Shown: positions 1-64,000 of the stretch, one piece after another | Numbering within the stretch: position 1 is the first letter of the stretch | Layout of the letters: each line of letters opens with the position of its first letter | NCBI GenBank assembly: GCA_001783215.1 | Contig: MFRA01000006.1 | Span: forward strand, 57,968 to 121,967 | Length of the DNA stretch: 64,000 nt | Reading direction: 5' to 3' | DNA from: Candidatus Magasanikbacteria bacterium RIFOXYD1_FULL_40_23 | GTDB lineage: Bacteria; Patescibacteriota; Patescibacteriia; Magasanikbacterales; GWA2-37-8 | Notes under the pieces: model-generated | What the model was told of the DNA's origin: nothing | Seen by the model: only the letters and a program-made list of their open reading frames with translations | Database searches by the model: none | Made by a program: the position numbers and the translations under genes

Positions 1-85
1 AAACATAGTTTTCAGAATAGCCAAAGTGTAAGGGATCCCTCGACTCCACTACGGCTCCGTTCGGGATGACAATTGTATAAAAAAT

Positions 86-1777
86 ATGAACAGTGAGATT
101 AAACAACAAATTTACAATTTATTAAATAAAGCGGGAGTGTCTGGTGAGATAGAACTGACAACCCCTCCAAATCCAGAGATGGGCGATTTTGCTTTTGCCT
201 GTTTTAATGTTGCTAAAGAATGGAAAATGAGCCCAGTAGAAGCGGCCAAAACAATTGAATCAAAAATTAAAAAAAGTAATCTTGTAGATAAGGTGCAGGT
301 GATGGGTCCATATGTAAATTTTTATCTTAATCCTGGCCAAGTTGCAGAGTTGGTAATAAAAGATGTTTTAAAAAAAGGTAAAAAATACGGGATTAATAAT
401 TCTGGTAAAGGTAAAAAAGTTTTGATTGAATATCCATCTAACAACACTCACAAAGAATTTCATATTGGTCACTTGCGCAATGTTTGTATTGGAAATTCTT
501 TGGTACAGCTATACGAACAAAATGGCTACAAAGTTTACCCAGTAAATTATTTAAATGATTTTGGTAATCACGTGGCTAAATGTTTGTGGGGTTTGCAGAA
601 ATTTCACAAAGATGAAAAAGTGCCAGAAAATAAACAAAAATGGCTAGGAGAAATTTATGCCGAAGCTAGTCAAAAATTAAAAGATAATCCAGATTTTGCA
701 CCAGAAGTGGCCGAAATCCAAAAACAGATAGAAGGCCAAGACTCAAAGATTTGGAAGTTGTTTATGCAAACCAGAGAGTGGAGTATAGATAAATTTGAAG
801 AAATATTTAAACAGTTGGGCGTAAAGCATGTCGCTGTATTTTACGAAAAAGACTTAAAAGATAAAGGTCAAGGATATGTTGATGATCTTTTGCAAAAAGG
901 TATCGCCAAAGTAGGTGAGGGTGGGGCGATAATTTTAGATTTAAGTGAATATAAGCTGGATATTGCATTGCTTCGCAAATCAAACGGTACTGGTTTATAT
1001 ATGACTAGTGATTTGGCTTTAGCTGTGGAAAAATTTAAAGGTTGTTATGCTGACGAAAGTATTATAATTACTGGCACAGAGCAGAATTTTTATTTTAAGC
1101 AACTATATAAAACTCTGGAATTAATGGGCTTTGATAAAAAACTTACCCACATTAGTTATGGGCTTATAAACCTAAAAGAAGGCAAAATGTCTTCTCGTCT
1201 TGGGAATGTTATTTTATACGAAGATTTGTATGCTGAAGTGTATGAAAAATTAAAAGAAGAATCTGTTCAACGCCACCCCGAATGGAGTGAGAAAAAAATA
1301 AAAAGCAATATTGATGTGCTGGCTATGGCAGCTCTAAAGTTTGATATGCAAAAACATGAGGCCGCCAAAAATATTATCTTTGATATTAAAGAAGCTACTT
1401 CGTTTGAAGGATTTAGCGGTTTGTATGTGCTATACGCTATCGCTAGAATAAATAGTGTTTTAAATCAAGCCAAAAAACTCAAAGCCAAAGTAGATTATAA
1501 TTTGCTAAACAAACCGGAAGAAAAGCAACTTGTATTATTTTTGGCAAAATATGAAGAAGTGGTAAGGACTGCTCTGTTAAATTATAACCCATCAGAAATA
1601 ACTCGCTACTCATTTGATTTAGCTCAAGCGTTTAATGATTTTTATAATAAACATAGTATTCTAAAAGCAGAAACTGCAGATTTGGTGGCCACTCGTTTGC
1701 AATTAGCTAGCGCGGCCAAAAATGTTTTAGAAAATTCGCTTGGGTTGCTTACAATTGGTACTGTGGAAGAAATGTAA
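86..1777 (+). CDS. argS: arginine--tRNA ligase
   Basis: 563 aa. Class I HIGH motif (FHIGHLRN) and KMSKS-like 'KMSSR'. Overall ArgS architecture with a C-terminal anticodon-binding region. Confidence 0.88.
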   Translation: MNSEIKQQIYNLLNKAGVSGEIELTTPPNPEMGDFAFACFNVAKEWKMSPVEAAKTIESKIKKSNLVDKVQVMGPYVNFYLNPGQVAELVIKDVLKKGKKYGINNSGKGKKVLIEYPSNNTHKEFHIGHLRNVCIGNSLVQLYEQNGYKVYPVNYLNDFGNHVAKCLWGLQKFHKDEKVPENKQKWLGEIYAEASQKLKDNPDFAPEVAEIQKQIEGQDSKIWKLFMQTREWSIDKFEEIFKQLGVKHVAVFYEKDLKDKGQGYVDDLLQKGIAKVGEGGAIILDLSEYKLDIALLRKSNGTGLYMTSDLALAVEKFKGCYADESIIITGTEQNFYFKQLYKTLELMGFDKKLTHISYGLINLKEGKMSSRLGNVILYEDLYAEVYEKLKEESVQRHPEWSEKKIKSNIDVLAMAALKFDMQKHEAAKNIIFDIKEATSFEGFSGLYVLYAIARINSVLNQAKKLKAKVDYNLLNKPEEKQLVLFLAKYEEVVRTALLNYNPSEITRYSFDLAQAFNDFYNKHSILKAETADLVATRLQLASAAKNVLENSLGLLTIGTVEEM

Positions 1778-1794
1778 AATATTTATCAAAGGTT

Positions 1795-2820
1795 TTGTTT
1801 ATGGTGCAAGACAATTATAAGTCGTGGTTTATTAATACAGAAGATTTTCCTAAGGAGTCTGCGCTACCAGCGCAGCTTAAATTTTTATTAAAGTTTGCAA
1901 TTTTGGCTCCCTCCACTCACAATTCTCAGCCTTGGCAATTCAAAATAGATGGCAATAGGATTTATATTTTGCCAAATTTTGATAAAGCTTTGCCTGTAGG
2001 GGATAAGGAAAACCATTTCCTTTTTTTAAGTTTGGGATGCGCGTTAGAAAATTTATTGGTCGCGGCGCAGTATTATGGTTTTAGTTTTGTAGTGAAGCAC
2101 CCTTCTTCTGGTGATAAAAAAATTGAAATTACTCTGACAAAAATAGAAAAGTTAGGCGTTGCAGAAGAAAGCCTGATTTCTTATATTGCTAAGCGCATTA
2201 CTAATCGTCATAAATTTACAGATAAATTACCGTCAGAAGAATTTTTGAATACAGTCCGTGGTTTGAGTACGGACGGTATAAATGTAGAGGTGTTGGCCCT
2301 GGGAGAAAAAAATAACAAGGTAAAGCAATTGGTTGGTACGATTACCCCTAAACTATTAAATGATCCAAGTTTCCGCAAGGAATTATCTGGCTATGTAAAA
2401 ACAAATATTACGAAATCAAAACTTGGCATGCCAGCTTTTGTAATGGGTGTTCCTAATTTTTTATCTCTTTTTATCCCTACAATATTAAAGTTTGTAAATA
2501 TTGAAAAATTAAATAAAAAAAAGCAGGAGGGCGCTTTGAGTGCGGCGATTTTTATTGTTATTAGCGCCAAAAATAATAATGAAGAAGATTGGGTTAAAAC
2601 CGGACAAGTTTTTCAGAAGATTAATTTATTGGCTACAAAGTTTAGCCTATTTACTCACCCTATGGCTGCGCCTTTGCACGATATAGAAGGGCGCAAAGAG
2701 TTGCAAGAAATATTGCAGACAAATTTTAATCCGCAATTTTTATTTCGTCTTGGTTATGGATCTGTAGAGCCCAAGCATAGTCCGAGAATGTCTGTAGATG
2801 ATTGTATGATTGTAGAATAA
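1795..2820 (+). CDS. nitroreductase-family (Acg-like / SagB-like) FMN-dependent oxidoreductase
   Basis: 341 aa. Motif 'APSTHNSQPWQF', typical of nitroreductase-superfamily proteins, with a second nitroreductase-like half. Confidence 0.5.
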   Translation: MFMVQDNYKSWFINTEDFPKESALPAQLKFLLKFAILAPSTHNSQPWQFKIDGNRIYILPNFDKALPVGDKENHFLFLSLGCALENLLVAAQYYGFSFVVKHPSSGDKKIEITLTKIEKLGVAEESLISYIAKRITNRHKFTDKLPSEEFLNTVRGLSTDGINVEVLALGEKNNKVKQLVGTITPKLLNDPSFRKELSGYVKTNITKSKLGMPAFVMGVPNFLSLFIPTILKFVNIEKLNKKKQEGALSAAIFIVISAKNNNEEDWVKTGQVFQKINLLATKFSLFTHPMAAPLHDIEGRKELQEILQTNFNPQFLFRLGYGSVEPKHSPRMSVDDCMIVE

Positions 2821-2826
2821 TAGTTT

Positions 2827-3897
2827 ATGGCTATCTCTAAGTATAAAAATTTAAAAGAGTTTGATGGTCATGCTTTGGTTGTGGAGCTAAATGAGCCAAG
2901 CGTCGATTTAAAAGGCTTTATAGCTATAGATAGAAAAGCCGATAAATTTCCAGCGTTGGGAGCTACTCGTTTATGGAAGTATTCCTCGGAAGAGGATGCT
3001 ATAAATGATGCTCTGCGTTTGGCAAAGCTGATGGGTAAAAAATCGGCAATGGCAGGTTTGCCATACACGGGCGCCAAGGCGGTGTTAATGCTTCCAGAAG
3101 GTGGAATAAAGAATCGCGAAGAATATTTTAAAGTGTATGCACAAAAAGTAAACGAACTTTCAGGTCAGTTTATTACCGGCACAGATGTCGGCTTAACTGA
3201 TGATGATCTGAAGATAATGAGTGAAAACTCTAAATTCATAATTGGAATGGATGTTCCGGCAGCGTATTATACGGCCGTTGGTATTTTTTATGTTATCCAA
3301 GCAAGTTTAGAGTATAAATTCGGTAGTGGGAATATTACTGGCAGAACTTTTGCTATTCAAGGTTTGGGAAAAACAGGCTATGAATTGTTAAAATTATTGT
3401 ATGCGGAGGGAGCAAAAATATTTGTCTCCGAAATAAATACAGATATTTTAGAGCAAGTTTGTCGTGATTTTCCATTAGTAAAAAAAGTTTTACCAGAAGA
3501 TATACACAAGCAAGAAGTAGATGTTTTTTGTCCTTGCGCCATGAGTCATTCTGTTAATAGTCGTACAGTCAGTGAGTTGAAGTGTACTATAGTGGCCGGC
3601 TCCGCAAATAATCAGCTAGAAGACGAGGCTGTAGGAGAAAAACTACACAAGTTGGGTATTATTTATGTCCCAGACTATTTATCAAATTCCGGTGGTTTGA
3701 TTAGTGTGGTAGATCAATTTGAAAATAAAAAACATAATGATGAAAGGATACTATTAAAATTGAGCAAAATACCAGAGGTTTTGCGTGCTATTTTCTTAAG
3801 AAGTGAAGAAGAACAAAGTTCAATTAGTGGCGTTGCAGACGGTATGGTGCAAGAGTTTTTAAACAAAGAAGTTCGTGTTGGGGTACGTAGTTATTAA
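2827..3897 (+). CDS. Glu/Leu/Phe/Val-family amino acid dehydrogenase (leucine/phenylalanine dehydrogenase-like)
   Basis: 356 aa. N-terminal substrate domain with a conserved Lys-Gly region, then a Rossmann motif 'GLGKTGYELLKLLYAEGAKIFVSE'. Confidence 0.72.
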   Translation: MAISKYKNLKEFDGHALVVELNEPSVDLKGFIAIDRKADKFPALGATRLWKYSSEEDAINDALRLAKLMGKKSAMAGLPYTGAKAVLMLPEGGIKNREEYFKVYAQKVNELSGQFITGTDVGLTDDDLKIMSENSKFIIGMDVPAAYYTAVGIFYVIQASLEYKFGSGNITGRTFAIQGLGKTGYELLKLLYAEGAKIFVSEINTDILEQVCRDFPLVKKVLPEDIHKQEVDVFCPCAMSHSVNSRTVSELKCTIVAGSANNQLEDEAVGEKLHKLGIIYVPDYLSNSGGLISVVDQFENKKHNDERILLKLSKIPEVLRAIFLRSEEEQSSISGVADGMVQEFLNKEVRVGVRSY

Positions 3898-3904
3898 GTA
3901 TTTT

Positions 3905-5437
3905 ATGAATAAGTATTTTTTAAGTTTATATAGAAAAAACCTTGCTTCCAAACTATCTTTTCTTAAAAGAAAGGACTGTGAAGTTATGGATAAAGTGGGG
4001 GAAAAGGAGTCGGTGAAATTGTTCAATCTTGTAAGTGCGCGTGTGGTTGCGTACCAAAAATTTTTAAAAGAAAATAAAGTAGCTATCAGAAAGATTGTAA
4101 ATATTAAAGATTTTAAAAAATTACCATTAATTTCAAAAGAAAATTATATAAAAAAGAATGACCTAGAAGATTTGCTTCCTCCTAAAGAGTTGTCTAATAT
4201 TACCACTTTTTCCGCTACTTCCGGCTCTACAGGTGAACCGACATTTTTTCCGCGCAGCGAAGATCAGGACAAGAATTACGAATATATATCTGAAATATTT
4301 CTAACGACCCAGTTGGGTCTGTCCAAGAAAAAAAGCACACTTGTTATAATAGGTTTTGGGCTAGGTGTTTGGATAGGCGGTATTTTTACTTATAAAAATT
4401 TTAATAAATTGGCTAGCAAGGGTTATAAAATATCTTTATTGCCAGTTGGTCCTCAAAAAGACATGTTTCTAAAATCTCTAAAGAAATTTGGAGGATTATT
4501 TGATCAGGTTATTTTGGCAGGTTATCCGCCATTTATTAAGGATATTGTTGATGAAAGTGTAAGTTATGGCATTGATTTTGCAAAGTGCAATGCAAAAGTT
4601 TTGACTGCAGCCGAGAGTTATTCGGAAGACTTTAGAGATTATATTGCAAAAAAGATTAAGGCCAAAAATATTTATACTGATTTTGTAAATATATACGGAA
4701 CGGTTGAGCTGGGAACTATGGCTCACGAAACTCCTTTGGCAATTCTAATACGTAGATTAGCATGTAAAAATAAGGATATTTTTAAGGCTGTTTTTAATAA
4801 TTCTGCCAGGCTTCCTACGTTGGGGCAATACCACCCTTATTTGGTGTATTTTGAGGAGCTAGAGGGCGAATTGGTAGGAACGGGTGTTGGCTCGTCTATA
4901 CCGTTAATTCGTTACAAATTTGCCGATCGTGGGGGCGTTATTCCGTTTAAGGAGATGATAGAACGCCTAAAGAGTGTAGGGGTAGATATAGTGAAAGAAG
5001 CGGCAAAAAATGGAATCGACAAAACCGTTCTTAACCTTCCATTTGTTTATGTTTATGAGAGGAGTGATTTGGTTGTAAATCTAATGGGGATAAACATATA
5101 TCCGGAGTATGTTAAAAGTGGTTTGCAAAAAACCGGCATAGAAGAAAAAGTCACCGGTAAATTTTCTATGGTGACTAAAAATGATAAAAATCAGGATCAA
5201 TTTTTGGAAATTAATGTGGAGTTAAAAAATGGCGAAGCGTCATCTCCGCAGTTATTAAAATTAATTGAAAATTTTGTTGTGAGTTCTCTGCAAGAAAAAT
5301 CTACAGAGTATGATTATTTGTACAAAAATAGTTCGGAAGAATCTAAGAAAAAGATAACCCCCCAAATTTTATTATTTAATTATGAAGATAAAACTTATTT
5401 TGCTCCCGGGGCAAAGCAGAAATGGGTTTTAAAATAA
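3905..5437 (+). CDS. adenylate-forming enzyme, phenylacetate-CoA ligase / F390-synthetase / CapK-like family
   Basis: AMP-binding P-loop-like 'TSGSTGEPTFF'. About 510 aa. The start is uncertain: the ORF track begins at 3875 and overlaps the upstream gene, while the ATG at 3905 avoids that overlap. Confidence 0.55.
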   Translation: MNKYFLSLYRKNLASKLSFLKRKDCEVMDKVGEKESVKLFNLVSARVVAYQKFLKENKVAIRKIVNIKDFKKLPLISKENYIKKNDLEDLLPPKELSNITTFSATSGSTGEPTFFPRSEDQDKNYEYISEIFLTTQLGLSKKKSTLVIIGFGLGVWIGGIFTYKNFNKLASKGYKISLLPVGPQKDMFLKSLKKFGGLFDQVILAGYPPFIKDIVDESVSYGIDFAKCNAKVLTAAESYSEDFRDYIAKKIKAKNIYTDFVNIYGTVELGTMAHETPLAILIRRLACKNKDIFKAVFNNSARLPTLGQYHPYLVYFEELEGELVGTGVGSSIPLIRYKFADRGGVIPFKEMIERLKSVGVDIVKEAAKNGIDKTVLNLPFVYVYERSDLVVNLMGINIYPEYVKSGLQKTGIEEKVTGKFSMVTKNDKNQDQFLEINVELKNGEASSPQLLKLIENFVVSSLQEKSTEYDYLYKNSSEESKKKITPQILLFNYEDKTYFAPGAKQKWVLK

Positions 5438-6507
5438 TTTTTATGGAGTTTCCAATTATACTCTCCGAAGGCAGTTATACCCAAGAAGATTTGGATTTTT
5501 TGATGAAAAATAATGAGGTGGTAAAAACGGTTGATATTTATGCTCAGCAAATGGCCGAGTATTTTGAAATTTCTAATCCAGCCCTCAAGGGGAGCGTGGA
5601 ATTGCCTGGTGCTGCAAAAAAATATGTTGATGAAAATGTAAGCAAGGGAAGCTTGGTAGGTAATTGGATATACTATCCTTGGAGTAAAATTTTAGTTCAT
5701 TCGGTTACCGAAGATAAATATTTCCAGCTGCGAACCAACCGTAACAAAAATTTAATAGATGCAAAAGAACAAGAAAAGTTGTATAATTTAAATGTAGGTG
5801 TGCTCGGGCTATCTATCGGGAGTAGTATGTCTACTAGCTTAGCGTATAGTGCTATAGCAGGGCATATGAAGTTGGCAGATTTTGATACCCTGTCCACTTC
5901 CAATCTAAACAGATTGAAAGCGAAAATGTCTGATGTGGGAAGGAAAAAAATAGAGATAGCCGCGGAACAAATATTTGAAATAAATCCGTACCAGAGTCTA
6001 AAGTTATTTGAAAATGGAGTAGATAAAAATTCACTTGAAAATTTTTTAACAGAAGATCCTAAGCCAGAATTAATTTTTGAAGCAATTGATGACTTTGAAA
6101 CAAAAATTCGACTGCGTATGGTGGCGCGAGATTTGGGTATTCCAGTTATAATGTTAACTAACCTAGGCGATAGCTTGCTTATAGATGTAGAAAGATATGA
6201 TAAAGATAAGACAACTCCTATCTTAAACGGAATGATTGATCAGTCAGTTGTAGAAGAAATTTTGTCTGGGAGTTGTAGCGAAGCAGATAAAAATAGATTT
6301 GCCGTACAGGTGGTTGGCGTAGAAAATGTGCCCAAGAGAGCGATGGCTTCTCTAAAAGAAATAGGTTCAAGCCTCGTTGGTCGTCCGCAGCTAATGAGTA
6401 CAGTTACCGTAGGAGGAGGCCTAGCTTCTTTTTTAGCTAGAAAGATTGCGCTAGGAGAGGATTTACCAAGTGGAAGAAAAATAATAAAGTTGGATGAGCT
6501 AATTTAA
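5422..6507 (+). CDS. ThiF/MoeB/E1-like adenylyltransferase-family protein with a ~110 aa N-terminal extension
   Basis: Rossmann-like 'LNVGVLGLSIGSSMSTSLAYSAIAGH', then 'DFDTLSTSNLNRL' (E1-like nucleotide-binding region). The alternative start at 5443 removes the 16-nt overlap with the upstream gene. Confidence 0.58.
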   Translation: MGFKIIFMEFPIILSEGSYTQEDLDFLMKNNEVVKTVDIYAQQMAEYFEISNPALKGSVELPGAAKKYVDENVSKGSLVGNWIYYPWSKILVHSVTEDKYFQLRTNRNKNLIDAKEQEKLYNLNVGVLGLSIGSSMSTSLAYSAIAGHMKLADFDTLSTSNLNRLKAKMSDVGRKKIEIAAEQIFEINPYQSLKLFENGVDKNSLENFLTEDPKPELIFEAIDDFETKIRLRMVARDLGIPVIMLTNLGDSLLIDVERYDKDKTTPILNGMIDQSVVEEILSGSCSEADKNRFAVQVVGVENVPKRAMASLKEIGSSLVGRPQLMSTVTVGGGLASFLARKIALGEDLPSGRKIIKLDELI

Positions 6508-6511
6508 TTTT

Positions 6512-7387
6512 ATGGATGCCGAGCAAAAACTCGCAGACAAAATGGGGGTAAACTATAAAATTAATCAGTGTTTAATAGATGGTTTTAATATTAATTATCT
6601 GGTGGCCGGAGAAGGCGAGCCGCTACTATTAATTCACGGGGCAAATATAGGTTGGGGAATGTGGTATTTAAATATACCGGAGTTGTCAAAAAAATATAAA
6701 GTTATCGCTATAGATCTGCCCGGTGCCGGCGCTTCCGACAGCTTGGATTTTAAAAATATTGATCTGCAAAAAACATTCGTTCAGTTAGTAGAAAACTTTT
6801 TGTATTTTCTGGGGGTGGATAATATAAGAGTGATTGGCCATTCTTTTGGTGGTTGGGTAGCTATGAAGTTGGCTATTGCTAGTAGTATAAATATCAAAAA
6901 AATTGTACTAAGTGATTCTTTGGGGTTTAGTAGGAGTATACCGGTGTCTCAGTGGCCCGCCACATTTGGTGTTCTAACAAGATTTATTTCCAAAACATTC
7001 TTTAAAGTTACAAGAGAAAATATGGACAGATTTTTAAGCAGTGCTTTCTATGATAAAAAGTCTGTGCTGGAACTGTTTTCTCAGTATTATTTCGAATCGT
7101 TACTTTGCTCCGCCACGCGTCACCCTTTACTGTTTTTTAACAGATTATCAACTTTTTTGAGAATGCGAAAAGAGTTAGATTTAAAAAGTAGTCTCGGATT
7201 AATTAAGCAGCCAGTAATGGTGGTGTGGGGTAGTGAAGATAAAAATGTAATATATAAAAATAGTAAAGATTTTTTTAAATTGATACCAAATCATAAGGTT
7301 GAAATTATAAAAGAGACAGGGCATGTTCCTTCTTTAGAAAAAAGCAATTTATTTAACAGTCTGGTATTAAATTTTTTTCAAGATTAA
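6512..7387 (+). CDS. alpha/beta-fold hydrolase
   Basis: 291 aa. Nucleophile elbow 'GHSFGG', an N-terminal HG oxyanion motif 'IHGAN', and a C-terminal His ('ETGHVP'). Confidence 0.7.
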   Translation: MDAEQKLADKMGVNYKINQCLIDGFNINYLVAGEGEPLLLIHGANIGWGMWYLNIPELSKKYKVIAIDLPGAGASDSLDFKNIDLQKTFVQLVENFLYFLGVDNIRVIGHSFGGWVAMKLAIASSINIKKIVLSDSLGFSRSIPVSQWPATFGVLTRFISKTFFKVTRENMDRFLSSAFYDKKSVLELFSQYYFESLLCSATRHPLLFFNRLSTFLRMRKELDLKSSLGLIKQPVMVVWGSEDKNVIYKNSKDFFKLIPNHKVEIIKETGHVPSLEKSNLFNSLVLNFFQD

Positions 7388-7397
7388 TTAGTATAAT

Positions 7398-9020
7398 ATG
7401 TTGGGGGACGTTTTATATTTTAAAGAGGTTATACTTGGGGCCGTTGTGATTTGTAATATACTTATTACTTATGCGGTATATGTAAGTAATAAAAAAAGCG
7501 CCACAAATAGAGTGTTTTTATTACTAGGCTTTATTATTTCTTTTTGGCTTCTCGCCATGCATTTGTCGGTAAATCCTGCAGTGAATCTATTTTGGACACG
7601 CCAGAGTGCTTTTTGGGCTACGCTCATGAGTTTCTCGTTGTTTTTGTTAGCTTATATTTTGCCGGGGGAAAGGTTTTTGCTTAGTAAAAAGAACCTTTTT
7701 TATACAGTTGTGCCTACAATTTTTATAACAGCCACAACATTTACGCCTTATGTTTTTGAGAAAATAACTAGTAGTGCCATAGGCACAAAGGTAGTTGTAG
7801 GGTTTGGGATAATTCCGTTTAGTTTACTAACAACATTTTTTAGCATTTCCGCTGTTTATTTATTGTTAAAAAAATTAAATAAATCATCGCAAGTAGAGCG
7901 CCGTCAGTTGGGGCTTGTTCTGACAGGCTTTTTCTTAATGCTCGGACTGATTATTTTTACAATTCTAATCCCCGTTATTTTTTTAAGGGACAACTTTTTT
8001 GTCCAATTTGCACCGGTGTATGTTTTTTTCTTTTTGGCAGCGACCGCTATCGCAATTGTAAAATACCACTTATTTAATATTAAAGTTATTGCCACAGAGG
8101 CTTTGGTACTGATTTTAATAATGGTTTTATTGATTGAAGGCGCCCTCTCTGGTTCGGTATTTACAGTTATTTTTAAAGTCTCATTCGCAATTTTGGTAGG
8201 TATTATAGGTATATTGCTGGTTAAAAGTGTGCAGAAAGAAATTAAGCAAAAAAACGAGCTGTCTAAGTTAGCCACTTCTCTAGAAAAAGCCAATACTCTT
8301 TTGCAAGAAGCAGATAAGCAAAAAACTGAATTTTTGACCATTGCTTCTCACCAGTTACGCACCCCCCTTTCTATTTTAAAAGGTTACATAGAATTAATAA
8401 AAGATGGTAGCTATGGCAAGATTGAGCCAGCTACGGCCAAGGTATTAGATGATATGGATATCAATAATGAGCATCTAGTAAAGCTGGTGGACAAGCTTTT
8501 GGATATTACTCGTATTGAGCAGGGTCGTACGAAATATGCCTTTGCTGAAGTGGATATTCGCAGTTTGATAAACGAAGCAACTAATGATTTAAAAATAAAA
8601 GCCAGAGATAAAAAAATTAAAATAGATTGGATTGCTCCAAAAAAACCAAAAAATATTTTTTGTGATCAAGAAAAGATACACCACGTTGTTTATAATTTTA
8701 TAGATAACGCTTTAAAATATAGTGATGGCGGCGTAGTAAAAGTGGCGCTAGAAGAAGATGTTGATGGGGTTGCGGTGCGGGTAAAAGATCGTGGAATTGG
8801 GTTTGATAAAAATGACGAAGGAAACTTTTATCACAAGTTTTATAGGGGGGACAACGTAAGAACGATAGCTGTAAGCGGCACAGGCTTGGGCCTGTATGTT
8901 TGTCGCAAATTTATAGAGGCCCATAACGGACGTGTGTGGGCGCGTAGTGCTGGTTTGGGTATGGGCAGTGAGTTTGGTTTTTGGATACCAGCCAAGCAAA
9001 AAGCACCGTCGGCAGCTTAG
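7398..9020 (+). CDS. membrane sensor histidine kinase (orphan, no adjacent response regulator)
   Basis: About 7-8 predicted N-terminal TM helices. H-box 'HQLRTPLSIL', G-box 'GTGLGLYVCRKFIEAHNGRVWA'. Confidence 0.8.
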   Translation: MLGDVLYFKEVILGAVVICNILITYAVYVSNKKSATNRVFLLLGFIISFWLLAMHLSVNPAVNLFWTRQSAFWATLMSFSLFLLAYILPGERFLLSKKNLFYTVVPTIFITATTFTPYVFEKITSSAIGTKVVVGFGIIPFSLLTTFFSISAVYLLLKKLNKSSQVERRQLGLVLTGFFLMLGLIIFTILIPVIFLRDNFFVQFAPVYVFFFLAATAIAIVKYHLFNIKVIATEALVLILIMVLLIEGALSGSVFTVIFKVSFAILVGIIGILLVKSVQKEIKQKNELSKLATSLEKANTLLQEADKQKTEFLTIASHQLRTPLSILKGYIELIKDGSYGKIEPATAKVLDDMDINNEHLVKLVDKLLDITRIEQGRTKYAFAEVDIRSLINEATNDLKIKARDKKIKIDWIAPKKPKNIFCDQEKIHHVVYNFIDNALKYSDGGVVKVALEEDVDGVAVRVKDRGIGFDKNDEGNFYHKFYRGDNVRTIAVSGTGLGLYVCRKFIEAHNGRVWARSAGLGMGSEFGFWIPAKQKAPSAA

Positions 9021-9154
9021 TTGGTTTTTTTAAAAAAAGAGTGTATAATAATTTCATTGAATCATGAATTATGAAGTATGAATTAAGAAACGCAGGTAAG
9101 CGGTTCGATTTGTGCCATAATTCGTAATTCTTTATTCATAATTCATAAACAAAA

Positions 9155-9634
9155 TTGTATATGATATTCCAAAGGCATTCTCCAAAAGTTGTTGAAGAAA
9201 ATGAGGAATTAGACGTTAGCAATCAGTCACACCCAGATGTTCAAGATGAGGTGGAGACTGTTGTTGGTCCGTCTGTAAATGTAGAAGGGGACTTTGCCTC
9301 CGAAGGAAATATAATAGTAAAAGGAACTGTATCCGGCAGTGTTTTTACTAGTAAGCATTTATCGGTAGAAATGGGTGCAAAAATTATTGCCAATGTCAGG
9401 GCCGGTAGTGCCACTATTGCTGGCGAAGTAAAAGGTAATATGAAAGTAAAAGAATCTTTGGAATTGACATCTACCTCCAAAGTTATCGGTGATATAGATG
9501 TCAAAAATCTAAAAATCGAATCCGGTGCGATATTGTATGGCAAAATTACTATGCCAGGAGTTGAAAGCAGCGAAAAATCAATTAAAACAAAGACCTTTAA
9601 AAAATCGGATGACGCCGCGCCTCTCTTTGGTTAG
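9155..9634 (+). CDS. bactofilin-family cytoskeletal protein
   Basis: 159 aa. Repeated beta-helical 'V.G.V.G.V....L.V...A.I.G.V.A..V.I.G.V.G' pattern typical of the bactofilin/DUF583 core. Confidence 0.6.
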   Translation: MYMIFQRHSPKVVEENEELDVSNQSHPDVQDEVETVVGPSVNVEGDFASEGNIIVKGTVSGSVFTSKHLSVEMGAKIIANVRAGSATIAGEVKGNMKVKESLELTSTSKVIGDIDVKNLKIESGAILYGKITMPGVESSEKSIKTKTFKKSDDAAPLFG

Positions 9635-9665
9635 TTATAGTTTTTCTTGATAGGAGTTAGAATCT

Positions 9666-10439
9666 TTGGTACTTATGTATGTTTATATCTACGACAATTT
9701 TTTACGTCAGAAAAATTTTCTTCCAATCATTCACGCCATGGAGGTTATTCTTACCGACTATGGTATAGCTGGTAAGATTTTACGTCTTCAAAATTACACC
9801 GACTCAAAAGCTATTATAGAAGATGAAATAAAACGAGGTGCCAAAACTATTGTAATAGTTGGAAACGATGCAACTTTTGGTCAAATTCTTTCTCGCAGCG
9901 CTACTTGCAACTGCACGTTTGGTTTTTTGCCAGTTGGTCCAAATAATACCATTGCCGAAGTTTTGGGTATTCCTGTGGGCGTAGAGGCTTGCACGGTTTT
10001 ATCGCGTCGCCGCAAAGAATTTTTGGATGTCGGTTGGATGAATAACAGATACTTTGTTTCTCAACTGAAAGTAATGCCTTCCAAATTGGAAGTTGTTTAT
10101 GATGAGAGATTTAAAGTTACCGCCGCCGAAAAAATGGAGGTAATTGTTTGTAATTTACAACCGTTTTTTTGGACAAGAGATAAAAAAGATAAAGAACAGC
10201 GAGTAATTCATCCCCAAGACGGTAAGCTAGAAGCGTTTATTAGACCATTGACAAAGAGTGGTTGGTGGGGCTATAAATACGAAGAGCCTAGTATTTTTCC
10301 TTTTGAAGAAATGATTATCACTGGCAGGGAGCCATTTTCTGTAGAAGCAGATGGTAAAATGTCCAAAGAAATAAAGGTAAAAATTAAACTGGCTCATAGT
10401 AAGGTAGAAATGATTGTTGGCAGAGATAGAAAGTTTTAA
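9666..10439 (+). CDS. diacylglycerol/lipid kinase catalytic-domain (YegS/DAGK_cat-like) protein with a degenerate GGDGT motif
   Basis: N-terminal pattern 'YIYDNF...GAKTIVIVGNDATFGQIL' matches the DAGK_cat fold, but GGDGT is replaced by GNDAT. Confidence 0.42.
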   Translation: MVLMYVYIYDNFLRQKNFLPIIHAMEVILTDYGIAGKILRLQNYTDSKAIIEDEIKRGAKTIVIVGNDATFGQILSRSATCNCTFGFLPVGPNNTIAEVLGIPVGVEACTVLSRRRKEFLDVGWMNNRYFVSQLKVMPSKLEVVYDERFKVTAAEKMEVIVCNLQPFFWTRDKKDKEQRVIHPQDGKLEAFIRPLTKSGWWGYKYEEPSIFPFEEMIITGREPFSVEADGKMSKEIKVKIKLAHSKVEMIVGRDRKF

Positions 10440-10454
10440 TTTCAGACATAGGAA

Positions 10455-10535
10455 GCACGGGTGGCGAAATGGTATACGCACTACCTTGAGGTGGTAGCGC
10501 CGCAAGGCATGGAGGTTCAAATCCTCTCCCGTGCA
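10455..10535 (+). tRNA. tRNA-Leu (anticodon GAG)
   Basis: Hand-folded cloverleaf. Acceptor GCACGGG/CCCGTGC, D-loop containing GG, anticodon loop TTGAGGT, 13-nt variable arm (class II), T-arm GGAGG-TTCAAAT-CCTCT. No encoded CCA. Confidence 0.8.
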
Positions 10536-10635
10536 CAATGTATAAATAGCCGCTTTGCGGTTATTTATTTTTTACTTCACTTTTTCTTGCGGAAATGGTA
10601 TTATTTAAAGAGTATTTAATTAATCTCTTTTTAGT

Positions 10636-10890
10636 ATGCGCATTGTAATTGGCTTTGTTTTAGCTGGGATTGGAGTTTTACTTATGCTTAAAACCGAGTG
10701 GTTTGTGCAAAATTTTGGCAGCAACGCTTGGGCCGAAGAGCATCTAGGCTCTAGCGGCGGTACTCGTTTGCTCGTTAAATTAATAGCCATTGCCTTTATA
10801 TTTTTTGGGTTTTTAGCTATCACCAATATGCATATGGGCTTTTTAGATGCCACACTCGGTAAAATTTTTAAACAGAACCAATCACTCTAA
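10636..10890 (+). CDS. small hypothetical membrane protein (2 TM)
   Basis: 84-aa ORF with two hydrophobic helices. No recognisable motif. Confidence 0.35.
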   Translation: MRIVIGFVLAGIGVLLMLKTEWFVQNFGSNAWAEEHLGSSGGTRLLVKLIAIAFIFFGFLAITNMHMGFLDATLGKIFKQNQSL

Positions 10891-10897
10891 CGATTTT

Positions 10898-11446
10898 ATG
10901 GCGCACTCCGGCACAGCCTTAATTGATCCATATAAAATATTTGAAAGAATCTCTTTGTCTGCAGGTCAGAGGGTGGCTGATTTAGGTTGTGGACGCACAG
11001 GTCATTTTGTTTTTCCAGCCGCAAAAGCGGTAACAGATAAGGGTGTTATTTACGCCGTAGATGTTGTAAAAAATATTTTGGAGAGCATAAAAAGCACTGC
11101 TCGCAGCGAAGGCTTTGATAATGTGCAAACTATCTGGTCAAACATTGAGCTTCCTGGTAAAACCCCAATTCCCGACGGCTCTCTTGACGTTTGTTTTTAT
11201 GTTAATGTATTATTTCAACTAAAGAACAAGCCGGGTGCCTTACAAGAAGGCGCTCGTATGTTGAAAAAAGGGGGCTACCTAGTAGTGGTTGATTGGGCAA
11301 AAAAATTAGGAATGCTTGGTCCTTCAGCAGATCTAATGGTAGACCCAGACGCTGTGGTAGAGGTTGCTACCAAACAAAATTTAAAATTTATAGACAAAAT
11401 GTTTCCAGGAGATTATCACTTTTCTTTAATCTTTGAAAAGGTTTAA
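10898..11446 (+). CDS. class I SAM-dependent methyltransferase
   Basis: SAM-binding motif I 'VADLGCGRTGH' and an acidic-loop motif 'IYAVDV'. The start is placed at the ATG at 10898 to avoid overlap with the upstream ORF; the ORF track begins at 10847. Confidence 0.65.
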   Translation: MAHSGTALIDPYKIFERISLSAGQRVADLGCGRTGHFVFPAAKAVTDKGVIYAVDVVKNILESIKSTARSEGFDNVQTIWSNIELPGKTPIPDGSLDVCFYVNVLFQLKNKPGALQEGARMLKKGGYLVVVDWAKKLGMLGPSADLMVDPDAVVEVATKQNLKFIDKMFPGDYHFSLIFEKV

Positions 11447-11469
11447 ATAATAATTTGTCATTCTGACCT

Positions 11470-11874
11470 ATGAATATAGCAAATCTGTTCCGTGTTGATT
11501 ATTGGTTCGTCCAGCCGTTTGTTGCCACAGGATTTTCTCTTTGGTTATTAATCGGAGGGTTTTTGGTTTTGGTTCTTGCTGGTTTGGTTTGTAAAATAGT
11601 TTCTTTGTATCAAGAAGAAAAATTTAAAAAAGTAATTTTGAAAAGATCTAGCCATTTGGCCATGACTATGGGTTTCTTGGGTTTGGTTTGGATGTTTTTT
11701 CGCCAAGAACAAGCAGTATTTTTATCCTGGCGTTTTTGGTTGCTTGTTTGGGTAGGCAGTTTTGCTTGGTGGACATGGTCTATTGTAAAGTATATAACAA
11801 AAAGAGTACCGGAAATCAGAACAGAAGAAGAAAGATTAGCGCGCATAGAAAAGTATTTGCCTAAAAATAAATAG
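11470..11874 (+). CDS. hypothetical integral membrane protein
   Basis: 134 aa, 3-4 hydrophobic segments, no motif. Confidence 0.4.
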   Translation: MNIANLFRVDYWFVQPFVATGFSLWLLIGGFLVLVLAGLVCKIVSLYQEEKFKKVILKRSSHLAMTMGFLGLVWMFFRQEQAVFLSWRFWLLVWVGSFAWWTWSIVKYITKRVPEIRTEEERLARIEKYLPKNK

Positions 11875-11890
11875 TGCGTAGTTTTAATTC

Positions 11891-12247
11891 ATGACCAGGC
11901 AAAATAAAAATTTGGGAGATTGGGGAGAGGCCCAGGCTTGTAGTTTTTTGGAGCGTCACGGATTTAAAATTATAGAGCGTAATTACCACACCACTATGGG
12001 TGAAATAGATGTCATCGCCACCAAAGGCGATGATTATTATTTTGTAGAAGTTAAAACCAGAAAGAATAGTGAATTTGCCAACGATGGTTCTATTACTTAT
12101 TTTAAAAAAAGACGCATGCAAAAAGCGGTTCGGGCATATTGTTATGCTAGGGATGTCGGCAATAAATCGCTTATCTTAGCGGGTTTGATTGTAGAAGTTA
12201 AAAAAATCGAAGGCAAGCTGGGTTTTCGTTTTTGCGTTATGTCTTAG
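11891..12247 (+). CDS. yraN: YraN-family (UPF0102) endonuclease-like protein
   Basis: 118 aa. 'GEIDVIA...YYFVEVKTR' core typical of YraN/UPF0102, a PD-(D/E)xK-like fold. Confidence 0.65.
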   Translation: MTRQNKNLGDWGEAQACSFLERHGFKIIERNYHTTMGEIDVIATKGDDYYFVEVKTRKNSEFANDGSITYFKKRRMQKAVRAYCYARDVGNKSLILAGLIVEVKKIEGKLGFRFCVMS

Positions 12248-12343
12248 GGGCGTATAATTCCAGGGTTGACTTTTTGGGCATTTTGTACTATTATTAACGA
12301 AAATAAGAGGTAAATAAGTCTTTAATTAAATAATGTAATTACT

Positions 12344-12946
12344 ATGTCACATCCATCCAAAGAAAGAACATTTGTGATGATCAAACCAGATGGCGTGCAA
12401 CGCGGACTCGTTGGCGAGATTATTAAACGTGTGGAACGAGTTGGGCTCAAAGTTAGCGCATTAAAAATGGTAGTGCCAACCGAAGAGCAGTGCTGGACAC
12501 ACTATAACAAAGACGAAGCTTGGTTTCTTAAAAAAGGCGAACGCACCATAAGCGACCGTCAATCATTAGGATTGCCTGTAGATAAGCCAGCTGTAGAATA
12601 TGGTAAAGATATTGTTCGAGCCTTGGTAAAATTTATGACCTCCGGTCCGGTAGTAGCTTTTGTGTTGTCTGGTAATCAGGCAGTAGGAATTGTTACAAAA
12701 TTAGTAGGAGGCACTGAGCCGCTCACATCGGACGTAGGTACTATCCGCGGCGACTTTACTCTTGATTCATACAATCTTTCCAGCCAAGATGAGCGTGCTG
12801 TGCGAAATTTGATTCATTGCTCCGATAAGCCAGAAGAAGCTGAACGTGAAATGAAGATCTGGTTTAAACCAGAAGAGATTATTAACTACCGCCAGCTAAA
12901 CGAAGAGATACTTTACGATGTAAATTTAGACGGGATTCTGGAATAA
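12344..12946 (+). CDS. ndk: nucleoside-diphosphate kinase with a ~45-aa internal insertion
   Basis: 'ERTFVMIKPDGVQRGLVGEII' N-terminus and the catalytic-His motif 'NLIHCSD'. 200 aa against the typical ~140. Confidence 0.8.
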   Translation: MSHPSKERTFVMIKPDGVQRGLVGEIIKRVERVGLKVSALKMVVPTEEQCWTHYNKDEAWFLKKGERTISDRQSLGLPVDKPAVEYGKDIVRALVKFMTSGPVVAFVLSGNQAVGIVTKLVGGTEPLTSDVGTIRGDFTLDSYNLSSQDERAVRNLIHCSDKPEEAEREMKIWFKPEEIINYRQLNEEILYDVNLDGILE

Positions 12947-13042
12947 ATGTTTTCTACGAAAATACCCCCATAAGGGGGTATTTTGATTTAAAGAGTGCCT
13001 AGAGGTATAATAAACCCACTTATTTAAGTGTCTAGTTTTTTT

Positions 13043-14044
13043 ATGTTACAGAAAGAAAAAGTGGCAGTTTTGGGGGCAGGCAATATGGGTACGGCGGTGG
13101 CGCAAGTTATCGCTTCTAATGGTTTTGAAGTTAGGATTTGGAATCATGCAGGTGATTTGGAGCCACTCCAACAAATCAAAGAATTGGGAGAAAACAAAAA
13201 TTATTTACCGGGAGTAAAATTATCAACAAATATTGTTTGTGAACCGGATATTTCTCAGGCCGTAAAGGGAGCTAGTATTGTTTTTGTGGTTGTCCCTAGT
13301 GGGTTTGTAAAAAATGTTGTTCAGAGCGCTGCGCCATATATTCCAAAAAGTGCTACTTGTGTGGATGTTTCAAAAGGTTTGGATTTTGAAGGTGCAAAAT
13401 ATTCTCTGACAACCGATGTGTTGGGTAAGCTTTTACCAAAAAATAAAATTGCTTCTATTTCTGGGCCAGCTATTGCTGGGCAAATGGCCTTGGGCAAATT
13501 TACTGCCATGAACGTAGTGTCAGAAGATAAAAATGCAATCAAAATGGTAAAGAAAGTAATGGAGAATGAAAATTTAAAACTAGTTTCTTCTAGCGATATA
13601 ATAGGAGTAGAAACTTCCGGATCGTTTAAAAATGTTTATGCTATCGCTATGGGTATCTGCGATGGTTTGGAATTGCCAACAAATACCAAAGCAATTTTGT
13701 TCACAACCGCTCTCAAAGAGATGGTATTAATAGTTAAAAAAATGGGCGGGCAATCAGAGACAGTTTATGGTTTAGCCGGTTTAGGAGATTTGGCTGGCAC
13801 AGGTCTTGCTAGCGCCAGTAGAAATAGAAGATTCGGTGAGTTTTTAGGTAAGGGCTTAACTCCAGATGAGGCGGTTATAAAAGTAGAGAGAGTGGTAGAA
13901 GGCATGTCGGCAGTGAAAGCATTAAATATCTTATCTAAAAAATATAAATTAAAAATGCCACTGGGCGATTTAATTTATAGAATCATTTACAGCAAGGCGG
14001 ATCCAAAAAAAGAAATTGATAGTTTTTTAAAAAATTTAGCTTAG
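13043..14044 (+). CDS. gpsA: NAD(P)H-dependent glycerol-3-phosphate dehydrogenase
   Basis: Rossmann motif 'VAVLGAGNMGTAVA' and the GpsA C-terminal domain. The ORF track begins at 13028; the first ATG is at 13043. Confidence 0.8.
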   Translation: MLQKEKVAVLGAGNMGTAVAQVIASNGFEVRIWNHAGDLEPLQQIKELGENKNYLPGVKLSTNIVCEPDISQAVKGASIVFVVVPSGFVKNVVQSAAPYIPKSATCVDVSKGLDFEGAKYSLTTDVLGKLLPKNKIASISGPAIAGQMALGKFTAMNVVSEDKNAIKMVKKVMENENLKLVSSSDIIGVETSGSFKNVYAIAMGICDGLELPTNTKAILFTTALKEMVLIVKKMGGQSETVYGLAGLGDLAGTGLASASRNRRFGEFLGKGLTPDEAVIKVERVVEGMSAVKALNILSKKYKLKMPLGDLIYRIIYSKADPKKEIDSFLKNLA

Positions 14045-14050
14045 ATTCTC

Positions 14051-15778
14051 ATGGTGGCAAGCAGAGAAAAAGATAATTCACTGAGGATTATTTCGATATT
14101 TGTATTAGTGGCAGCACTGGTAATTGTCGTTAGGCTTTTTGTTTTGCAGTTTGTTGAGCATAAATATTATTCGGCGCTTGCTTTGAATAACCACGAAATT
14201 TATCAGCAGCTTTATCCGCATCGGGGCAATATTTTATTACAAGACACTCGCAATAAAAATAAAGAATATCCTGCGGCCGTAAATCGACAGTATTATTCTT
14301 TGTATGCGGTACCTAGGGACATACCCCCAGAGAGCGTCGTTTCTACCACGGAATTTTTAACAGGCTTGTTTAATTTTTCTCCGGAAGAAAAGAATAGTCT
14401 TTTGGCTAAATTATCAAAAAAAGATGATCCGTATGAGCCTATAGCCAAAAAAGTTTCCGAAGAAATTAAAGATAAAATTAAATCAGAAAATTTACCGGGT
14501 ATAAATTTTATCGGACAAGAATTTAGGTATTATCCAGAAGGAAATCTAGCTGCAAATGTTTTGGGGTTTACCGGCCAAAATGAAAAGGGGGAGTTGTCTG
14601 GTCGTTATGGTATAGAAGGGTTTTGGGATAGTACCTTAACCGGTAAGAGTGGTTTTTTGTCTGGTGAAAAAGGGGCGCTTGGTAGTGTGATATCTTCTGC
14701 CAACCGTACTCTGAAACAGGCAGAGCACGGATCTGATTTGTTGCTTACAATAGATAGAAATTTGCAATATAAATCTTGTGAGAGATTGCGCGAAGGCTTT
14801 GTAGAATATAAAGCCAAAAGCGCCGCACTTATTCTTATGGATCCAAAAACTGGTGCAATTTTATCTATGTGCAGCATGCCAGATTTTAATCCAAATAATT
14901 ATTCTGAAGTAGAAGATGTGGGTGTCTACAATAATACGGCTATTTTTACTGCTTACGAACCAGGTTCGGTATTTAAACCAATTATTATGTCGGTTGGGCT
15001 TGATCTTGGTTTGGTAAGTCCGTTTACTACTTATGTTGATACCGGAGAAAGAACTATAAATGGCTATAAAATACGCAACGCTTTGGAAAAGATTTATGGA
15101 TTATCAACCATGACAAATGTGCTGGAAAGTTCTATTAATACCGGTATGATTTGGGTATCCGAAAAAATTGGCAGATTTAGGTTCAAAGAGTATGTAGAGA
15201 ATTTTGGTTTTGGTAAAAAAACTGGCATTGGACTAGACACGGAAGTTGCCGGTGATATTTCTTCTCTTAGTAAATCAGCCGAGATTTATACAGCCGTCGG
15301 TTCTTTTGGACAAGGATTTACAGTTACGCCTTTACAAATTGCAGCAGCTTATTCTGCTTTGGCCAACGGAGGTAAAGTGCCAAAACCATATATTGTGGAT
15401 GAGGTACGTCACCCCAATGGGCAAGTGGATAAAACCGAGCCTGAGTCGGGGGTTGTAATTTCTTCTAATGCTGATAAACTGGTGACAGCGATGCTTATTT
15501 CGGTGGTAGAAAAGACTTATGTTAGGTCGGCTAGTCTTAAAAATTATTATGTAGCTGCCAAGACAGGAACCGCTCAGATTCCAGGTAAAGGTGGCTATGA
15601 AAAAGATAAAACCAATCATACGTTTGTTGGTTATTTTCCGGCCAGCGATCCAAAGTTTGTTTTGTTGGTAAAATATGAAGTGCCAGAACAGGAATGGGCC
15701 GAGTCGACTGCAGCTCCAGTATTTAAAGACGTGGCCAAATTTATTTTAGACTATTACGGCATTGCCGGTGATAAATAA
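14051..15778 (+). CDS. penicillin-binding protein 2 / FtsI-type peptidoglycan D,D-transpeptidase
   Basis: N-terminal TM anchor. Transpeptidase motifs SxxK ('SVFKP') and KTG ('KTGTAQ'). Lies next to murF. Confidence 0.82.
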   Translation: MVASREKDNSLRIISIFVLVAALVIVVRLFVLQFVEHKYYSALALNNHEIYQQLYPHRGNILLQDTRNKNKEYPAAVNRQYYSLYAVPRDIPPESVVSTTEFLTGLFNFSPEEKNSLLAKLSKKDDPYEPIAKKVSEEIKDKIKSENLPGINFIGQEFRYYPEGNLAANVLGFTGQNEKGELSGRYGIEGFWDSTLTGKSGFLSGEKGALGSVISSANRTLKQAEHGSDLLLTIDRNLQYKSCERLREGFVEYKAKSAALILMDPKTGAILSMCSMPDFNPNNYSEVEDVGVYNNTAIFTAYEPGSVFKPIIMSVGLDLGLVSPFTTYVDTGERTINGYKIRNALEKIYGLSTMTNVLESSINTGMIWVSEKIGRFRFKEYVENFGFGKKTGIGLDTEVAGDISSLSKSAEIYTAVGSFGQGFTVTPLQIAAAYSALANGGKVPKPYIVDEVRHPNGQVDKTEPESGVVISSNADKLVTAMLISVVEKTYVRSASLKNYYVAAKTGTAQIPGKGGYEKDKTNHTFVGYFPASDPKFVLLVKYEVPEQEWAESTAAPVFKDVAKFILDYYGIAGDK

Positions 15779-15783
15779 CTAAT

Positions 15784-17073
15784 ATGTTAAAATCTTTTCT
15801 ACAAAATCTACTTAACACACTATCAAAACGAATTCTAAAAAAATATAAGCCAGATATCGTTGGTATTACCGGCTCGGTAGGTAAAACTTCTTCCAAAGAA
15901 GCTATTGCTACCGTGTTGGAAGCGAAATTTTCTGTTCGTCGCACATCCAAAAATTATAATAACGAAATAGGTTTGCCGCTTACTATTATTGGTGTAGACA
16001 AAACCCCGGGCAGGTCTGTCTTGGGTTGGCTTAGTGTTATTTGGAAAGCCAAAAAATTACTTCTTGCACAAGACAAGAATTTTCCAGAGATTTTGGTTTT
16101 GGAAATGGGTGCAGATAAGCCTGGTGATATAGAATATCTAACAGATATGGCCCCATGCAAAGTGGGCGTGTTAACTTTTATTTCTCACGCGCATACCGAA
16201 TTTTTTAAGACAATTAAAAAAATAGCCCAAGAAAAAAGAATAATTATTTCACATCTTAGACAGGATGGTTTTGCAGTTCTAAACTTTGATAATGATTTGG
16301 TAATGCAAAGCATAGGCACAACCAAGGCAGAGATAATTACTTATGGTTTTAAAGATGGGGCGGATCTAAGGGCAACCGATGTGAATATCTTAAAAGACGA
16401 AGTGACTGGTTGGCCAAGTGGGCTAAACTTTAAGGTTTTATATAAAGGTAGTGTGGTGCCAGTATTTTTGCCAGGCGTTATTGCCAAGTCGGCTATTTCA
16501 TCTGCGCTCGCTGGTTTGGCCGTCGGTACAATTTTTGGTGTAAATCTGGTTGAAGGTTCCCGTGCTCTTTCTAAGTCAGAAGCTTCTCCTGGGCGCATGC
16601 GGCTAGTTAAAGGAATCAAGTCTACTTTGTTAATTGACGATACATATAACTCTAGCCCAGAAGCTGCCAAATCTGCCGTAGAAACTTTATTTCAGCTTGA
16701 GGCTAAACTAGGTGTCCGTCGTTTTGCAGCTTTGGGAGATATGTTAGAGTTAGGAACAGAAACCGAAAACGCTCATCGTGAACTTGGGTTTAAAGTAGCA
16801 GAATTGGGCGTTGATTTTTTGATTACAGTTGGTGAGGCTGCCAAATATATTGCCGCCGCCGCCAAAGAAGCTGGTTTGGATGAAAATAAAATCATCTCTT
16901 TTGCTAATAGTGTAGAAGCGGGCAGATTTTTACAAGAAAAATTAAAAGAAGGGGATTTGGTTTTGGTTAAAGGATCCCAAGGTGCGCGTATGGAAAAAAT
17001 AGTAAAAGAAGTAATGGCTGAGCCGCAAATGGCCAAAGATATTCTCTGTAGGCAAGGAGAAGAATGGAAATAA
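15784..17073 (+). CDS. murF: UDP-N-acetylmuramoyl-tripeptide--D-alanyl-D-alanine ligase
   Basis: Mur-ligase P-loop 'GITGSVGKTSSKE'. 429 aa, with a Mur-ligase C-terminal domain. Confidence 0.8.
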   Translation: MLKSFLQNLLNTLSKRILKKYKPDIVGITGSVGKTSSKEAIATVLEAKFSVRRTSKNYNNEIGLPLTIIGVDKTPGRSVLGWLSVIWKAKKLLLAQDKNFPEILVLEMGADKPGDIEYLTDMAPCKVGVLTFISHAHTEFFKTIKKIAQEKRIIISHLRQDGFAVLNFDNDLVMQSIGTTKAEIITYGFKDGADLRATDVNILKDEVTGWPSGLNFKVLYKGSVVPVFLPGVIAKSAISSALAGLAVGTIFGVNLVEGSRALSKSEASPGRMRLVKGIKSTLLIDDTYNSSPEAAKSAVETLFQLEAKLGVRRFAALGDMLELGTETENAHRELGFKVAELGVDFLITVGEAAKYIAAAAKEAGLDENKIISFANSVEAGRFLQEKLKEGDLVLVKGSQGARMEKIVKEVMAEPQMAKDILCRQGEEWK

Positions 17074-17214
17074 TATGCCCAGTAATACAACCCCGTACAA
17101 GTTGCTTTAGCAACTTAAAAGTAGATTTAATTTGTAGTACTTAATTTATTGTTTAATCTTGATTAACATGCTGTATGGGTCTAATGTAGACTATACGGGG
17201 TTGATATACTGGGT

Positions 17215-18087
17215 ATGCCGGAGCTACCAGAAGTAGAAACAATTAGACGTGATTTAACCAAAGTTATTCTTGGTAAAAAAATAACAAACATCGAAGTGCT
17301 TCATAAGGCGCCAGTGAAAGATGGTGTTAAAAAATTTCAGGAAGCGTTAAAAGATAAGGTTATAAAAAAGATAGATCGTGTAGGCAAGCTAATGATGCTG
17401 GAGTTGTCCAGCGGGAATTTTTTGTTGGTACACCTAAAGATGACCGGTCAACTAATCTATCAAAATAAGAAAAATTTAATTGCCGGTGGTCATAGTTTTT
17501 CTTCATTTGATATTACAGATTTGCCGAATAAATACACCTGGGTTATTTGGAGCTTTAGCGACGGGTCAAAATTATATTTTAACGACATGCGCAAGTTTGG
17601 GTATTTAAAGATTGTAGATAAAAAACAGAAAGAAAAAATAGTGGCAAAGTATGGTGCTGAGCCGCTGACAAAAATTTTTACCTTAAACAAATTTTTAGAA
17701 ATTTTAGATAAAAGAAACGCTCCGATTAAATCTGTCTTGCTTAATCAGGCGCTAATCGCCGGTATTGGAAATATTTATGCCGACGAAGTATGTTTTGCTG
17801 CCGGCGTATTTCCAGCCACCAAGGCCAGCAGTCTTGATAGGGCAGAAAAGATTAAATTATTTAAAGCGATTAATTCTATTTTAAAAAAAGCAATAAAATA
17901 TAAAGGGACAACATTTAAAAATTATTTGAGCGCGCATGGAAGAAAAGGGAATTTTGCTGATTTTTTACAAGTTTATGGCCGAGATAAAGAAAAATGTTTT
18001 CGTTGTGTGCAGGGTGTTATAGCTAATAAAAAAATCGGTGGTCGTAGTTCGCGATATTGCCCGGTTTGCCAAAAAGTAGTAGGGTAG
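17215..18087 (+). CDS. mutM: formamidopyrimidine-DNA glycosylase
   Basis: N-terminal 'MPELPEVETIRR' with catalytic Pro2/Glu3, and a C-terminal zinc finger 'CFRC...CPVCQK'. Confidence 0.88.
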   Translation: MPELPEVETIRRDLTKVILGKKITNIEVLHKAPVKDGVKKFQEALKDKVIKKIDRVGKLMMLELSSGNFLLVHLKMTGQLIYQNKKNLIAGGHSFSSFDITDLPNKYTWVIWSFSDGSKLYFNDMRKFGYLKIVDKKQKEKIVAKYGAEPLTKIFTLNKFLEILDKRNAPIKSVLLNQALIAGIGNIYADEVCFAAGVFPATKASSLDRAEKIKLFKAINSILKKAIKYKGTTFKNYLSAHGRKGNFADFLQVYGRDKEKCFRCVQGVIANKKIGGRSSRYCPVCQKVVG

Positions 18088-18117
18088 TTACATCAAGGAG
18101 GAACGTCATGAATAACC

Positions 18118-18363
18118 GTGAAAGGCTGGAGAAAGCGAAGAGAGTTTTCGATATTACCGGAGTGGTGCTGTTTGTTGTATTCTACATGGCTTATTCTAGG
18201 TTCAGGTTGCGTAGCCGGTGAGCCCCAAACTAGGGCTTTTCGCTTAGTGGCGCTTCGACATAAGGTCGGAGCGCATATTTTTTTAAAAAACTTAAATTCT
18301 TTACCGAATCTAGTAAATTATGGTATGATAACAACAATCAAAGCTCATTTTTTGTATGTTTAA
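18118..18363 (+). CDS. hypothetical small protein (questionable)
   Basis: 81-aa ORF preceded by a strong SD (caAGGAGGaacgtcATG). Low-complexity, with no motif. May be spurious or may overlap a structured RNA. Confidence 0.2.
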   Translation: MKGWRKRREFSILPEWCCLLYSTWLILGSGCVAGEPQTRAFRLVALRHKVGAHIFLKNLNSLPNLVNYGMITTIKAHFLYV

Positions 18364-18784
18364 TGATCAATTTAAAAAAATATCTTTTTCTTTGGAGCCA
18401 AGTAGCGATGGGGCTGATTTTTCATACTTGCAAGGCCAAGAAGCAGCTCAGATTGCAGAAGGTCAGTTGGCCGTAGATGTGGCGCAGACTGCAGACGAGT
18501 TGGTAGTGGTGGCTGCAATGGCGGGAACAAAACCAGAACATATAGAATTGCATCTTCATAACGATTTGCTTACCATTCGCGGTGAAAGGTCTTCTCCGGT
18601 AGGGGTAGCTGGCGAGCATTTTTATCAAGAATGTTATTGGGGTAAATTTTCTCGTAGTATTATTTTGCCAATAAATGTAAAGGTAGAAATGGCTCAGGCT
18701 CAATACACCAATGGTGTGCTTGTAATTAGATTGCCAAAAGCAAGCGGAGGAAATAATATTCCAATTATGGTGGTAGAAGACTAG
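18356..18784 (+). CDS. Hsp20/alpha-crystallin-family small heat-shock protein
   Basis: Alpha-crystallin-domain pattern 'AVDVAQTADELVVVAAMAGTKPEHIELHLHNDLLTIRGER...GVLVIRLPK'. Confidence 0.78.
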   Translation: MFNDQFKKISFSLEPSSDGADFSYLQGQEAAQIAEGQLAVDVAQTADELVVVAAMAGTKPEHIELHLHNDLLTIRGERSSPVGVAGEHFYQECYWGKFSRSIILPINVKVEMAQAQYTNGVLVIRLPKASGGNNIPIMVVED

Positions 18785-18806
18785 TCCAAAAGAGTATATA
18801 AATATT

Positions 18807-20735
18807 ATGGAAGAAGAAAACCAACAATCCACGCCAAATTTTAGTAAAGTTGTCCGGTCTAAAAACGCCATAATAGGCGCCGGAGCTTTTTTGTTTTTGG
18901 TGTTAGTTTTTTTTGGTGGCGCTTCTATTTATAATTTACTTTATAAAAATAAAATTTTCCCAGGTATTTATGTAGGAAGCCACCACATGGGCGGACTTAC
19001 CAAGTTGGAAGCCAAAGATTTCATGGAAAATTTTAATAATAGAATAGCCAAGGAAAGTTTGGATTTTAGCTTTGTAAAAGAAAATAAAATTAATAATTTT
19101 AAATTGAGCCCAATCTCAACAGATGATAGTTCTGTAGAAATGGTAAAGATAAACAGCGACAGTTCGACAGACAGCCTGCTCTCTGTTGGCAGGTCTGGTA
19201 ATTTTTTCAAAAATTTATGGCAACCTTTATATATTCGTTTATTTTCGGAGCATGTTGCCCGAGCGGACGTAGTGGTTGAAGACAGATTTGTTTCGAGCTT
19301 AAAAGGCTACATGTCTGATTTTGGAGATAAGCCGCGTAACGCTAACATCAAAATCACTGATCTAGCAACACTTGCCTATGTAATAGAAGAAGAAAAAAGC
19401 GGTCTTATTTTTGATTATGACGAAGTGGTAAATAAGCTGCAAAACCAACTGGCCTCTTTGGCTCTGGGTACTGTTGCGATAAATACAAAAGAATTCAAAC
19501 CGGATGTTTTTGTGGCAGATCTAAGCGCCCTGGTTCCAAAGTTATCGGAAATTTTAAGGTATGGTAATTTAGGTTTAAATTACACCGATCCGCAAACTGG
19601 CGCCAAACGAGATTGGAGCATTGGCCCAATTGTTTATGTGGAGTGGCTTGAGGTAAGAAAAGAAAATGGCGAGCCAATATTTGCGCTTAATGAAGAAAAG
19701 GTTAAATTTTATTTAGAGACTTTGCGTCCATTTATAAATAGCCCTGCGCAAGATGCGAAATTTGTTATGGAAAACGATAGAGTACAGGAATTCCAGGCAA
19801 ACCAATCGGGGTTAAGCTTGAATGAAGAAAAAACTTACAAAGATTTGGACTCTGTTTTTAAGGAGAGGAACTATAGGCCGGCTGAATTATCAAAAACAGT
19901 GACTGTCTCTGTGGATATTGTGCAGCCAAATGTGCTTATATCGGATGTAAATAATTTAGGTATTATGGGGGTAGTAGGTGTTGGTTACTCTACTTTCAAA
20001 GACAGCCACACGAATCGTATAAAAAATATTGCCAACGCTGTAAAACGTTTAAATGGTATTTTAATAAAACCTGGTGAAGAATTTTCGGCCAATAAATATG
20101 CCGGCCCATATACTGCCGAGAATGGATTTTTACCAGAAATGGTAATAAAGGGTAGGGAAATAAAACCAGAAATTGGCGGAGGTATGTGTCAGATAGGCAC
20201 TACCTTGTTTAGAACGGCTATGAATTCTGGAATGCCTATTAGCGAACGTCGCAATCATTCGCTTGTGGTAAGTTATTATGCGGATCCGGTAAATGGGAAC
20301 CCGGGTACAGATGCTACTCTTTATGAACCAAATGTTGATTTTAAATTTATAAATGATACTGGCGGATATTTGTTGTTGCAAACTTCTATAGATTACAAAA
20401 AGCAAGAATTGGTTTTTACTTTTTGGGGTAAGAGCGACGGGCGCAAAGGTTCGTACACCCATCCAGAAGTTACTAAGTGGATACCGGCAGGGGAGCCTCA
20501 AGAGATTATTGTAACAACACTTAAACCAGGTGAAAGAAAATGTCAGAATGCTTTCCGTGGCGCGGTCACATCCTTTACTTACACAATTATTAATTCTTCT
20601 AGTGAAAAAATAGAAAGAGTATTTGATAGTTATTATAGACCGTTGCCCCAGATCTGTATGGTGGGCGCGCCTTTGGCCAGCACCAGCACTCCAAACGCTT
20701 CCGGAATGCCATTAGAGGTAGGCGATAGTTTTTAA
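18807..20735 (+). CDS. VanW-domain protein
   Basis: 642 aa. N-terminal TM, then a C-terminal VanW-like region ('PGEEFSANKYAGPYTAENGF...GGGMCQIGTTLFRTAMNSG'). Confidence 0.7.
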   Translation: MEEENQQSTPNFSKVVRSKNAIIGAGAFLFLVLVFFGGASIYNLLYKNKIFPGIYVGSHHMGGLTKLEAKDFMENFNNRIAKESLDFSFVKENKINNFKLSPISTDDSSVEMVKINSDSSTDSLLSVGRSGNFFKNLWQPLYIRLFSEHVARADVVVEDRFVSSLKGYMSDFGDKPRNANIKITDLATLAYVIEEEKSGLIFDYDEVVNKLQNQLASLALGTVAINTKEFKPDVFVADLSALVPKLSEILRYGNLGLNYTDPQTGAKRDWSIGPIVYVEWLEVRKENGEPIFALNEEKVKFYLETLRPFINSPAQDAKFVMENDRVQEFQANQSGLSLNEEKTYKDLDSVFKERNYRPAELSKTVTVSVDIVQPNVLISDVNNLGIMGVVGVGYSTFKDSHTNRIKNIANAVKRLNGILIKPGEEFSANKYAGPYTAENGFLPEMVIKGREIKPEIGGGMCQIGTTLFRTAMNSGMPISERRNHSLVVSYYADPVNGNPGTDATLYEPNVDFKFINDTGGYLLLQTSIDYKKQELVFTFWGKSDGRKGSYTHPEVTKWIPAGEPQEIIVTTLKPGERKCQNAFRGAVTSFTYTIINSSSEKIERVFDSYYRPLPQICMVGAPLASTSTPNASGMPLEVGDSF

Positions 20736-20756
20736 AAAAACCTCTAAAAAACAACA

Positions 20757-20796
20757 CACCCTCCGACTAAACGTCGGAGGGTGGTTAAATTTTATT
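20757..20796 (+). terminator. rho-independent terminator after the VanW gene
   Basis: Hairpin caccctccgac-taaac-gtcggagggtg followed by a T-rich tract. Confidence 0.5.
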
Positions 20797-21149
20797 GAAG
20801 GGAAGAAACTTCCCTCCTGAAACCGCACCCAAGAAGATGTGTTAAAGAAGAAAACGAGCCGAAGCCTGTTGTTCCCTCTAACACACCTCCATGCTTGTCG
20901 TGGATACGGGACGATGCATACTAGCTGACAAGTTCGATTTCTACCATGCACTACCCAAACCCTCTAAGCTATAGAAGTGTGGACGCCCCATTAATTATCG
21001 CTTTAGCGATGCTTTTTGGGGTTGTTATCCGATACTTACCTTACTTGGAATATCTGATTACTTTAGATAACTCCGAAGTATACCAGACTATTTATATTTT
21101 GTCAAGGGGGTAAGCGGGGATAAATGGGTAATTTTAGCTTAAATTAGTC

Positions 21150-21181
21150 AAAAAGCCACCCATATTAGGGGTGGCTTTTTG
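21150..21181. terminator. bidirectional intrinsic terminator downstream of clpP
   Basis: aaaaAGCCACCC-atatta-GGGGTGGCTttttt: a perfect GC stem flanked by an A-run and a T-run. Confidence 0.6.
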
Positions 21182-21199
21182 GCTTGTTCGCTGTGTAAA

Positions 21200-21802
21200 T
21201 TATTGTTTTTCTATCACCTTATCAATCAGGCCGTACTTTTGAGCTTCTTCGGCATTCATGAAGTTGTCTCGATCTGTATCCTTTTCTATCGTGGCCAAAT
21301 CCTTGCCAGTATGTCTGGACATAATCTTGTTTAGGTTGTCTTTCATTTTCAAGATTCGTTCGGCACGGATTTTGATGTCACTTGCTTGGCCTTCCATACC
21401 ACCCATTACTTGGTGGATCATAATTTCGGAATTAGGTAAGGCAAATCGCTTGCCTTTGGCGCCAGCAGATAGTAGAAAGGCGCCCATACTTGCAGCCATA
21501 CCAATACAAATGGTGCTTACGTCTGGCTTTATATATTGCATGGTGTCATAAATGGCCATGCCAGCAGTAACTGATCCACCCGGAGAGTTGATATATAATT
21601 TAATATCTTTGTCTGGGCTTTGGTTTTCCAAAAATAACAATTGAGCAATTATTACATTGGCGACGTTGTCGTCTACAGCTGTGCCGAGAAATATAATGCG
21701 GTCTTGGAGTAGGCGAGAGTATATATCGTATGCTCGTTCGCCATAGTTTGTTTTTTCTATTACGGTTGGAATGAGATATTGGGATTTAGCATCAGTATTC
21801 AT
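21200..21802 (-). CDS. clpP: ATP-dependent Clp protease proteolytic subunit
   Basis: Catalytic Ser in '[11 protein letters not shown]', His in 'MIHQVMGG'. 200 aa. Confidence 0.9.
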
Positions 21803-21955
21803 ATAGTGAAAAGTTAATTTATATAGGAAGTGAGTGAAATAGCCAGTGAGATATTTATAATCGCTTGCGAGTTATAAATATTGAATCTGGATATTTTCGA
21901 GCGAATGAGTATATATGGGTTAAAGCCCATATATTTATATTAGCTTAACCTATTT

Positions 21956-22909
21956 TTACCTTAGCGTCAAAATTGTGTTTAGCGTGCTTTCTATCGTACC
22001 CTCCACTGTAAAGCCGGCTGCTTTTTTGTGCCCACCGCCACCCATTTTTTTGGCCAGAGCGGCCACGTCCACATCTTCTTGAGTAGTGCGGAAACTCCCT
22101 TTTATTTTTCCGTCCTCTGTTTCTTTCATGAAAAGAGAAATTGTCGCGTCGTTTAATTTGTTTAAGAAATTAGAAATGCCTTCTACATCTGCGTCGTTGG
22201 CGCCGTGCTCTGCCAAATCTTTATTGGTTAGATAGGTATAAGCGATATCTGTGTCTGGTTTTTTATTTAATCTGCTTAGTACTATGCCCCAAAGTTTGAG
22301 TAAGTGAATAGATTTATTTTGCATTAGAGATCTATTGATAATAGTCCAGTTTCCGCCCAAGCGTAATAGTTCTCCGGCGGCAGTTAATGCTGTATAAGAA
22401 GTGGCGCCGTTGGTAAAATTTTCTGTGTCGGTAATTAATCCAGTAAGTAGCGCTGTAGCCATGGTTGGAGTAATGCGAATATTATTTACTTTAAAAAAAT
22501 TATAAACCACCTCGGTAGCCGAAGCCCACTTGTCCATCACTAGATTAAAATGTCCATACTTTTCGTTGGTAGCATGGTGGTCAATATTAATAATAGTAGC
22601 GCTGTGGTCTTTGAGAAGTTCGGCCACTCCGGCATAGCGCAGGTCTCCGCAATCTACCACTGTTATAGTATCCACATCCTTAAAGACATTTGGATCGGTA
22701 CTGACCATTTCTATATTATGTAGAAAATTAAATTTATCTGGTACTGGGCTTAAGCAGTACATCTTTACGCTTTTTCCCATACTGGTTAGGTATTCGGCAA
22801 AAGCCAAAGCAGACCCAAGAGTGTCTCCATCTGGGTTTTGGTGGGATACCAAAGCAAAGGCGTTCGCGCCCTGTATATGCTTATGAATTTGTTTGGCAGT
22901 TGTATGCAT
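21956..22909 (-). CDS. nrnA: DHH-family phosphoesterase (NrnA-like oligoribonuclease / pAp phosphatase)
   Basis: Motifs 'HQNPDGDTLGS', 'NIDHHATN' and a C-terminal 'GGGGHKKAAG' (DHHA1). Confidence 0.75.
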   Translation of the reverse strand: MHTTAKQIHKHIQGANAFALVSHQNPDGDTLGSALAFAEYLTSMGKSVKMYCLSPVPDKFNFLHNIEMVSTDPNVFKDVDTITVVDCGDLRYAGVAELLKDHSATIINIDHHATNEKYGHFNLVMDKWASATEVVYNFFKVNNIRITPTMATALLTGLITDTENFTNGATSYTALTAAGELLRLGGNWTIINRSLMQNKSIHLLKLWGIVLSRLNKKPDTDIAYTYLTNKDLAEHGANDADVEGISNFLNKLNDATISLFMKETEDGKIKGSFRTTQEDVDVAALAKKMGGGGHKKAAGFTVEGTIESTLNTILTLR

Positions 22910-23005
22910 AATTTGTTTAACAAGCGAGTATATAGGTATTTGAATGGGTTGTCAAGGTATGGTATATTAAAGCCCGTAAAGTCCCTAAAGTTCAGGAATT
23001 CGATT

Positions 23006-25672
23006 ATGCACTTAAAGCGTCTAGAAATAAAAGGCTTTAAATCCTTTGCCGAGAAAACGGTATTGGATTTTTTTCCGTATAAAAATGGACGTTATAGTAT
23101 TACTGCCATAGTGGGGCCAAACGGCTCAGGAAAATCCAATGTAGCCGACGCTATCCGTTGGGTAATGGGTGAGCAGAGCTTAAAGAATCTTCGTGGCAAG
23201 AAAAACGAAGATGTAATCTTTAATGGTTCAGAAGCCAAGGGTCAGCTGGGCGCTGCGGAAGTAAGTATGGTGCTAGACAACAGCACCGATATTTTGGATT
23301 CAGAAAGAAATAAAGTGATGCCAGATCACCCGGAAATTACAGTTTCACGCAGATTGTATCGTTCGGGAGAAGGTGAGTATTTAATAAATAATAATCAAGT
23401 ACGATTACTAGATATACATTTACTTTTGGCACAAGCGCAATTTGCTCAACATTCGTATAGTGTGGTGGGGCAGGGTATGATAGATAAATTACTTACTGTT
23501 AGTCCGGCCGAACGCAAAGATTTTCTAGACGAAGCATCTGGTATAAAAGAATTTCAACTAAAACAGCATCAAGCAGATTTAAAATTAACCAGAACAAGAG
23601 AAAATTTAACCCAAGCCGAAAGATTGGTAGAAGAAGTAGAACCCCGTTTAAAAATTTTGGCCAGACAGGTCAAAAAATTAGAACAGCGCCAAGAAGTAGA
23701 AATTAAGTTGCGAGAAAATCAAGAAAAGTATTATGCCTCTATTTATTTGGCCAATAAGTCAGAACTGGATCAAGTAAATTCAGTTTTGGTTGGCATAGAA
23801 ACCAATTATCGCCAGGCCTTTAAAGAATTAGAAGAAGCACAAAAAGAAATGGCTGCTTTGGCTCACGACGCAGAAAAAGATAGTGGAAAAAATAAAAACG
23901 CAGATAGTGCTGGGCAAGTAATCGCCGAACAAAGAAAGGCGTTGGAGCAACTTTCCAAAGATAAAACGAATGCGCAGCTCAAAATATTTACGCTTGAGAA
24001 ACAAATATTTCAAGATCAGTCAGAACAAAATTATCGCCAAATTAGCGGTCTGTTTGCCGCTCAAGCAGTTTTGGAAAACAAAGACAAATTTGGCAAGGTG
24101 CACGGGTTAGTGGCTCAGCTGGGTGAGGTAGAAGAAAAATTTCAGTTGGCGCTAGAGACTGCAGCCGGCTCATATTTGTCGGCATTAGTAGTAGAAAACG
24201 ACGATGTAGCTAAATCAGCCATAGAATTTTTGCGAACCAACCGACTTGGATTCGCTACTTTTTTACCTTTAAATAAAATTAATCCTAGAGCTGCAGAAAA
24301 TTTATCGAGTATTTTATCTGTGCCGGGTGTGCTAGGGCTTGCTACAGATTTAATTAAGCACCAAGACGAGTTTGCTAATATTTTTGCTTTTGTTTTTGGG
24401 CAAACAGTTGTGGTAGAAAATTTGGCAGTGGCCCAAAAAATAGGCATTGGTCGCGCACGCATGGTTACCCTAGCCGGAGATTTGGTAGAAAAAACCGGTG
24501 TAATGAAAGGCGGATATAAACAAATCAAAAAAGATAGCTTGAAATTTTCTAGCCATGTGGCTTGGAGCAAAGATAGACTTGCTGAATATCAAGAACAGAT
24601 AAATATCGAGAAACAAAAAATTATAGAATTAGAAGGAAGGTATGAACAAGAGAAACAAAAATTATTGGAATTAGAATCCAAGCGGGATGAGGCAAATTCC
24701 AAAACAAAACTTTTGCAAGCTTTTTCGTTGCAAGAAGCCATGCAAAAAAAGCAGAATTTGGTAAATGAAATTTTGGCCAAGAGGAATGATTTAAAGATAG
24801 AAGCTGCTAGACTAGAAACAAAACGAAGCTCGCTTTCCGAAGAGGTTGGAGCAGAGTTAAATTCTACGCTTGAACTGATTGTGGAGCGCAAACCAGAAAT
24901 AGTGAGTATGGATAAGGTGGTAGAGGTAATGAGTGAAATCCAAAAATTAAAATACCAACTCAGTTTAATCGGTGGCATAGACACAGAGGTGGTGGAGGAG
25001 TATCAGCAGACCAAAGAAAGATTTGATTTCTTGTCCGACCAGATTGGTGATTTATCTACCGCTTTGGCTGATTTAGAAAAAATGATTTTGGAATTGGATG
25101 AAATAATGAAGAAAAAACGTGCCGCTTCATTTAAAAAAATACGCAAAGAGTTTGATCGTTATGTAAAGATATTGTTTGGTGGTGGTGATGGAGATATCTT
25201 TGAAATTTATGGAGAAGAAAAAGAAGAGGATGCAGAATTATTAGAGGGCCAGGTAGAGGGGGAGTTGGTGGAAGAAAAACCAAAACGCAAAGAAAAGATT
25301 CTAACTGGTATAGATATTTCTATAAATCCGCCTGGCAAGAAAATTAAAAATATTAGCACTCTGTCTGGTGGAGAAAGAACCCTTGTTTCTATTGCCCTTA
25401 TATGTGCGATTCTAAGTTATAATCCGGCACCGTTTGTAGTGTTAGATGAAGTAGAAGCAGCGCTCGACGAAGCCAACACTCGCAGATTTGCCGAAATTGT
25501 AGCCGAGCTTTCTTCTCGCTCTCAGTTTATAATTATCACCCATAATAGGGTAACCATGCATGCTGCCGACGCCCTATATGGTGTAGTTATGAATAATGAT
25601 GGTATTTCCAAGTTACTTAGCGTTAAGCTGGAAGAAGTGCCAAACTTTGAACCCGCTCCTGTTGACAAATAA
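23006..25672 (+). CDS. smc: chromosome segregation protein SMC (short form, ~888 aa)
   Basis: Walker A 'GPNGSGKSN', a long coiled coil, the ABC signature 'LSGGERTLVSIAL' and Walker B 'FVVLDEVEAALD'. The start is set at 'MHLKRLEIKGFKSF' (23006); the ORF-track extension back to 22838 overlaps the convergent nrnA and looks spurious. Confidence 0.82.
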   Translation: MHLKRLEIKGFKSFAEKTVLDFFPYKNGRYSITAIVGPNGSGKSNVADAIRWVMGEQSLKNLRGKKNEDVIFNGSEAKGQLGAAEVSMVLDNSTDILDSERNKVMPDHPEITVSRRLYRSGEGEYLINNNQVRLLDIHLLLAQAQFAQHSYSVVGQGMIDKLLTVSPAERKDFLDEASGIKEFQLKQHQADLKLTRTRENLTQAERLVEEVEPRLKILARQVKKLEQRQEVEIKLRENQEKYYASIYLANKSELDQVNSVLVGIETNYRQAFKELEEAQKEMAALAHDAEKDSGKNKNADSAGQVIAEQRKALEQLSKDKTNAQLKIFTLEKQIFQDQSEQNYRQISGLFAAQAVLENKDKFGKVHGLVAQLGEVEEKFQLALETAAGSYLSALVVENDDVAKSAIEFLRTNRLGFATFLPLNKINPRAAENLSSILSVPGVLGLATDLIKHQDEFANIFAFVFGQTVVVENLAVAQKIGIGRARMVTLAGDLVEKTGVMKGGYKQIKKDSLKFSSHVAWSKDRLAEYQEQINIEKQKIIELEGRYEQEKQKLLELESKRDEANSKTKLLQAFSLQEAMQKKQNLVNEILAKRNDLKIEAARLETKRSSLSEEVGAELNSTLELIVERKPEIVSMDKVVEVMSEIQKLKYQLSLIGGIDTEVVEEYQQTKERFDFLSDQIGDLSTALADLEKMILELDEIMKKKRAASFKKIRKEFDRYVKILFGGGDGDIFEIYGEEKEEDAELLEGQVEGELVEEKPKRKEKILTGIDISINPPGKKIKNISTLSGGERTLVSIALICAILSYNPAPFVVLDEVEAALDEANTRRFAEIVAELSSRSQFIIITHNRVTMHAADALYGVVMNNDGISKLLSVKLEEVPNFEPAPVDK

Positions 25673-25781
25673 GCAAAGTTGGTATATATTATTGGGGCTC
25701 TTAATTAGTTCTGTCACGAAACAGAATTAACTAAAAATCGTCACTTTTTTAATCAAAAATCTAAATTTGAATATTTATTGT

Positions 25782-26171
25782 ATGCTTACTATTCGTTTGC
25801 AAAGAATGGGAAAAAAGAATGCTCCGACTTATCGCTTGGTTATTGCCGAAAAAGGTAGAGATACTCAAGGCAGAAACCTAGAGATTTTGGGAACATTTAA
25901 TCCTCGCGCCAAAGAAAATGGTTTTGTGCCAAATGTAGACAGAATTAAGTTCTGGCTAGAAAGAGGCGCTCAACCTTCTCCTACACTTCACAACTTGTTT
26001 GTAGGTTCCGGTCTTATTACCGACAAAAAGAAAGCAAAGTCCGTTTATATTTCTGATAAACGAGCTAAGAAAATAGAAGAAAAGAAAAAGTCAGAAAAAC
26101 CAGCTGCTGCCGCTCCAGCACCAGTTGCTGAAGTCGCACCTGCTCCTGTCGAAGAGGCACCTGCTGCATAA
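25782..26171 (+). CDS. rpsP: 30S ribosomal protein S16 with an Ala/Pro-rich C-terminal extension
   Basis: 'MLTIRLQRMGKKNAPTYRLVIAEKGRDTQGR' bS16 N-terminus. C-terminal tail 'KPAAAAPAPVAEVAPAPVEEAPAA'. Confidence 0.85.
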   Translation: MLTIRLQRMGKKNAPTYRLVIAEKGRDTQGRNLEILGTFNPRAKENGFVPNVDRIKFWLERGAQPSPTLHNLFVGSGLITDKKKAKSVYISDKRAKKIEEKKKSEKPAAAAPAPVAEVAPAPVEEAPAA

Positions 26172-26290
26172 GAAAAAGTTTGACCGGTTTTTGTAGATTT
26201 GATATTATTAGAACAAGCAGAACTGGCGATCGCTTAAAGCGATCATGGTCGACAGGCTGCACTCAATAAAAATTGAAGTAAAGAATTTAT

Positions 26291-26626
26291 ATGGAAGCAG
26301 ATCAACAGTTTGTAGAGACACTCGTACGATCGATTGTCAACAACCCTGAAGATGTAAAGACAGTGCGCACCATAGATGAAAGAGGAGTTTTGATTACTTT
26401 GGATGTCAATCCAGCCGATATGGGCTATGTGATTGGTCGCCAGGGTCAAACTGCTCGTTCTATCCGCACCTTGCTCAAAATCGTTGGCGCAAAGCACAAT
26501 GCTCGCGTTAACCTAAAGATTAATGAGCCAGCTGGTGGAAGAGCTCCTCGTGTTAATCAAATGGATCACCAGCCAATGGACAACCAGATGATTGATACTA
26601 GTACTGTAGACAGCTTGAACATCTAG
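26291..26626 (+). CDS. KH-domain RNA-binding protein (YlqC/UPF0109-like)
   Basis: KH 'GYVIGRQGQTARSIRTLLKIVG' (GxxG loop). Conserved position after rpsP. Confidence 0.72.
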   Translation: MEADQQFVETLVRSIVNNPEDVKTVRTIDERGVLITLDVNPADMGYVIGRQGQTARSIRTLLKIVGAKHNARVNLKINEPAGGRAPRVNQMDHQPMDNQMIDTSTVDSLNI

Positions 26627-26722
26627 TTACAGCGCCGCGCTGCAATGGACGCGAGGTCGGGCTTCAATGGACACTACCCGACATGATTATGTTGAATCAA
26701 TTTCGCTAAATCAAAAAAATTA

Positions 26723-26758
26723 AAAACCACTCCGAGTAATCGGGGTGGTTTTGTTTTT
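26723..26758 (+). terminator. intrinsic terminator after the KH-protein gene
   Basis: aaaaCCACTCCGagtaatCGGGGTGGttttgttttt. Confidence 0.5.
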
Positions 26759-26832
26759 GAAGCTTTTGAGTACTTTGGCTTAAAACTTAATATTATCTAT
26801 GGTATAATATTAAAGGAGAAAATCGATTAGTT

Positions 26833-29800
26833 ATGGTCAAAATTATTAGAAATAGTCGGTCTGTTTTTTCGAAAATACTTTTTTTGGTATTATTTTTTGT
26901 TGTTACAAGTTTTTTCTCAAAGTATTTTTTCTTTAAACCATTACCAGCAAAAGGTTCTTGGCTGGCAACTACAACCTGGATTGGCACTGCGTCCACTGGC
27001 AATTGGCACGATCCTACAAAATGGGATAATGGCGTGCCTACCAGTACGATGCTTGCTATTATTGCTAGTAGCTCAGCTATCACTATTACTGCTACCACCA
27101 CGATTGAGTTTGATACCCTGCGTATTGGTGGTGGTGGGGGTACAGCCTCTTCAACACTTATTCTTGCTACCAATATTGGCGCAGGTGTAGATATAGATAT
27201 TAAAACGATGGGTAAAATTACTCAGAGTAGTACCGCGCAACAAACAATTTCTGGAACATTACTGATCGAAGATGGAGGTCGGCTTACACATTCTGGTAAT
27301 ACCACCGTACAAGCTCGCAGTGTAAATTTTAGGGCAAATACAATAACTGTAAATTCTGGTGGTGTAATTTTTGCTAGCAGTTTAGGATATGCGGGTAGTG
27401 CTGGGGGATCTGGTGAGCCTGGGCAAGGTCCTGGAGCCGGGCAATCTTCTGGTGTTATGGCAGAAGGTGGTGGCGGTGGCCATGGAGGTAGTGGTGCAGA
27501 TGATGGTACAAGTTCGGGTGGTCAAGGATATTGTGATATAACTAACTTAAACACGATAGGTTCCGGAGGCGGTGGTAATAGCTCGTGGGTGGGTACTGCG
27601 GGCGGTGGTCTGATTATTTTATCGGCGACAGGAACGATTACTATAAATGGCTCTATATTGGCTGATGGTGGTACAGGTGGTTCTTTTTCTGCGGGTGGTG
27701 GTGCGGGCGGAGGTATAAAAATAACTGCTGATGTTATAGCTGGTACTCCAAGTAAATTTTCTGCCGATGGTGGAGACACCAGCGGTGTTGGTGGAGGGGG
27801 AGGGTGTGTTTTTTTGGGTTATACAACATCCAATACTATTATTCCCACTTCGTCATATTTTTCAGTCAATGGAGGAGATGGGGATGGTGCTAGTGCTAGT
27901 CTTAACGGATCTGGAGGTATGGTCCTTGTTAAGCAAGATAGTGCTAATGGTAATTTGTATGTTTTAAATGATGTTCTTGTTCCGTCTGTTACCCAGCCCT
28001 CATCTACTGTACCAGCAATAACTGCAGATTTTATTTATGTTAGTAGTACAGTATTTCAAATTACTTCTACAAAAACATTTACCTTGGTAAATAGTGATCC
28101 TTTTTCCGGAAATGGTAGAGGTGAAATTAGAATATATGGAAGTATGGTGAAATCAGCCGGTGTTTTTGATAATGTAAATGATGTTGTTCTTACAATACAA
28201 TCTGGTGGAAGTGTTGCAGTGTCCTCTACGTTTACAGCCAGCTCATCTCTTAGTTTGTATAGAGGTTTTGTTGGTATTACAACTAACACGTTTACTAATC
28301 TTGTTATACAGTCAGGAACAACAACTGTGCACAATTACAGTACTTCCAGTGTGCCACTGACCGTTTCTAACTTAACAGTAAATGGAGGTATTTTTACTCA
28401 CGGAGTTAATTCGTCAACTCAAGATAATATTTTAAATGTTGCTGCTACTAGTAATATTACAGTAAATGCAGGCGGAACTATTTCTGCTAGCGGTACCGGT
28501 TATATTGGAGGTGTTGTGGGTAATGGGCTTGGTCAGGGTCCGGGTGGTGCTTCAAGTTCTCAGAGTAATACGGGCGCCGGAGGTGCTCATGGTGGAAACG
28601 GTGGAAATAATAGCGCAAGTATGGCTGGGCAGGGTTATTGTGATATATCCGATGTAACTACGATTGGTTCCGGAGGAGCCGGTTCTGTATCGGCAAGAGG
28701 TGGTGCGGGCGGCGGTCTTATTATTTTGTCCGCAACTGGTACAATTACCTTAGACGGTGTTATATCCGCCAATGGCGGAGCTGCCAACGATAGTTCGTCT
28801 GGCGGCGGCGGAGGTGGGGGGATTAAAATAACTGCTGATATTATAGCTGGCACTCCAAGTAAATTTTTTGCTGCAGGCGGGAGTCGTTCAAGCGGCAATA
28901 TTGGTGGCGGCGGTGGTGGGTGTGTAAATATATTTTACACCACTTCTAACACTATTTCTCCGACATCGTCTTACTTTTCAATTAGTGGAGGTGTTGGGAG
29001 AGGAACCGGTGTAGATGGTAGTGGAGGTATGGCGTTAATAAAACAAGTCGGTGTTGGTAATGGTGGTTTGTATGTTTTAAATGGTGCTATGGCTGCTTCT
29101 GCCATTACCCAACCCTCATCCACTGTACCAGCTATAACTGCAGATTTTATTTATGTTAGCAGTACAGTATTCCAAATCACTTCTACAAAAACATTTACTT
29201 TGGTAAACAATGATCCTTTTTCCGGAAATGGTAGAGGTGAAATTAGAGTGTATGGAAGCATGGTGAAATCATCAGGTGCTTTTGAAGAGATTAACGATAT
29301 TATTTTTACAATACGATCTGGAGGAAGTATATCTGTCTCTTCTACATTTACAGCTAGTTCATCATTGAATTTATATCGAGGATTTATTGGTACTGCATCC
29401 AATACATTTACCAATTTTATTATTCAATCGGGCACAACCACACTTTATGATTATAATACAAACACAGTGCCGTTGTTTGTAACAAATTTAACAATGAATA
29501 GTAGCAGTGTTTTTACTAATGCTACTAATACGACAGCGCAATCACATATTCTTTATGTGGCTGCGAGCAGTTCAATAACTATCAATGTTGGTGCTCGTGC
29601 TGTATCTAATGGACTAGGTTATGCTGGCGGCGCTGTAAATACGGTGGGTAGTGGTCCGGGTTTTGGATCGGCCACATCTAGCAAAGGCGGCGGCGGCGGA
29701 GCTCATGGTGGTAATGGTGGTGATGGTGCTTCTAGCGGCGGGCTTGGTGGTACAGCTTATTGTAATAGTACAAACCCTACCACAATTGGTTCTGGTGGTG

Positions 29801-31908
29801 GTGGTGGAAATGGGCAGGCGGGGGGATATGGGGGAGGTTTAATTATATTTTCAGCATCAAGCACTATTACTATTAGTGGTAGAATCCAAGCCAATGGAAA
29901 TAGTACAACCGCCAGTGGCGGCGGTGGCGGCGGTGGTGCTATTAGATTAGATGCTCCTACTGTTGCTGGCACCCCTCAAAGTTTTACTGCCAACGGAGGA
30001 AATGGTGGCAGTACTGGTGGTGGCGGTGGTGGTGGTGGTGGATGTATATTTATACGATATAGTGTATCCAATAGTGTAACTAGTAGTAGAGCTACAAGCA
30101 CTTTCGGTACTGGCGGTACAGGCATAGATGGTGTGGCTGGTACATTTGAAACTTTGCAGGTAGTTGTAGTACCTACAGTTACTGCTATTTTTCCTGTTCA
30201 AACCTCTACCAATATTGTGGTGGTTACTACTACAATCGCTGACTCAGAGTTAAATATTACTTCTTTAGCGGTTCTTTATTCTACCGATGGCACCACTTGG
30301 GTATCATCTACAATTGTTAGCGTAAGTCAGGGTGGAGTGGGCGATGGTGTTACAACTTCAACAGGTTTAATTTCTGGGATTGATACCGATGGCTCCGGTT
30401 CTATTAATCTTACATTTGAGTGGAATGCTGGTGTAGATATTTCTAGCACCGAAGACACGACTGTGTATATAAAAATTACACCAAACAACGGCACTTCAAA
30501 TGGCACAGCTGTCTCTTCCACAGCTTTTGCTGCAGATACCAAAGCGCCAACTGCGCCTGGTAGTCTTACCTTATTTAACACTTCAACTCAATCGGCAACT
30601 TTTACTTTTGGTTCTACTTCAACCGATTCAAACTTTGTTCAGTATATTATTTTTTATAAAACCGGATCTTCAAGCGTGGCTATTACTGACACAGCTTTCG
30701 CATCATCTAGCAATTCTAATTTGGGTTTTATAAATTATAACAGTGCCACCAGTACTACGGTTTCGGGTCTAGCCACTTCAACTCAGTATGTTTTTAATAT
30801 TTGGGCTTTTGATGGTTTTAGTAATACTCCTGCAGCAACAGAATCATCTTTTTATACTTTGGCAACAGTCCCTTTGGCACCCACACTTTCTAATCCAGCA
30901 ACATCTACAATAGATGTAACTATCGCATCCGGTGATACTAATCCAGCTGGTGTCACATATGCTATTCAAGAAGCTAGCTCTTCTAGTTATGTACAGAGCA
31001 ATGGAAGTTTAAGTGGTGCTGCTGTCTGGCAGAGTATTTCTACTTGGGGCACAGAAACAGTTACTGGTTTAAACCCTAATACAGGATATTATTTTAGAGT
31101 AAAAGCTAGAAATGGAAATAATGTGGAGACAGGCACATCAACGCAAAGTGCAATAAAATACACTCTAGCTTCTGTTCCTTCGTCGGTTGTAGCTGCGGCA
31201 GATAGTCAAACCCAAATAACTTTATCGTGGACTAGAGATGCAACTTCGTCCTATGCAGAAAATGTAACCGCTAGCACAACTTCGAGCTGGATTTCCGACA
31301 CGTCGTATGCATTTACTGGTTTAACTTGCGCTACAACTTATTTATTTAGAGTTAAAGCGATAAATGGTGAAGGTGTGGAAACTTCTTTTTCATCATCTGT
31401 ATCGGCTCAAACCAGTGCCTGTTCTAGTGATGAAAGTTCTGGTAGTAATAGTGGTGGTGTGGCATATCCAGTCACGCTCTCTCCTCCTCCGGTAGTAGTT
31501 TTGCCAACCCTGCCTGTTGTTGAACCAGAGATTATTGAACCTGAATCAGAAATTGTATATCCAGCAACTCCTACCATAAAGAATGTTCCACCTATCAAAA
31601 ATATTCCACCAAAGGTTCAACCTCCAAAATTAAATCCGTCGGTAAGCACGCCACCGCAAGCGACTGCTACAAAAATTATCCCAAAGCAAACTAGCACTAA
31701 AGAAGATGTTAAGCCGCCAACGGTATCAATCCCTTTAGAAAAAAAAGACACGCTTATTTCTACAACCGATAAAGGAGTGATAAAAAATACTTCAACCAAG
31801 AAGATGGTTGATGATCGTAAGGGCGATTTTGTTAGTAGGATAAATTTGGTCGCTGATAGTTTGTACCTGGCAATTTTGCGATTTTTCAGTTGGTTAAAGT
31901 GGTGGTAG
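26833..31908 (+). CDS. giant (1691 aa) glycine-rich beta-helix-like surface protein with internal tandem repeats, FN3 domains and a Pro-rich stalk
   Basis: N-terminal signal/TM, then three ~370-aa tandem repeats rich in GGxGG and 'GQGYCD...IGSGG'. FN3-like modules follow ('TYLFRVKAINGEGVETS', 'GYYFRVKARNGNNVETG'). Pro-rich region 'PPKVQPPKLNP'. Confidence 0.75.
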   Translation: MVKIIRNSRSVFSKILFLVLFFVVTSFFSKYFFFKPLPAKGSWLATTTWIGTASTGNWHDPTKWDNGVPTSTMLAIIASSSAITITATTTIEFDTLRIGGGGGTASSTLILATNIGAGVDIDIKTMGKITQSSTAQQTISGTLLIEDGGRLTHSGNTTVQARSVNFRANTITVNSGGVIFASSLGYAGSAGGSGEPGQGPGAGQSSGVMAEGGGGGHGGSGADDGTSSGGQGYCDITNLNTIGSGGGGNSSWVGTAGGGLIILSATGTITINGSILADGGTGGSFSAGGGAGGGIKITADVIAGTPSKFSADGGDTSGVGGGGGCVFLGYTTSNTIIPTSSYFSVNGGDGDGASASLNGSGGMVLVKQDSANGNLYVLNDVLVPSVTQPSSTVPAITADFIYVSSTVFQITSTKTFTLVNSDPFSGNGRGEIRIYGSMVKSAGVFDNVNDVVLTIQSGGSVAVSSTFTASSSLSLYRGFVGITTNTFTNLVIQSGTTTVHNYSTSSVPLTVSNLTVNGGIFTHGVNSSTQDNILNVAATSNITVNAGGTISASGTGYIGGVVGNGLGQGPGGASSSQSNTGAGGAHGGNGGNNSASMAGQGYCDISDVTTIGSGGAGSVSARGGAGGGLIILSATGTITLDGVISANGGAANDSSSGGGGGGGIKITADIIAGTPSKFFAAGGSRSSGNIGGGGGGCVNIFYTTSNTISPTSSYFSISGGVGRGTGVDGSGGMALIKQVGVGNGGLYVLNGAMAASAITQPSSTVPAITADFIYVSSTVFQITSTKTFTLVNNDPFSGNGRGEIRVYGSMVKSSGAFEEINDIIFTIRSGGSISVSSTFTASSSLNLYRGFIGTASNTFTNFIIQSGTTTLYDYNTNTVPLFVTNLTMNSSSVFTNATNTTAQSHILYVAASSSITINVGARAVSNGLGYAGGAVNTVGSGPGFGSATSSKGGGGGAHGGNGGDGASSGGLGGTAYCNSTNPTTIGSGGGGGNGQAGGYGGGLIIFSASSTITISGRIQANGNSTTASGGGGGGGAIRLDAPTVAGTPQSFTANGGNGGSTGGGGGGGGGCIFIRYSVSNSVTSSRATSTFGTGGTGIDGVAGTFETLQVVVVPTVTAIFPVQTSTNIVVVTTTIADSELNITSLAVLYSTDGTTWVSSTIVSVSQGGVGDGVTTSTGLISGIDTDGSGSINLTFEWNAGVDISSTEDTTVYIKITPNNGTSNGTAVSSTAFAADTKAPTAPGSLTLFNTSTQSATFTFGSTSTDSNFVQYIIFYKTGSSSVAITDTAFASSSNSNLGFINYNSATSTTVSGLATSTQYVFNIWAFDGFSNTPAATESSFYTLATVPLAPTLSNPATSTIDVTIASGDTNPAGVTYAIQEASSSSYVQSNGSLSGAAVWQSISTWGTETVTGLNPNTGYYFRVKARNGNNVETGTSTQSAIKYTLASVPSSVVAAADSQTQITLSWTRDATSSYAENVTASTTSSWISDTSYAFTGLTCATTYLFRVKAINGEGVETSFSSSVSAQTSACSSDESSGSNSGGVAYPVTLSPPPVVVLPTLPVVEPEIIEPESEIVYPATPTIKNVPPIKNIPPKVQPPKLNPSVSTPPQATATKIIPKQTSTKEDVKPPTVSIPLEKKDTLISTTDKGVIKNTSTKKMVDDRKGDFVSRINLVADSLYLAILRFFSWLKWW
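27298..30140 (+). repeat. about 2.5 intragenic tandem repeats of ~1.11 kb inside the giant CDS
   Basis: Repeat units start near 27298, 28408 and 29527. Stretches such as 27990-28160 and 29105-29275 are about 95% identical at the nucleotide level. Confidence 0.85.
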
Positions 31909-32090
31909 ACTTTTTTGTGTTAGTTAGTTGGTTTGTTAGCTAGTGGACGGACAATTGATAGTTTTTCTGATTTTGGTTATAGTGTTGTAGTAATATTATC
32001 GTATATCAGATAGGGGCTTCGCCACATATATTCTCATTCGCTCGAAAATAATTAAAAAGAGTTTAATTATTTTGCTCACTCATTTCGATT

Positions 32091-32783
32091 ATGAAATTCG
32101 ATATCCTTACAATCTTCCCAAAGTTTTTTGAAAGCTTTAAAACAGAAGCTTTAATTTTACGCGCACAAAAAAAGGAATTAGTTGAAATCAATATTCATAA
32201 CCTGCGCGATTATGCCGATGATGCGCGTGGTACAGTAGATGATAGGCCATACGGCGGTGGGGCTGGAATGGTGCTTATGTTCCCGCCAATTTATAAAGCC
32301 ATAGAAAAAATAAAATCAAAGATAAAAGGAAAAAGTAAAAAAACCAAAATAATTGTTTTTAACCCAAAAGGAAATAAATTTACTCAAGCCATGGCGCGCG
32401 AGTGGTCTAAGTTAGATAGAGTAGTTATGGTTTGTGGTCGCTACGAAGGTATAGATGAGCGAGTTATGACAGAGCTCGCCGATGAAGAAATATCTATCGG
32501 AGATTATGTTTTGTTTGGCGGTGAAGTGCCTGCCATGGTAGTTATGGAAGCAGTTACCAGACTGATACCTGGCGCTATTGGTAAACAAGAATCACTTAAA
32601 GACGAATCGTTTAATGATGCGGGAGAAATGGGTAGGGAACAGTTAACAAAATTTATTGAGTATCCTCATTATACTAGACCGGAGGTTGTGGTTGTAAAGA
32701 AGAAGAAAGTAAAAGTTCCGGAAGTTTTGCTTTCCGGTGATCATAAAAAAATAGAAGAGTGGCGAAGAGAGCAGAGTAAGTAA
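32091..32783 (+). CDS. trmD: tRNA (guanine37-N1)-methyltransferase
   Basis: Classic 'MKFDILTIFP' start and the SPOUT-knot region 'SIGDYVLFGGEVPAMVV'. Confidence 0.88.
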   Translation: MKFDILTIFPKFFESFKTEALILRAQKKELVEINIHNLRDYADDARGTVDDRPYGGGAGMVLMFPPIYKAIEKIKSKIKGKSKKTKIIVFNPKGNKFTQAMAREWSKLDRVVMVCGRYEGIDERVMTELADEEISIGDYVLFGGEVPAMVVMEAVTRLIPGAIGKQESLKDESFNDAGEMGREQLTKFIEYPHYTRPEVVVVKKKKVKVPEVLLSGDHKKIEEWRREQSK

Positions 32784-32826
32784 AAAGGTCTATAAAAATA
32801 TGTGCTTTGCTGCATATTTTCTTCGT

Positions 32827-32945
32827 TCGTTCGGAAATGAAAATTGATTTTCATTTCACTCACTTTACTTGAAAATACTTGGGTATTTTCGGCGTGCGTT
32901 CGGAAGTAAAAATAAATTTTCACTTCCCTCACTTTACTTGAAAAT
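32827..32945 (+). repeat. two tandem copies (~69-nt period) of a hairpin-containing element downstream of trmD
   Basis: cgttcggaaatgaaaattgattttcatttcactcactttacttgaaaata compared with cgttcggaagtaaaaataaattttcacttccctcactttacttgaaaata. Each copy holds a 11-12 bp inverted repeat with one compensatory change. Confidence 0.7.
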
Positions 32946-32950
32946 AATTT

Positions 32951-32980
32951 GCCCCCGTGCACGCGTTGCGTGCCGGGGGC
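32951..32980. terminator. GC-rich hairpin (gcccccgtgcacgc-gtt-gcgtgccgggggc), probably the terminator of the minus-strand NUDIX gene
   Basis: Perfect 13-bp GC stem immediately 3' of the NUDIX stop. Confidence 0.5.
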
Positions 32981-32986
32981 AATTGT

Positions 32987-33640
32987 TCAGCGAGCAATCT
33001 TGAGGCCGAGATGGCTCAGGGCTCGTATCGTGGTGGTGACGGCCGAAGGTTCGGAGATCGAACCATTCATCACCATCTCGAGCCATTGCTCGAGTGAGAC
33101 AAGCCGAGTCTCGATGTCTTCGTTCTCGTCCAGCTTGGCGGGTCCGACCTTCTTGCAGCCGGTTGCCAGGAAGCAGTGGAAGCGGGTGGGTGAGCTACGA
33201 GTGCTAATCCAGCCGAAGCCCAGATAGACCATGAGCTCGGGTACGTAGCCAGTCTCATCGCGTAGTTCGCGACGCATCACCTCTTCGGGAGATTCGCCAA
33301 ACTCCGCAGTTCCTGCCGGTAACTCGTCATCGACGGCATTGCGTCCCTGCTTGAACTCAGACACCACCAGCACCTGCCCGTCGCTGGTGATGGCAAGGCA
33401 GACGGACCAGTCGCGTTGGGCGAACTGCACGTAGTCTTGGATCTTGCCCGACTTCGGGTTAAGGAACTGTTTGACGATGAGCTTCTTGCCGAACTTGCCG
33501 GCCAGAGTCACATCTTCGCCGACTTGTTTCCAGGGCACGATTGCCATTGTGCTCTCCAGTTTGCGTGAGGGTTGGCTGCTTTCAGTGAGTGCAAAGCGCT
33601 CGCGCCGAAAGACCCTGCACAATATCATAAAAACCGTCAT
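32987..33640 (-). CDS. NUDIX hydrolase (high-GC, compositionally foreign)
   Basis: Nudix box 'GTAEFGESPEEVMRRELRDETG'. About 60% GC against ~37% locally. The true start may be the internal Met ('MAIVPWK', ~33547). Confidence 0.7.
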   Translation of the reverse strand: MTVFMILCRVFRRERFALTESSQPSRKLESTMAIVPWKQVGEDVTLAGKFGKKLIVKQFLNPKSGKIQDYVQFAQRDWSVCLAITSDGQVLVVSEFKQGRNAVDDELPAGTAEFGESPEEVMRRELRDETGYVPELMVYLGFGWISTRSSPTRFHCFLATGCKKVGPAKLDENEDIETRLVSLEQWLEMVMNGSISEPSAVTTTIRALSHLGLKIAR

Positions 33641-33697
33641 TCGTCAACCGTTAAAAAGTAATATGTTTTATCCCCAATTTGGCCACAGCCATAGCCC

Positions 33698-33726
33698 TTG
33701 ACGGATATTTGGACTTGTGTTAATAT
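33698..33726 (+). promoter_or_regulatory. candidate sigma70-type promoter upstream of the 16S rRNA
   Basis: TTGACG, a 17-nt spacer, then TAATAT. Sits about 390 nt upstream of the mature 16S 5' end. Confidence 0.45.
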
Positions 33727-34113
33727 TTAGACACTTAAAAACTAAGTAAAAAACCTGCAAATAAAGCACCTCAAAAATTAATTAACTTTGGCAAGTCTCA
33801 ACGCGAGAAACTACCAGTGCTACAACCTACAAATTTTTTTGTAGAGTAGCCGAGAGAAAAGAGCAATCAAGATTTGATTTCTCTTTTTTCTTTCTAGTCA
33901 GGTAACTGGAAAGAAAAAAGTTTTCCAAATGTAAAAATATTGGAAAAGTACATTGACAACACAAATGTGACAAAGACCACAAAAAAAGTCTATCCGAAAA
34001 AACTCGGGTTATTCCGAGTATAAATAATAAATAAATCCAAAAATGATAACTTGTTCATCAGCCCTTGCAGCTTCGGCTGTGTAGGGTGAACAAAAATCAA
34101 TACTCTTTTTTTA

Positions 34114-35732
<1,619 letters not shown>

Positions 35733-35964
35733 GGAGAAACTCAATCGAAAGATTGTGACTCTGTCGAGCCTGGCAACGCAAGTTGCAGAGGCGCTTGCGA
35801 TAAACTTCGGTTTATCAAAAGTTCTGAAAGGATAGAAAAATCTTTGTGTAATCTTTGTCACATTTGTGAAGTCAATGCAAGAAACTGCTTATGGCAGTTT
35901 TTTTGTTTTTGTTTGCATTGACCCTCAGTTGATTTTTTGTTATATATATTGTAAGGAGAGCGTC

Positions 35965-36189
35965 ATGTATTCATCAGATCCGCAACTCAAGTTTAATCTT
36001 TGGTCAGTGCAAATGTCTGAGCAGATGGAGCTTAATCATGTTCCTTTTACTTGGATGGAGCGATTTATAATGGGCGACGCTAAAGTTGATGCCTTTCTCA
36101 AGGCACAACGAAAGCGTTTACGCAAAAATAAACAACAACGCGAGAGAAGAAAAGCGCAAAAGAAGCTGCAAAAGAGGAGGGTCAGGTAA
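35965..36189 (+). CDS. small hypothetical protein with a highly basic C-terminus
   Basis: Strong SD (AAGGAGagcgtcATG). 74 aa ending 'RKRLRKNKQQRERRKAQKKLQKRRVR'. Translationally coupled (TAATG) to the next ORF. Confidence 0.5.
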   Translation: MYSSDPQLKFNLWSVQMSEQMELNHVPFTWMERFIMGDAKVDAFLKAQRKRLRKNKQQRERRKAQKKLQKRRVR

Positions 36190-36515
36190 TGGATAAGGAT
36201 GACCACGAGGAGCGAGATTTAGATCTTGTAGATCCTAAATTTGAAGCGCGGTTTCAAAAGGTGTTGGATGGCATACCGCCAACACCAAAGAAAGGTGACA
36301 AAATTCCTCTCAAGCAAGTTGCTGAGAGTGTGGCGCGTGTCTTGCGCGGGGATTGCTCTAATCGTGAAGTGTCGGAAGAAGAATTGCAAAACGCGCTTGA
36401 ATGGATGGGTGAGCGTGAAGAAGAGCGCAAGCAAGAACAGGTTGTGTTGTTGGTTCAAGTTGTAGGATTGGTGGTGTTTGTTGTTGCGGTGTTGTACGTT
36501 ATTTTTACAGTATAG
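36189..36515 (+). CDS. hypothetical tail-anchored membrane protein
   Basis: Acidic and charged N-terminal region with a single C-terminal TM 'VVLLVQVVGLVVFVVAVLYVIF'. ATG overlaps the upstream stop. Confidence 0.5.
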   Translation: MDKDDHEERDLDLVDPKFEARFQKVLDGIPPTPKKGDKIPLKQVAESVARVLRGDCSNREVSEEELQNALEWMGEREEERKQEQVVLLVQVVGLVVFVVAVLYVIFTV

Positions 36516-36555
36516 CTTTCCAAGGCTTGGGAGCTAAATGTAAAAGTTTATAATT

Positions 36556-36625
36556 TCTAGCCACGAGGATGTAAAATTCGTGGCCTATACAAAAACAATC
36601 TTATAACCTAAGGTTGTTTTTGTTT
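36556..36625 (+). repeat. structured hairpin + 'ctatacaaaaacaatcttataa' + terminator-like element (copy 1)
   Basis: ccacgaggatgtaaaattcgtggcctatacaaaaacaatcttataacctaaggttgtttttg. Confidence 0.6.
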
Positions 36626-36668
36626 TATTTTGCCGCTGTGATATTATAAATTTAGGAGGCAACAAACC

Positions 36669-36860
36669 ATGCGAAAAAGAAGGCGAAAGCTAGTAGCAGG
36701 TAGTGTGCTCTCTGTCGAAGTAGTCGCTCGGAAATTAGGGCCTGCTTTCTTAGATCTTTCTCTTCAGTCAGTCCGTGATGGTCTGGATGAGCAGGAGATG
36801 CAGTTGCTAGTAGCAATTGGTATTAAGTTTGATACGTCAAACTCCATTCTCAGAAATTGA
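36669..36860 (+). CDS. small hypothetical protein
   Basis: Strong SD (ttAGGAGGcaacaaaccATG). 63 aa, basic N-terminus. Confidence 0.45.
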   Translation: MRKRRRKLVAGSVLSVEVVARKLGPAFLDLSLQSVRDGLDEQEMQLLVAIGIKFDTSNSILRN

Positions 36861-36872
36861 GGTTCTATTACA

Positions 36873-36950
36873 AACTTGCCGCGAGGTGCTTATAGGTATT
36901 TCGCGGCCTATACAAAAACAATCTTATAAATTAAGGTTGTTTTTTAATTA
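36873..36950 (+). repeat. structured hairpin + 'ctatacaaaaacaatcttataa' + terminator-like element (copy 2)
   Basis: gccgcgaggtgcttataggtatttcgcggcctatacaaaaacaatcttataaattaaggttgtttttt. The stem differs from copy 1 by compensatory changes (ccacga/tcgtgg versus gccgcga/tcgcggc). Confidence 0.6.
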
Positions 36951-37083
36951 AACAAAGTCGGGCTGCATATTATTGAAACGCAGCGTGGTAAGTATTGACA
37001 AGTCGCATATTTTATGGTTGTGTGGCTATACACAATCACAAAAAAATTTCACTTGTTCCCAGTTGGGAGCGAGAGGGGGTTCA

Positions 37084-37809
37084 ATGACAAAACGAACGTT
37101 GTCAATGTTAGCAGTAGTAGTACTGCTACAGATGTTTTTTGCTCAATCCGCCACCGCCGATGATAAGAGTTTGAAGGTGGAGGAGGAGGTAAAAGACTAT
37201 AAGTGGGCATATTTTGTCGCTTTGCCGGGCTATTATTTTGGGGTGGAGATTCCGTTCCACGAAAGTATGCATGGACTTGCGGCGGCGTTTAACTCGAATT
37301 ACGATGTTGTCGAGTTTAAGCCGTATATGCATTATGACTACAATCAGAATAGGTTTCTCTTTGGTAGTGTGGTCATGGAATGTGAAAAATCGTGCTCTGA
37401 TAAAGTTGGTTTAGGCAAGATAGCTCTTGCGCCTTCCGTTATGACGTCAACACTTTTCATTACATCGGACGTGTTGCTTGCCACCAACGCGGTAGAGCCA
37501 ACCAGTGTTTCTGGTAGGGTTATGTATTTTGCTGGAATGGTTGCTCCTTGGTTAGACTTCACTTACAACACTTTTTGGGCAACAGATATTTCCGATAATG
37601 CAAAGGTCGCCGAAGGTTTTGGGATGTCGCGTTCGTCTGTGGTGGCTGGTGGCGCGCTTATTTCGGCAGTGGGAGCCTGGAGAATTTGGAGTGGGTACAA
37701 GAGAGCTTTTCCCAAAAATATTCGCGCAAAGGCCAAGGAGTCAAACGTGCTTGTCGTTCCTATGGGTGGAGCAGAAACGGTTGGAGTATCGCTCCACGTA
37801 ACATTCTAG
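37084..37809 (+). CDS. secreted HExxH-motif protein (putative zinc metallopeptidase-like)
   Basis: SD 'agggggttcaATG'. Signal peptide 'MTKRTLSMLAVVVLLQMFFAQSATA'. HExxH in 'FHESMHGLAAAF'. The ORF track begins at 36973 but the signal peptide argues for a start at 37084. Confidence 0.5.
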   Translation: MTKRTLSMLAVVVLLQMFFAQSATADDKSLKVEEEVKDYKWAYFVALPGYYFGVEIPFHESMHGLAAAFNSNYDVVEFKPYMHYDYNQNRFLFGSVVMECEKSCSDKVGLGKIALAPSVMTSTLFITSDVLLATNAVEPTSVSGRVMYFAGMVAPWLDFTYNTFWATDISDNAKVAEGFGMSRSSVVAGGALISAVGAWRIWSGYKRAFPKNIRAKAKESNVLVVPMGGAETVGVSLHVTF

Positions 37810-38000
37810 GCAATTTGCAAGGTTCGTATAATCCGGTTTTTCTCCAAGGAGATAGCCGGATATTTTTTATTTATCAATTCGTTCTCAAGAATTATAAAAA
37901 CCAGAGGGCGTTATTTAGGTGTAATTTAGTTAATCAAATAACAACCGCCCCACAGGATGGAGCGGCAAATAGGCGCAATGCCTTAAAGTAAGGAGCTGTG

Positions 38001-38189
38001 TTATTGAAGTTTCTTGCAATCCTTGTCGCCCTGCGAGCCGCTTCCATTGCCACCATCGACGGCGCCAAAGCTTATTGCGTTTGGTGTTGTAGCTCCTTGG
38101 CGACAAAGAGTGCCGCCACCTCTGCCACAGGCGGTGGCAAACACGGATAGGCACAACAGAATCAAAACACCCCTCATCGTTCGGTTCAT
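38001..38189 (-). CDS. small putative lipoprotein / secreted peptide
   Basis: 62 aa. 'MNRTMRGVLILLCLSVFATAC' signal followed by Cys (lipobox-like), then a Gly-rich tail. Confidence 0.3.
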   Translation of the reverse strand: MNRTMRGVLILLCLSVFATACGRGGGTLCRQGATTPNAISFGAVDGGNGSGSQGDKDCKKLQ

Positions 38190-38301
38190 AAGCGTTCTAC
38201 CTCCTGATTTTTATCGTAGCACGCCAGTTAGATAAGGGCAAACCATACCCCTTGATTTATTAGTTTATTTTTGTTACACTTCACTTCGTAAATTAAAAAA
38301 A

Positions 38302-38395
38302 GGCATGTAGCTCAGTTGGTTACCCGCCCGACTGAACGACTTCAGTCGTTCGGGCGGGGAGCGCGGTCGCCTAGGCGACTAATGACGAGTCATTG
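38302..38395 (+). pseudogene. decayed tRNA-Ile-like remnant interrupted by a 36-nt GC-rich hairpin
   Basis: GGCATGTAGCTCAGTTGGTTA matches the 5' third of the adjacent tRNA-Ile. It is followed by cccgcccgactgaacgacttcagtcgttcgggcggg and then a degenerate anticodon-arm-like 'gagcgcggtc...actaatgacgagtc'. No T-arm or acceptor 3' strand. Confidence 0.55.
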
Positions 38396-38414
38396 AAAAA
38401 TGTAGGTAAAAAAA

Positions 38415-38488
38415 GGGCATGTAGCTCAGTTGGTTAGAGCGCGTCACTGATAATGACGAGGTCCCAAGTTCAACTCTTGGCATGCCCA
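38415..38488 (+). tRNA. tRNA-Ile (anticodon GAU)
   Basis: GGGCATGTAGCTCAGTTGGTTAGAGCGCGTCACTGATAATGACGAGGTCCCAAGTTCAACTCTTGGCATGCCCA: canonical Ile(GAT) sequence and cloverleaf. Confidence 0.92.
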
Positions 38489-38497
38489 CACGAAAGG

Positions 38498-38571
38498 GGG
38501 TTCGTAGCTCAGTTGGTTAGAGCGTCGCATTGACATTGCGAAGGTCAGCCGTTCAAGTCGGCTCGGACCCA
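38498..38571 (+). tRNA. tRNA-Val (anticodon GAC)
   Basis: Acceptor GGGTTCG/CGGACCC, anticodon arm TCGCA-TTGACAT-TGCGA, T-arm AGCCG-TTCAAGT-CGGCT, discriminator A. Confidence 0.8.
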
Positions 38572-38674
38572 CAGTTAGAGCGTATCCCACGACGTTTTTT
38601 TGCTGTTTTGCCTAACTTGCAAAAGCTCGAATTTTCATGTAGTATAAGCATACTTAAATTATCTGGATTTTATT

Positions 38675-39280
38675 ATGGTTGATAGCCAAAAACCTAGTTT
38701 TAAACAGTCTCTTTTAATGGCCTTTGGCAGCATTGGTTTATTTTTATTAGAGCTTATAAAAGTAGCTGTTTTGGCTGGTGTGACCATTGCTTTAGTCCGA
38801 TATTTTTTATTCAAGCCCTTTTATGTAAAAGGCGCCTCTATGGAGCCTAATTTTTTTGATAAAGAATATTTGATTATAGATGAATTGAGCTATCGTTTAC
38901 GCGCACCGCAAAGAGGAGAAGTGGTAGTGTTCAAATATCCAGAAAATCCAAAAGAATATTTCTTAAAAAGAATAATTGCCTTGCCAGGTGAAAGAGTAAA
39001 AGTTTCCGAAGGGCAAATTACTATTTATAATCAAGAGCACCCAGAGGGTGTGATTTTAGATGAATCATATTTACCAGACGATTTACTTACCAGTGGCGAC
39101 AGATCTTTTGCACCTTTAACACAAGATCAATATTTTGTAATGGGGGATAATCGACCAAACAGTTATGATTCTCGTCGTTTTGGCGCAGTAGACAAAAGTT
39201 TGGTTGTTGGCAAAGTTTTTTTTAGAGGTTGGCCTTTCAGTCGCGCACAATTTATTTCCGAACCAGATTTAAATATTTAA
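38675..39280 (+). CDS. lepB: signal peptidase I
   Basis: N-terminal TM. Catalytic Ser in 'GASMEPNF', Lys region, and box E 'GDNRPNSYDSR'. Confidence 0.85.
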   Translation: MVDSQKPSFKQSLLMAFGSIGLFLLELIKVAVLAGVTIALVRYFLFKPFYVKGASMEPNFFDKEYLIIDELSYRLRAPQRGEVVVFKYPENPKEYFLKRIIALPGERVKVSEGQITIYNQEHPEGVILDESYLPDDLLTSGDRSFAPLTQDQYFVMGDNRPNSYDSRRFGAVDKSLVVGKVFFRGWPFSRAQFISEPDLNI

Positions 39281-39337
39281 ACTAACAAAATTCACGATTC
39301 ACGTATCATGATACAGGTGTATCCTGCTATATGAATC

Positions 39338-40768
39338 ATGTATTATGAACTAATTATGCCAAAGCAGAAAAAAATAGAAAAGAAAAAATTTGTAAAAAAA
39401 CCAAAATCAGAAAAGCCAAAAGCTCACGCTGAATCTGGTGCAGCAGAACGAGGTAAAAAATCCTACGCTTTGCTTCGTGGTATGCATGACATTTTGCCTA
39501 AAGAAGAAAAGTATTGGAAAGCTGCCTATCACACCGCCGAAAATTTAGCTGAGCATTTTCAGTTTGGTCGTATAGAAAGTCCGCTTCTAGAAGAGGCTAG
39601 CATGTTTGTTCGTTCCATTGGTAAAGGTACAGATGTGGTAGATAAAGAAATGTATATCTTTGAAGACCGTGATGGAAACAAGGTTGCGCTCCGCCCAGAA
39701 GAAACTGCTTCTGTTGTGCGTGCATACATTATGCATGGCATGTGGAATATGGTTCAGCCAGTCAAAATGTGGTACTGGGGATCTATGTTTAGGTACGACC
39801 GCCCACAAGCTGGTAGATTTAGACAATTTAACCAGGTAGGCTTTGAAATTTTAGGAGATGCCGATCCGGTGCAGGATGCGGAATTAATTTTAATTGCTCA
39901 TAATTTTTATAAAGACTTAGGTTTGCCGGTTGAGATTCACATAAACAGCATTGGTGTTCCAGAAGAAAGACAAAAGTATAAAACAGCTTTGGTGGAGTAT
40001 TACCGTAGTAAGCGCAGTTATTTGTGCGATGATTGCAAGCAAAGATTAAACAAGAATCCATTACGTCTTCTTGATTGTAAACAAGAAAGATGTCTCCCGA
40101 TAAAAGAAGAAGCTCCACAAATTATTGCTTGGCTAGAAGAAGAATCCAAAAACCACTTCATGAAAGTTTTGGAATATTTGGATGAGCTATCTGTTCCGTA
40201 CGTTCTAAAATCTACACTTGTTCGTGGTTTGGATTATTACACCCGCACCGTTTTTGAAGTTTATCCGGTTATGCCAGAAGGAGATGAGTCTGCGCTTGGC
40301 GCCCAAAGCGCTTTGGGCGGTGGCGGACGTTACGATTTGCTTGTAGAAGAAATGGGAGGCAAGTCTGCTCCAGCTGTAGGGTTTTCTTTGGGGGTAGAGA
40401 GATCGGTTTCGGCTCTTAAGCAATATCTAGATGCTCAACAAATTAAATTTCCAACACAGCAGGTAGATGTATTTTTGGCGCAGCTTGGAGATCAGGCTCG
40501 TCGCCGCGCGCTTAAGACCATAAATGAGTTGCGAACTTCCGGGGTGAAGGTTGCTTATAACTTTTCCAAGAACTCATTAAAGAGTCAGTTGGAAACAGCC
40601 AACAATTTACAAGTTCCTTATGCTCTTATTTTGGGTCAAAAAGAAGTTCAGGATGGCACAATTATTATCCGAGATATGGAATCAGGCGTCCAAGAAATTG
40701 TTGATCAGAAGAAAGTTGAGCACTTGCTCAAAAAGAAATTATCTCGGTTTGACGTTAATGCAAAATAA
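39338..40768 (+). CDS. hisS: histidine--tRNA ligase with a Lys-rich N-terminal extension
   Basis: Class II motifs ('YYTRTVFEV', 'GGGRYD') and a C-terminal anticodon-binding domain. About 40-aa K-rich leader 'MPKQKKIEKKKFVKKPKSEKPK'. An alternative start lies at 39356. Confidence 0.85.
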   Translation: MYYELIMPKQKKIEKKKFVKKPKSEKPKAHAESGAAERGKKSYALLRGMHDILPKEEKYWKAAYHTAENLAEHFQFGRIESPLLEEASMFVRSIGKGTDVVDKEMYIFEDRDGNKVALRPEETASVVRAYIMHGMWNMVQPVKMWYWGSMFRYDRPQAGRFRQFNQVGFEILGDADPVQDAELILIAHNFYKDLGLPVEIHINSIGVPEERQKYKTALVEYYRSKRSYLCDDCKQRLNKNPLRLLDCKQERCLPIKEEAPQIIAWLEEESKNHFMKVLEYLDELSVPYVLKSTLVRGLDYYTRTVFEVYPVMPEGDESALGAQSALGGGGRYDLLVEEMGGKSAPAVGFSLGVERSVSALKQYLDAQQIKFPTQQVDVFLAQLGDQARRRALKTINELRTSGVKVAYNFSKNSLKSQLETANNLQVPYALILGQKEVQDGTIIIRDMESGVQEIVDQKKVEHLLKKKLSRFDVNAK

Positions 40769-40825
40769 TAGTATTATTAATATGTTATTATATATTAAAT
40801 ATAATTTAGAAAGTGAGGTGAACTT

Positions 40826-41065
40826 GTGTCAGAAGTAAAACGAAAGAAAAGTGAGTCTTTTGAAGCTTTTTTGCGTAGAGTAAAGAAGCGTTGGCAGCAA
40901 TCCGGCAAAATTCTACAAGTCAAAAAAATTCAATTCTACGAACGACCAAAGAATAAAAACATGCGCAAAAAAAGCGCCCTACATCGTTTGGCTGTTTCCC
41001 AAAAGATTGAATACTTGAAGAAAATCGGCCAGATGCCAGAAGAGACAAAGAGGTTCGGAAGATAA
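40826..41065 (+). CDS. rpsU: 30S ribosomal protein S21
   Basis: 79 aa, basic. 'SFEAFLRRVKKRWQQSGKILQVKKIQFYERP' matches the bS21 pattern (ALRRFKR...EVRRREFYEKP). Confidence 0.6.
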   Translation: MSEVKRKKSESFEAFLRRVKKRWQQSGKILQVKKIQFYERPKNKNMRKKSALHRLAVSQKIEYLKKIGQMPEETKRFGR

Positions 41066-41086
41066 TTTAACTTTTTCCATTGTCCC

Positions 41087-43111
41087 ATGCTTCAATGGAT
41101 GCGAGAAAAATTTGTTCTAACTCTGAAAATCGCCATAACTACGATTGTGTTTTTATTGGCGATTTTTAGTTTCTCGCCCCCAGCTCACGCCCAAAGCATA
41201 GCCGATGCAGATAGTGAATTGCAAACCGGTGTACAGGTTATCAATCAGCCCTTAGGCCTCGCCTCTACCGACATTAGATTGGTAGTAGCCAGAATAATTC
41301 GCGTGGCTTTAGGATTTCTTGGTACCGTAGCTTTAGCCCTGATGATTTATGCCGGTTATTTGTGGATGACAGCCGGTGGAAATGAAAGTCAGATAGAAGA
41401 TGCAAAAAGAGTTTTAATAAATGCAGCTATTGGTTTGGCTATTATTCTTAGCGCATACGCTATTGTTAGTTTTGTAATTAGCAAATTAGTAGACGCTACT
41501 TTGGGTAATGGTTTTGGAGGAGATAATTTAGTTTTAGAACCACCAATATCAGAAAATTTCCAGGGCAGCGGCGCGTTGGGTCAGATTGTAAAGGATCATT
41601 ACCCTTCACGAGACCAATCCGAAGTTCCTAGAAACACTCGAATTATTGTTAGTTTCCGCCAGCCAGTTAGGTTGGATAGTTTCGTAGACGACACTACCGG
41701 CGATGGTGTGCTTGGAAATTGTAGAACTACTGTGGCAAATTGGTATAACGATTGCGATAGATTACGAAATGTGAGTGATAATTTAATAAATATTAAGCGC
41801 GCAGACAATAACGAGAGTATTTTTGGTGCAGTTGTTTTGGGTACAGTTACAACCGAAAATAATATTACCGGTGTATATACGATAGTGATTAAGCCTATTA
41901 CAGACGCAGCCAATCCTGGCGGAGGATACTTGGGTAGTACCAACGAACCAGTTAGCTACATTGTTCATATGGGTCCAGGCATGTTGTTAGATGATCCTGC
42001 CAACAATAACCCTTCTGTATTTAGAGCAACTATTTTGGGTAACAATTATTATGAATGGAGATTTACAAATGGCACAGCCCTAGATATTTCTCCTCCAACT
42101 GTAACGAGTGTATTTCCAGAAGACGGAACTACCGAAGATAAAAATAGTGTATTGCAAATTAATTTTAATGAACCAGTAGACCCAATTGGTATTACTGGCA
42201 GATTTAATCAGGGAGCTGGCCACTATTATTTAGATGGTCAAAATGTTTTTCTAAAATCAAATAACAGCGCTTTGCCCCAAGGTAATTTTAGTTTAACCAA
42301 TGGTTACCGTACTTTGGAATTTGCGCCTTCGCAAGAATGCGGAAGAAATGCTTGTGGAAATAGAGTGTTTTGTTTACCTGTTTGTGATGTGGCCGGTGCC
42401 AATTGTACTCAGGATGGCTACGAAGTGCTGCTGCGCGCAGCCAGAACAATAAATGCAGGCTCGTTCGAATCTCAACCGTTTTCCGGTATTACTGATTTAG
42501 CTGGCAATGCTTTGGATGGAAATAGAAATAATATTCCAAATAACGCACCTACCACTTTGCCGATTTTCCCAAATCAAAAACAACCAGATAACTATTTCTG
42601 GGATTTTACAATACGAAATCAAATAAATACCTCCTCTCCATTTATACAAACTATCGTACCGGGAGTTGATGCGCAAAATATTAGCCGCAACCAAGAGTTG
42701 AGCATGACATTTAATAAAAGAATGCGTGCAGAAACAATGTATAATATTGGTTTAGAAGAACAGCCAACGCATCCGGTTCCTATTTGGAGAGTGCCTTCTG
42801 TTTTGTTTAATGAAGACGATACTACTTATACACGATTAGGTCATGGACCGTTTTTGGATGCAATAAGACAGTATTATTTTACAGTAGTTAGCTCTACTGT
42901 AGAGGATGTTCATTTTAATTGTTTTTATCCTGGCAAGGGTCCGAGAATGACAGTAATTCCAAATACTGTTATTTCTCCAAATTGTGAAGATTCAAATCCG
43001 CAGAATTGTTGCCAAGTAATAAATGATCAAAACAGTGATTTTTGTTGCAATGGCTCAGCTGGTCCAAATATGTCGGCCTGTATGGATTATTTAAGACAAA
43101 ATAGTATTTAA
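41087..43111 (+). CDS. large secreted protein (674 aa): signal peptide + VirB2/TrbC-like two-TM 'T4SS pilin' module + Big/Ig-like extracellular domains
   Basis: Signal 'IFSFSPPAHAQS'. Pilin-like module 'IIRVALGFLGTVALALMIYAGYLWMTAGGNESQIEDAKRVLINAAIGLAIILSAYAIVSFVISKL'. Big-like domain 'PPTVTSVFPEDGTTEDKNSVLQINFNEPVD'. Cys-rich C-terminus. Confidence 0.75.
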   Translation: MLQWMREKFVLTLKIAITTIVFLLAIFSFSPPAHAQSIADADSELQTGVQVINQPLGLASTDIRLVVARIIRVALGFLGTVALALMIYAGYLWMTAGGNESQIEDAKRVLINAAIGLAIILSAYAIVSFVISKLVDATLGNGFGGDNLVLEPPISENFQGSGALGQIVKDHYPSRDQSEVPRNTRIIVSFRQPVRLDSFVDDTTGDGVLGNCRTTVANWYNDCDRLRNVSDNLINIKRADNNESIFGAVVLGTVTTENNITGVYTIVIKPITDAANPGGGYLGSTNEPVSYIVHMGPGMLLDDPANNNPSVFRATILGNNYYEWRFTNGTALDISPPTVTSVFPEDGTTEDKNSVLQINFNEPVDPIGITGRFNQGAGHYYLDGQNVFLKSNNSALPQGNFSLTNGYRTLEFAPSQECGRNACGNRVFCLPVCDVAGANCTQDGYEVLLRAARTINAGSFESQPFSGITDLAGNALDGNRNNIPNNAPTTLPIFPNQKQPDNYFWDFTIRNQINTSSPFIQTIVPGVDAQNISRNQELSMTFNKRMRAETMYNIGLEEQPTHPVPIWRVPSVLFNEDDTTYTRLGHGPFLDAIRQYYFTVVSSTVEDVHFNCFYPGKGPRMTVIPNTVISPNCEDSNPQNCCQVINDQNSDFCCNGSAGPNMSACMDYLRQNSI

Positions 43112-43128
43112 GGAGTAAAATTAGAGGA

Positions 43129-46100
43129 GTGGAAATTATGGAAAAAAATAAGTTTAAAAAAATAATAATTGCATCTTTATTCTCGGTTTTGGTAACCGGT
43201 AGTTTGTTTTTTCTAAAAGATTTAGTTTTTGCTCAAACTATAAGTAGTACAGAATTGGGATTGGGTCAAATAGAAGCGCCTCTTGGATTGCCATCTACAG
43301 ATATCAGAATAGTGGTGGCTAGAATTATTCGTGTTGCGTTAAGCTTGCTCGGAACAGTAGCGCTAGTTCTAATGTTGTATGCAGGGTTTGTCTGGATGAC
43401 TGCCGGTGGAGAGGCTTCAAAAATTGAAGACGCAAAAAAAATAATGGTTAATGCCGCTATTGGTTTGGCTATTATTTTGTCTGCTTATGCAATTACAAGT
43501 TTTGTAATTAGTAAATTAGTAGATGCCACAACGGGTGGGCCGGGAAGTGGTACAGGTGGGCCAGGGCCAGGGGATAACCCATATCTTCCACCTGGAATTT
43601 TTTATGTTGATAATTTGCCGCAAGGTGGACAAATGTGTATTCGCAATGTTCACCCAGCAATCACATTTAATAGGCAGGTAGATTTGGCCACTCTCAGTGG
43701 CAATTTAGTAGTGAGAGAAGCTAATGGCAATGTATATCCGGGGCAGTGGCAGTCATTGGGTCAGAATACCGTAGCATTTGTACCAACCGGAGATTGTGGC
43801 GGCGGTCCAGCCGACTGTTTTGCGCCTTCTACAACCTATAATGTGCATTTCCAAAATGCAGCTTCAATCAGGTCTAGCGAGGGCAATCTTACGCTTAATT
43901 GTACATTTAGAGCGGGTTGTGGAGATGTACAATTTATTACCGGCAATGGCGTAGATAGAACCGCTCCTCAGGTAAGAATAGAGCCTATTTCTAGTGATTT
44001 ATTGCGTGTTGGCACAACCGTACCAGTGGTGGTTAGTTATACCGACGACAACGGCGTGCAAAAGATAGATTTATCGGCTGATACTTATTTTGTTGGCAGT
44101 CAAACAGTATCGGGTTGTCAAAGCACAGGCTCTGTTACTATAAATTGGCCGACAGTTGGAATTCCTACCGGCCAGCATACTTTATATGCTACAGGTTTTG
44201 ATTGGTCTGCATTAAATTACACCACTTCTACAAATGTTAATCTGTTACCGCAACATTGTTTTGATAATGCCTTGCAAGCAGATTTGGGTGAAGTTCGGGT
44301 AGGCCCACCAGCTTGTGGAGGAGAATGTGGTGCTTGTTCTGGTACGCCTTGTACCAATAATACTCAATGTGCCAGCGGGTACTGTGATACGCTTTCAGGA
44401 GTTTGTGTAGATAGAATGAGGATAAATGGTGTTTCTCCTCTTACCGGCGGGCCAGGGACATTTGTTTCTATTTCAGGAAATTATTTTGGTAACACACCCG
44501 GTAGAGTTTTTATAAATAATGTACTAGCACCTTTGGCGCCTTGCGGAGGAAGTGCTTGGTTGCCATGGCAAATAATTACAGAAGTGCCTGCGGGTGCAAG
44601 TACCGGTCCGATTAGAGTAGAAACTGCCACTAGTAGTGGTACAAGTTTTGTAGATTCTACCAACGATGCCTTTGGTCCGATGATTAGTAATTTTACAGTT
44701 GACAATGTTGTTCGTCCTGGTTTGTGCGGTGCTACTCCAGCCAACGGCTTGCCTGGTTCAGAAACTTCTCTTTCCGGCAGGCGTTTGGGTAATTCTCCAG
44801 GGCAAGTATCTTTTGGTATAAACAATGTAGTAGTAAGTTTGGCAAACTGGGCAGATACTTTGGTGCGAGCCAGGGTACCAATGGGTGAAGTTGGTCCGGT
44901 AGCAGTAAAAGTTATTCAAAATAATGTAGAAAGTAATAGTATTAGATTTTTTGTAGAGCAAGGGGTTAGCGATTCTGTGGCAGTAATTTCTAGCGTATCC
45001 CCAGATCATGGGGCTAGGGGAGAGTATATTACTATTACCGGTAATAATTTTGGTAATCAAATAGGAAGAGTTTGGTTTAAAGAAAATATTAATGGTCAGC
45101 CAGGAGATGCAATAGATGGTGATTTTAGTTTTCCGCAAGGATGTCAAAGTACCTGGACAAATAATCAGATAATTGTAAAGTTTCCTCTTGGTAGTGGTAC
45201 ACCAGGAAGATCTTATTTTGTGCAGGTACGTCCAGCCGATGCTTCTCAAGGTCCAAGCCCAATAGGTCCCACATTTAATTTAGAAAATGGCCAACCTTCT
45301 CCTGGTATTTGTAATATTAATCCAGTGTCTGGTCCGGTGCCGTTTCCTGGCGCTGCGCCTCGTATGCAAATTGTTGGAGAGTATTTCGGCGCAACCCCAG
45401 CTGTTTATTTTTGGACAGAAGGCGCTTCGCCAACCGCTATAACTGGTCGTTTATTGTCCGGTTTAGCCACGGTTACCAATTTAGTTGTTGGACAATCTAT
45501 TTCCACAGAACCTCCAGCCGGTACTCGTACCGGTCCGGTAGTTGTATTTAGAAGTTCAGATAATAAAATAAGCAATCCGGCAAATTTTTCTGTATTAGAC
45601 TGCGTAAGAAATAATAATACTTGTACAGCTCCAAATACCCATTGTTGTGTGTCTGGCGCAGAAGCTGGGTTGTGTCGACCAACTAACCAGCTGTGTGCAG
45701 GAGAAACCATTACGGCTGGATATATTTGGCGTTTTAGTACCAGAGATATTCCACCGGTTCCTCGTGTAGTAGAAAGATGTAATAACAATACAGATTTAGG
45801 ACTAAATATTCCTAGCCCATCCCCAAGTATTTTATGGGATTCTTCTGCTGGTGACCCTCATCATAATGTTTGTCGAAGCGCTACTGTCGTAACAGAATTT
45901 AGTTTGCCAAACATAAACAATATTGCTAGAACCAATTTATTAGTTAATGAATGCCAGGCAGACACAATAAATGAAACATCTAGAACATGTACAGTTGCAC
46001 AAGTAGTGCCTATGGCAGGTGCTGGGGATTTTGTGCCGCAACTTAGCACAGAAAATACAAGTTATTTAGAATTAAATCCAGACGCTACTTATAATACAGG

Positions 46101-49100
46101 CAAGTGGAAAGATAATACTTGGTATCAGGTGGTGTTAAGGTCTGCAATAAGTTCAGGTACCGGCACCTCCACTGCTTTTTTGGCGCAAGACAAGCCTTGT
46201 GGTCCGGGATCTTCATACTGTTTTGTGTTCCGATCGGATTCTCAGGATTGTAGAATGAGAAGTGTGGTAATAACGCCGTATACTTATTGGACTTCGGTTT
46301 TGGAAGCTCCTATTAAGAAAAGAAATAGCGTAGATGATGTAGGTGTTGATGTGGTTTATAATGGTCACGGTTTGAGCACACAACATTGTGTTATGATGAA
46401 TACAGATGCGTTTGCTTGGTCCTGGGATACCAGTAACCCGACTTACTCAAGTCTTTTTGTCACAGATAATTCTTGGGCCAAATTTGCGGCCTGGGCTAAT
46501 ACGGTGGGTGTTGGTTTAGTTAACCCAAATAATGCTGTTAATGTAAGAGCTACTGCTAGTCTGGCTTCAGCAAACTATACTGGTGTTAGTTCGCTTACTA
46601 TAGATTTAAATAATCCAGAGGTTGTAGATTTTTGGCCTAAATGTTTGCAGTCATGTACAAATGCCGAAGTGGGTGTTCGTTTTAATACCACCATGTCAAC
46701 CAGAAACCTACCAGGTTCAGCAGTTAGCGGCCCGATTAAATTATTAAGGTGTAATGATGAAAATTGTTTTAACACTACACCAGTACTTTCTTCTTCGGAT
46801 GTAATTTTGGACAGTACCGGTGATTACAGAGTATTAAAATTAGCAAACTCTGTTTCTGGCTCATTAGAGTTGTTGCCAAACACTGTTTACAAAGTTGTCT
46901 TGTCTGTTTCTACAACCAATATTAATTCCCCAGAGTTACTATGGTCGGCAGCTGTTATAGGAGATCCGACTACTTTTTCTAAGCCATATAACAAAGAATT
47001 TAGTTGGAGATTTAAAACCAAAGCAGATAGATGTAGAATTGCCAAGGTAGATGTAACACCAAATATTTTTACAGCTTCTTTTATTACCGATAAAAATATT
47101 TATAGCGCTCAGCCATACTCTTCTCCAGACACTTGTAGTACTCAAGGTCAAAAATTAAATCCTTGGTCTGTTAGTTGGAATTGGAGTTCTGCCCAACCAC
47201 AAGTAGCAAGCATAACCACTTTTAGTTCCAGAGGGAACAATCCTTTCTGCACTTTAAGTTGTACGCGCAAAGGTAGTAGTATTGCAGCCGGTTCTCCGTC
47301 AGTACCAGTTTGTGGAAATAATGTAGTAGAAGCTGGAGAAAATTGCGATTCACCAAATAGAGGCGCTGGCTGTAGTTTGGATTGTCGTAGATTAGGAAAT
47401 ATGAGCAGTTCTACTTGTGGTAATGGTGTTATTGAACCTAACTTGGGAGAAACATGTGATCGCGGTTCTGCTACTTCGTCCATAGGCTGTAGTGATGTTT
47501 GTTTGCACACTGGTTCTTCTAATACCACAGCCCCTGGAGCGGTTAATGCTTCCATTTGTGGAAATGGCATGGTTGGTAGTGGAGAAGATTGTGATGTTGC
47601 AGTTTCGCAGTCTGGAAACACATTATTAAATGGTTTAGTAGGCTGGTGGACTATGGATGCTGCAGATGCAAATGCTACACAAGTCTTTGATAGAAGTGGA
47701 AATAATAATGTTGCAAGTATATTTGGTCCAACAATCGCCACAGGAACGGTCGGCGAAGCAAGGGTTTTTGATGGTGTCGATGATTATCTTTCTCTCCCAA
47801 CACCAAGAGCCAATACCACCACTATTTCTCTGTGGTATAAGACCAATACCATAGTTTTACCTAATAATCATAAAATGTTATTTTCTGGTAGTGTTAATGC
47901 TACTTACATAAGTTTATTTTCAAATGGTGTAGCTAACCCGTTTGTTTCTTTTTGGATTGGAAACACCCAAAGAACATTGAGCAGCGGTGTTCCTTCGGTA
48001 GTAGGCAAATGGACACATGTTATAGTTACTTGGGATGGTGCATTTATTAGGATTTATGTAGATGGAATTCTTAGAAATACTAGCGCCAATTTTTCCGGAG
48101 CTGCTTTAGTCGGCTTAGATTCTGGAGTGGGGTATATTGGTAAGTATCGGGCAAATAACGGTTATGAAACATCTGGCTCTATAGATGATGTGCGAATTTA
48201 TAATCGTGTTCTTTCGGCTGCCGAAATTACTTCCCTTCATCAGTACGGTCAAAATATTATAAATCAATCAACTGGTTGTTCCGAAAGATGTTTGCATTTA
48301 GGTACGCCTATATCTAGTAGTTGGTGTTTTACCAATAATGCTACTCGGGGTGGCTTTTCTCAGACAGACTTTACAGCTGCTTGTAGAAATTCTATTAGTC
48401 GTTGCGGTAATGGTGTGGCCGATCCAGACGAAGATGTTGGTTGTGATTTGGGAGGAGGCAACAAAGCTTCCTGGTGTAATATTTATTGTTTAGCAAACAA
48501 TATTTCTAATCCAGAGTGTGCCGTTGGTGCTGAAGGTTGTAATAGTGTTCGTCAGCATATTGGTTCGTCACTTCTTTACTCAACGCCTTCTCTTTGTGGA
48601 GATGCGGTAGTTGGAATTGGTGAAGATAATTTCTGTGAAACTACTTTGCCAAATACACACACTGGCACTAATCCTTGGGCATTAGTTACCGGAGTAGGAA
48701 GAGGTATTGCTACCGGCGTACCGCCAACTCAAGTTGCATATATTCAAGCCAATACCTCAGATGGAACCGCGAGTGGTCCGGTTGGTGATAGTGGTCAGTT
48801 TGTTATTCCTTGCGGCTATACTTCCGATGCAGAGTGCCAATCTAGAATGGGTGCTGGCTGGGGAGTTGCTACAAACGGTTGTTGTTATTTGCGTCCGCAG
48901 CTAGTTAGCGTTACTCCAGGCAGTACTTCTACAAACCGATTTAATATTTGCCCAAACACTGCCATAGAAGCTTTGTTTGATCAAGATATGGATGTGGGCA
49001 GCGTAATAAATAATGTAGTAGTAGCCCGCGGAACAACGTCTACTTCTTGTGGTGCCAACGAAGATGTCACATCTCTAGCGCTGCTATTAGAAGATGGAAA

Positions 49101-50541
49101 TAAATTACCTTGGTACAAAAAAGTATTTGCTACGATTATTAATTTATTTAAATATATTACTGGTCAGCCAGCCTCTGCTTTGCGCACAGAAGTTCTTTCT
49201 ACTAGATGGTGTGCCGGAGAAGATGTAGGCCGAGCTGATGTTGAAATGGCTAGCGGTACTTTGGGTAAGGTTGTATTTAAATTAAATCGTCCACTTGCCA
49301 CTGATACAGATTATTTCGTAGCTCTTAAAGATGGAATAAGAAGCAAACAGGGGATTAGCATTGGTAGAAACAGTGCAACCAACAGACCTATAGGTTGGAA
49401 ATTTATAACTGGTGAAAGAATTTGTGAAATTGATAGCGTAGATGTTGATCCTCCACAAGTTTATTTTGATAAAGTTGGTGCTACCTCCACTCTCCATGCC
49501 TCCGCTTATACTGCCAGCTCTGCTCGCATACAAACTATACCAGGCTTCTATTCTTGGGAGTATATTTGGCAGCCTGTAAATAATTCTTATGTGGCTTTGC
49601 AAGTTACAACCTCTTCGTTTAATACTATTACTTCCGAAAATCATAATGGTGAAACAGATGTTCGTGCTACAGCCGTAATCACTAGCAATATCTATTCTGC
49701 GCAAGCTGGTGCCGTAGCTACCGGCAAATCCCATATAATTGTATTTTTATGCGAGAATCCATGGCCACCAAAAGATTTGTATATGGGTGGCAATGGTCCT
49801 TATATTATTTTCCCGTATGAAGATAAGATTGGTAATAATGATGGATTTGATTTAGCTTTAAACGCTTTCAACAATACCGCTATTCCAGCTTCTCCTAGTG
49901 GTGGATATTTTAATTTCCGTACTTACTATTGTGCCGACAACGCTGCTTTTGGTACAGATGATGATTTGCCATATCTACGTCCGGCCGTTCAGGTTTCTGC
50001 ATCCGTGGTAGCCGACACTCCTACCTCCAGTTTAAAGAGATTTATTTTTAGTAATAATGACAATAGTGATGGTATCGGAATTGCAGTATTTTCTAATTCG
50101 CAACACTTAACTGTTTCGGAGTGGTTTGAAAACGACCGCGCTTTGGGAGGCCAAGGGTTTACTGGTAATATGCAAACAGCAAAAATCGACGGTTATGACG
50201 CTCTTACAGATGGTAATAATATATATGTTGATGCGTTAAATTATTCTAATTCTTCTAACAATCTATTTTCCAATATTTATTTATTTAGCATAAATTCTAA
50301 CGCCCAAACAGAAACAAGAAAAGTCTTTGAGCAACTAATTGCCAATCTTAGATTTAATACAAACCTAACTAACTATGGTTATTGTGGTTCTACGATGGCT
50401 AATCCGGGAGCGTCTACCACTTGCCAAACTGATTTGGATTGTTCTGGTGCAGAAGTTTGTTCGGTGCAGATAGATAAGTTAAAAAGAAATTATATAAGAT
50501 TAAGGGATCTAAATGAGATTCAAAATTTGCTGGGACCATAA
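43129..50541 (+). CDS. giant (2470 aa) surface protein: signal + T4SS-pilin-like two-TM module + IPT/TIG domains + Myxococcus-type Cys-rich repeats + LamG domain
   Basis: N-terminal module about 80% identical to that of the 41087 protein. Four or more IPT-like units ('INGVSPLTGGPGTFVSISGNYFGNTPGRV'). CGNGV(V/I)E.GE.CD repeats. LamG ('WTHVIVTWDGAFIRIYVDGILRN...IDDVRIYNRVLSAAEI'). Confidence 0.8.
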   Translation: MEIMEKNKFKKIIIASLFSVLVTGSLFFLKDLVFAQTISSTELGLGQIEAPLGLPSTDIRIVVARIIRVALSLLGTVALVLMLYAGFVWMTAGGEASKIEDAKKIMVNAAIGLAIILSAYAITSFVISKLVDATTGGPGSGTGGPGPGDNPYLPPGIFYVDNLPQGGQMCIRNVHPAITFNRQVDLATLSGNLVVREANGNVYPGQWQSLGQNTVAFVPTGDCGGGPADCFAPSTTYNVHFQNAASIRSSEGNLTLNCTFRAGCGDVQFITGNGVDRTAPQVRIEPISSDLLRVGTTVPVVVSYTDDNGVQKIDLSADTYFVGSQTVSGCQSTGSVTINWPTVGIPTGQHTLYATGFDWSALNYTTSTNVNLLPQHCFDNALQADLGEVRVGPPACGGECGACSGTPCTNNTQCASGYCDTLSGVCVDRMRINGVSPLTGGPGTFVSISGNYFGNTPGRVFINNVLAPLAPCGGSAWLPWQIITEVPAGASTGPIRVETATSSGTSFVDSTNDAFGPMISNFTVDNVVRPGLCGATPANGLPGSETSLSGRRLGNSPGQVSFGINNVVVSLANWADTLVRARVPMGEVGPVAVKVIQNNVESNSIRFFVEQGVSDSVAVISSVSPDHGARGEYITITGNNFGNQIGRVWFKENINGQPGDAIDGDFSFPQGCQSTWTNNQIIVKFPLGSGTPGRSYFVQVRPADASQGPSPIGPTFNLENGQPSPGICNINPVSGPVPFPGAAPRMQIVGEYFGATPAVYFWTEGASPTAITGRLLSGLATVTNLVVGQSISTEPPAGTRTGPVVVFRSSDNKISNPANFSVLDCVRNNNTCTAPNTHCCVSGAEAGLCRPTNQLCAGETITAGYIWRFSTRDIPPVPRVVERCNNNTDLGLNIPSPSPSILWDSSAGDPHHNVCRSATVVTEFSLPNINNIARTNLLVNECQADTINETSRTCTVAQVVPMAGAGDFVPQLSTENTSYLELNPDATYNTGKWKDNTWYQVVLRSAISSGTGTSTAFLAQDKPCGPGSSYCFVFRSDSQDCRMRSVVITPYTYWTSVLEAPIKKRNSVDDVGVDVVYNGHGLSTQHCVMMNTDAFAWSWDTSNPTYSSLFVTDNSWAKFAAWANTVGVGLVNPNNAVNVRATASLASANYTGVSSLTIDLNNPEVVDFWPKCLQSCTNAEVGVRFNTTMSTRNLPGSAVSGPIKLLRCNDENCFNTTPVLSSSDVILDSTGDYRVLKLANSVSGSLELLPNTVYKVVLSVSTTNINSPELLWSAAVIGDPTTFSKPYNKEFSWRFKTKADRCRIAKVDVTPNIFTASFITDKNIYSAQPYSSPDTCSTQGQKLNPWSVSWNWSSAQPQVASITTFSSRGNNPFCTLSCTRKGSSIAAGSPSVPVCGNNVVEAGENCDSPNRGAGCSLDCRRLGNMSSSTCGNGVIEPNLGETCDRGSATSSIGCSDVCLHTGSSNTTAPGAVNASICGNGMVGSGEDCDVAVSQSGNTLLNGLVGWWTMDAADANATQVFDRSGNNNVASIFGPTIATGTVGEARVFDGVDDYLSLPTPRANTTTISLWYKTNTIVLPNNHKMLFSGSVNATYISLFSNGVANPFVSFWIGNTQRTLSSGVPSVVGKWTHVIVTWDGAFIRIYVDGILRNTSANFSGAALVGLDSGVGYIGKYRANNGYETSGSIDDVRIYNRVLSAAEITSLHQYGQNIINQSTGCSERCLHLGTPISSSWCFTNNATRGGFSQTDFTAACRNSISRCGNGVADPDEDVGCDLGGGNKASWCNIYCLANNISNPECAVGAEGCNSVRQHIGSSLLYSTPSLCGDAVVGIGEDNFCETTLPNTHTGTNPWALVTGVGRGIATGVPPTQVAYIQANTSDGTASGPVGDSGQFVIPCGYTSDAECQSRMGAGWGVATNGCCYLRPQLVSVTPGSTSTNRFNICPNTAIEALFDQDMDVGSVINNVVVARGTTSTSCGANEDVTSLALLLEDGNKLPWYKKVFATIINLFKYITGQPASALRTEVLSTRWCAGEDVGRADVEMASGTLGKVVFKLNRPLATDTDYFVALKDGIRSKQGISIGRNSATNRPIGWKFITGERICEIDSVDVDPPQVYFDKVGATSTLHASAYTASSARIQTIPGFYSWEYIWQPVNNSYVALQVTTSSFNTITSENHNGETDVRATAVITSNIYSAQAGAVATGKSHIIVFLCENPWPPKDLYMGGNGPYIIFPYEDKIGNNDGFDLALNAFNNTAIPASPSGGYFNFRTYYCADNAAFGTDDDLPYLRPAVQVSASVVADTPTSSLKRFIFSNNDNSDGIGIAVFSNSQHLTVSEWFENDRALGGQGFTGNMQTAKIDGYDALTDGNNIYVDALNYSNSSNNLFSNIYLFSINSNAQTETRKVFEQLIANLRFNTNLTNYGYCGSTMANPGASTTCQTDLDCSGAEVCSVQIDKLKRNYIRLRDLNEIQNLLGP

Positions 50542-50701
50542 ATTAAATAAAGATTTGTGGTATAATATACCCGTTCATCTAACATATATGGGCTAAAAGC
50601 CACATATATACCCGCTCACTCGGAAATATCCAGATTTAATATTTATAACTCGCAAGCGATTATAAATACCTCACTGGCTGTTTCCCTCATTCATTTCGTA
50701 T

Positions 50702-53700
50702 ATGATAAATAAAAAACTAATAGCAATATTTGTAGTAACAGTTTCAGTCTTTAGTTTTTGTATTTATCAAAAAGTAATCGCCGCTCCGACACTAAAAGAG
50801 GGAACATATTTGTCCGGTCAAACTCTGAGCGTATGGCCATCCTGGTCGTTGTTGGGCAATACTTTGGGAAGATCTCTTCCAACAGACCCAATCAACCAGC
50901 TAGGGCTAGCTGGCACCTGTGCTACCACCACCAATAGATTTTGTTTAAATAACTCGCAATGTCCAAATAATGAAGCCTGTGTTTTGCACGACCCAAACAC
51001 TGGCTGGAGTACTGCCGACAGGCGTTTTAGTTTTGCTTGTAATCGTGAATCTTTTGCCTATAGGTATATGGTTGCCACTTCTACTGGCGCATATACAGTG
51101 CGGGCCAATTTTGAAGACCCGGGATTTACCCCGGCTAATTTTAATAATTTTGTATCTGGGTTTATTAGCACCAGTATTTTTAAAATAAATGAAGTTTCTG
51201 GTATATGTAATTTTGATCAAGAAATTTCCACCCTTCAGTCTGGCGTTTGTGGAGATGGTAGATTAAATACGGATAGAGGAGAGCAGTGCGATCCGCCTGG
51301 TCGAATAGAGTACGAAGCTGGACCTTGTATCACAATGATAAAAAATTTAACTGTTTGTAATAACAATTGTAGATGGACTCCTTCTACCACTCTTTGTAGT
51401 AGCTTGCGTAAATGTGGAAATGGGGTAAAAGAATCTCTTGAAACTTGTGATGACGGTGCTTTAAATGGAAGATACAATCATTGTAATACAACCTGCAATG
51501 GTTTTAGTCCTTTAGGCAGATGTGGAAATGGCACTCTAGAATCTGCTTATGAAGTCTGTGACCCTGGCACTGGTAGAGAAAGATATGGAGCAACAGGTCA
51601 ACAAAGTTCTTGTAGTTGGGACTGTCAAAATTGGGGACCGTATTGTGGTAATGGCACTGTTGAAGATCAATTTAACGAAGAATGCGATGGTTCAAAAACT
51701 TGTACATTAGGAGAAAGCTCTGGGCAAAGAGTCTGTACTAGTAATTGTAAAATGGCGCCCAAAGCAGGCCTAGTTGCTTGGTGGAGCTTTTTTAATGGTG
51801 GCTTTACAGACAGCTCCGGAAACGGCAACAACGGTAGTTGTGCTCCGGCAAACAGTTGTCCCACAAACACACAAAGTCTTTCTGATGGTCGCAGATTCAT
51901 GATGTTCCAAAGTAACGACTCTTTCATTGTAGGTGGTAGTCCTACCGTTAATCTTGTTAGTTCCGGTACCATCCAAGCCTGGATAAAACCCCAAGGCTCG
52001 GCAGGACTTAACCAGCGTGTGGTAGAAAAAGGCGCTTCTGCATACGGATACTGGTACGATTTAGAGGTAAATGCCACTGCTAGTGGAACGGCTAGATTTA
52101 ATTTTGCCAACTATTCATCTTTCTCAGTAGATTCTACTTCCCGCATTCCAACTAGTACTTGGACTCATTTGGCCGGAACATTTGAAAGAATAGGTCAAAC
52201 TAACTACATTAAAATTTATGTAAATGGTGTCTTGGAAGGTTCTAGAGAAATTCCTCATCCTCCATTTGTTAGTACTCAAGGCTGGGCACCATTAACTGTA
52301 GGTGCATCCAGAGCGCAAAATGGAACTTATTCAAACTTTTTCTTTGGCGACATAGATGATATTAAAATATATAATCGAGCCATATCTGCTGCCGAAGTGC
52401 TAAGTGATTACCAAAACAATTGGCCATGTTCAGCCACCTCTTCTCAGGCTATCTCAAATCAACCCGGTGTATGTGGAAACAATGTTGTTGATTCAAATGA
52501 GGCCTGCGATAGAGGGGTAGATAATGGACGAGTTTGTACGCCTGGTTATGGTAGTAGTTGTACATACTGTTCCACTGATTGCCAAAATACAATCGATGTT
52601 CAGCCAACCCAATATTGCGGCAATGGTATTATCGAAGCATCCGAAAAATGTGATCAGGCCGGCGGGGTGATATATGCTGCTGCCACAAATACTAATAACA
52701 CCACTCTTCCTACAAGAGATGCAGCTCGCAACGGTTATCAAGAGCTAGCTTGTTCATCCGAAACTAGTCCTGCACACACCCTTAAAAAAGGAACAAAGGA
52801 TTGTAGCAATTGTTCTTTGGGTGTAGTGCGAAATTGTGTCCAGTGCGGTGTTAAATCCGACGGCGTAAGTGCTGGTGGAGGGCTCATAAATGTTTTGCAG
52901 GCTCGAACAAATCCGGATCCGCTTTTTGCTGCGGACTTCGTTACTGGAACTCTAGATCTTTCTATTGGTCCTTGTTATTACATGGGTATAACTGGCATGC
53001 AAAATGTATGCAACAGATCTGGCTCCTTGCTCAATCCTTCAAATCCGGTGGGTGGTACGGTTTCTAAGTATGCAAACTCAACCGATCGTTCAAATTATGT
53101 TTTGCAGAATCCATATGGAGTTGGTAATGCTTTGGTTAATAGCGATACGATGTGTTCCACAGATGATCCAATTCGTAGAAGGTATTGGATGTATGTAAAC
53201 AAAGATTGGACACGTCCGTTTAGCATTCCAATAGTAGATCAACCCCAAACTTGGCAATATGATATGGTTTTATCACCAATAGTGCTACAAGCGTTTAGCA
53301 GAGATGGCGGCGTAACGATTAGAAGAAATCAAGATGTGCGCGTGGTGGTAAGCTGGGTTGGCCCCGATGATTTTTCTAGCGGAATTATCAATCCGTTTGT
53401 TACCCCTCAAGAAATTAATGGTGCTTCATATTGTCCATACGCCTACTGTGGTTCGCAGAGAAGAAGTTATTCAACAGGCGTAGATTATTTCAATACCCCA
53501 AATGCTAATTGGTATGGCGCTTTTTATCATGGCTACAACATAACTACTGGCCAAACCAATGCCGAAGCATTTACAATCAATACGGGTGATATGTCTGGTA
53601 ACACATACTCTTTCTTTGTTAAGTCGCCTAGCGTACCTATCAGACAGTTTAGAAATACGGCCAGAATGAAAGTAGAAGTTTATTTACCGGAACCAGGAGA

Positions 53701-54205
53701 CTTTGTTTATCCAACATTTTGTTGTGAGCCAACCTATACTAACTTAAATCGACGTAGATTTGGCACGCCTGTTAAGACCTATTATCTATTAGGCGCAGCA
53801 CCTTCGGACAACCAAAACGCCAAGTATTGGCAAGTGTTTAATATCAACAGGCCAGGTGTTACCACCACTGTTTCTTCTACGGATATTATTGATGTAAGTA
53901 GTATTGTTACTGGGCCGGCGAATTTTTTATATACAGGCCCTCTTGTTGTCAGACCTCCTTGTACGCTTGCAGATTGGCAGAGCTCAATTACCTATAGTTC
54001 TGGCAATCCTGCTGCAGTAATATGTTATGCGCCAGACACATACACTACAACTTGGTCAAAAGTACCAACATCAGATTGTGCTGGTGGAGTACCGCAACCA
54101 GCTACGGTAACTGCTACTTGTCAGCCTCTCCCTGTTATCGCCCCTGTTTCGTCGCCTATTGTTTCGCCGCCCATTGTTGATCCAAATCCAATATTTTTCC
54201 AATAA
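50702..54205 (+). CDS. large (1167 aa) secreted Cys-rich repeat / LamG-domain protein
   Basis: Signal peptide. Six or more Myxococcus-type Cys-rich repeats (CGDGRLNTDRGEQCD, CGNGTLESAYEVCD, CGNGIIEASEKCD...). LamG ('WTHLAGTFERIGQTNYIKIYVNGVLEGS...IDDIKIYNRAISAAEV'). Pro-rich C-terminus. Confidence 0.78.
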   Translation: MINKKLIAIFVVTVSVFSFCIYQKVIAAPTLKEGTYLSGQTLSVWPSWSLLGNTLGRSLPTDPINQLGLAGTCATTTNRFCLNNSQCPNNEACVLHDPNTGWSTADRRFSFACNRESFAYRYMVATSTGAYTVRANFEDPGFTPANFNNFVSGFISTSIFKINEVSGICNFDQEISTLQSGVCGDGRLNTDRGEQCDPPGRIEYEAGPCITMIKNLTVCNNNCRWTPSTTLCSSLRKCGNGVKESLETCDDGALNGRYNHCNTTCNGFSPLGRCGNGTLESAYEVCDPGTGRERYGATGQQSSCSWDCQNWGPYCGNGTVEDQFNEECDGSKTCTLGESSGQRVCTSNCKMAPKAGLVAWWSFFNGGFTDSSGNGNNGSCAPANSCPTNTQSLSDGRRFMMFQSNDSFIVGGSPTVNLVSSGTIQAWIKPQGSAGLNQRVVEKGASAYGYWYDLEVNATASGTARFNFANYSSFSVDSTSRIPTSTWTHLAGTFERIGQTNYIKIYVNGVLEGSREIPHPPFVSTQGWAPLTVGASRAQNGTYSNFFFGDIDDIKIYNRAISAAEVLSDYQNNWPCSATSSQAISNQPGVCGNNVVDSNEACDRGVDNGRVCTPGYGSSCTYCSTDCQNTIDVQPTQYCGNGIIEASEKCDQAGGVIYAAATNTNNTTLPTRDAARNGYQELACSSETSPAHTLKKGTKDCSNCSLGVVRNCVQCGVKSDGVSAGGGLINVLQARTNPDPLFAADFVTGTLDLSIGPCYYMGITGMQNVCNRSGSLLNPSNPVGGTVSKYANSTDRSNYVLQNPYGVGNALVNSDTMCSTDDPIRRRYWMYVNKDWTRPFSIPIVDQPQTWQYDMVLSPIVLQAFSRDGGVTIRRNQDVRVVVSWVGPDDFSSGIINPFVTPQEINGASYCPYAYCGSQRRSYSTGVDYFNTPNANWYGAFYHGYNITTGQTNAEAFTINTGDMSGNTYSFFVKSPSVPIRQFRNTARMKVEVYLPEPGDFVYPTFCCEPTYTNLNRRRFGTPVKTYYLLGAAPSDNQNAKYWQVFNINRPGVTTTVSSTDIIDVSSIVTGPANFLYTGPLVVRPPCTLADWQSSITYSSGNPAAVICYAPDTYTTTWSKVPTSDCAGGVPQPATVTATCQPLPVIAPVSSPIVSPPIVDPNPIFFQ

Positions 54206-54216
54206 AATAAAGTTGT

Positions 54217-54645
54217 ATGGCAAATAGTAAAAAAATTATAATTTTCTTAATTGTTACAGCGCTCGCGGTGGGTGGGTTCTTCTTGTTGAGAACTTTTGTA
54301 GGTGTAAAGACAAAGGTTGTTTTGCCGCCAGCCACAGAGGATTCTGCCTATGCAAATATAGACAAAGTCAAACAGCAAGAATTTTACGATACTCTAAAAA
54401 AGAGTTATTCATCCGATCAAGACATGGATGGATTGCCAGACAGTGAAGAGCCAAATTATCAAACAAGTGCCACTTCTTCCGATAGTGATAATGACGGCCT
54501 ATCTGACTGGCAAGAGATTAATATTTATGGAACTAGTCCTATAAAAACCGATGATGACGGTGATGGGTATGCCGATGGTTACGAAGTGCGCCGTGGTTTT
54601 AATCCGAAAGGGGAGGGTAAATTACCAGAAACAAAAAAACCATAA
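54217..54645 (+). CDS. membrane-anchored protein with aspartate-rich (TSP3/dockerin-like) Ca-binding repeats, paralog 1
   Basis: N-terminal TM 'IIIFLIVTALAVGGFFLL'. Repeats 'DQDMDGLPDSEE', 'DSDNDGLSDWQE', 'DDDGDGYADGYE'. Confidence 0.65.
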   Translation: MANSKKIIIFLIVTALAVGGFFLLRTFVGVKTKVVLPPATEDSAYANIDKVKQQEFYDTLKKSYSSDQDMDGLPDSEEPNYQTSATSSDSDNDGLSDWQEINIYGTSPIKTDDDGDGYADGYEVRRGFNPKGEGKLPETKKP

Positions 54646-54663
54646 AATTTTAATTAGTATTAT

Positions 54664-55464
54664 ATGTTTGATGAGCAAAATCAAAACCCAATAGTTCCAA
54701 AAAATTTGCCTACTGAACCGGAGGATATGTTTGCCGGCGTAGACAAAAATGCAGGTCAGCCACCAGTAGGTGAATCTGTGCCAGATGCCTTATCCAATGG
54801 TCTTTTGAAGAGAAAAGAGCCATCAAGAAATGAGCCAGGCTTATTGCCAACGGGTGAAGAGGGTGTGGATTTAGGGAAATATAAAATGAGTGAGCCTATT
54901 TTGGGTAAAATTTTGTTGTTTGTAGTAATTATTTTATTTTTAGGCGGTCTAGCATATGCGGGTTGGAGAATTTTTTATAGCGCCAAGAGCGGTCCAGTAG
55001 ATAAATTACCAGTTCAAACTGTTCCAACCAATACTCAAACAGAAGTTCCGCCATCTACAAATCAAGTTGGTGTGTCTAGCAGTCTTCCGGCTCAAATAAA
55101 TAATGATCAAATATTGTTTGGCCAAGGTGTTGATTTGGATAAAGACGGTTTGGATGATGTGCGTGAGAAAGAGATCAAGACTAATCCACAGAATCCGGAT
55201 AGTGATAGTGACGGCATAAATGATGGTGATGAAGTAATTTTGTATAAAAGTCTTCCTCTTAATGCCGACACAGATAGTGATGGATTAAGCGATGGAGATG
55301 AGGTGTTGATTTGGAAAACAAATGTGCTAAACCCAGATACTGATGGAGACAGTTACCCAGATGGTGCAGAGGTAAAGAATGGGTATAGTCCAGTGGGCTC
55401 AGGAAAGCTCTTTAGTCCGCCAACCACAAGCACTACAAGCTCTGCTTCAGTATCAACCACCTAA
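54664..55464 (+). CDS. membrane-anchored protein with aspartate-rich (TSP3/dockerin-like) Ca-binding repeats, paralog 2
   Basis: TM 'ILLFVVIILFLGGLAYAGW'. Repeats 'DLDKDGLDDVRE', 'DSDSDGINDGDE', 'DTDSDGLSDGDE', 'DTDGDSYPDGAE'. Confidence 0.65.
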   Translation: MFDEQNQNPIVPKNLPTEPEDMFAGVDKNAGQPPVGESVPDALSNGLLKRKEPSRNEPGLLPTGEEGVDLGKYKMSEPILGKILLFVVIILFLGGLAYAGWRIFYSAKSGPVDKLPVQTVPTNTQTEVPPSTNQVGVSSSLPAQINNDQILFGQGVDLDKDGLDDVREKEIKTNPQNPDSDSDGINDGDEVILYKSLPLNADTDSDGLSDGDEVLIWKTNVLNPDTDGDSYPDGAEVKNGYSPVGSGKLFSPPTTSTTSSASVSTT

Positions 55465-55477
55465 ATATTATTTTGGT

Positions 55478-56593
55478 ATGTTTGGAAAAAAACCGGATTC
55501 TTCTTTAGAACAATCATTGCCAAATATAAATGTGCAGACTATACCTGCCGATTTTTATGGTGGAGTAAATCCAGTGGTAAAATTTAAAAAAGTTGAAAAA
55601 GAAGTACTTTTGGATTCCAAACCAAAGCTAACACCGGCAGAAAAGAAAATATTAGATAAAATTACATCTGCTGGCAATGACCAGCCGTTGCACGCAGTAA
55701 ATATCTTGGCTAATAAAAAGTACGCTATAATTTTAGGTTTTGTTTTGTTTATAGTTATATCGGCAGTGGTGGGTGGATATTATTATTTGCAAATGAGAAA
55801 TAGTAATACAGGCACTACTCCTACCGCTCCCGAAATAACTATACCTGTTACCGTACCAGAAACCACAGAAACACCCCCAGTAACAACCGAAGTACCAACT
55901 ACCACTGATTCTGCCCCTAAATTTTTAGCAGATGCTCCAATTGAATTCCCATCAAATTTATTAGGCGATAGTGTGGATTTGGATAAAGATGATATAAGCG
56001 ATATGGCCGAAGAGTTGTTTGGTTCCGATCCAAGTAAGCCAGACACGGATGAAGATGGGTACGAAGATGGGCATGAAGTTTTCTATTTATATAATCCGGC
56101 CGGAAAAGAGCCAATGAGGATAATTGAATCAGGATATGTAAAAGAATATCAAAACCCAACATTTGGTTATAAGCTTTTCTATCCAACAGATTGGGCGGTT
56201 GGGGCAGTAGATGATACTGCTCGGGATGTTTTGTTTAGCACCATTACAGGCGAAAACATTGAAGTGAGAACATTTGATTTGCCAGCCAATCAAACTTTTG
56301 CAGACTGGTTTAGAGAATGGGCCCCAAATCAAAATTTCCAAAATAATATAAATGTTCAAACCAAGTTTTTTGAAGCCGGTAAAAGCAGAGCCGATAGTTT
56401 GGTCTATTACTTTGCAGACAGCGCTCATGTTTATGCTATAATCTATCACACCACTGATTCTAATACCGTTAATTTCCGTTCCATTATAGTTATGATGGCC
56501 AGAAGCTTTAGAACAGCCGGGTTTGTCCCGCCAGAAACTGCTCCAGATACCAGTGCGTTCCCTACAGAAATGCCTGAATCTATAAATCAATAA
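55478..56593 (+). CDS. membrane-anchored protein with aspartate-rich repeats plus a C-terminal globular domain, paralog 3
   Basis: TM 'AIILGFVLFIVISAVVGGYYY'. Thr/Pro linker. Repeats 'DLDKDDISDMAE', 'DTDEDGYEDGHE'. The start is set at the ATG at 55478; the ORF track begins at 55379 and overlaps the upstream gene. Confidence 0.6.
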   Translation: MFGKKPDSSLEQSLPNINVQTIPADFYGGVNPVVKFKKVEKEVLLDSKPKLTPAEKKILDKITSAGNDQPLHAVNILANKKYAIILGFVLFIVISAVVGGYYYLQMRNSNTGTTPTAPEITIPVTVPETTETPPVTTEVPTTTDSAPKFLADAPIEFPSNLLGDSVDLDKDDISDMAEELFGSDPSKPDTDEDGYEDGHEVFYLYNPAGKEPMRIIESGYVKEYQNPTFGYKLFYPTDWAVGAVDDTARDVLFSTITGENIEVRTFDLPANQTFADWFREWAPNQNFQNNINVQTKFFEAGKSRADSLVYYFADSAHVYAIIYHTTDSNTVNFRSIIVMMARSFRTAGFVPPETAPDTSAFPTEMPESINQ

Positions 56594-56595
56594 AT

Positions 56596-57036
56596 TTGAC
56601 TAGCATGTTATCTCTAGATTTTAATAAACGAGTGCGATGCCCGTGGAGCTTGGCAGATATACAAAAAGTATTCAAGGTAATCCATAAAAATACAAAAATA
56701 AATGGAGAAGTAGAAGTAAATATCGTTGGGGATAAAGAAATAAAGGATTTAAATTTTAGGTATAGGGGGTTAAACAAACCAACGGATGTTTTATCTTTTG
56801 CTTGGAAAGAAGATAAAATTATTAGAACAAATTATCTGGGCCAGATTTATATTTCTTATCCGCAAATATCTCGTCAAGCCAAAGAATTAGCCATAGAAGC
56901 CAAGGAAGAATTCGTAAGAATGTTGGCGCACGGATTCCTACATATTATAGGCCACGATCATATAGAGAAGAAAGAAGCAAAAGTTATGTTTGGAATTCAA
57001 GAAAAGATAGTAGAGCAGTATTTTAGTAAAAAATAA
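56596..57036 (+). CDS. ybeY: rRNA maturation endoribonuclease YbeY
   Basis: Metal-binding 'HGFLHIIGHDH' (H-x3-H-x5-H). 146 aa. Confidence 0.85.
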   Translation: MTSMLSLDFNKRVRCPWSLADIQKVFKVIHKNTKINGEVEVNIVGDKEIKDLNFRYRGLNKPTDVLSFAWKEDKIIRTNYLGQIYISYPQISRQAKELAIEAKEEFVRMLAHGFLHIIGHDHIEKKEAKVMFGIQEKIVEQYFSKK

Positions 57037-57041
57037 AAATT

Positions 57042-57395
57042 ATGTTTTTCTCTAGATTGCTAAAAAGTTTTGCCGATGCCGCTCGCGGATTAAAACATGT
57101 TTTTAAATCAGAGCAAAATTTTAGAATTCAAGTTTTAATCGGTGTGTTGGTAGTATCGGCAGCGTTTTGGTTGCCTTTGCAGGTGTGGGAAAAAATACTA
57201 GTTATTTTGTTGGTTTTACTTGTTTTGTTGGTAGAAATTTTAAATACAGTTTTTGAATATTTTAGCGACTTGCTCAAACCTCGTTTGCACCACTATATAT
57301 ATGTTATAAAAGATGTTATGGCCGGAGCGGTGCTCCTTACATCGATGGTAGCAATGGTAGTGGGTATAATCATATTCTATCCCTATTTGAAATGA
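57042..57395 (+). CDS. dgkA: diacylglycerol kinase (DgkA-family membrane kinase)
   Basis: 117 aa, 3 TM. N-terminal amphipathic 'LLKSFADAARGLKHVFKSEQNFRIQ' and 'EILNTVFE' motifs. Conserved ybeY-dgkA adjacency. Confidence 0.75.
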   Translation: MFFSRLLKSFADAARGLKHVFKSEQNFRIQVLIGVLVVSAAFWLPLQVWEKILVILLVLLVLLVEILNTVFEYFSDLLKPRLHHYIYVIKDVMAGAVLLTSMVAMVVGIIIFYPYLK

Positions 57396-57484
57396 ACGAG
57401 GTCTCAATTTGAAAAGCATGCTTAATTAGTGATATAATATTACGGCCTATTAGAAAGTAAAGGGTAAATCTGTATAAAACCTAT

Positions 57485-58753
57485 ATGAGCAAAAATCAAG
57501 GAAATTTAATAAGCGGGCTAGATATAGGGTCAAATTTTGTTCGCATGGTGGTAGGGCAGGTAGTAGATAAAGAAAATAGCGCAGAAGAATTGCAGATTTT
57601 GGGGGCTGCCGAGTTTCCTTCCGAAGGCGTTCAGAAGGGTGTGATAAATAGCATAGAAGACGTTGTGTCCTCTGTTTCGGCGTGTTTAGAGCGAGTAGAG
57701 AGAATGGTGGGTGTTCCGATAGATAGTACTTGGGTTGGTATATCTGGACTGCATATTTTGTCACAGAACAGCAAAGGAGTCATAGCGGTCTCCAAAGCCA
57801 ATAACGAAATATCAGAAGAAGATATAAACAGAGCAGTAGAAGCTGCCAGATCAATTGCCACACCTTTGAATTATGAAGTTCTACATGTATTACCCAAACA
57901 CTATACAGTAGATGGGCAAGCTGGAATTAAAGATCCAACATCAATGACTGGTGTGCGTTTGGAAGTAGATACTCAAATTATTCTAGGATCATCATCTCAA
58001 ATTAAAAATTTAACTAAAGCTGTATATAGGGCAGGTATAGACATAGAAGACCTTGTTTTATCTATTATCGCCACAGCCGAAACAGTGGTCACTAAACGCC
58101 AAAAAGAGCTGGGAGTAATGGTGGTAAATTTTGGCGGCTCTACTACTAGTATAGCCGTGTTCGAAGAAGGCCAATTAATTCATACGGCAATTATACCGAT
58201 CGGTTCTCAGCTAGTTACCAACGATATTGCTGTAGGTTTGCGCACGTCGGTAGATATAGCAGAGAGAGTAAAATTAGAATTTGGCGATTGCAGGGCAGAT
58301 ATTTCTTCTAAGAAAGAAGAAATAGACCTATTTGAATTAGGCTCACCAGAGCATGAATTGGTAAAGAAAAAATATCTTAATGAAATAATTTCTGCTCGCG
58401 TAGAAGAGATTTTACAAAAAGTTGATAATGAGTTGCGCAAAATACAACGCTCTGGTTTGTTGCCTGCCGGCGTTATGTTTACAGGGGCCGGAGCTAAACT
58501 TCCAGGTTTGGTAGAAATGTCCAAGAAAGTTTTGCGTTTACCAGCCAATCTTGGGTATCCAATAAATGTTGTTAGTGTTACCGACAAGGTGAATGATTTA
58601 GGATTTGCTACTGCTGTAGGTTTGGTCAAATGGGGTAGTATTATGCATGTTGGCAACGGACGCGGTAAACCTTCATCAGGGGGTATGCTTGGAGGAGGTA
58701 CTAGCAAAGTTTTAGATCATATGAAAGGATGGTTTAAAACACTCATTCCATAA
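57485..58753 (+). CDS. ftsA: cell division protein FtsA
   Basis: Actin-like 'ISGLDIGSNFVRMVVGQV', about 420 aa, immediately upstream of ftsZ. Confidence 0.85.
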   Translation: MSKNQGNLISGLDIGSNFVRMVVGQVVDKENSAEELQILGAAEFPSEGVQKGVINSIEDVVSSVSACLERVERMVGVPIDSTWVGISGLHILSQNSKGVIAVSKANNEISEEDINRAVEAARSIATPLNYEVLHVLPKHYTVDGQAGIKDPTSMTGVRLEVDTQIILGSSSQIKNLTKAVYRAGIDIEDLVLSIIATAETVVTKRQKELGVMVVNFGGSTTSIAVFEEGQLIHTAIIPIGSQLVTNDIAVGLRTSVDIAERVKLEFGDCRADISSKKEEIDLFELGSPEHELVKKKYLNEIISARVEEILQKVDNELRKIQRSGLLPAGVMFTGAGAKLPGLVEMSKKVLRLPANLGYPINVVSVTDKVNDLGFATAVGLVKWGSIMHVGNGRGKPSSGGMLGGGTSKVLDHMKGWFKTLIP

Positions 58754-58945
58754 TCTTTAGAACAAGTCTTCTTGTCCACATTGGAGATAAAATTTTCTTG
58801 ACAGTACAATTCTTTAGCTATAAACTATATACCGGAGGCCACTCCGTTATTTTGTTTAAGCGCGTGTTGAATACAAAATTTATCCAATGAACTTATTCGT
58901 GTAGCTTTGCTCATTTCTGACTTTTAACTTTATAACCGTTATTGT

Positions 58946-60160
58946 ATGCCTCAAGTAAAACCAGATATAGAAACATTTGCCAAAATAAAAGTTATTGGTG
59001 TTGGTGGCTCTGGGGGCTCGGCTGTAAATCGCATGGTGAAAAGCAATATCCGCGGTGTAGATTTTATTGCCATGAATACAGATGTGCAAGCTCTTCACCA
59101 TAATGCAGCTCCGCAAAAACTTCATATTGGTAAAACAGTTACCCGCGGGTTGGGTGCTGGCATGGATCCAGAAGTAGGAAGAAAAGCTGCCGAAGAAAGC
59201 CAGAACGAAATTAGAGACATGGTAAAAGATGCCGATATGGTTTTTATTACCTGTGGCTTGGGTGGTGGTACAGGATCAGGAGCAGCTCCAATTGTTGCTG
59301 CTGTAGCCAAAGAAGTAGGAGCATTAACAGTTGCTGTAGTTACAAAACCCTTTGCTTTTGAAGGTCCCCAAAGAAGAGATATTGCTGACAAAGCTTGGGA
59401 GCAGCTAGCAAGAAATGTAGACGCAATCATTACAATTCCTAACGATCGTATTTTACAAATTATAGACAAGAAAACTACACTGTTAGAATCATTTAAAATC
59501 GTAGATGATATTCTGCGCCAAGGCGTACAGGGTATTGCCGAACTTATTACTATACCTGGTCTTATCAATGTAGACTTTGCTGATGTTAAAACTATCATGA
59601 AGGATGCTGGATCTGCGCTCATGGGTATCGGTACTGGTACCGGAGAGAACAGGGCAGTAGAAGCGGCCAAAGCAGCCATCTCCAGTCCTTTGTTGGAGTT
59701 GTCTATAGATGGCGCCAGAGGTATCTTGTTTACTATAACTGGTGGCCCAGATTTGGCTATGACAGAAGTAAGTGAAGCGGCCAGAATAGTTACTAGCTCA
59801 GCAGCCGAAGATTCCAAAGTTATTTTTGGTACAACCATAGATGAATCCATGGTTGGAAGTATGCGTATCGCAGTTATAGCCACCGGCTTCGATGATCGTC
59901 GTTCTAACTTTTCAACAGTCGAAGAAGATCAAGCGCAATCATTTTTTTCTAGCGCTCCAAAATATACCCCAAGTCCATTTATGAGAAGAGTGCAAAAGGA
60001 TGAAGAAGAGGAAGAAAAGAAATTTAAACAGATCGTTCATAATCCTGGCAATATACCAACTCCTTTATCCCGCAATCCGGTAGCGCCTCAAGTAAAAGAT
60101 AAAAACAGTGATGACGACTTAGAGATCCCAGCCTTTATTAGAAAGAAAATGGGAATATAA
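58946..60160 (+). CDS. ftsZ: cell division GTPase FtsZ
   Basis: 'GVGGSGGSAVNRM' and the tubulin signature 'GGGTGSGAAPIVA'. C-terminal conserved peptide 'DDLEIPAFIRKK'. Confidence 0.92.
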   Translation: MPQVKPDIETFAKIKVIGVGGSGGSAVNRMVKSNIRGVDFIAMNTDVQALHHNAAPQKLHIGKTVTRGLGAGMDPEVGRKAAEESQNEIRDMVKDADMVFITCGLGGGTGSGAAPIVAAVAKEVGALTVAVVTKPFAFEGPQRRDIADKAWEQLARNVDAIITIPNDRILQIIDKKTTLLESFKIVDDILRQGVQGIAELITIPGLINVDFADVKTIMKDAGSALMGIGTGTGENRAVEAAKAAISSPLLELSIDGARGILFTITGGPDLAMTEVSEAARIVTSSAAEDSKVIFGTTIDESMVGSMRIAVIATGFDDRRSNFSTVEEDQAQSFFSSAPKYTPSPFMRRVQKDEEEEEKKFKQIVHNPGNIPTPLSRNPVAPQVKDKNSDDDLEIPAFIRKKMGI

Positions 60161-60244
60161 ATTTATCTACTAAAAAACAGCACCTAATTAGGGTGTTGTT
60201 TTTTATAATAGCTAGAGGTATAATAATTGCAAGAAATCAAATTT

Positions 60245-60706
60245 ATGCGTTGTCCAATTTGCAACAATACAGAGACTAGCGTGGTAGATACCCGCCCAGC
60301 GGAAGACGATCTATCTATTCGTCGTCGTCGAGAGTGCGACAAATGCCAATATAGGTTTTCTACCGTAGAAGAAATGGAGTTGTTAGATATTATTGTTATA
60401 AAAAGCGACGGTGATAGGGAAACCTATATGCGTGACAAAATAGAGCATGGCATAAAGATGTCTCTTACTAAGCGCCCATATACCAGAGATGGGTTTCATC
60501 GTTTGGTGCATGCCATAGAGCTAGATATCCAGAAGAAAAAAACAAAAGAAATTTCTAGCAAAGATTTAGGCGAAGTTGTAATTAAACATCTGCGTGGTTT
60601 TGATAAGGTTGCTTACATTAGGTTCGCCAGTGTTTATAGAGATTTCAGAGATGTCCGTACCTTTGAAAAAGAATTAAAAAAGCTATCTTCTAAACAAGTA
60701 AAATAA
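60245..60706 (+). CDS. nrdR: transcriptional repressor NrdR
   Basis: Zn-ribbon 'MRCPICNNTETSVVDTRPAEDDLSIRRRRECDKCQYRFST' followed by an ATP-cone. The ORF track begins at 60227; the canonical start is 60245. Confidence 0.85.
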   Translation: MRCPICNNTETSVVDTRPAEDDLSIRRRRECDKCQYRFSTVEEMELLDIIVIKSDGDRETYMRDKIEHGIKMSLTKRPYTRDGFHRLVHAIELDIQKKKTKEISSKDLGEVVIKHLRGFDKVAYIRFASVYRDFRDVRTFEKELKKLSSKQVK

Positions 60707-60710
60707 TAAT

Positions 60711-61154
60711 ATGTTTAGGCACGCGCAAGTCCCAGATTCAGAAAATACGAAAAAAAATGATCAAAAAACAGACGTTACTCCAGCGCCGATTGTTAGCGCT
60801 ATCGAAAAAAGTAAGCCTGTGGCTACGTTAAGTGGCGATCTCGGATTAAAAGAGTTGGTTGAAAAAAATTTAAAATGGTCCCAAATTATCTACGAACAAA
60901 ATAGAAAGATAAATAGTAAGTTAATGTGGATGGCGATAGCTAGCTGGATTAAACTGTTTGTTATTATTATTCCTCTTATTTTGGCCATATTATTTTTACC
61001 TCCGGTATTTAAAGACATCTGGTCTCAGTATGGAGAGTTGTTGGGATCCGGCGCTTCCGACCCTAACCAAAAAACAAATTCTTTTGATAGTGTCATAAAA
61101 TTATTAAATTTGGACCCAGCCAAACAGGAGCAGTTAAAAGCTTTATTAAAATAG
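60711..61154 (+). CDS. hypothetical membrane protein
   Basis: 147 aa with one central TM 'LMWMAIASWIKLFVIIIPLILAILFLPPVF'. No motif. Confidence 0.4.
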   Translation: MFRHAQVPDSENTKKNDQKTDVTPAPIVSAIEKSKPVATLSGDLGLKELVEKNLKWSQIIYEQNRKINSKLMWMAIASWIKLFVIIIPLILAILFLPPVFKDIWSQYGELLGSGASDPNQKTNSFDSVIKLLNLDPAKQEQLKALLK

Positions 61155-61169
61155 CCAGACTTTTTAGTT

Positions 61170-62612
61170 ATGTTAGTAAAGAAAACCAAAATTTGTGCCA
61201 CCATCGGCCCTTCTTGTCAGGATTTTGATACATTGGTGTCTATGGTAAAAGCCGGTATGAATATTGCTCGGCTTAATTTTTCTCATGGTGACTATAAAAG
61301 TCATAAGTCTTTAATTGAAAATATAAGAAAAGTAGAGATAGAAACTGGTGAACCGGTTGCGATAATGCAAGATTTGCAGGGGCCAAAAATTAGAATAGGT
61401 GCTTTGCCAGAATCTGGCGTGGCAATAAAAGTTGGTGAAGAAGTCGTCCTCGACACTGCTTTGGTAGAGTATAAAGGCGGAGCTATCCCAGTTGACTACC
61501 CAGATTTACATAAATTTTTAGGAGCGGGAGAGAGGCTGCTTGTAGATGATGGTCATATTGAAATAAAGGTAAAAGGTGTCCAGGGAACAAAAATAACAGG
61601 TGAAGTAGTAGAAGGTTCGCTAATTTTATCCCACAAAGGATTAAATTTTCCAGACAGTGACTTGGATGTGGATGCGCTGGATGAAAAGGATAGAAAAGAC
61701 CTAAAGTTTGGCATAGAGCAAGGTGTAGATTTGGTAGCTATGTCTTTTGTGCGTAGTGCCAAGGATATTATTGATCTTCGTTTTTTAATAAAAGAATTTG
61801 AAACTGAGTTGGGTATTAAAAATCAGCAACCTATACGTATAGTAGCCAAAATAGAAAGAAGAATTGCTGTAGAAAATTTACAAGAAATTTTGGAAGCTAG
61901 CGACGGCGTGATGGTGGCGCGTGGAGATTTAGGTTTGGAAATGCCTGCGCCAGAAGTGCCGCTAGTACAGAAAAAGATAATAGACGATGCAAACGCTTTG
62001 GCCAAGCCGGTAATTGTTGCCACGCAAATGCTAGATTCTATGCGAGAGAATCGTCGTCCAACCAGAGCCGAAGTAAGCGATGTGGCCAACGCGGTGATAG
62101 ACCATGCCGATACACTTATGTTATCCAACGAAACCGCTGTAGGTAAACATCCGGTGTTAGTAATAGAAACGATGGCCGACATTATAGTAAGTACTGAAAA
62201 ATCGCACTATGATAACACCCCTTTGCCAGGCATACACAAAAATGGAACCTCTACCGAGGTGGCTATAAGCGAGCTATCTCGTATTTTGGCCGAAGAAGTG
62301 AAAGCTAAATTAATTTTGGCAGCTTCTTTTTCCGGAGAAACTGGTAGGCTCGTTAGTCATGTTCGTCCGCCGTTATTTATTTTAGTTGGTACTAGCACCC
62401 AAAGAGTCCAGAGACAGCTTAATTTATCTTGGGGAGTAACGCCGTTTATTTTGGAGCCATGCCAATCTATAGAAGAGCTGGTAGAGAGATCTATTGCTTA
62501 TATAAAGAAAAACAAAATTGCCAAAGTAGGGGACAAAATGGTGGTGGTGGCAGGGGAGCCAGTAGGGCATGCAGGTACGGTAAACTTGGTAGAAGTGCGA
62601 GAAATAAAATAA
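61170..62612 (+). CDS. pyk: pyruvate kinase
   Basis: 'KICATIGPSCQD', 'NFSHGDY', 'MVARGDLGLEMP', 480 aa. Confidence 0.88.
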   Translation: MLVKKTKICATIGPSCQDFDTLVSMVKAGMNIARLNFSHGDYKSHKSLIENIRKVEIETGEPVAIMQDLQGPKIRIGALPESGVAIKVGEEVVLDTALVEYKGGAIPVDYPDLHKFLGAGERLLVDDGHIEIKVKGVQGTKITGEVVEGSLILSHKGLNFPDSDLDVDALDEKDRKDLKFGIEQGVDLVAMSFVRSAKDIIDLRFLIKEFETELGIKNQQPIRIVAKIERRIAVENLQEILEASDGVMVARGDLGLEMPAPEVPLVQKKIIDDANALAKPVIVATQMLDSMRENRRPTRAEVSDVANAVIDHADTLMLSNETAVGKHPVLVIETMADIIVSTEKSHYDNTPLPGIHKNGTSTEVAISELSRILAEEVKAKLILAASFSGETGRLVSHVRPPLFILVGTSTQRVQRQLNLSWGVTPFILEPCQSIEELVERSIAYIKKNKIAKVGDKMVVVAGEPVGHAGTVNLVEVREIK

Positions 62613-62693
62613 GCAAAGCTTGAAATTACGTTGGGCTTCGAAAGAAAAAATAAATTTTTTCTTTCCTCACCCCTAGTAATTATAGATAAAAAC

Positions 62694-62731
62694 AAAAAAC
62701 CTCCAAATTCGGAGGTTTTTTGTTTTTATTT
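62694..62731 (+). terminator. rho-independent terminator after pyk
   Basis: aaaaaaCCTCCaaattcGGAGGttttttgtttttatttttt. Confidence 0.65.
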
Positions 62732-62772
62732 TTTTATCCACAGGTACGCTTGAAAGGCAAAGAGAGAGAGTA

Positions 62773-62810
62773 TTATATAGATTAGATTAATTCAGTCTAA
62801 TCTATATAAT
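62773..62810. promoter_or_regulatory. 13-bp perfect inverted repeat abutting the start codon of the 62811 ORF (candidate operator)
   Basis: tatatagattaga-ttaattcag-tctaatctatata. Confidence 0.35.
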
Positions 62811-63080
62811 ATGCCAAAACATGAAGGCGGGGGAATGCGGGAAAACCAGGAAAGCGAAGCGGAGTTTGCTAAGCGTGTGTTAGAAAGTACAGGTGTAGAT
62901 TTAAAGGATATGCAAGAAGGTGATCAGGGAGAGTTGGTAGGAAGCCATATCTTTTGTCAAAGAGGCGACGTTTTTGTTATAGCGACAGGTTATCCATCAA
63001 GAACTGATGAGACAACGGGGCAAGAGTTTTGGGAAGACCCGAAGAGTTTTAAAAAGATCACGTTTAAAGGAAGTAAATAA
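62811..63080 (+). CDS. hypothetical small protein
   Basis: 89 aa, acidic, no motif. Flanked by a palindrome upstream and a hairpin terminator downstream. Confidence 0.4.
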   Translation: MPKHEGGGMRENQESEAEFAKRVLESTGVDLKDMQEGDQGELVGSHIFCQRGDVFVIATGYPSRTDETTGQEFWEDPKSFKKITFKGSK

Positions 63081-63092
63081 CTATAATTAACT

Positions 63093-63127
63093 AAAATCGC
63101 CCCGATATTATGTCGAGGCGATTTTTT
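63093..63127. terminator. bidirectional hairpin terminator between the 62811 ORF and glyA
   Basis: aaaATCGCCccgatattatgtcgaGGCGATttttttatt. Confidence 0.55.
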
Positions 63128-63129
63128 TA

Positions 63130-64000
63130 TTACTTTAATGTCGGATACAGAGGAAACTTTTTTGTTAGTTCTAGTACTTGTTGTTTTATAGTCGCCAGCT
63201 TGGCATCGTCTTGCCAGTTAGTAATAGCTTCGTCTATCCAGCCAGCAATCAGTTTCATTTCTTCTTCCTTCATGCCGCGAGTAGTAATTGCTGGTGTGCC
63301 AAGGCGGATTCCAGATGGATCCATCGGTGAGCGAGGGTCGTCTGGGATCATATTTTTATTTACAGTAATTGCGGCTTTATCTAGTGCGATTTGGGCTTGC
63401 TTGCCAGGTACACCTTTGCTAGACATAACGTCTATAAGCAGTAAGTGGTTATCTGACCCGCCAAAGCATAATTTGTAATCTCGTTTGCGGAATTCTTCTT
63501 CTAAAATTTTTATATTCTTTTTTATTTGCTTGGCGTATTCTTTAAATTCCGGCAAGAGAGCTTCTTTAAAGGCAATGGCTTTGGCAGCAATATTATTTTC
63601 GTGCGGTCCGCCTTGGAACCCAGGGAAAACAGATTTGTCTATATCTTTGGCAAATTTTTCTTTACACATAATCATACCGCCGCGTGGGCCACGCAAAGTT
63701 TTATGAGTGGTGGTAGTTACAATATCAAAAATCGGTACAGGATTATTCATTTGTCCGCCAGCAATCAAGCCTGCAATATGAGCAATGTCGGCCATGGTAA
63801 TTGCGCCTACTTCATCGGCAATTGCTTTTATTTTTTCGTATTCTATTTCGCGCGAATATGCACTATAACCAACCAAAATAATTTTTGGTTTGTGTTCCAG
63901 AGCCATTTGGCGCAAATTTTCCAAATCAATCAATCCTTCGGCGTTAGTTTTGTAGCGTACGAAGTTATATATTTTGGCCATGTAAGTGACTGGGTGTCCG
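63130..64000 (-). CDS. glyA: serine hydroxymethyltransferase (3' portion; the gene runs past the window end)
   Basis: PLP-Lys region 'VTTTTHKTLRGPRGGMIM' and the SHMT C-terminal domain. The reading frame stays open upstream beyond 64000. Confidence 0.85.
   Translation of the reverse strand, partial: GHPVTYMAKIYNFVRYKTNAEGLIDLENLRQMALEHKPKIILVGYSAYSREIEYEKIKAIADEVGAITMADIAHIAGLIAGGQMNNPVPIFDIVTTTTHKTLRGPRGGMIMCKEKFAKDIDKSVFPGFQGGPHENNIAAKAIAFKEALLPEFKEYAKQIKKNIKILEEEFRKRDYKLCFGGSDNHLLLIDVMSSKGVPGKQAQIALDKAAITVNKNMIPDDPRSPMDPSGIRLGTPAITTRGMKEEEMKLIAGWIDEAITNWQDDAKLATIKQQVLELTKKFPLYPTLK

Follow-up and report, generated by a model that had tools for sequence, protein, structure and literature searches.

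A giant gene for a putative glycine-rich surface protein in a predicted permissive gap between khpA and trmD at a rimM-less locus of Magasanikbacteria

In E. coli, Bacillus and other bacteria, the canonical trmD operon has the order rpsP-(khpA/ylqC)-rimM-trmD-rplS, and in the Bacilli locus L094, RimM is encoded directly upstream of trmD. In the stretch of Candidatus Magasanikbacteria DNA analysed here (64 kb; hereafter, the window), rpsP and khpA are followed by an ORF of 1691 codons and then by trmD, all on the + strand, thus raising the question of what has become of rimM and under whose control the giant gene is expressed. The initial annotation had read this gene order from the DNA, and the coordinates and Pfam matches confirmed it: rpsP, encoding ribosomal protein S16, here extended at the C-terminus by an Ala/Pro-rich segment (25767-26171, +; Ribosomal_S16, E 3.8e-17), khpA, encoding a KH-domain RNA-binding protein (26291-26626, +; KH_KhpA-B, E 3.3e-22; NCBIfam PRK00468, E 2.4e-18, with 66 bits below the 106-bit cut-off), and trmD (32091-32783, +; tRNA_m1G_MT, E 2.8e-54). 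The giant gene starts with an ATG and spans positions 26833-31908 (+), lying 206 nt from khpA and 182 nt from trmD. At least five independent contigs encode the product without any difference, and its database entry is “hypothetical protein A2563_05240” (Candidatus Magasanikbacteria RIFOXYD1_FULL_40), so that we deal with a real gene and not with a chance ORF. On the 3′ side, trmD is followed by a NUDIX gene, which lies on the opposite strand, and by 16S rRNA; rplS (Ribosomal_L19) gave no Pfam match there or among the scanned window ORFs. A 14-nt element near trmD was rejected as a repeat family because the window bears only one exact copy of it.

The lack of rimM in the window was borne out by all the searches. 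Neither the giant ORF nor the other scanned window ORFs (at least 100 aa, minus shadow ORFs nested opposite longer genes) gave a Pfam match to RimM or the PRC barrel (PF01782, PF05239, PF24986). At E <= 0.01, the giant ORF matched only fn3 and FN3-like families in Pfam, and NCBIfam returned nothing relevant to RimM. Phmmer with the L094 RimM against the six-frame translation yielded only noise (E >= 0.5), so that a remnant of RimM in another reading frame was rejected as well. RimM was likewise found in none of the 28 ORFs taken from the khpA-trmD slots of related species, with the Bacilli RimM detected as a positive control (E 2.6e-16). A divergent RimM hidden in the relatives’ slot ORFs was also considered and rejected, as the ORFs of 270, 223, 164 and 84 aa (in L008, L009, L012 and L010, respectively) gave NUDIX or nothing at E <= 10.

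As for CPR bacteria in general, most of their genomes, though not all, are devoid of RimM (Méheust et al. 2019, PMC6744442), and rimM is nearly absent in CPR, whereas its conservation elsewhere exceeds 90% (Mol Biol Evol 2025, PMC12641178). Both surveys span thousands of genomes, and the CPR-wide loss covers the ribosome biogenesis factors RimM, RimP and RsfS (PMC6744442; PMC12641178). Since the loss of rimM is a phylum-wide trait and holds in the relatives without the insert as well, the idea that an adhesin gene displaced rimM is not supported: rimM is most probably absent here as in nearly all CPR bacteria, having been lost across the whole group before. One might still suppose that rimM was relocated, or diverged beyond recognition, elsewhere in the genome and that this move freed the slot, given that our search covered 64 kb of the genome and that the wording of Méheust et al. 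is “most”. This is highly improbable, however, in view of the window devoid of any RimM/PRC domain, the near-absence of rimM in the two independent surveys, and the fact that among 80 related species RimM was found within 10 kb of trmD in one Bacilli control only.

If rimM had been lost already, what usually lies between khpA and trmD? We compared this interval in 67 related species that bear khpA upstream of trmD. The gap does not exceed 250 nt in 45 of them; in the other 22 it measures 0.3-2.2 kb and in 21 cases contains ORFs, all unrelated and none encoding RimM. The largest gap among the 67 loci is 2176 nt vs. 5464 nt in the window. In L007, the closest relative (TrmD 93% identical), khpA and trmD are separated by 150 nt bearing neither rimM nor the giant gene. 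The slot of L008 is occupied by the NUDIX-like ORF of 270 aa, and those of L009, L010 and L012 by other unrelated ORFs, while three more distant relatives (L013, L014 and L015) carry orthologues of the giant gene in the same slot (2189-2634 aa; 57-63% identity over ~1520 aa). Judging from these comparisons, the khpA-trmD interval appears to be a permissive, variable gap, with the giant gene as its lineage-specific cargo.

The position of the giant gene had also been taken to imply strong constitutive expression as a part of a ribosomal operon. The transcription signals, predicted for this CPR organism by rules of the E. coli type, suggest otherwise. The terminator scan revealed a putative intrinsic terminator at 26723-26760 (+) that would close the rpsP-khpA unit, comprising a 13-bp stem, AAAACCACTCCGA/TCGGGGTGGTTTT, followed by GTTTTTG. 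Of 16 relatives, 15 have a hairpin with a T-run immediately behind khpA, regardless of what the slot contains, and the RNAalifold structure has 11 pairs, 6 of them with compensatory changes; this hairpin probably terminates transcription. Downstream, the promoter scan found a promoter-like site of the giant gene at 26780-26808 (+; TTAAAA, a 17-nt spacer, and TATAAT with the TG of an extended −10; 10 of 12 matches), which is probably used in the cell; the orthologues in L014, L015 and L013 are likewise preceded by the conserved GGTATAAT block. A Shine-Dalgarno-like AAAGGAGA can be discerned 11 nt before the ATG (26814-26821, +). The trmD gene has a promoter-like site of its own (31955-31983, +; TTGATA, a 17-nt spacer, TATAGT; promoter scan), and the hexamers and spacing are identical in L007, where the giant gene is absent. 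No terminator was found by the scan between the giant gene and trmD, and hence these two genes may be co-transcribed.

Could the adhesin gene nevertheless have been inserted for rimM in a ribosomal-protein operon, so as to be co-transcribed with rpsP, khpA and trmD at a strong constitutive level? The common strand of all four genes, the short gaps on both sides and the missing terminator before trmD would fit such an arrangement; moreover, some terminators leak, and read-through from rpsP-khpA into the giant gene may occur. But a single transcript from the rpsP promoter is argued against by the predicted signals, i.e., the conserved, covarying, GC-containing hairpin with its T-run after khpA and the separate promoters, including the conserved one that, along with a ribosome-binding site, belongs to the giant gene itself; besides, rimM is absent irrespective of whether the giant gene is present. 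We therefore consider the operon arrangement quite unlikely, and the expression mode deduced from position alone was not upheld. Taken together, the khpA terminator, the promoter and ribosome-binding site of the giant gene and the trmD promoter indicate that the giant gene is most likely transcribed as a unit of its own within a gap that is permissive.

The distribution of the giant gene is patchy. The gene is absent in the two closest relatives, L007 and L008 (S16 85-90% identical), and present in the more distant L013-L015 (S16 70-72% identical). When the giant protein was compared by tblastn with 95 loci (L001-L095), matches were obtained only in L001-L006 and L013-L015; the insert-less loci showed no remnant or scar of the gene, and thus remnants in these relatives were rejected. 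Such a pattern would result if the gene was present in the ancestor and then lost repeatedly, or else if it was exchanged laterally. A relative at the paralogue level was found in L096 between tsf and gap, where it is preceded by a hairpin with a T-run and by a −10 box, its own signals pointing to a self-contained gene cassette. One version of lateral exchange implies that the giant gene is not an old resident lost by the closer relatives but a cassette acquired recently by horizontal transfer, with recombination in the conserved khpA and trmD flanks moving it from one magasanikbacterium to another. Apart from the patchy occurrence and the predicted promoter carried by the cassette, this would agree with the low identity (47%) of trmD beside the giant gene in L014 and L015, which shows that the neighbourhood does recombine. 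However, the 57-63% identity of the giant proteins fits the divergence of the flanking S16 if a surface protein evolves fast, the insert-less loci bear no scar, and no mobility genes lie near the giant gene; a recent acquisition is thus possible but rather unlikely.

What does the giant gene encode? The description given in the initial annotation, a secreted protein with Gly-rich beta repeats, FN3 modules and a Pro-rich stalk, is supported by the sequence, the Pfam matches and the repeats, with secretion being predicted. The N-terminus (aa 1-40; 26833-26952, +) reads as a signal peptide or membrane anchor, with a K/R-rich start, a hydrophobic stretch of ~20 residues (ILFLVLFFVVTSFF...) and PLPAKG, and these features are conserved in the orthologues P0123-P0125. 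Three Gly-rich repeats follow with a period of 1107-1116 nt: module 1 (aa 133-365; 27229-27927, +; HMM match of 331 bits, alignments), module 2 (aa 502-735; 28336-29037, +; 360 bits; the copy modelled with AF2) and module 3 (aa 874-1104; 29452-30144, +; 314 bits). They are separated by beta-rich spacer 1 (aa 366-501; 27928-28335, +) and spacer 2 (29038-29451, +), delineated as a DNA repeat family and by protein alignment, with 84% DNA identity over 300 nt. In L006, an allele of 1319 aa differs from the full-length protein by an exact one-period deletion and by nothing else. It was rejected as evidence of repeat-number variation, since its contig has 2.5x coverage, other contigs break within the repeats and assembly collapse is possible.

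Further downstream, about three FN3 domains are located at aa ~1240-1527 (30550-31413, +). Pfam fn3 (PF00041) matched the giant ORF in three stretches (E 3e-15, 56.6 bits vs. a cut-off of 25), the best at aa 1448-1523, and weak FN3-like matches fell at aa 1294-1340 and 1352-1428. They are followed by a Pro-rich stalk (aa ~1550-1640; 31480-31752, +), recognizable by 15 and 7 Pro in 50-aa blocks, and by a C-terminal hydrophobic or amphipathic tail, INLVADSLYLAILRFFSWLKWW (31834-31905, +), which is a putative anchor; in the orthologues P0123 and P0125, the C-terminus is a clear transmembrane segment with a charged tail. LPXTG is not present in the C-terminus of the giant protein (...RKGDFVSRINLVADSLYLAILRFFSWLKWW), which places it outside the sortase-anchored LPXTG class. 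Based on these sequence features, the protein probably resides at the cell surface, and it may attach the bacterium to a host cell or to a substrate, as would be expected for an epibiotic member of CPR.

The Gly-rich module of ~235 aa, found in the giant protein in three copies at 314-360 bits, belongs to a large unnamed family. Its profile matches 12,469 cluster representatives, and the members are giant “beta strand repeat-containing” proteins of Verrucomicrobiota, Planctomycetota, Acidobacteriota, Myxococcota, Elusimicrobiota and Patescibacteria. Among the columns that are invariant or at least 90% conserved are H85, Y101 and many Gly, with C102 and C196 invariant among the close orthologues. 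Pfam assigned the module to no named family, and against PDB sequences the profile yielded only spurious spike-protein matches (E > 0.2). The AgmC N-terminal domain (NCBIfam NF047640) was rejected, for the match covered only aa 935-1088 with 20.6 bits vs. the 275 cut-off (E 1.8e-4), and a literature search on AgmC was unproductive for naming the module.

When module 2 alone was modelled with AF2 from 45 sequences, an all-beta fold with long ordered Gly-rich loops was predicted with high confidence (pLDDT 95.0, pTM 0.92). With the spacer included and 12 sequences as input, the pLDDT was 58 and the spacer part had low confidence, so that the fold matches of that model were not trusted. Foldseek with the pLDDT-95 model found nothing significant in the PDB (best E = 2, TM < 0.2); the top PDB matches, none of them significant, were Ag43, PfbA, Hap, pertactin and pectate lyase 3. 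Pfam beta-helix or autotransporter families had no match in the giant ORF. The only significant fold matches were the predicted structures of BFVD (E 1.3e-7 to 3e-4, TMq 0.41-0.57).

Taken together, the results make it probable that we deal with a rimM-less CPR locus comprising two transcription units, with an accessory giant surface-protein gene under its own promoter in the tolerant gap between them. With rimM gone, the old rpsP-khpA-rimM-trmD operon would have been left as two units, rpsP-khpA closed by the conserved intrinsic terminator, and trmD served by a promoter of its own. Foreign or accessory genes would be tolerated between this terminator and the trmD promoter, and the cargo differs between species; in this lineage and in the three more distant relatives, it is the giant gene, which would bring its own promoter along with a ribosome-binding site. 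The product would be exported via the N-terminal signal or anchor sequence, displaying the three all-beta Gly-rich modules distally, followed by the FN3 domains and the Pro-rich stalk, and the C-terminal hydrophobic tail would probably hold it to the cell. CPR genomes are small and densely packed, and large surface-protein genes adjoin housekeeping genes in them; along with the group-wide lack of rimM, this means that the apparent exchange of rimM for an adhesin gene needs no special explanation. The khpA-trmD interval, which exceeds 250 nt in 22 of the 67 species and bears unrelated ORFs in 21, might be used in Patescibacteria as a marker of accessory content at the strain level. The Gly-rich module represents a large family of uncharacterized domains; its structure is predicted with high confidence and has no counterpart among the experimental ones. 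Such organisms presumably live in attachment to host cells, and giant surface proteins of this kind are prime candidates for host recognition.

Among the known systems, the unnamed family of Gly-rich modules of ~230 aa shares with the giant protein the motifs GY..G.GPG, GG.HGG.G, YC, GSGG, GGGLI, GGG.I, GTP and GGGGC; its patescibacterial members have 2-3 N-terminal copies and then variable domains (FN3 here), whereas in other phyla there are 5-12 copies. The BFVD matches are Gly-rich “collagen-like” or uncharacterized proteins of prasinoviruses, Pandoravirus, Orpheovirus and uncultured phages, only 17-25% identical in sequence; since all of these structures are predictions for proteins that have not been characterized, they carry no functional information. 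Like the parallel beta-helix adhesins and tailspikes (Ag43, PfbA, Hap, pertactin, pectate lyase 3), the giant protein is all-beta, repetitive, elongated and, by prediction, extracellular, but it has no significant structural or sequence match to them and bears no autotransporter, TPS or LPXTG module. The studies on the CPR-wide loss of RimM score its presence or absence per genome and do not consider the occupants of the khpA-trmD interval, whereas the window displays this trait at the very locus where rimM is expected. With the canonical trmD operon, the window shares the order and strand of rpsP, khpA and trmD; unlike it, the window has no rimM between khpA and trmD and no rplS, the khpA terminator and the separate trmD promoter divide the genes into two predicted units, and an accessory gene of 5.1 kb is accommodated between them.

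The 1691-codon open reading frame that the initial annotation had described is present in the ORF list of the window exactly as given there, at 26833-31908 on the + strand, and it is a real gene, since five or more independent contigs from metagenomes, as well as the NCBI MAG GCA_001783315.1, encode the identical protein in the identical neighbourhood. The protein is deposited as 'hypothetical protein A2563_05240' of Candidatus Magasanikbacteria RIFOXYD1_FULL_40, an organism of the Candidate Phyla Radiation (CPR, Patescibacteria). On the same strand, Pfam searches revealed ribosomal protein S16 (rpsP, 25767-26171, E = 3.8e-17) and a KhpA-type KH protein (26291-26626, E = 3.3e-22) upstream of this giant gene and TrmD (32091-32783, E = 2.8e-54) downstream; SMC, a DHH phosphoesterase and ClpP were identified farther upstream of rpsP. 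Both small proteins bear C-terminal extensions, of about 45 aa rich in Ala, Pro and Glu in S16 and of about 35 aa (…QMDHQPMDNQMIDTSTVDSLNI) in KhpA, the latter kept in the related locus L007.

The lack of rimM in the window, also stated initially, proved correct. Neither RimM (PF01782) nor a PRC barrel was matched by Pfam in any window ORF of at least 100 aa, shadow ORFs nested within a longer opposite-strand gene being excluded. All six-frame segments were also searched by phmmer, with the authentic RimM of the Bacilli locus L094 as query, and nothing above noise emerged (E >= 0.5); in L094, RimM is encoded immediately upstream of trmD and scored E = 2.6e-16. The idea that an adhesin gene had replaced rimM could not be upheld, because rimM is also absent from relatives devoid of the giant gene, such as L007, and from most CPR genomes: RimM is 'missing in most CPR genomes' (Méheust et al. 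2019, PMC6744442). The absence of rimM is not special to the present genome but extends across the CPR/Patescibacteria.

The neighbourhoods of relatives were retrieved through their TrmD homologues. In the closest relative, L007 (TrmD and KhpA both 93% identical to those of the window), the khpA-trmD gap of 150 nt contains neither rimM nor the giant gene. The slot harbors a NUDIX-like ORF of 270 aa in L008 (TrmD 88%), an unrelated ORF of 223 aa in L009, an ORF of 84 aa in L010 and a Cys-rich ORF of 164 aa in L012, and it is empty in L011, from a Yanofskybacteria genome. A survey in which each GTDB species was represented by a single genome yielded 80 loci. In 67 of them khpA precedes trmD in the same orientation, with a gap (median 137 nt) of <=250 nt in 45 loci, 316-694 nt in 7 loci and 805-2176 nt in the other 15. 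The 28 ORFs from the longer gaps of these related species match NUDIX, GNAT, YkuD, AbiEii, subtilase, sigma-70, DUF218 and other families, and none matches RimM. The window interval of 5464 nt is well above all 67 species-representative loci, a comparable or larger slot being found only in the three loci with orthologues of the giant gene (L013, L014, L015). Judging from the gap sizes and ORF content in relatives, these bacteria usually have nothing between khpA and trmD and at times carry unrelated cargo there. The intergenic slot is permissive and the giant gene is its accessory cargo here; we regard the variability of this slot as a lead of modest interest. Just downstream of trmD, the window bears a NUDIX hydrolase gene (32987-33640, - strand), different from the NUDIX-like gene in the L008 slot; it lies in a patch of 58% GC vs. 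about 40% around and is probably foreign DNA.

A terminator-like 13-bp hairpin followed by GTTTTTG (26723-26752, +) lies 97 nt past the khpA stop codon. An equivalent hairpin with a T-run was found 12-49 nt past khpA in 15 of the 16 relatives examined, irrespective of the slot content, and RNAalifold predicted 11 pairs in an alignment of 14 relatives, 6 of them with compensatory double changes. Further downstream, a promoter-like sequence was predicted at 26780-26808 (+), comprising TTAAAA and, after 17 nt, a TATAAT preceded by TG; AAAGGAGA is located 11 nt upstream of the ATG of the giant gene, and a block around GGTATAAT is kept upstream of all three orthologues. A putative promoter of trmD (TTGATA, 17 nt, TATAGT; 31955-31983, +) has the same hexamers and spacing in the insert-less L007, and the stretch separating the giant gene from trmD showed no terminator-like structure. 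The simplest reading of these signals is that rpsP-khpA and trmD represent separate transcription units in the clade. The giant gene would then be a self-contained cassette between the predicted rpsP-khpA terminator and trmD promoter, and its transcript may read through into trmD. Most likely, the gene is transcribed from a promoter of its own, with the conserved terminator keeping the rpsP-khpA transcript out, and these two predicted elements argue against the strong constitutive expression from the ribosomal operon that had been expected initially. Near the slot, a 14-nt GC-rich motif GGCGAAGCCCCTAT within about 35 nt of similar sequence is present in opposite orientations in the window (32010-32023, -; the only exact copy there) and in L013 (about 5700-5715, +).

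The best homologues, P0124 (2189 aa), P0123 (2634 aa) and P0125 (2579 aa), share 57-63% identity with the giant protein over about 1520 residues, and their genes are all situated between khpA and trmD, on contigs L013, L014 and L015. The distribution of the gene, as judged from the retrieved sequences, is patchy, since L007 and L008, which are nearer to the window (S16 85-90%, KhpA 93-95% identical), lack it, whereas the farther L013-L015 (S16 70-72%, KhpA 81-86%) possess it. The giant gene could be an old resident that suffered several losses, or else a cassette swapped among relatives; no remnants of it were detectable in any other retrieved locus. In L014 (14592-15086) and L015 (11678-12322), the trmD 3′ of the giant gene encodes a protein only 47% identical to the window TrmD despite the 81-86% identity of khpA, and extra ORFs intervene between the giant gene and trmD; a replacement or rearrangement seems to have taken place on the trmD side of the slot in these two relatives. 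Remoter family members, with about 38-40% identity, reside outside the slot. In L096 (3516-12929), from another Magasanikbacteria MAG, the gene for the paralogue-level P0153 (1891 aa) lies between rpsB-tsf and gap-pgk, only 15 nt upstream of gap, and is preceded by a hairpin with a T-run and by a TGTTATACT -10 box; in L097, a family member follows a Vut_1 transporter gene.

A putative signal or anchor makes up aa 1-40 of the giant protein; it begins K/R-rich, continues with about 20 hydrophobic residues and includes the conserved motif PLPAKG. Three Gly-rich modules of about 235 aa each follow (aa 133-365, 502-735 and 874-1104), as delineated from the sequence and alignments; about 135 aa of beta-rich spacer come after each of modules 1 and 2, and the repeat period is 372 aa (1116 nt). 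Gly positions in the module are invariant or near-invariant, His is near-invariant (GG.HGG.G), and two Cys are invariant among close orthologues. Next come about three FN3 domains (aa ~1240-1527), a Pro-rich stalk (aa ~1550-1640) and a hydrophobic C-terminal tail without an LPXTG motif; the only Pfam matches are fn3 (E = 3e-15, three stretches) and weak FN3-like families. The putative export signal, repetitive all-beta head, FN3 spacer, Pro-rich stalk and hydrophobic tail together fit a cell-surface fibre with the Gly-rich modules facing outward. Since cultivated Patescibacteria live attached to host cells, the giant protein would most likely act as an adhesin or in host recognition. A 1319-aa version in L006 (3403-7362) is identical save for an exact deletion of 372 aa (aa 422-793; cf. 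window 28096-29211), i.e., one period. The coverage of this contig is only 2.5x, and contigs L003 and L004 end inside the repeats, at aa 1016; an assembly collapse and a true allele are equally likely.

Two or three N-terminal copies of the module occur in many patescibacterial giants with differing C-terminal domains, and 5-9 copies in 'beta strand repeat-containing' proteins of Verrucomicrobiota, Planctomycetota, Acidobacteriota, Myxococcota and Elusimicrobiota. A module profile run against 1.84 billion cluster representatives matched 12,469 proteins at E <= 1e-3 (3,589 at E <= 1e-30), the best-scoring 150 of which are 1-7 kaa long with 3-12 copies. The module had no match in Pfam, its profile found nothing relevant among PDB sequences, and AgmC_N (NCBIfam) was rejected at 20.6 bits vs. 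a cut-off of 275; judged by these searches, the module falls outside every named family. Given 12 sequences, AlphaFold performed poorly on the module joined to its spacer (pLDDT 58). For the module alone (window module 2) with 45 diverse sequences, we obtained pLDDT 95.0 and pTM 0.92; short strands make up this all-beta model, in which residues ~51-127 are placed confidently without regular secondary structure. The initial label 'beta-helix-like' is fair for the sequence pattern, but membership in a known beta-helix family is unsupported, because Foldseek found no significant match in the PDB (best E = 2, TM < 0.2); the weak matches are parallel beta-helix proteins, e.g., pectate lyase 3 and Ag43. 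Six predicted viral structures matched at E <= 1e-3 (best 1.3e-7, TMq 0.57), all uncharacterized or 'collagen-like' Gly-rich proteins of prasinoviruses, Pandoravirus and Orpheovirus, with further matches slightly above E = 1e-3 among predicted structures of uncultured phages. The predicted fold is so far uncharacterized, and a large unnamed family with a confident but unmatched model is likewise a lead of modest interest.

Elsewhere in the window, the 16S rRNA gene (34107-35730) contains about 90 nt of insertions, since it spans 1624 nt vs. 1533 model positions; no 23S rRNA gene adjoins it, and it is followed by small unassigned ORFs and tRNA-Ile/tRNA-Val (38415-38572). Three more giant + strand genes (674, 2470 and 1167 aa) occupy 41087-54205. 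The first two, also found in L007 and L008 (both loci end within the cluster), encode VirB2/T4SS_pilin-like N-termini and Big_5, the 2470-aa protein additionally bearing TIG, Big_7 and Laminin_G_3; the third matches only Laminin_G_3 and, weakly, Sialidase. Two small proteins encoded side by side at 54217-55464 look secreted and carry bacterial TSP3 (thrombospondin type 3) repeats. The 41087-54205 cluster resembles the VirB2-like pilin arrays of Patescibacteria (PMC12102498), and the arrangement of the 1691-aa protein belongs with the already known giant repeat surface proteins of CPR bacteria.

Follow-up and report, generated by a model that had tools for sequence, protein, structure and literature searches.

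A GC-rich Nudix hydrolase gene as a probable laterally exchanged islet between trmD and the 16S rRNA gene of a Magasanikbacteria chromosome

The stretch of DNA analysed here (64,000 nucleotides, hereafter the window) is low in GC, and a single GC-rich gene for a Nudix hydrolase lies in it between trmD and the promoter of the 16S rRNA gene. How did this gene come to stand there, and is it a genuine part of the chromosome? The initial annotation had read it as a recent horizontal acquisition from a high-GC donor, possibly an actinobacterial host, or as a chimeric contig join. From the composition of the locus, its counterparts in related assemblies and the distribution of its homologs, we conclude, with a probability of roughly two in three, that the block is a single-gene islet laterally exchanged into a variable gap of the Magasanikbacteria chromosome, which trmD bounds on one side and the 16S P1 promoter on the other. 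The features of the locus are listed below; related loci are cited by their L numbers.

32091-32783, plus strand: trmD (tRNA m1G37 methyltransferase), conserved left flank (Pfam tRNA_m1G_MT, 2.8e-54)
32815-32949, no strand: two tandem AT-rich repeat units of ~69 nt (repeat and inverted-repeat search)
32951-32980, minus strand: GC-rich hairpin, probable transcription terminator (fold in 71-nt context)
32987-33547, minus strand: Nudix hydrolase coding sequence, 186 aa plus stop (Pfam NUDIX, PDB profiles, AlphaFold)
33548-33612, minus strand: GC-rich 5′ leader, ~65 nt (read from the sequence, 5′ end placed from the promoter position)
33619-33647, minus strand: promoter-like site of the Nudix gene (promoter scan, conserved position)
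33698-33726, plus strand: 16S P1-like promoter, TTGACG, 17 nt, TAATAT with TG (promoter scan)
34107-35730, plus strand: 16S rRNA gene, conserved right flank (Rfam SSU_rRNA_bacteria, 1405 bits)

The block from 32951 to 33620 has a GC content of 59.0%, compared with 39.6% for the window, and holds one minus-strand ORF. It is the top GC-rich segment in a maximum-scoring-segment scan with a score of 60, ahead of the 16S gene (36) and of Gly-rich repeats and tRNAs (15-20). The 500-bp bin 33001-33500 reaches 58.6% GC while the remaining window lies mostly at 32-45%, and the compositional edges are sharp, at 32951 and 33620. The tetranucleotide distance of the block to the window is 0.80, compared with 0.39 ± 0.06 for equal-sized windows (n = 190; maximum 0.70), i.e. 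7 standard deviations over the mean. The Nudix gene itself has 58.1% GC, with GC1, GC2 and GC3 values of 0.60, 0.41 and 0.73, and for the 43 further ORFs with 100 aa or more the GC is 0.389 ± 0.031 and the GC3 0.329 ± 0.048 (maximum 0.47), which corresponds to z values of 6.2 for GC and 8.3 for GC3. Leucine is encoded by CTG and CTC, arginine by CGC with AGA absent, and lysine by AAG 10 times and by AAA twice. This codon choice and composition are those of foreign DNA. Neither trmD nor the intergenic DNA beside the block is enriched in GC. The description of a GC-rich Nudix gene in a low-GC genome, unlike every other gene of the window in composition and codon usage, is thus borne out, and the windowed GC, codon-usage and tetranucleotide analyses proposed with it all single out the block.

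The flanks present a host-like picture. The trmD gene, which is convergent with the Nudix gene, has a GC3 of 0.32, and its homologs of 87-93% identity belong to Candidatus Magasanikbacteria by name or by placement. The two ~69-nt units that separate the trmD stop from the GC-rich hairpin are 85% identical, contain an AT-rich hairpin each and are host-like in composition; they have no further copies in the window, and one similar unit is found in L136 and none in L132. They are possibly a duplicated trmD terminator region. On the other side, the promoter of the Nudix gene stands back-to-back with the 16S P1-like promoter, divergent and ~50 nt away, with the 16S gene starting at 34107, which agrees with the placement directly upstream of the 16S promoter in the initial annotation. 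The P1-like site is kept in L132, L133 and L136, the genome with an empty gap included.

A high-GC organism's fragment joined into a low-GC contig, by misassembly or contamination, would give just such sharp edges at 32951 and 33620. The contig L001 (ENA ERZ5996431 NODE_5954), which was assembled independently, is, however, 100% identical to the window base for base over 31900-33753, a span that takes in both GC junctions and 130 nt beyond; its coverage is 2.5x, and its final 110 nt, past 33761, mismatch the window. The identical Nudix protein is present on 8 contigs from several sources, one of them a 389-kb Magasanikbacteria contig. Additionally, in seven other independent assemblies of related organisms the gap is likewise occupied by a homolog whose promoter and hairpin are arranged alike, and independently assembled relatives with a homolog in the trmD-16S gap include L132, L015, L137, L016, L007 and L053. 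The block runs without a break into the promoter and the flanking repeats, both of which are host-like. A chimeric contig join is effectively refuted by these data, and for genome curation the block is a real part of the Magasanikbacteria chromosome, not to be trimmed as contamination.

The longest form of the ORF spans 32987-33640 (217 aa), and the start at 33547 (186 aa, MAIVPW...) is backed by the alignment of homologs and by a GGAGAG Shine-Dalgarno sequence. The protein matches Pfam NUDIX (PF00293) at 6e-14, with 52.6 bits against a cut-off of 21.1. The Nudix box GTAEFGESPEEVMRRELRDETG, at residues about 79-101, had been called intact; it is present and fits GX5EX7REUXEEXGU save at the first E of EE, where the protein has D97; this position is E in the family consensus and Q or A in some members. 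The AlphaFold model has a pLDDT of 95.4 and presents a helix at residues 87-99. PDB profile matches comprise Ndx2 (2yvm, 7e-23), 8wv3 (2.5e-20), 5c7q (2e-18) and 3o52 (7.6e-11), as well as ADPRases, NudF and NudK, and Foldseek aligns the full length (177-186 columns) to 2yvm, 5c7q, 5i8u and 3o61 with TM values of 0.85-0.88. The curated NCBIfam cut-offs are missed: NudE NF008736 gives 38.3 bits against 169, YffH/AdpP TIGR00052 30.9 against 79.55 and NudF NF008003 25.3 against 248. By these scores the protein is a predicted relative of NudE, YffH/AdpP and NudF and an ortholog of none, and its fold and profile matches mark it as a putative ADP-ribose/GDP-mannose-type NDP-sugar pyrophosphatase.

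Between the window and L132, the Nudix gene has a dN/dS of 0.09 at a dS of about 0.55, and the trmD dS is 1.03. These values show a gene under purifying selection that is functional and did not arrive very recently; with its ORF intact, the gene is, as had been stated, not junk. Family members elsewhere adjoin genes for GDP-mannose 4,6-dehydratase, epimerases, GT2/GT4 glycosyltransferases, Wzy-type ligases and inositol-monophosphatases. The enzyme may trim an ADP-ribose or GDP-mannose-like nucleotide-sugar pool. A role in (p)ppGpp hydrolysis and rRNA regulation was considered because of the back-to-back promoters and set aside, since the other family neighbourhoods are those of sugar-nucleotide metabolism.

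Promoter, leader, Nudix gene and hairpin appear from their sequence to form a self-contained expression unit, which occupies 32951-33647. The promoter-like site consists of TTGACG (-35, 33647-33642), a 17-nt spacer and the extended -10 TGaTATTGT (33624-33619); it scores 9/12 with TG, is AT-rich and marks the right edge of the GC-rich block. In the same place, TTGACA-N17-TATTAT is kept in L132, L136, L007, L015 and L016. The leader contains a stem-loop near its 5′ end, the conserved motif CCAACCCTCAC and the Shine-Dalgarno sequence (33557-33552), and it aligns with the leaders of L132, L137, L016, L015, L007 and L136. The consensus fold of the seven leaders by RNAalifold gave zero pairs, because the leader stem-loops are out of register, and an Rfam search of 32784-34106 at E ≤ 1 returned chance-level matches only, with none for the leader.

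The hairpin, GCCCCCGGCACGC-aac-GCGTGCaCGGGGGC on the gene strand, lies 6 nt past the stop codon at the left edge of the block. It folds at -30.7 kcal/mol in its 71-nt context (z = -4.1), and 0 of 200 shuffled sequences were equally stable. The same or a nearly identical hairpin follows the gene in L132, L136, L015, L137, L007 and L016. Its tail, AAAUUAUUUUC, is T-rich and falls below the 5-of-8 rule of the consensus terminator scan, which made no call because of this imperfect T-tract.

The gap between trmD and 16S was then compared among close relatives. The window, L132, L133 and L136 have 16S genes that are 96.6-98.2% identical. The window and L132 hold this Nudix gene in the gap, and L136 holds one for a 239-aa Nudix protein only 29% identical to that of the window, with 60% GC, a GC3 of 0.80 and nearly the same hairpin. 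L133, L139 and L140 have nothing in the gap, which is at 25-39% GC, and L141 has an AT-rich, unrelated 75-aa ORF there instead. The identities of Nudix and trmD are in conflict: 74% vs 52% between the window and L137, 57% vs 83% between the window and L015, and 29% vs 90% between the window and L136, a conflict that rests on neighbour-joining or pairwise identities over about 190 residues. At the DNA level, the flanks of the window and L137 have in common 16S and its leader alone, not trmD. The foreign composition, the selection on the gene, the polymorphism of the gap and the Nudix/trmD conflict together argue for lateral exchange among Patescibacteria into the same gap. Of the recent horizontal acquisition first proposed, the lateral movement is upheld by the gap polymorphism and the trmD conflict, but not its recency, given a dS of about 0.55 to L132 against a trmD dS of about 1.0.

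Where could the GC have come from? All placeable homologs of 45-76% identity are on low-GC Patescibacteria-type contigs or are named as Patescibacteria. This is the result that the initial annotation had named as speaking against a foreign origin; nevertheless, a foreign origin survives it, because most of those homologs form GC-rich islets of their own within low-GC surroundings. They exceed the flanks by 5-26 GC points in the majority of ~50 loci, and the GC3 of the homolog ranks first in 14 of the 23 loci that contain four or more further ORFs. The 8-9 loci in which family members are at host composition indicate that high GC is not intrinsic to this Nudix family.

A recent and direct acquisition from a high-GC donor outside the Patescibacteria, such as the actinobacterial host of an episymbiont, is distinctly unlikely. 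Such a donor would fit the GC3 of 0.73 in the window and of up to 0.91 in its closest relatives (L016), values that genomes with 60-65% GC or more usually show, as well as the high-GC-type amino-acid composition of about 7 of the 37 family clusters, and the family does include a clade on truly high-GC contigs (57-70% GC flanks). That clade, the sole one of its kind, is however 40-47% identical to the window protein and differs in codon preference (CGG over CGC, G3 over C3) and in R/K usage, and no member of the window subclade is on a high-GC contig. Among 5.8 billion proteins, no homolog exceeds 38% identity off Patescibacteria-type contigs or names; the best actinobacterial match seen is 30% identical, so the actinobacterial or otherwise identified donor is not upheld. 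Carriage by phages or plasmids was sought in IMG/VR (≤38% identity), INPHARED (≤34%) and PLSDB (≤31%), which gave generic Nudix matches only, and the protein, phage and plasmid searches returned no donor lineage of matching composition. The gene is common to the window and L132 at a dS of 0.55, which is not recent, and its nearest relatives in other hosts occupy the same slot, which points to exchange from Patescibacteria to Patescibacteria. Gene transfers detected in Patescibacteria are mostly of this kind (PMC12455944). Amino-acid composition was also tried as a proxy for donor GC and rejected, the 147 cluster representatives being mixed and a close high-GC relative absent.

The copies in the slot are mutually 29-74% identical with saturated synonymous divergence, and their GC3 is 0.73-0.91 throughout. 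Their R/(R+K) ratio is about 0.45, compared with 0.72-0.88 in homologs from truly high-GC genomes; the amino-acid composition being only mildly shifted, the excess GC is mostly synonymous. A native, essentially vertical gene, with its high GC kept by codon or mRNA selection or by GC-biased repair in the recombination-prone stretch near the rRNA operon, would fit both properties, and also the association of Nudix, trmD and 16S across hosts with trmD only 52-55% identical (L137, L053, L043) and the family-B homolog that has the top GC3 of its neighbourhood even in a 54%-GC Liptonbacteria genome. We consider it unlikely all the same, in view of the 8-9 loci at plain host composition, of very close relatives with an empty slot or a different gene, and of the strongly incongruent Nudix and trmD identities; moreover, as neither trmD nor the intergenic DNA is GC-enriched, biased repair would have to end precisely at both limits of the transcript.

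A site-specific mobile cassette, integron-like or other, with the 3′ hairpin as the site of a trans-acting recombinase, is very improbable, even if promoter, leader, ORF and hairpin act together as one unit, which occupies one and the same site in distant hosts. The window and L136, whose ORFs are 29% identical, have the hairpin arm GCCCCCGGCACGC in identical form, and the hairpin has a bulged base. Against this, the called genes within ~6 kb in four genomes (L001, L132, L133 and L136) include no integrase or recombinase, the hairpin of ~30 nt is devoid of the attC RYYYAAC/GTTRRRY boxes, and the 64-kb window contains neither a second copy of the hairpin nor a cassette array. Family members outside the trmD-16S slot are without the hairpin, and a stem with a T-rich tract behind it, placed where two genes converge, has the look of a terminator.

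We also considered a lineage of promoter-leader-Nudix-hairpin cassettes that roams low-GC Patescibacteria and repeatedly enters the trmD-16S gap, with the near-universal 16S sequence as the recombination anchor for DNA from distant lineages and with GC3 kept at 0.73-0.91 by constant exchange or GC-biased repair rather than by a new import of each copy from a high-GC organism. This scenario, improbable in our judgement, would, if true, amount to a composition-stable roaming gene without mobile elements, tied to the rRNA locus. For the slot copies, a GC3 of 0.73-0.91 across identities of 29-74% requires either several separate imports or a force that keeps GC high.

For the preferred reading, a laterally exchanged islet, the following history is proposed. 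The Nudix gene would have been brought in from a source richer in GC, no later than the divergence from the L132 lineage, and would have drifted since then toward the composition of its host. Insertion or replacement may have relied on recombination by the host itself at the conserved flanks, i.e. 16S with its leader and trmD. Under a two-state model in which GC3 decays from about 0.9 toward 0.32, the synonymous divergence observed would lead to ~0.74, compared with the observed values of 0.73 and 0.78. Substitutions between the window and L132, polarised with 4 outgroups, comprised 40 from GC to AT and 7 from AT to GC; this count was rejected as evidence of decay, as saturated outgroups of ~85% GC3 give 5.7:1 by chance.

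A one-off acquisition followed by amelioration does not predict a lasting GC3 of 0.73-0.91 in the slot copies. Two further results speak against the islet reading: the R/(R+K) ratio of these copies, so distant from that of homologs in truly high-GC genomes, and the absence of the window subclade from high-GC contigs. Against recombination on both flanks stands the pair of the window and L137, in which trmD is not shared as DNA.

The locus provides a small, clean example of accessory-gene turnover in ultra-small Patescibacteria genomes, beside an rRNA promoter and without mobile-element genes, and exchange at the trmD-16S gap reaches distant lineages. Repeated re-acquisition of one NDP-sugar pyrophosphatase, if real, would presumably mean that the enzyme is of importance to the nucleotide-sugar or ADP-ribose housekeeping of these metabolite scavengers. 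The lasting high GC3 of the slot copies makes them a tractable test case for amelioration versus maintained composition in bacteria.

Several known systems resemble the block in part. Like an integron cassette, it is a short one-ORF unit of non-host composition at a fixed site, followed by an imperfect hairpin; unlike one, it has its own promoter and a short hairpin lacking attC boxes, with no integrase nearby, attI or array. In E. coli, the Nudix hydrolase Gmm/WcaH (NudD) is encoded in the colanic acid cluster, and glycan clusters are well-known examples of loci that are exchanged laterally and deviate in composition. Other members of the present family adjoin glycan genes like the Gmm/WcaH-type Nudix genes of polysaccharide clusters, a likeness of gene context, whereas the window copy stands by itself beside an rRNA promoter with no glycan genes around.

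The predicted protein resembles T. thermophilus Ndx2 (2YVM), the Bdellovibrio NDP-sugar hydrolase (5C7Q), M. tuberculosis ADPRase (1MK1/5I8U) and the E. coli GDP-mannose hydrolase NudK/YffH (3O52) over the full-length fold (TM 0.85-0.88, rmsd 1.6-3.2 Å), with profile E-values of 7e-23 to 1e-10. It has the Nudix box in the same helix as these NDP-sugar pyrophosphatases and the N-terminal beta-strand region ahead of the Nudix fold, but differs in an identity of only 18-27% and in the D for the first E of EE.

As a locus, the gap is closest to the hotspots of horizontal gene transfer and small variable segments between core genes, for which the published model is turnover by recombination on the flanks (Oliveira et al. 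2017, PMC5635113; Touzain et al. 2010, PMC2884548). Like the hotspots that lack mobile-element genes, it is bounded by core genes (trmD and 16S), turns over fast in close relatives, has no recombinase nearby and holds atypical DNA. It differs in that one flank is an rRNA gene with its promoter, that exchange crosses hosts with trmD only ~52% identical, and that the occupant is repeatedly a Nudix hydrolase and repeatedly GC-rich, flank recombination being here the inferred route. In kind, the case is an ordinary one, a recombination hotspot with an islet that lacks mobile-element genes.

A maximum-scoring-segment scan of the window delimited a GC-rich block at exactly 32951-33620, with 59.0% GC and a score of 60, compared with 36 for the 16S gene and 15-20 for Gly-codon repeats and tRNAs. 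The mean GC of the window is 39.6%, and the bin 33001-33500 reaches 58.6%. The tetranucleotide distance between block and window was 0.80, above all 190 equal-sized windows (0.39 ± 0.06). The block holds a single minus-strand ORF, whose longest form (32987-33640) encodes 217 aa, the length in a public annotation. However, the internal ATG at 33547 (MAIVPW...) is the start point of all homologs and is preceded at 5 nt by a GGAGAG Shine-Dalgarno sequence, so that the Nudix gene is taken as 32987-33547 (186 aa). Its GC1/2/3 values are 0.60/0.41/0.73, the GC3 lying at z = 8.3 relative to the 43 other ORFs of the window (0.329 ± 0.048, maximum 0.47). Its codon choice is foreign as well, with CTG/CTC for Leu, CGC and no AGA for Arg, and AAG preferred over AAA. 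The hairpin folds at -30.7 kcal/mol (z = -4.1, 71-nt context). The GC-rich Nudix ORF and hairpin beside the 16S promoter, reported in the initial annotation, were thus confirmed in every particular.

Features of the interval between trmD and the 16S gene
32951-32980, minus strand: GC-rich hairpin, 30 nt, 6 nt beyond the Nudix stop codon
32987-33547, minus strand: Nudix gene
between promoter-like site and Nudix gene, minus strand: GC-rich leader, about 65 nt
33647-33619, minus strand: AT-rich Nudix promoter-like site, TTGACG-17-TGaTATTGT
33698-33726, plus strand: 16S P1-like site, back-to-back with the Nudix promoter-like site
from 34107, plus strand: 16S gene, 1624 nt long (model length, 1533 nt)

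A chimeric join, also proposed for this block, was not borne out. In an independent 9.3-kb assembly (L001, ENA ERZ5996431 NODE_5954) the trmD-Nudix arrangement is the same, and window positions 31900-33753, spanning both compositional junctions, are base-for-base identical. The identical protein (217-aa annotation, OGH92360.1, Candidatus Magasanikbacteria) occurs on 8 contigs, the longest of 389 kb, and 7 more independent assemblies of related organisms carry a homolog in the same trmD-16S gap. Together these effectively rule out an assembly artefact. Past 33753, L001 runs on for 110 nt (L001 1-110, set against window 33762 onward) with sequence absent from the whole window; either the strains differ in the 16S leader, or the contig, whose coverage is 2.5x, could have a noisy end. 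The window leader (33740-33850) differs also from those of the relatives L132, L133 and L136.

Relatives of the slot, i.e. the gap between trmD and the 16S promoter, were located via trmD, the homologs of 87-93% identity being Magasanikbacteria.

Contents of the slot in public contigs (identities to the window)
L132: trmD 93%; orthologous Nudix (90% aa), same hairpin
L136: trmD 90%; different 239-aa Nudix, 29% identical, 60% GC, GC3 0.80
L133, L139, L140: trmD 87-89%; slot empty, 25-39% GC
L141: trmD 83%; AT-rich 75-aa ORF
L015: trmD 83%, Nudix 57%; family member between trmD and 16S
L137: trmD 52%, Nudix 74%; family member between trmD and 16S
L016, L007: family member in slot; 16S flank only
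L053: truncated 114-aa Nudix remnant, about 1130-1480
L043: family gene just upstream of trmD-16S, not between

Since the window, L132, L133 and L136 share 96.6-98.2% identity in their 16S genes, three slot states coexist among near neighbours; L015, L137, L016, L007, L053 and L043 are more distant hosts. The Nudix and trmD identities to the window are plainly incongruent (74/52, 57/83 and 29/90), which calls for lateral exchange of the gene, or its replacement, at one constant position. Across 7 slot-type loci the promoter, leader and hairpin can be aligned, those of L136 (hairpin and promoter) being nearly the same as in the window, so that the expression unit as a whole either moves or is retained as one piece. 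In 4 genomes, the genes called over about 6 kb on the flanks included no recombinase; recombination would be anchored by the highly conserved 16S gene and leader at one end and by trmD at the other. This pattern agrees with the transfers detected in Patescibacteria, which are mostly among Patescibacteria (PMC12455944). The L053 remnant, carried by a distant relative and stopping just short of the convergent trmD, resembles a slot gene in the course of decay. The L136 gene (6859-7578) belongs to a second Nudix-like family of 239-245 aa, which can fill the same slot and has about 20 members in Magasanikbacteria and Liptonbacteria, most of them bearing a hypothetical-protein annotation. It too exceeds all neighbouring genes in GC, and in L142 (5001-5738) it follows an inositol-monophosphatase gene, an arrangement also seen for part of the first family.

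Among 5.8 billion proteins searched, there were about 46 family members (38-76% identity), the named ones being Magasanikbacteria or 'Patescibacteria group', and scanning all 1.84 billion cluster representatives yielded only 37 clusters at E≤1e-30. Phage and plasmid collections held generic Nudix relatives only (≤38% identity). The clade on truly high-GC contigs (57-70%) is only 40-47% identical to the window protein. The best homologs sit in low-GC Patescibacteria, and by the refuting condition named in the initial annotation the suggested actinobacterial donor fails. This comparison nevertheless misses the point that those homologs are mostly GC-richer than their own flanks, by 5-26 points in most of about 50 fetched loci (64% vs 37% in L016, 62% vs 41% in L002, 63% vs 44% in L015); in 14 of the 23 loci with ≥4 other ORFs the homolog has the highest GC3 of all. 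High GC is common in the family and not intrinsic to it, because 8 or 9 loci carry a member at host composition. Several low-GC public MAG contigs with a family member, binned under unrelated phyla as Gammaproteobacteria (L006, L015), Bdellovibrionales (L007) and Aminicenantes (L014), bear Patescibacteria-type 16S or trmD and are probably mis-binned; the 16S 5' end of L015 is 96% identical to the window's.

The acquisition is not very recent, contrary to what had been proposed, the gene being common to L132 at a dS of 0.55 (trmD, 1.03). Judging from these divergences, it would have been present at or near the window-L132 split, or later passed between the two lineages. A two-state decay from GC3≈0.9 (as in L016) to the host 0.32, run over the observed class-changing divergence, predicts GC3≈0.74 (observed, 0.73 and 0.78) and about 0.29 S/W differences at fourfold sites (observed, about 0.29). 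This fit is consistent with import then amelioration, and a stationary model also fits. A polarised count (40 GC-to-AT vs 7 AT-to-GC) was discarded, since GC-rich outgroups at saturation would yield an equal ratio and the count carries no information. The slot copies, only 29-74% identical, all keep a GC3 of 0.73-0.91 in hosts with 0.25-0.41. Either an unsampled GC-rich pool repeatedly feeds the slot, or something keeps the cassette away from host composition, which we consider unlikely. High-GC contigs yielded no member of the window's subclade. The slot copies differ from the high-GC-genome clade in R/(R+K) (about 0.45 vs 0.72-0.88) and in favouring CGC over CGG and C3 over G3, the reverse of that clade.

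The protein matches Pfam NUDIX (6e-14), and the family profile retrieved the solved structures of T. thermophilus Ndx2 (7e-23), Bacillus methanolicus ADPRase (2.5e-20) and Bdellovibrio NudF (2e-18), as well as M. tuberculosis ADPRase and E. coli NudK. The AlphaFold model (pLDDT 95.4) superposes full-length on those NDP-sugar pyrophosphatases (TM 0.85-0.88). The protein came nowhere near any NCBIfam equivalog cut-off for NudE, YffH or NudF; it is related to these enzymes but orthologous to none of them. Its Nudix box is intact apart from D for the first E of the EE pair (E in the L132 ortholog), and the dN/dS of 0.09 between the two genes indicates a functional gene. In other genomes, family members neighbour GDP-mannose 4,6-dehydratase, RmlC/RmlD-like enzymes, GT2/GT4 glycosyltransferases, Wzy-type ligases and inositol monophosphatases, at times as tandem copies. 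We infer an ADP-ribose- or GDP-mannose-type nucleotide-sugar pyrophosphatase. Pairs of adjacent or tandem Nudix paralogs occur in the Patescibacteria loci L020 (1169-2319), L021, L006, L008 (10004-11356) and L027 (1710-2756), adjoining GDP-mannose dehydratase or RmlD-like genes; the copies of L020, L021 and L006 are at host GC.

Around the locus, the stretch that separates the trmD stop codon from the GC-rich hairpin holds a tandem duplication of a ~69-nt AT-rich unit (32815-32949, 85% identical, each with its own AT-rich hairpin); one similar unit is found in L136 and none in L132, and the tandem may be a duplicated trmD terminator. Immediately upstream of trmD, 26833-31908 encodes a Gly/Ser/Thr-rich protein of 1691 aa, which has C-terminal fibronectin-III domains and long repeats in its interior, to which the L001-window differences (2-3%) are confined; relatives have a 270-aa ORF there. 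Over 34107-40768, the 16S gene is followed by three ORFs without Pfam match, tRNA-Ile(GAT), tRNA-Val(GAC), a signal-peptidase-like gene and hisS. As 23S is absent from the remaining 28 kb of the window downstream of 16S, and the 16S-tRNA-tRNA-lepB-hisS order recurs in L133 and L136, the rRNA genes appear unlinked. The 2.7-kb spacer between 16S and tRNA-Ile (35731-38414) looks like a second variable slot: its ORFs (35866-36189, 36189-36515 and 36973-37809) rank next in GC3 within the window (0.42-0.47) and lack a convincing Pfam match. In L133 the spacer measures about 0.9 kb, and in L132 it holds different small ORFs.

The block is a genuine single-gene islet, functional and laterally exchanged, which encodes a predicted NDP-sugar-type Nudix hydrolase and occupies a gap prone to recombination next to the 16S promoter in a Magasanikbacteria genome. 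From the initial interpretation, foreign composition and horizontal origin are retained, and the actinobacterial donor, recency and chimeric join are set aside. Single-gene islets of such kind are already known; the present islet, and the fact that it recurs beside the rRNA locus in various Patescibacteria, appear not to have been described before.

Follow-up and report, generated by a model that had tools for sequence, protein, structure and literature searches.

The window analyzed here, a 64-kb stretch from a Candidatus Magasanikbacteria (CPR/Patescibacteria) genome, contains a full-length 16S rRNA gene followed, over ~2.7 kb, by five open reading frames (ORF1 to ORF5), a tRNA-Ile fragment, tRNA-Ile(GAT), tRNA-Val(GAC), lepB, and hisS (Table 1). 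An initial annotation had recognized the 16S gene, though its end at 35732 shifts to 35730 with the Rfam model, and had described the passage from tRNA-Ile and tRNA-Val into lepB and hisS, which ARAGORN and Pfam bear out (the lepB product matches Peptidase_S26, E 3e-45). The same annotation called the DNA after the 16S gene moderately higher in GC, which is true but weak: GC content is 0.430 against 0.391 in the rest of the window, and the GC3 of the ORFs (0.38-0.52, against 0.32 +/- 0.08 for 27 background genes) lies 1-2 sd above the window mean.

Table 1. Positions of the features of the 16S-lepB region within the window (nt, aa: nucleotides, amino acids).
Feature	Position	Strand	Evidence
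16S leader, 5' strand of long processing helix	33931-34106	+	RNA duplex computation
16S rRNA gene, full length	34107-35730	+	Rfam SSU_rRNA_bacteria, 1405 bits, model positions 1-1533
16S trailer, 3' strand of processing helix and terminator-like end	35749-35916	+	Hairpin, T-run, duplex
ORF1, 74 aa, basic C-terminus	35965-36189	+	Ribosome-binding site, TAATG overlap with ORF2
ORF2, 108 aa, acidic cytoplasmic domain and C-terminal transmembrane helix	36189-36515	+	phmmer homologues
45-nt direct repeat with terminator-like hairpin, copy 1, after ORF2	36577-36621	+	
ORF3, 63 aa, small basic protein	36669-36860	+	Weak similarity to L081 gene
45-nt terminator-like repeat, copy 2, after ORF3	36900-36944	+	
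ORF4, 241 aa, multi-pass membrane HExxH protein	37084-37809	+	Homologues, AlphaFold, Foldseek
ORF5, 62 aa, small Gly/Cys-rich lipoprotein	38001-38189	-	Homologues in relatives
Duplicated unit: tRNA-Ile leader and 5' two-thirds of tRNA-Ile, disrupted	38288-38401	+	Direct repeat D1, 114-nt spacing
36-nt GC-rich imperfect palindrome in D-loop of tRNA-Ile fragment	38323-38358	.	
14-nt GC hairpin, replaces 5' anticodon stem and anticodon of fragment	38366-38379	+	
tRNA-Ile(GAT), intact	38415-38489	+	ARAGORN
tRNA-Val(GAC), intact	38498-38572	+	ARAGORN
lepB and hisS, conserved downstream flank	38675-40768	+	Pfam; synteny in 80 loci

Rfam searches found no 23S or 5S gene in the 64-kb window, which covers 34 kb upstream and 28 kb downstream of the 16S gene, nor in the loci of seven relatives, in line with the earlier claim that the rRNA genes are unlinked. 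Unlinked rRNA genes have already been described for Patescibacteria, defined by a 16S-23S distance of >1500 bp (Brewer et al., bioRxiv 10.1101/705046), a distance far exceeded here, as none is found for 28 kb downstream or 34 kb upstream of the 16S gene. The clade-wide absence of a nearby 23S gene is shared with Patescibacteria/CPR and other reduced or slow-growing lineages; beyond Brewer et al., the local architecture is resolved here, with a 16S processing helix and terminator, a tRNA-Val/Ile pair, and a variable, gene-bearing spacer. The locus departs from the canonical rrn operon (16S-tRNA-23S-5S) in that neither 23S nor 5S follows within a short spacer and in that a predicted terminator (35879-35916) intervenes before the tRNAs. 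The two 180-nt flanks of the 16S gene pair with each other (duplex dG -91.8 kcal/mol; shuffles average -46) as a predicted processing helix of ~175 nt around a 35-nt inverted repeat that forms the helix core (33951-33985 / 35843-35877), and similar pairing occurs in the related loci L081, L003, L004, L010, and L088. The trailer is closed by a terminator-like hairpin (35879-35903) and a T-run, a combination found after the trailer in every relative examined, even where the 16S-tRNA spacer measures only 184-260 nt. These features suggest that the 16S gene forms its own transcription unit, with a predicted terminator ending near 35,910, and that tRNA-Ile(GAT) and tRNA-Val(GAC) would constitute a separate small unit after it; transcription boundaries, promoters, terminators, and processing are all predictions from sequence. 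The tRNA-Ile gene probably survives from an ancestral 16S-23S spacer. Relative to some relatives (blastn gaps against L004 and L088), the 16S gene itself carries an expansion of ~90 nt at ~34193-34282.

The neighborhood of the spacer is conserved. The order trmD, 16S, variable spacer, tRNA-Val/Ile, lepB, hisS is kept across Magasanikbacteria, with the portion from 16S to hisS kept in dozens of them, and among 80 hisS loci the order lepB-hisS-dn674 is kept and 16S and trmD precede the tRNA pair wherever contigs extend far enough upstream. In most relatives the pair precedes lepB, and wherever the 16S gene is in view the pair follows it; Val-Ile is the prevailing order, and Ile-Val that of the window and of some other loci. 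The length of this spacer is visible in 34 loci whose contigs include the end of the 16S gene as well as the tRNAs; it ranges from 177 to 5167 nt, being at most 320 nt in 11 of them and longer than 1 kb in another 11. Relatives' loci also vary in the stretch that separates the tRNAs from lepB, a second variable region, and tRNA order flips and inverts within the 16S-lepB region among relatives. The nearest relative, L081, shares 96% identity in HisS and 98% in 16S rRNA with the window genome.

All five ORFs are preceded, 5-10 nt upstream, by AGGAG-type ribosome-binding sites, and the ORF2 start overlaps the ORF1 stop, confirming the strong Shine-Dalgarno sequences and TAATG coupling noted earlier. 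ORF1 has no Pfam match and no homologue in any related locus; L081 carries an unrelated 101-aa gene in its slot, where nucleotide similarity breaks at 35884-36215, and we regard ORF1 as an orphan that may not be a real gene. ORF2 is a conserved small membrane partner of the cluster: pairwise phmmer comparisons match it to small ORFs of L081, L093, L007, and L091, through which ORFs of L090, L088, and L082 link to the same family, and most of the relatives' proteins have an NLPPPP tail and two transmembrane helices (the family alignment holds seven members from five genomes). ORF3, which has no Pfam match, resembles the 67-aa gene at the same position in L081 weakly (blastp E 0.029), and L001 in turn carries a homologue of that L081 gene (61% identity, E 2e-8). 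Copies of the 45-nt repeat that follows ORF2 and ORF3 are kept in L081, L003, and L001. The lipoprotein-like ORF that had been noted on the opposite strand is ORF5; its homologues in L001, L003, L007, L081, L086, L090, and L092 are identically placed and oriented and bear lipoboxes such as LLGAC. ORF5 is no leftover of a Trypsin_2 gene, as the two coexist in L007, L081, L090, and L092.

ORF4 had been described as a secreted HExxH protein; the motif stands (H59-E-S-M-H63), but simple secretion does not, as AlphaFold (pLDDT 81) places four long hydrophobic helices in the protein in addition to an N-terminal one of signal or anchor type, and thus models a multi-pass membrane protein. H59-E60-x-x-H63 lies within a long helix (residues 40-69), the transmembrane placement expected of M50 proteases. 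The protein is 100% identical to one from Magasanikbacteria bacterium RIFOXYD2_FULL_39, and its Magasanikbacteria branch comprises 31 clusters at 90% identity. Residues H59, E60, H63, H83, C100, C104, D158 (in P-W-L-D-F, helix 142-164), and D171 are invariant in 30 close homologues, with D171 also near-invariant in the broad family; across 50 distant sequences, at ~17% mean column identity, the HExxH motif and P117 remain invariant and one Asp near-invariant. By sequence conservation, D158 and D171 would be candidates for the third zinc ligand, an Asp that site-2 proteases carry in an LDG-type motif of a later transmembrane helix. ORF4 matches no Pfam family up to E 0.1, nearer relatives score 17-20 bits on Peptidase_M50B against a gathering score of 26, and among the 50 distant members 18 match PF13398 Peptidase_M50B (best E 1.9e-8) and 3 match PF11667. 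Foldseek against the PDB returns a weak match to the site-2 protease 3b4r (probability 0.89, E 0.1, TM 0.36-0.39), and the only PDB sequence matches, both at the HExxH helix, are the site-2 proteases RseP (E 0.15) and MJ0392 (E 0.24). Proteins of PF13398 (Peptidase_M50B-like) and PF11667 (DUF3267, putative zincin peptidase) share with ORF4 a size of ~200-250 aa, an HExxH motif near the first core helix, and several hydrophobic helices, but the ORF4 branch falls below the thresholds of both and has invariants of its own (H83, C100, C104, D158, D171). Judged by these conserved residues and matches, ORF4 appears to be distantly related to the M50/M50B site-2 proteases, and we infer that it is a protease.

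The alternative, that ORF4 is a structural or transport protein with a coincidental HExxH motif in a cluster of unrelated envelope genes, would account for the lack of a Pfam model at threshold, the weakness of the site-2 fold match, and the persistence of the cluster in some genomes that lack Trypsin_2 and in others that lack ORF4. We consider it unlikely, though deserving of some weight, given that the motif is held together with P117 and a near-invariant Asp at such sequence distance, that the only PDB matches fall on that very helix, that distant members match Peptidase_M50B, and that a serine-protease gene is the neighbor in 8/9 genomes.

The cluster recurs at the same place in related genomes. 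An ORF4 homologue lies between the 16S gene and the tRNAs in all six loci whose upstream side is visible (L007, L081, L086, L088, L090, and L091) and, in L092 and L093, immediately before the tRNAs or lepB-hisS; L081 carries ORF2, ORF3, ORF4, and ORF5 in the order of the window. A Trypsin_2 gene adjoins the ORF4 homologue in 8/9 other genomes; it is absent from L086 and from the window, where only 190 nt separate ORF4 from ORF5. Since the window and L086 lack Trypsin_2 and L001 lacks ORF4, the two proteases are not obligately coupled. Compared with L081, dS is 0.84 for ORF2 and 1.35 for ORF4, against 0.69-1.03 for the flanking lepB, hisS, and trmD, and dN/dS is 0.23 and 0.17, against 0.04 for the flanks; the cluster evolves 4-5 times faster than its housekeeping neighbors; the nearest relative by HisS is also the nearest by ORF4. 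Other close relatives hold less: L001 retains the ORF3-like gene, Trypsin_2, and ORF5 and has no ORF4, L012 has a frameshifted Trypsin_2, L003 keeps only ORF5, and L010 keeps nothing. Judging from these gene remains, the cluster is eroded differently in different lineages. Its patchiness within a subclade at 82-96% HisS identity is compatible both with repeated loss and with cassette exchange at a hotspot. The ORF1 slot is filled by unrelated genes in different genomes, and an rve transposase lies near the cluster in L088.

We favor, with a probability of about 0.72, the reading that the 16S locus has a normal, vertically inherited layout of a Magasanikbacteria subclade that includes an envelope-proteolysis cluster and is not foreign DNA. 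The initial annotation had instead proposed that genes of foreign origin had entered the spacer as a module, possibly a degraded integrative element, while noting that no integrase was present. The slightly raised GC and GC3, the tRNA-Ile fragment adjoining a tRNA, the lack of Pfam annotation for the genes, and the absence of the cluster from several close relatives are what remains of an element with a tRNA-Ile attachment site might look like; yet at least eight other genomes share the genes at this position, and a module that is present in L081 and at least seven others, with dS like that of the flanks and under purifying selection, lacks the absence from relatives and divergent dS of a genomic island. 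The sharing among relatives that would speak against capture is thus largely seen, although not as universal core genes, as other close relatives lack some or all of them. Neither the ORFs nor the Pfam matches between 35.7 and 38.4 kb include an integrase or recombinase, no att-like direct repeats occur at both module ends, and no tRNA-derived copy lies near 35.9 kb: the only tRNA-derived repeat sits 114 nt from the tRNA itself, the fragment being 20 nt from the intact tRNA, away from the module's far end. In L081, moreover, the module is present without the fragment, and the fragment of the window is a 5' piece, whereas classical tRNA-targeting elements leave a 3' piece. We therefore hold foreign capture to be very improbable.

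More plausible than a foreign origin, though still improbable, is that the cluster is a mobile cassette swapped among Magasanikbacteria at a hotspot between the 16S terminator and the tRNAs. Its patchy presence, the variation of first-slot small ORFs, the flips and inversions of tRNA order, the transposase of L088, the second variable region before lepB, and the modestly raised GC3 all speak for exchange, but synonymous divergence from L081 matches that of the flanks, the nearest genome by core genes is nearest by ORF4, the cluster contains no mobility genes, and the partial versions in L001, L003, and L012, with the distal genes still in place, look like products of deletion from an ancestral cluster. 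Mis-joining of the 16S gene to unrelated DNA would be conceivable in principle, as rRNA genes are classic points of mis-assembly in metagenomes, but we give such a chimera next to no credence: the junctions from trmD and nudix through 16S, trailer, cluster, and tRNAs to lepB and hisS are the same in independent assemblies from different projects (L081, L007, L088, L090, L091, L003, and L004), and the 16S leader and trailer are complementary across the gene.

On the favored reading of vertical inheritance, the spacer would hold a lineage-specific envelope-proteolysis cluster lying between the 16S unit and the tRNA unit and comprising one or two ORF2-family membrane proteins, basic ORF3, HExxH protein ORF4, a convergent Trypsin_2 lipoprotein, and ORF5. 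The extracytoplasmic serine protease and the intramembrane metalloprotease could act in sequence or in parallel on the co-encoded ORF2-type proteins as putative substrates, following the logic of DegS/RseP/RseA and SpoIVB/SpoIVFB, in signaling or envelope quality control; the window genome would then have lost its Trypsin_2 gene, and it carries the orphan ORF1 in the variable slot. As in the site-2 systems of E. coli (RseP-DegS-RseA) and Bacillus (SpoIVFB-SpoIVB-SpoIVFA-BofA), the latter with a protease of MEROPS M50B, ORF4 is a small multi-pass protein with HExxH in a transmembrane helix, its relatives have an adjacent serine-protease gene, and small membrane proteins that are possible substrates or inhibitors are co-encoded. 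Unlike those systems, ORF4 has no PDZ or CBS domain, carries a Cys pair and His83 in a beta-hairpin insert, and stays below Pfam thresholds, and the serine protease of the cluster is a lipoprotein without PDZ that is missing from the window genome. A DegS/RseP-type cascade would further include an anti-sigma substrate and a sigma factor: no sigma or anti-sigma Pfam domain was found in ORF1-3 or their homologues, and neither a sigma factor nor any other obvious output of such a cascade is encoded in the cluster.

The tRNA-Ile fragment arose separately and more recently, when part of tRNA-Ile was duplicated in tandem; it carries small GC-rich palindromic insertions. The fragment (38301-38395) had been called a tRNA-Ile remnant, and a partial tRNA-Ile copy it is, though not a plain truncation, being interrupted by a 36-nt palindrome and a 14-nt hairpin. 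Neither ARAGORN nor Rfam recognizes it, and it is absent from the nearest relatives, L081, L003, and L001. The position of the 14-nt hairpin is also filled in L061 (GTCGCCGCGGCGAC) and L034 (CCCGCCTAGGCGGG), with compensatory changes. As at the tRNA integration sites of phages and islands, a partial tRNA adjoins an intact one; unlike at those sites, it is the 5' part, it sits immediately next to the intact gene without an intervening element, and an integrase is absent.

The most unusual item of the locus is the 36-nt palindrome, which in many uncultured bacteria also sits within essential genes without shifting their reading frame. Present once in the 64-kb window, it has exact matches in at least 119 metagenome stretches (120 hits in the 119 fetched), which amount to 107 distinct contexts, among them tRNA D-loops in both orientations and in-frame copies in RecG (twice), ValRS, LeuRS, BipA, Mur ligase, FemAB, and TrmD. 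The palindrome appears to be undescribed and to resemble, by analogy, the Rickettsia palindromic elements, selfish palindromic repeats that are found within RNA genes and, in frame, within protein genes, measure ~100-150 nt, and reach many copies per genome. The likeness lies in a GC-rich palindrome in AT-rich reduced genomes, as also in yeast mitochondrial GC clusters, and in its place within essential genes and structured RNA genes, where it is present or absent among orthologues. The palindrome differs from the Rickettsia elements in its short length of 36 nt (12 codons), in being near-identical across many host genomes and nearly always found once per fetched contig piece, and in its strong tie to 5' tRNA-Val/Ile fragments beside intact copies. 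Its insertion into conserved genes whose orthologues lack it is seen in the TrmD proteins of L107 and L010, which carry clean 10-12-aa insertions relative to the TrmD of the window.

Rfam identified a single complete bacterial 16S rRNA gene in the 64-kb window and neither a 23S nor a 5S gene anywhere in the window or in the loci of seven relatives, in agreement with the initial annotation, which had described the rRNA genes as unlinked, a clade-wide trait of the Patescibacteria that has already been reported (Brewer et al., bioRxiv 10.1101/705046). Its description of the locus, in which protein-coding DNA separates the 16S from two tRNA genes followed by lepB and hisS, also proved correct on the evidence of Rfam, ARAGORN, open reading frames and GC content (0.430 in the 16S-tRNA stretch versus 0.391 elsewhere in the window; GC3 of 0.38-0.52 for the spacer genes versus 0.32 +/- 0.08 for 27 background genes), with two refinements bearing on the spacer genes and ORF4. 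A hisS-based scan using one genome per GTDB species yielded 80 loci, where named mostly from Magasanikbacteria or the Patescibacteria group, to which the order lepB, hisS and a large pilin-like surface protein is common; trmD, the 16S and the tRNA pair precede lepB in conserved order wherever contigs extend far enough upstream. Two gaps in this order vary: the 16S-to-tRNA spacer spans 177-5167 nt in the 34 loci showing both the 16S end and the tRNAs (<=320 nt in 11, 390-1000 nt in 12 and >1 kb in 11), and the distance from the tRNAs to lepB ranges from 23 to 7687 nt. Every tRNA pair found after the 16S in the loci compared consists of Val(GAC) and Ile(GAT). Set against L004, L005, L007, L043, L090 and others, the window has the order Ile-Val, as do some relatives, whereas most Magasanikbacteria have Val-Ile; L043 and L090 carry the pair inverted. 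These order flips and inversions point to repeated small rearrangements at the tRNA pair. In cluster-bearing genomes the tRNA-lepB gap is filled by a family of Cys-containing proteins of ~95-160 aa, sometimes in tandem (L091 4071-5166; L090 6014-6454; L007 3537-4700; L093 4350-4637); the window, with a gap of 103 nt, carries none.

Features of the 16S-lepB region in window coordinates
Feature	Position	Strand	Remarks
trmD	32091-32783
NUDIX hydrolase gene	32987-33640	-	between trmD and 16S
Processing-stem core	33951-33985 / 35843-35877		35-nt inverted repeat
16S rRNA	34107-35730		Rfam
Hairpin and T-run	35879-35916		directly after leader/trailer duplex
ORF1	35965-36189	+	no homologue found
ORF2	36189-36515	+	start overlaps ORF1 stop as TAATG
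45-nt repeat	36577-36621		after ORF2
ORF3	36669-36860	+
45-nt repeat	36900-36944		after ORF3
ORF4	37084-37809	+	H59-E-S-M-H63
ORF5	38001-38189	-
tRNA-Ile fragment	38288-38401		114-nt tandem duplicate of leader and 5' two-thirds of tRNA-Ile
36-nt imperfect palindrome	38323-38358		in tRNA-Ile fragment
14-nt hairpin	38366-38379		in tRNA-Ile fragment
tRNA-Ile(GAT)	38415-38489		ARAGORN
tRNA-Val(GAC)	38498-38572		ARAGORN
lepB	after tRNAs		Peptidase_S26, E 3e-45; then hisS

All five spacer genes have AGGAG-type ribosome-binding sites, and a Pfam search with their products gave no usable match. A protein of Candidatus Magasanikbacteria bacterium RIFOXYD2_FULL_39, which belongs to the Candidate Phyla Radiation (CPR), matches ORF4 at 100% identity. 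Homologues of ORF4 form 31 clusters at 90% identity among 5.8 billion proteins, all of ~240 aa and none with a recorded Pfam domain. We retrieved nine other genomic contexts of ORF4 homologues (L007, L081, L082, L086, L088 and L090-L093). The homologue lies just downstream of the 16S in all six that show the upstream side (L007, L081, L086, L088, L090, L091) and just upstream of the tRNA pair in L092 and L093; the L082 contig begins inside the cluster. Upstream of the ORF4 homologues there are one or two small membrane proteins belonging to the ORF2 family (phmmer E down to 1e-38), a profile search with this family returning only 5 matches and no domains, and a Trypsin_2 lipoprotein adjoins the ORF4 homologue in 8 of the 9 genomes, convergently or, in L093, divergently. 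Beside the tRNAs of relatives, on the minus strand, is a Gly/Cys-rich lipoprotein of 58-63 aa of the ORF5 family; ORF5 homologues coexist with Trypsin_2 in L007, L081, L090 and L092, which rules out ORF5 as the N-terminal stump of a lost Trypsin_2. ORF1 has no homologue in any place searched, and its slot holds unrelated small genes elsewhere, such as the ribbon-helix-helix-like genes of L086 and L081. In the nearest relative, L081 (GCA_964734585.1; identity 96% in HisS, 95% in LepB, 93% in TrmD and 98% in 16S), the order is trmD, nudix, 16S, a 101-aa gene, ORF2, an ORF3 counterpart, ORF4, Trypsin_2, an ORF5-like gene, tRNA-Ile, tRNA-Val, lepB and hisS.

The initial annotation read this spacer as a captured foreign module, possibly a degraded integrative element, and our comparisons argue against that reading. 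ORF2 and ORF4 are about 66% and 66% identical, respectively, between the window and L081, and the cluster, by which we mean ORF2-ORF5 and the Trypsin_2 of relatives, is as old as its flanks, because the synonymous divergence of ORF2 (dS 0.84) and ORF4 (1.35) from L081 is comparable to that of lepB (0.69), hisS (0.78) and trmD (1.03). The corresponding dN/dS values (0.23 and 0.17 in the cluster; 0.045, 0.040 and 0.043 in the flanks) indicate purifying selection on proteins that evolve 4-5 times faster than those of the flanks. The absence of an integrase, which the annotation had itself recorded, was borne out at the cluster, and flanking repeats were likewise not found there. Homologues occupy the same position in relatives, although not as a full core set: L001 has an ORF3-like gene, Trypsin_2 and ORF5 without ORF4, L012 has a frameshifted Trypsin_2, L003 keeps ORF5 alone and the L010 spacer is reduced to 230 nt. 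These partial versions in close relatives look like deletions of the cluster, and the window itself has lost Trypsin_2, of which tblastn found no trace; its ORF4-ORF5 gap measures 190 nt. From the shared position, the dS values and the lack of an integrase or flanking repeat, we conclude that the cluster is inherited, lineage-specific and decaying, in a variable region. The relative closest by HisS is also the closest by ORF4, the remaining ones being all about equally distant, and exchange of cassettes at a hotspot instead of strict inheritance is a minority possibility. An origin of the tRNA fragment as an attachment site of the module was rejected in view of where the fragment lies, its polarity and the fact that L081 lacks it. 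These results are mainly of corrective value: a long protein-coding gap after a CPR 16S should not be read as a captured island.

Several other elements of the region were noted. Between the 16S and lepB of eight more distant loci (L019, L027, L028, L031, L039, L061, L064, L088) lies a different conserved gene of 229 aa, 46-59% identical among them (e.g., L088 9156-9845). A 45-nt repeat with a terminator-like hairpin, present twice in the window spacer, is also found in the L081, L003 and L001 spacers (83-93% identity), including where different genes lie between the copies. The NUDIX hydrolase gene upstream of the 16S is a strong compositional outlier (GC 0.57 and GC3 0.71, versus window values of 0.39 and 0.32). 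L081 has a conserved counterpart (88% amino-acid identity), at which the gene caller annotated the other strand, and L003 and L010 match the gene more weakly. An old horizontal acquisition is more credible for this gene than for the insert that had been flagged.

The 16S gene is predicted to form a transcription unit of its own. Its flanks, 180 nt upstream and 180 nt downstream, pair nearly end to end (-176..-2 with +19..+176) with a dG of -91.8 kcal/mol, as against a mean of -46 and a best of -54 kcal/mol in ten shuffles, and this predicted duplex is the classical pre-16S processing stem. The trailer box CTTTGTCACATTTGTGAAGTCAAT and the terminator hairpin that follows are also found in L081, L003, L010 and L088, the box is kept in L004, and the more distant L033 and L021 have terminator hairpins of their own; the genomes compared include some whose 16S-tRNA spacer is only 184-260 nt. 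Nucleotide similarity to L081 continues without a break from the NUDIX gene, across the 16S, to 35,883 and is then lost. Transcription of the 16S is accordingly predicted, from sequence, to end near 35,910 clade-wide, whether or not genes follow, so that the 16S of Magasanikbacteria would be self-contained and self-terminated and the DNA after it ordinary chromosome that varies by lineage. The window 16S is 1624 nt long versus 1533 model positions, much of the excess being a ~90-nt expansion near the 5' end (about 34193-34282), bracketed by an inverted repeat (34178-34207 / 34268-34297); L081 and L003 have the same expansion, and L004 and L088 have ~26 nt in its place. LAGLIDADG homing-endonuclease ORFs, presumably in introns, occur in the 3' part of the 16S in L086 (463-996) and L090 (1867-2610), and none is present in the window 16S.

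ORF4 had been described as a secreted HExxH protein; the motif stands, and an AlphaFold model from a 30-sequence alignment (pLDDT 81, core >90) shows an N-terminal signal/anchor helix (2-19), then a long helix bearing HExxH (40-69), a beta-hairpin insert (73-100) and helices 107-133, 142-164, 171-179 and 183-208. H83, C100 and C104, at the beta-hairpin insert, are invariant in that alignment. An exhaustive profile search recovered relatives amounting to 176 representatives at 50% identity, and a 50-sequence sample (mean column identity 17%) shows no variation at H59, E60, H63 or P117 and almost none at D171. Of these 50, 18 match Peptidase_M50B (best E 1.9e-8), 3 match DUF3267, a 'putative zincin peptidase', and 1 matches Peptidase_M50; the nearer relatives of ORF4 score 17-20 bits, below the Peptidase_M50B cut-off of 26, and ORF4 itself falls outside formal Pfam membership. 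Foldseek against the PDB ranked the M. jannaschii site-2 protease 3b4r second (probability 0.89, E 0.1, TM 0.36-0.39). A sequence profile search of the PDB returned only RseP (7w6x, E 0.15) and 3b4r (E 0.24), in each case with the alignment falling on the HExxH helix. Because of these matches, ORF4 is most plausibly an intramembrane zinc metalloprotease of the site-2 type. The extracytoplasmic serine protease and the small one- or two-pass membrane proteins that adjoin ORF4 homologues in most relatives match the logic of DegS/RseP/RseA and SpoIVB/SpoIVFB, and no sigma or anti-sigma domain was detectable in the cluster. The cluster counts as a new member of the site-2-protease-like systems, of narrow distribution and with an inferred two-protease mechanism. 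With the Trypsin_2 lipoprotein and the small membrane proteins, the ORF4 family is a candidate module for signalling at, or quality control of, the envelope in organisms with a poorly understood surface biology.

The tRNA-Ile 'remnant' of the initial annotation is indeed a partial copy of tRNA-Ile; it is a duplicate with two interruptions rather than a plain truncation. In the D-loop, a 36-nt imperfect palindrome separates GGTTA from GAGC; where the 5' anticodon stem and the anticodon would be, there is a 14-nt hairpin; and the copy ends in the variable region. The fragment is absent from L081, L003 and L001 and is therefore younger than the cluster and unrelated to its origin. The same construction occurs in the distant Magasanikbacteria L034, L036 and L061 (HisS about 65%), where the tRNA part is similar to the tRNA-Ile of the genome in question and, in L034 and L061, matches it exactly; the 36-mer there is 97-100% identical and opposite in orientation to the window copy, and the 14-mer carries compensatory changes. 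An intron-containing functional tRNA is ruled out, since none of 22 tRNA-context copies is recognised as an intact tRNA after in-silico removal of the 36-mer, and the window fragment was unrecognised by ARAGORN and matched nothing in Rfam at E up to 1.

The palindrome itself is potentially more important than the findings on the locus. The 36-mer, CCCGCCCGAACGACTGANGTCGTTCAGTCGGGCGGG or its reverse complement, is GC-rich, and besides L034, L036 and L061 copies occur in L094-L212, at least 119 metagenome stretches that match a 30-nt core exactly in a scan of metagenome contigs; the matches listed comprise 120 matches in 107 distinct contexts with a host GC of 0.29-0.59, across which the 36-mers are near base-for-base identical. 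No match was found in IMG/VR, GenBank phages or PLSDB plasmids, nor was the sequence found in the literature searched. Among the matches listed, ~30% of contexts fall within open frames 150 codons or longer, the scanned hosts encoding RecG (twice), ValRS, LeuRS, BipA/TypA, Mur ligase, FemAB, a beta-lactamase-fold protein and TrmD, with in-frame readings PARTT[DE]VVQSGG, PARLNDxSRSGG or ARPTERxQSFGR. TrmD of L107 has a clean 10-residue insertion relative to the window's TrmD, and TrmD of the close relative L010 has, at a different site, a clean 12-residue insertion, PARPDASGRSGG, from the variant 36-mer CCCGCCCGACCGGACGCCTCCGGTCGTTCGGGCGGG; the window TrmD is free of the insertion, which thus varies in presence within the clade. 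The L010 variant lies at 6074-6111, inside the trmD gene that neighbours the 16S of L010. By a reading of the flanks, about one in five of the contexts listed is a tRNA D-loop, always entered at the same point in either orientation; the host copy is never an intact tRNA even after removal of the 36-mer and usually has an intact tRNA-Val or tRNA-Ile 20-60 nt downstream of it. Variants retain both the 36-nt length, equal to 12 codons, and the outer arms CCCGCCCGA/TCGGGCGGG; they differ in the interior, one with a compensatory change in the inner stem.

We put at roughly even odds the reading that the 36-mer belongs to an undescribed family of very small insertion elements, selfish or structural, across CPR and other uncultured groundwater and sediment bacteria, given its fixed length, its in-frame presence in essential genes, its precise D-loop site and the dead 5' fragments of tRNA-Val and tRNA-Ile beside intact genes. 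A laboratory adapter or artefact is unlikely, as the sequence on both sides belongs to one gene or tRNA, the D-loop site is precise and many independent projects are represented. Target-site duplications of 7 bp were rejected, the apparent ones lying in tandem heptamer repeats and insertions in open frames showing none. The behaviour of the 36-mer resembles that of Rickettsia palindromic elements and mitochondrial GC clusters, from which it differs in being far shorter, nearly invariant across hosts and present about once per contig. If the reading is true, it would imply either an undescribed site-specific mobilising activity by which partial tRNA duplications arise or are exploited, or a function at the nucleotide level that keeps the sequence from changing. 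If confirmed as mobile or functional, the 36-mer would add a second clear case to that of Rickettsia, in which palindromic DNA has settled in frame within essential genes of a reduced genome, and it would serve as an annotation marker, since it makes 12-residue inserts in proteins and disrupted tRNA copies. Several copies, in L096, L111, L125, L175 and L191, lie within tandem heptanucleotide repeats such as (CAGGAAC)n and (CAAGAGA)n, and group II intron matches share a contig piece with the 36-mer in L138 and L176.
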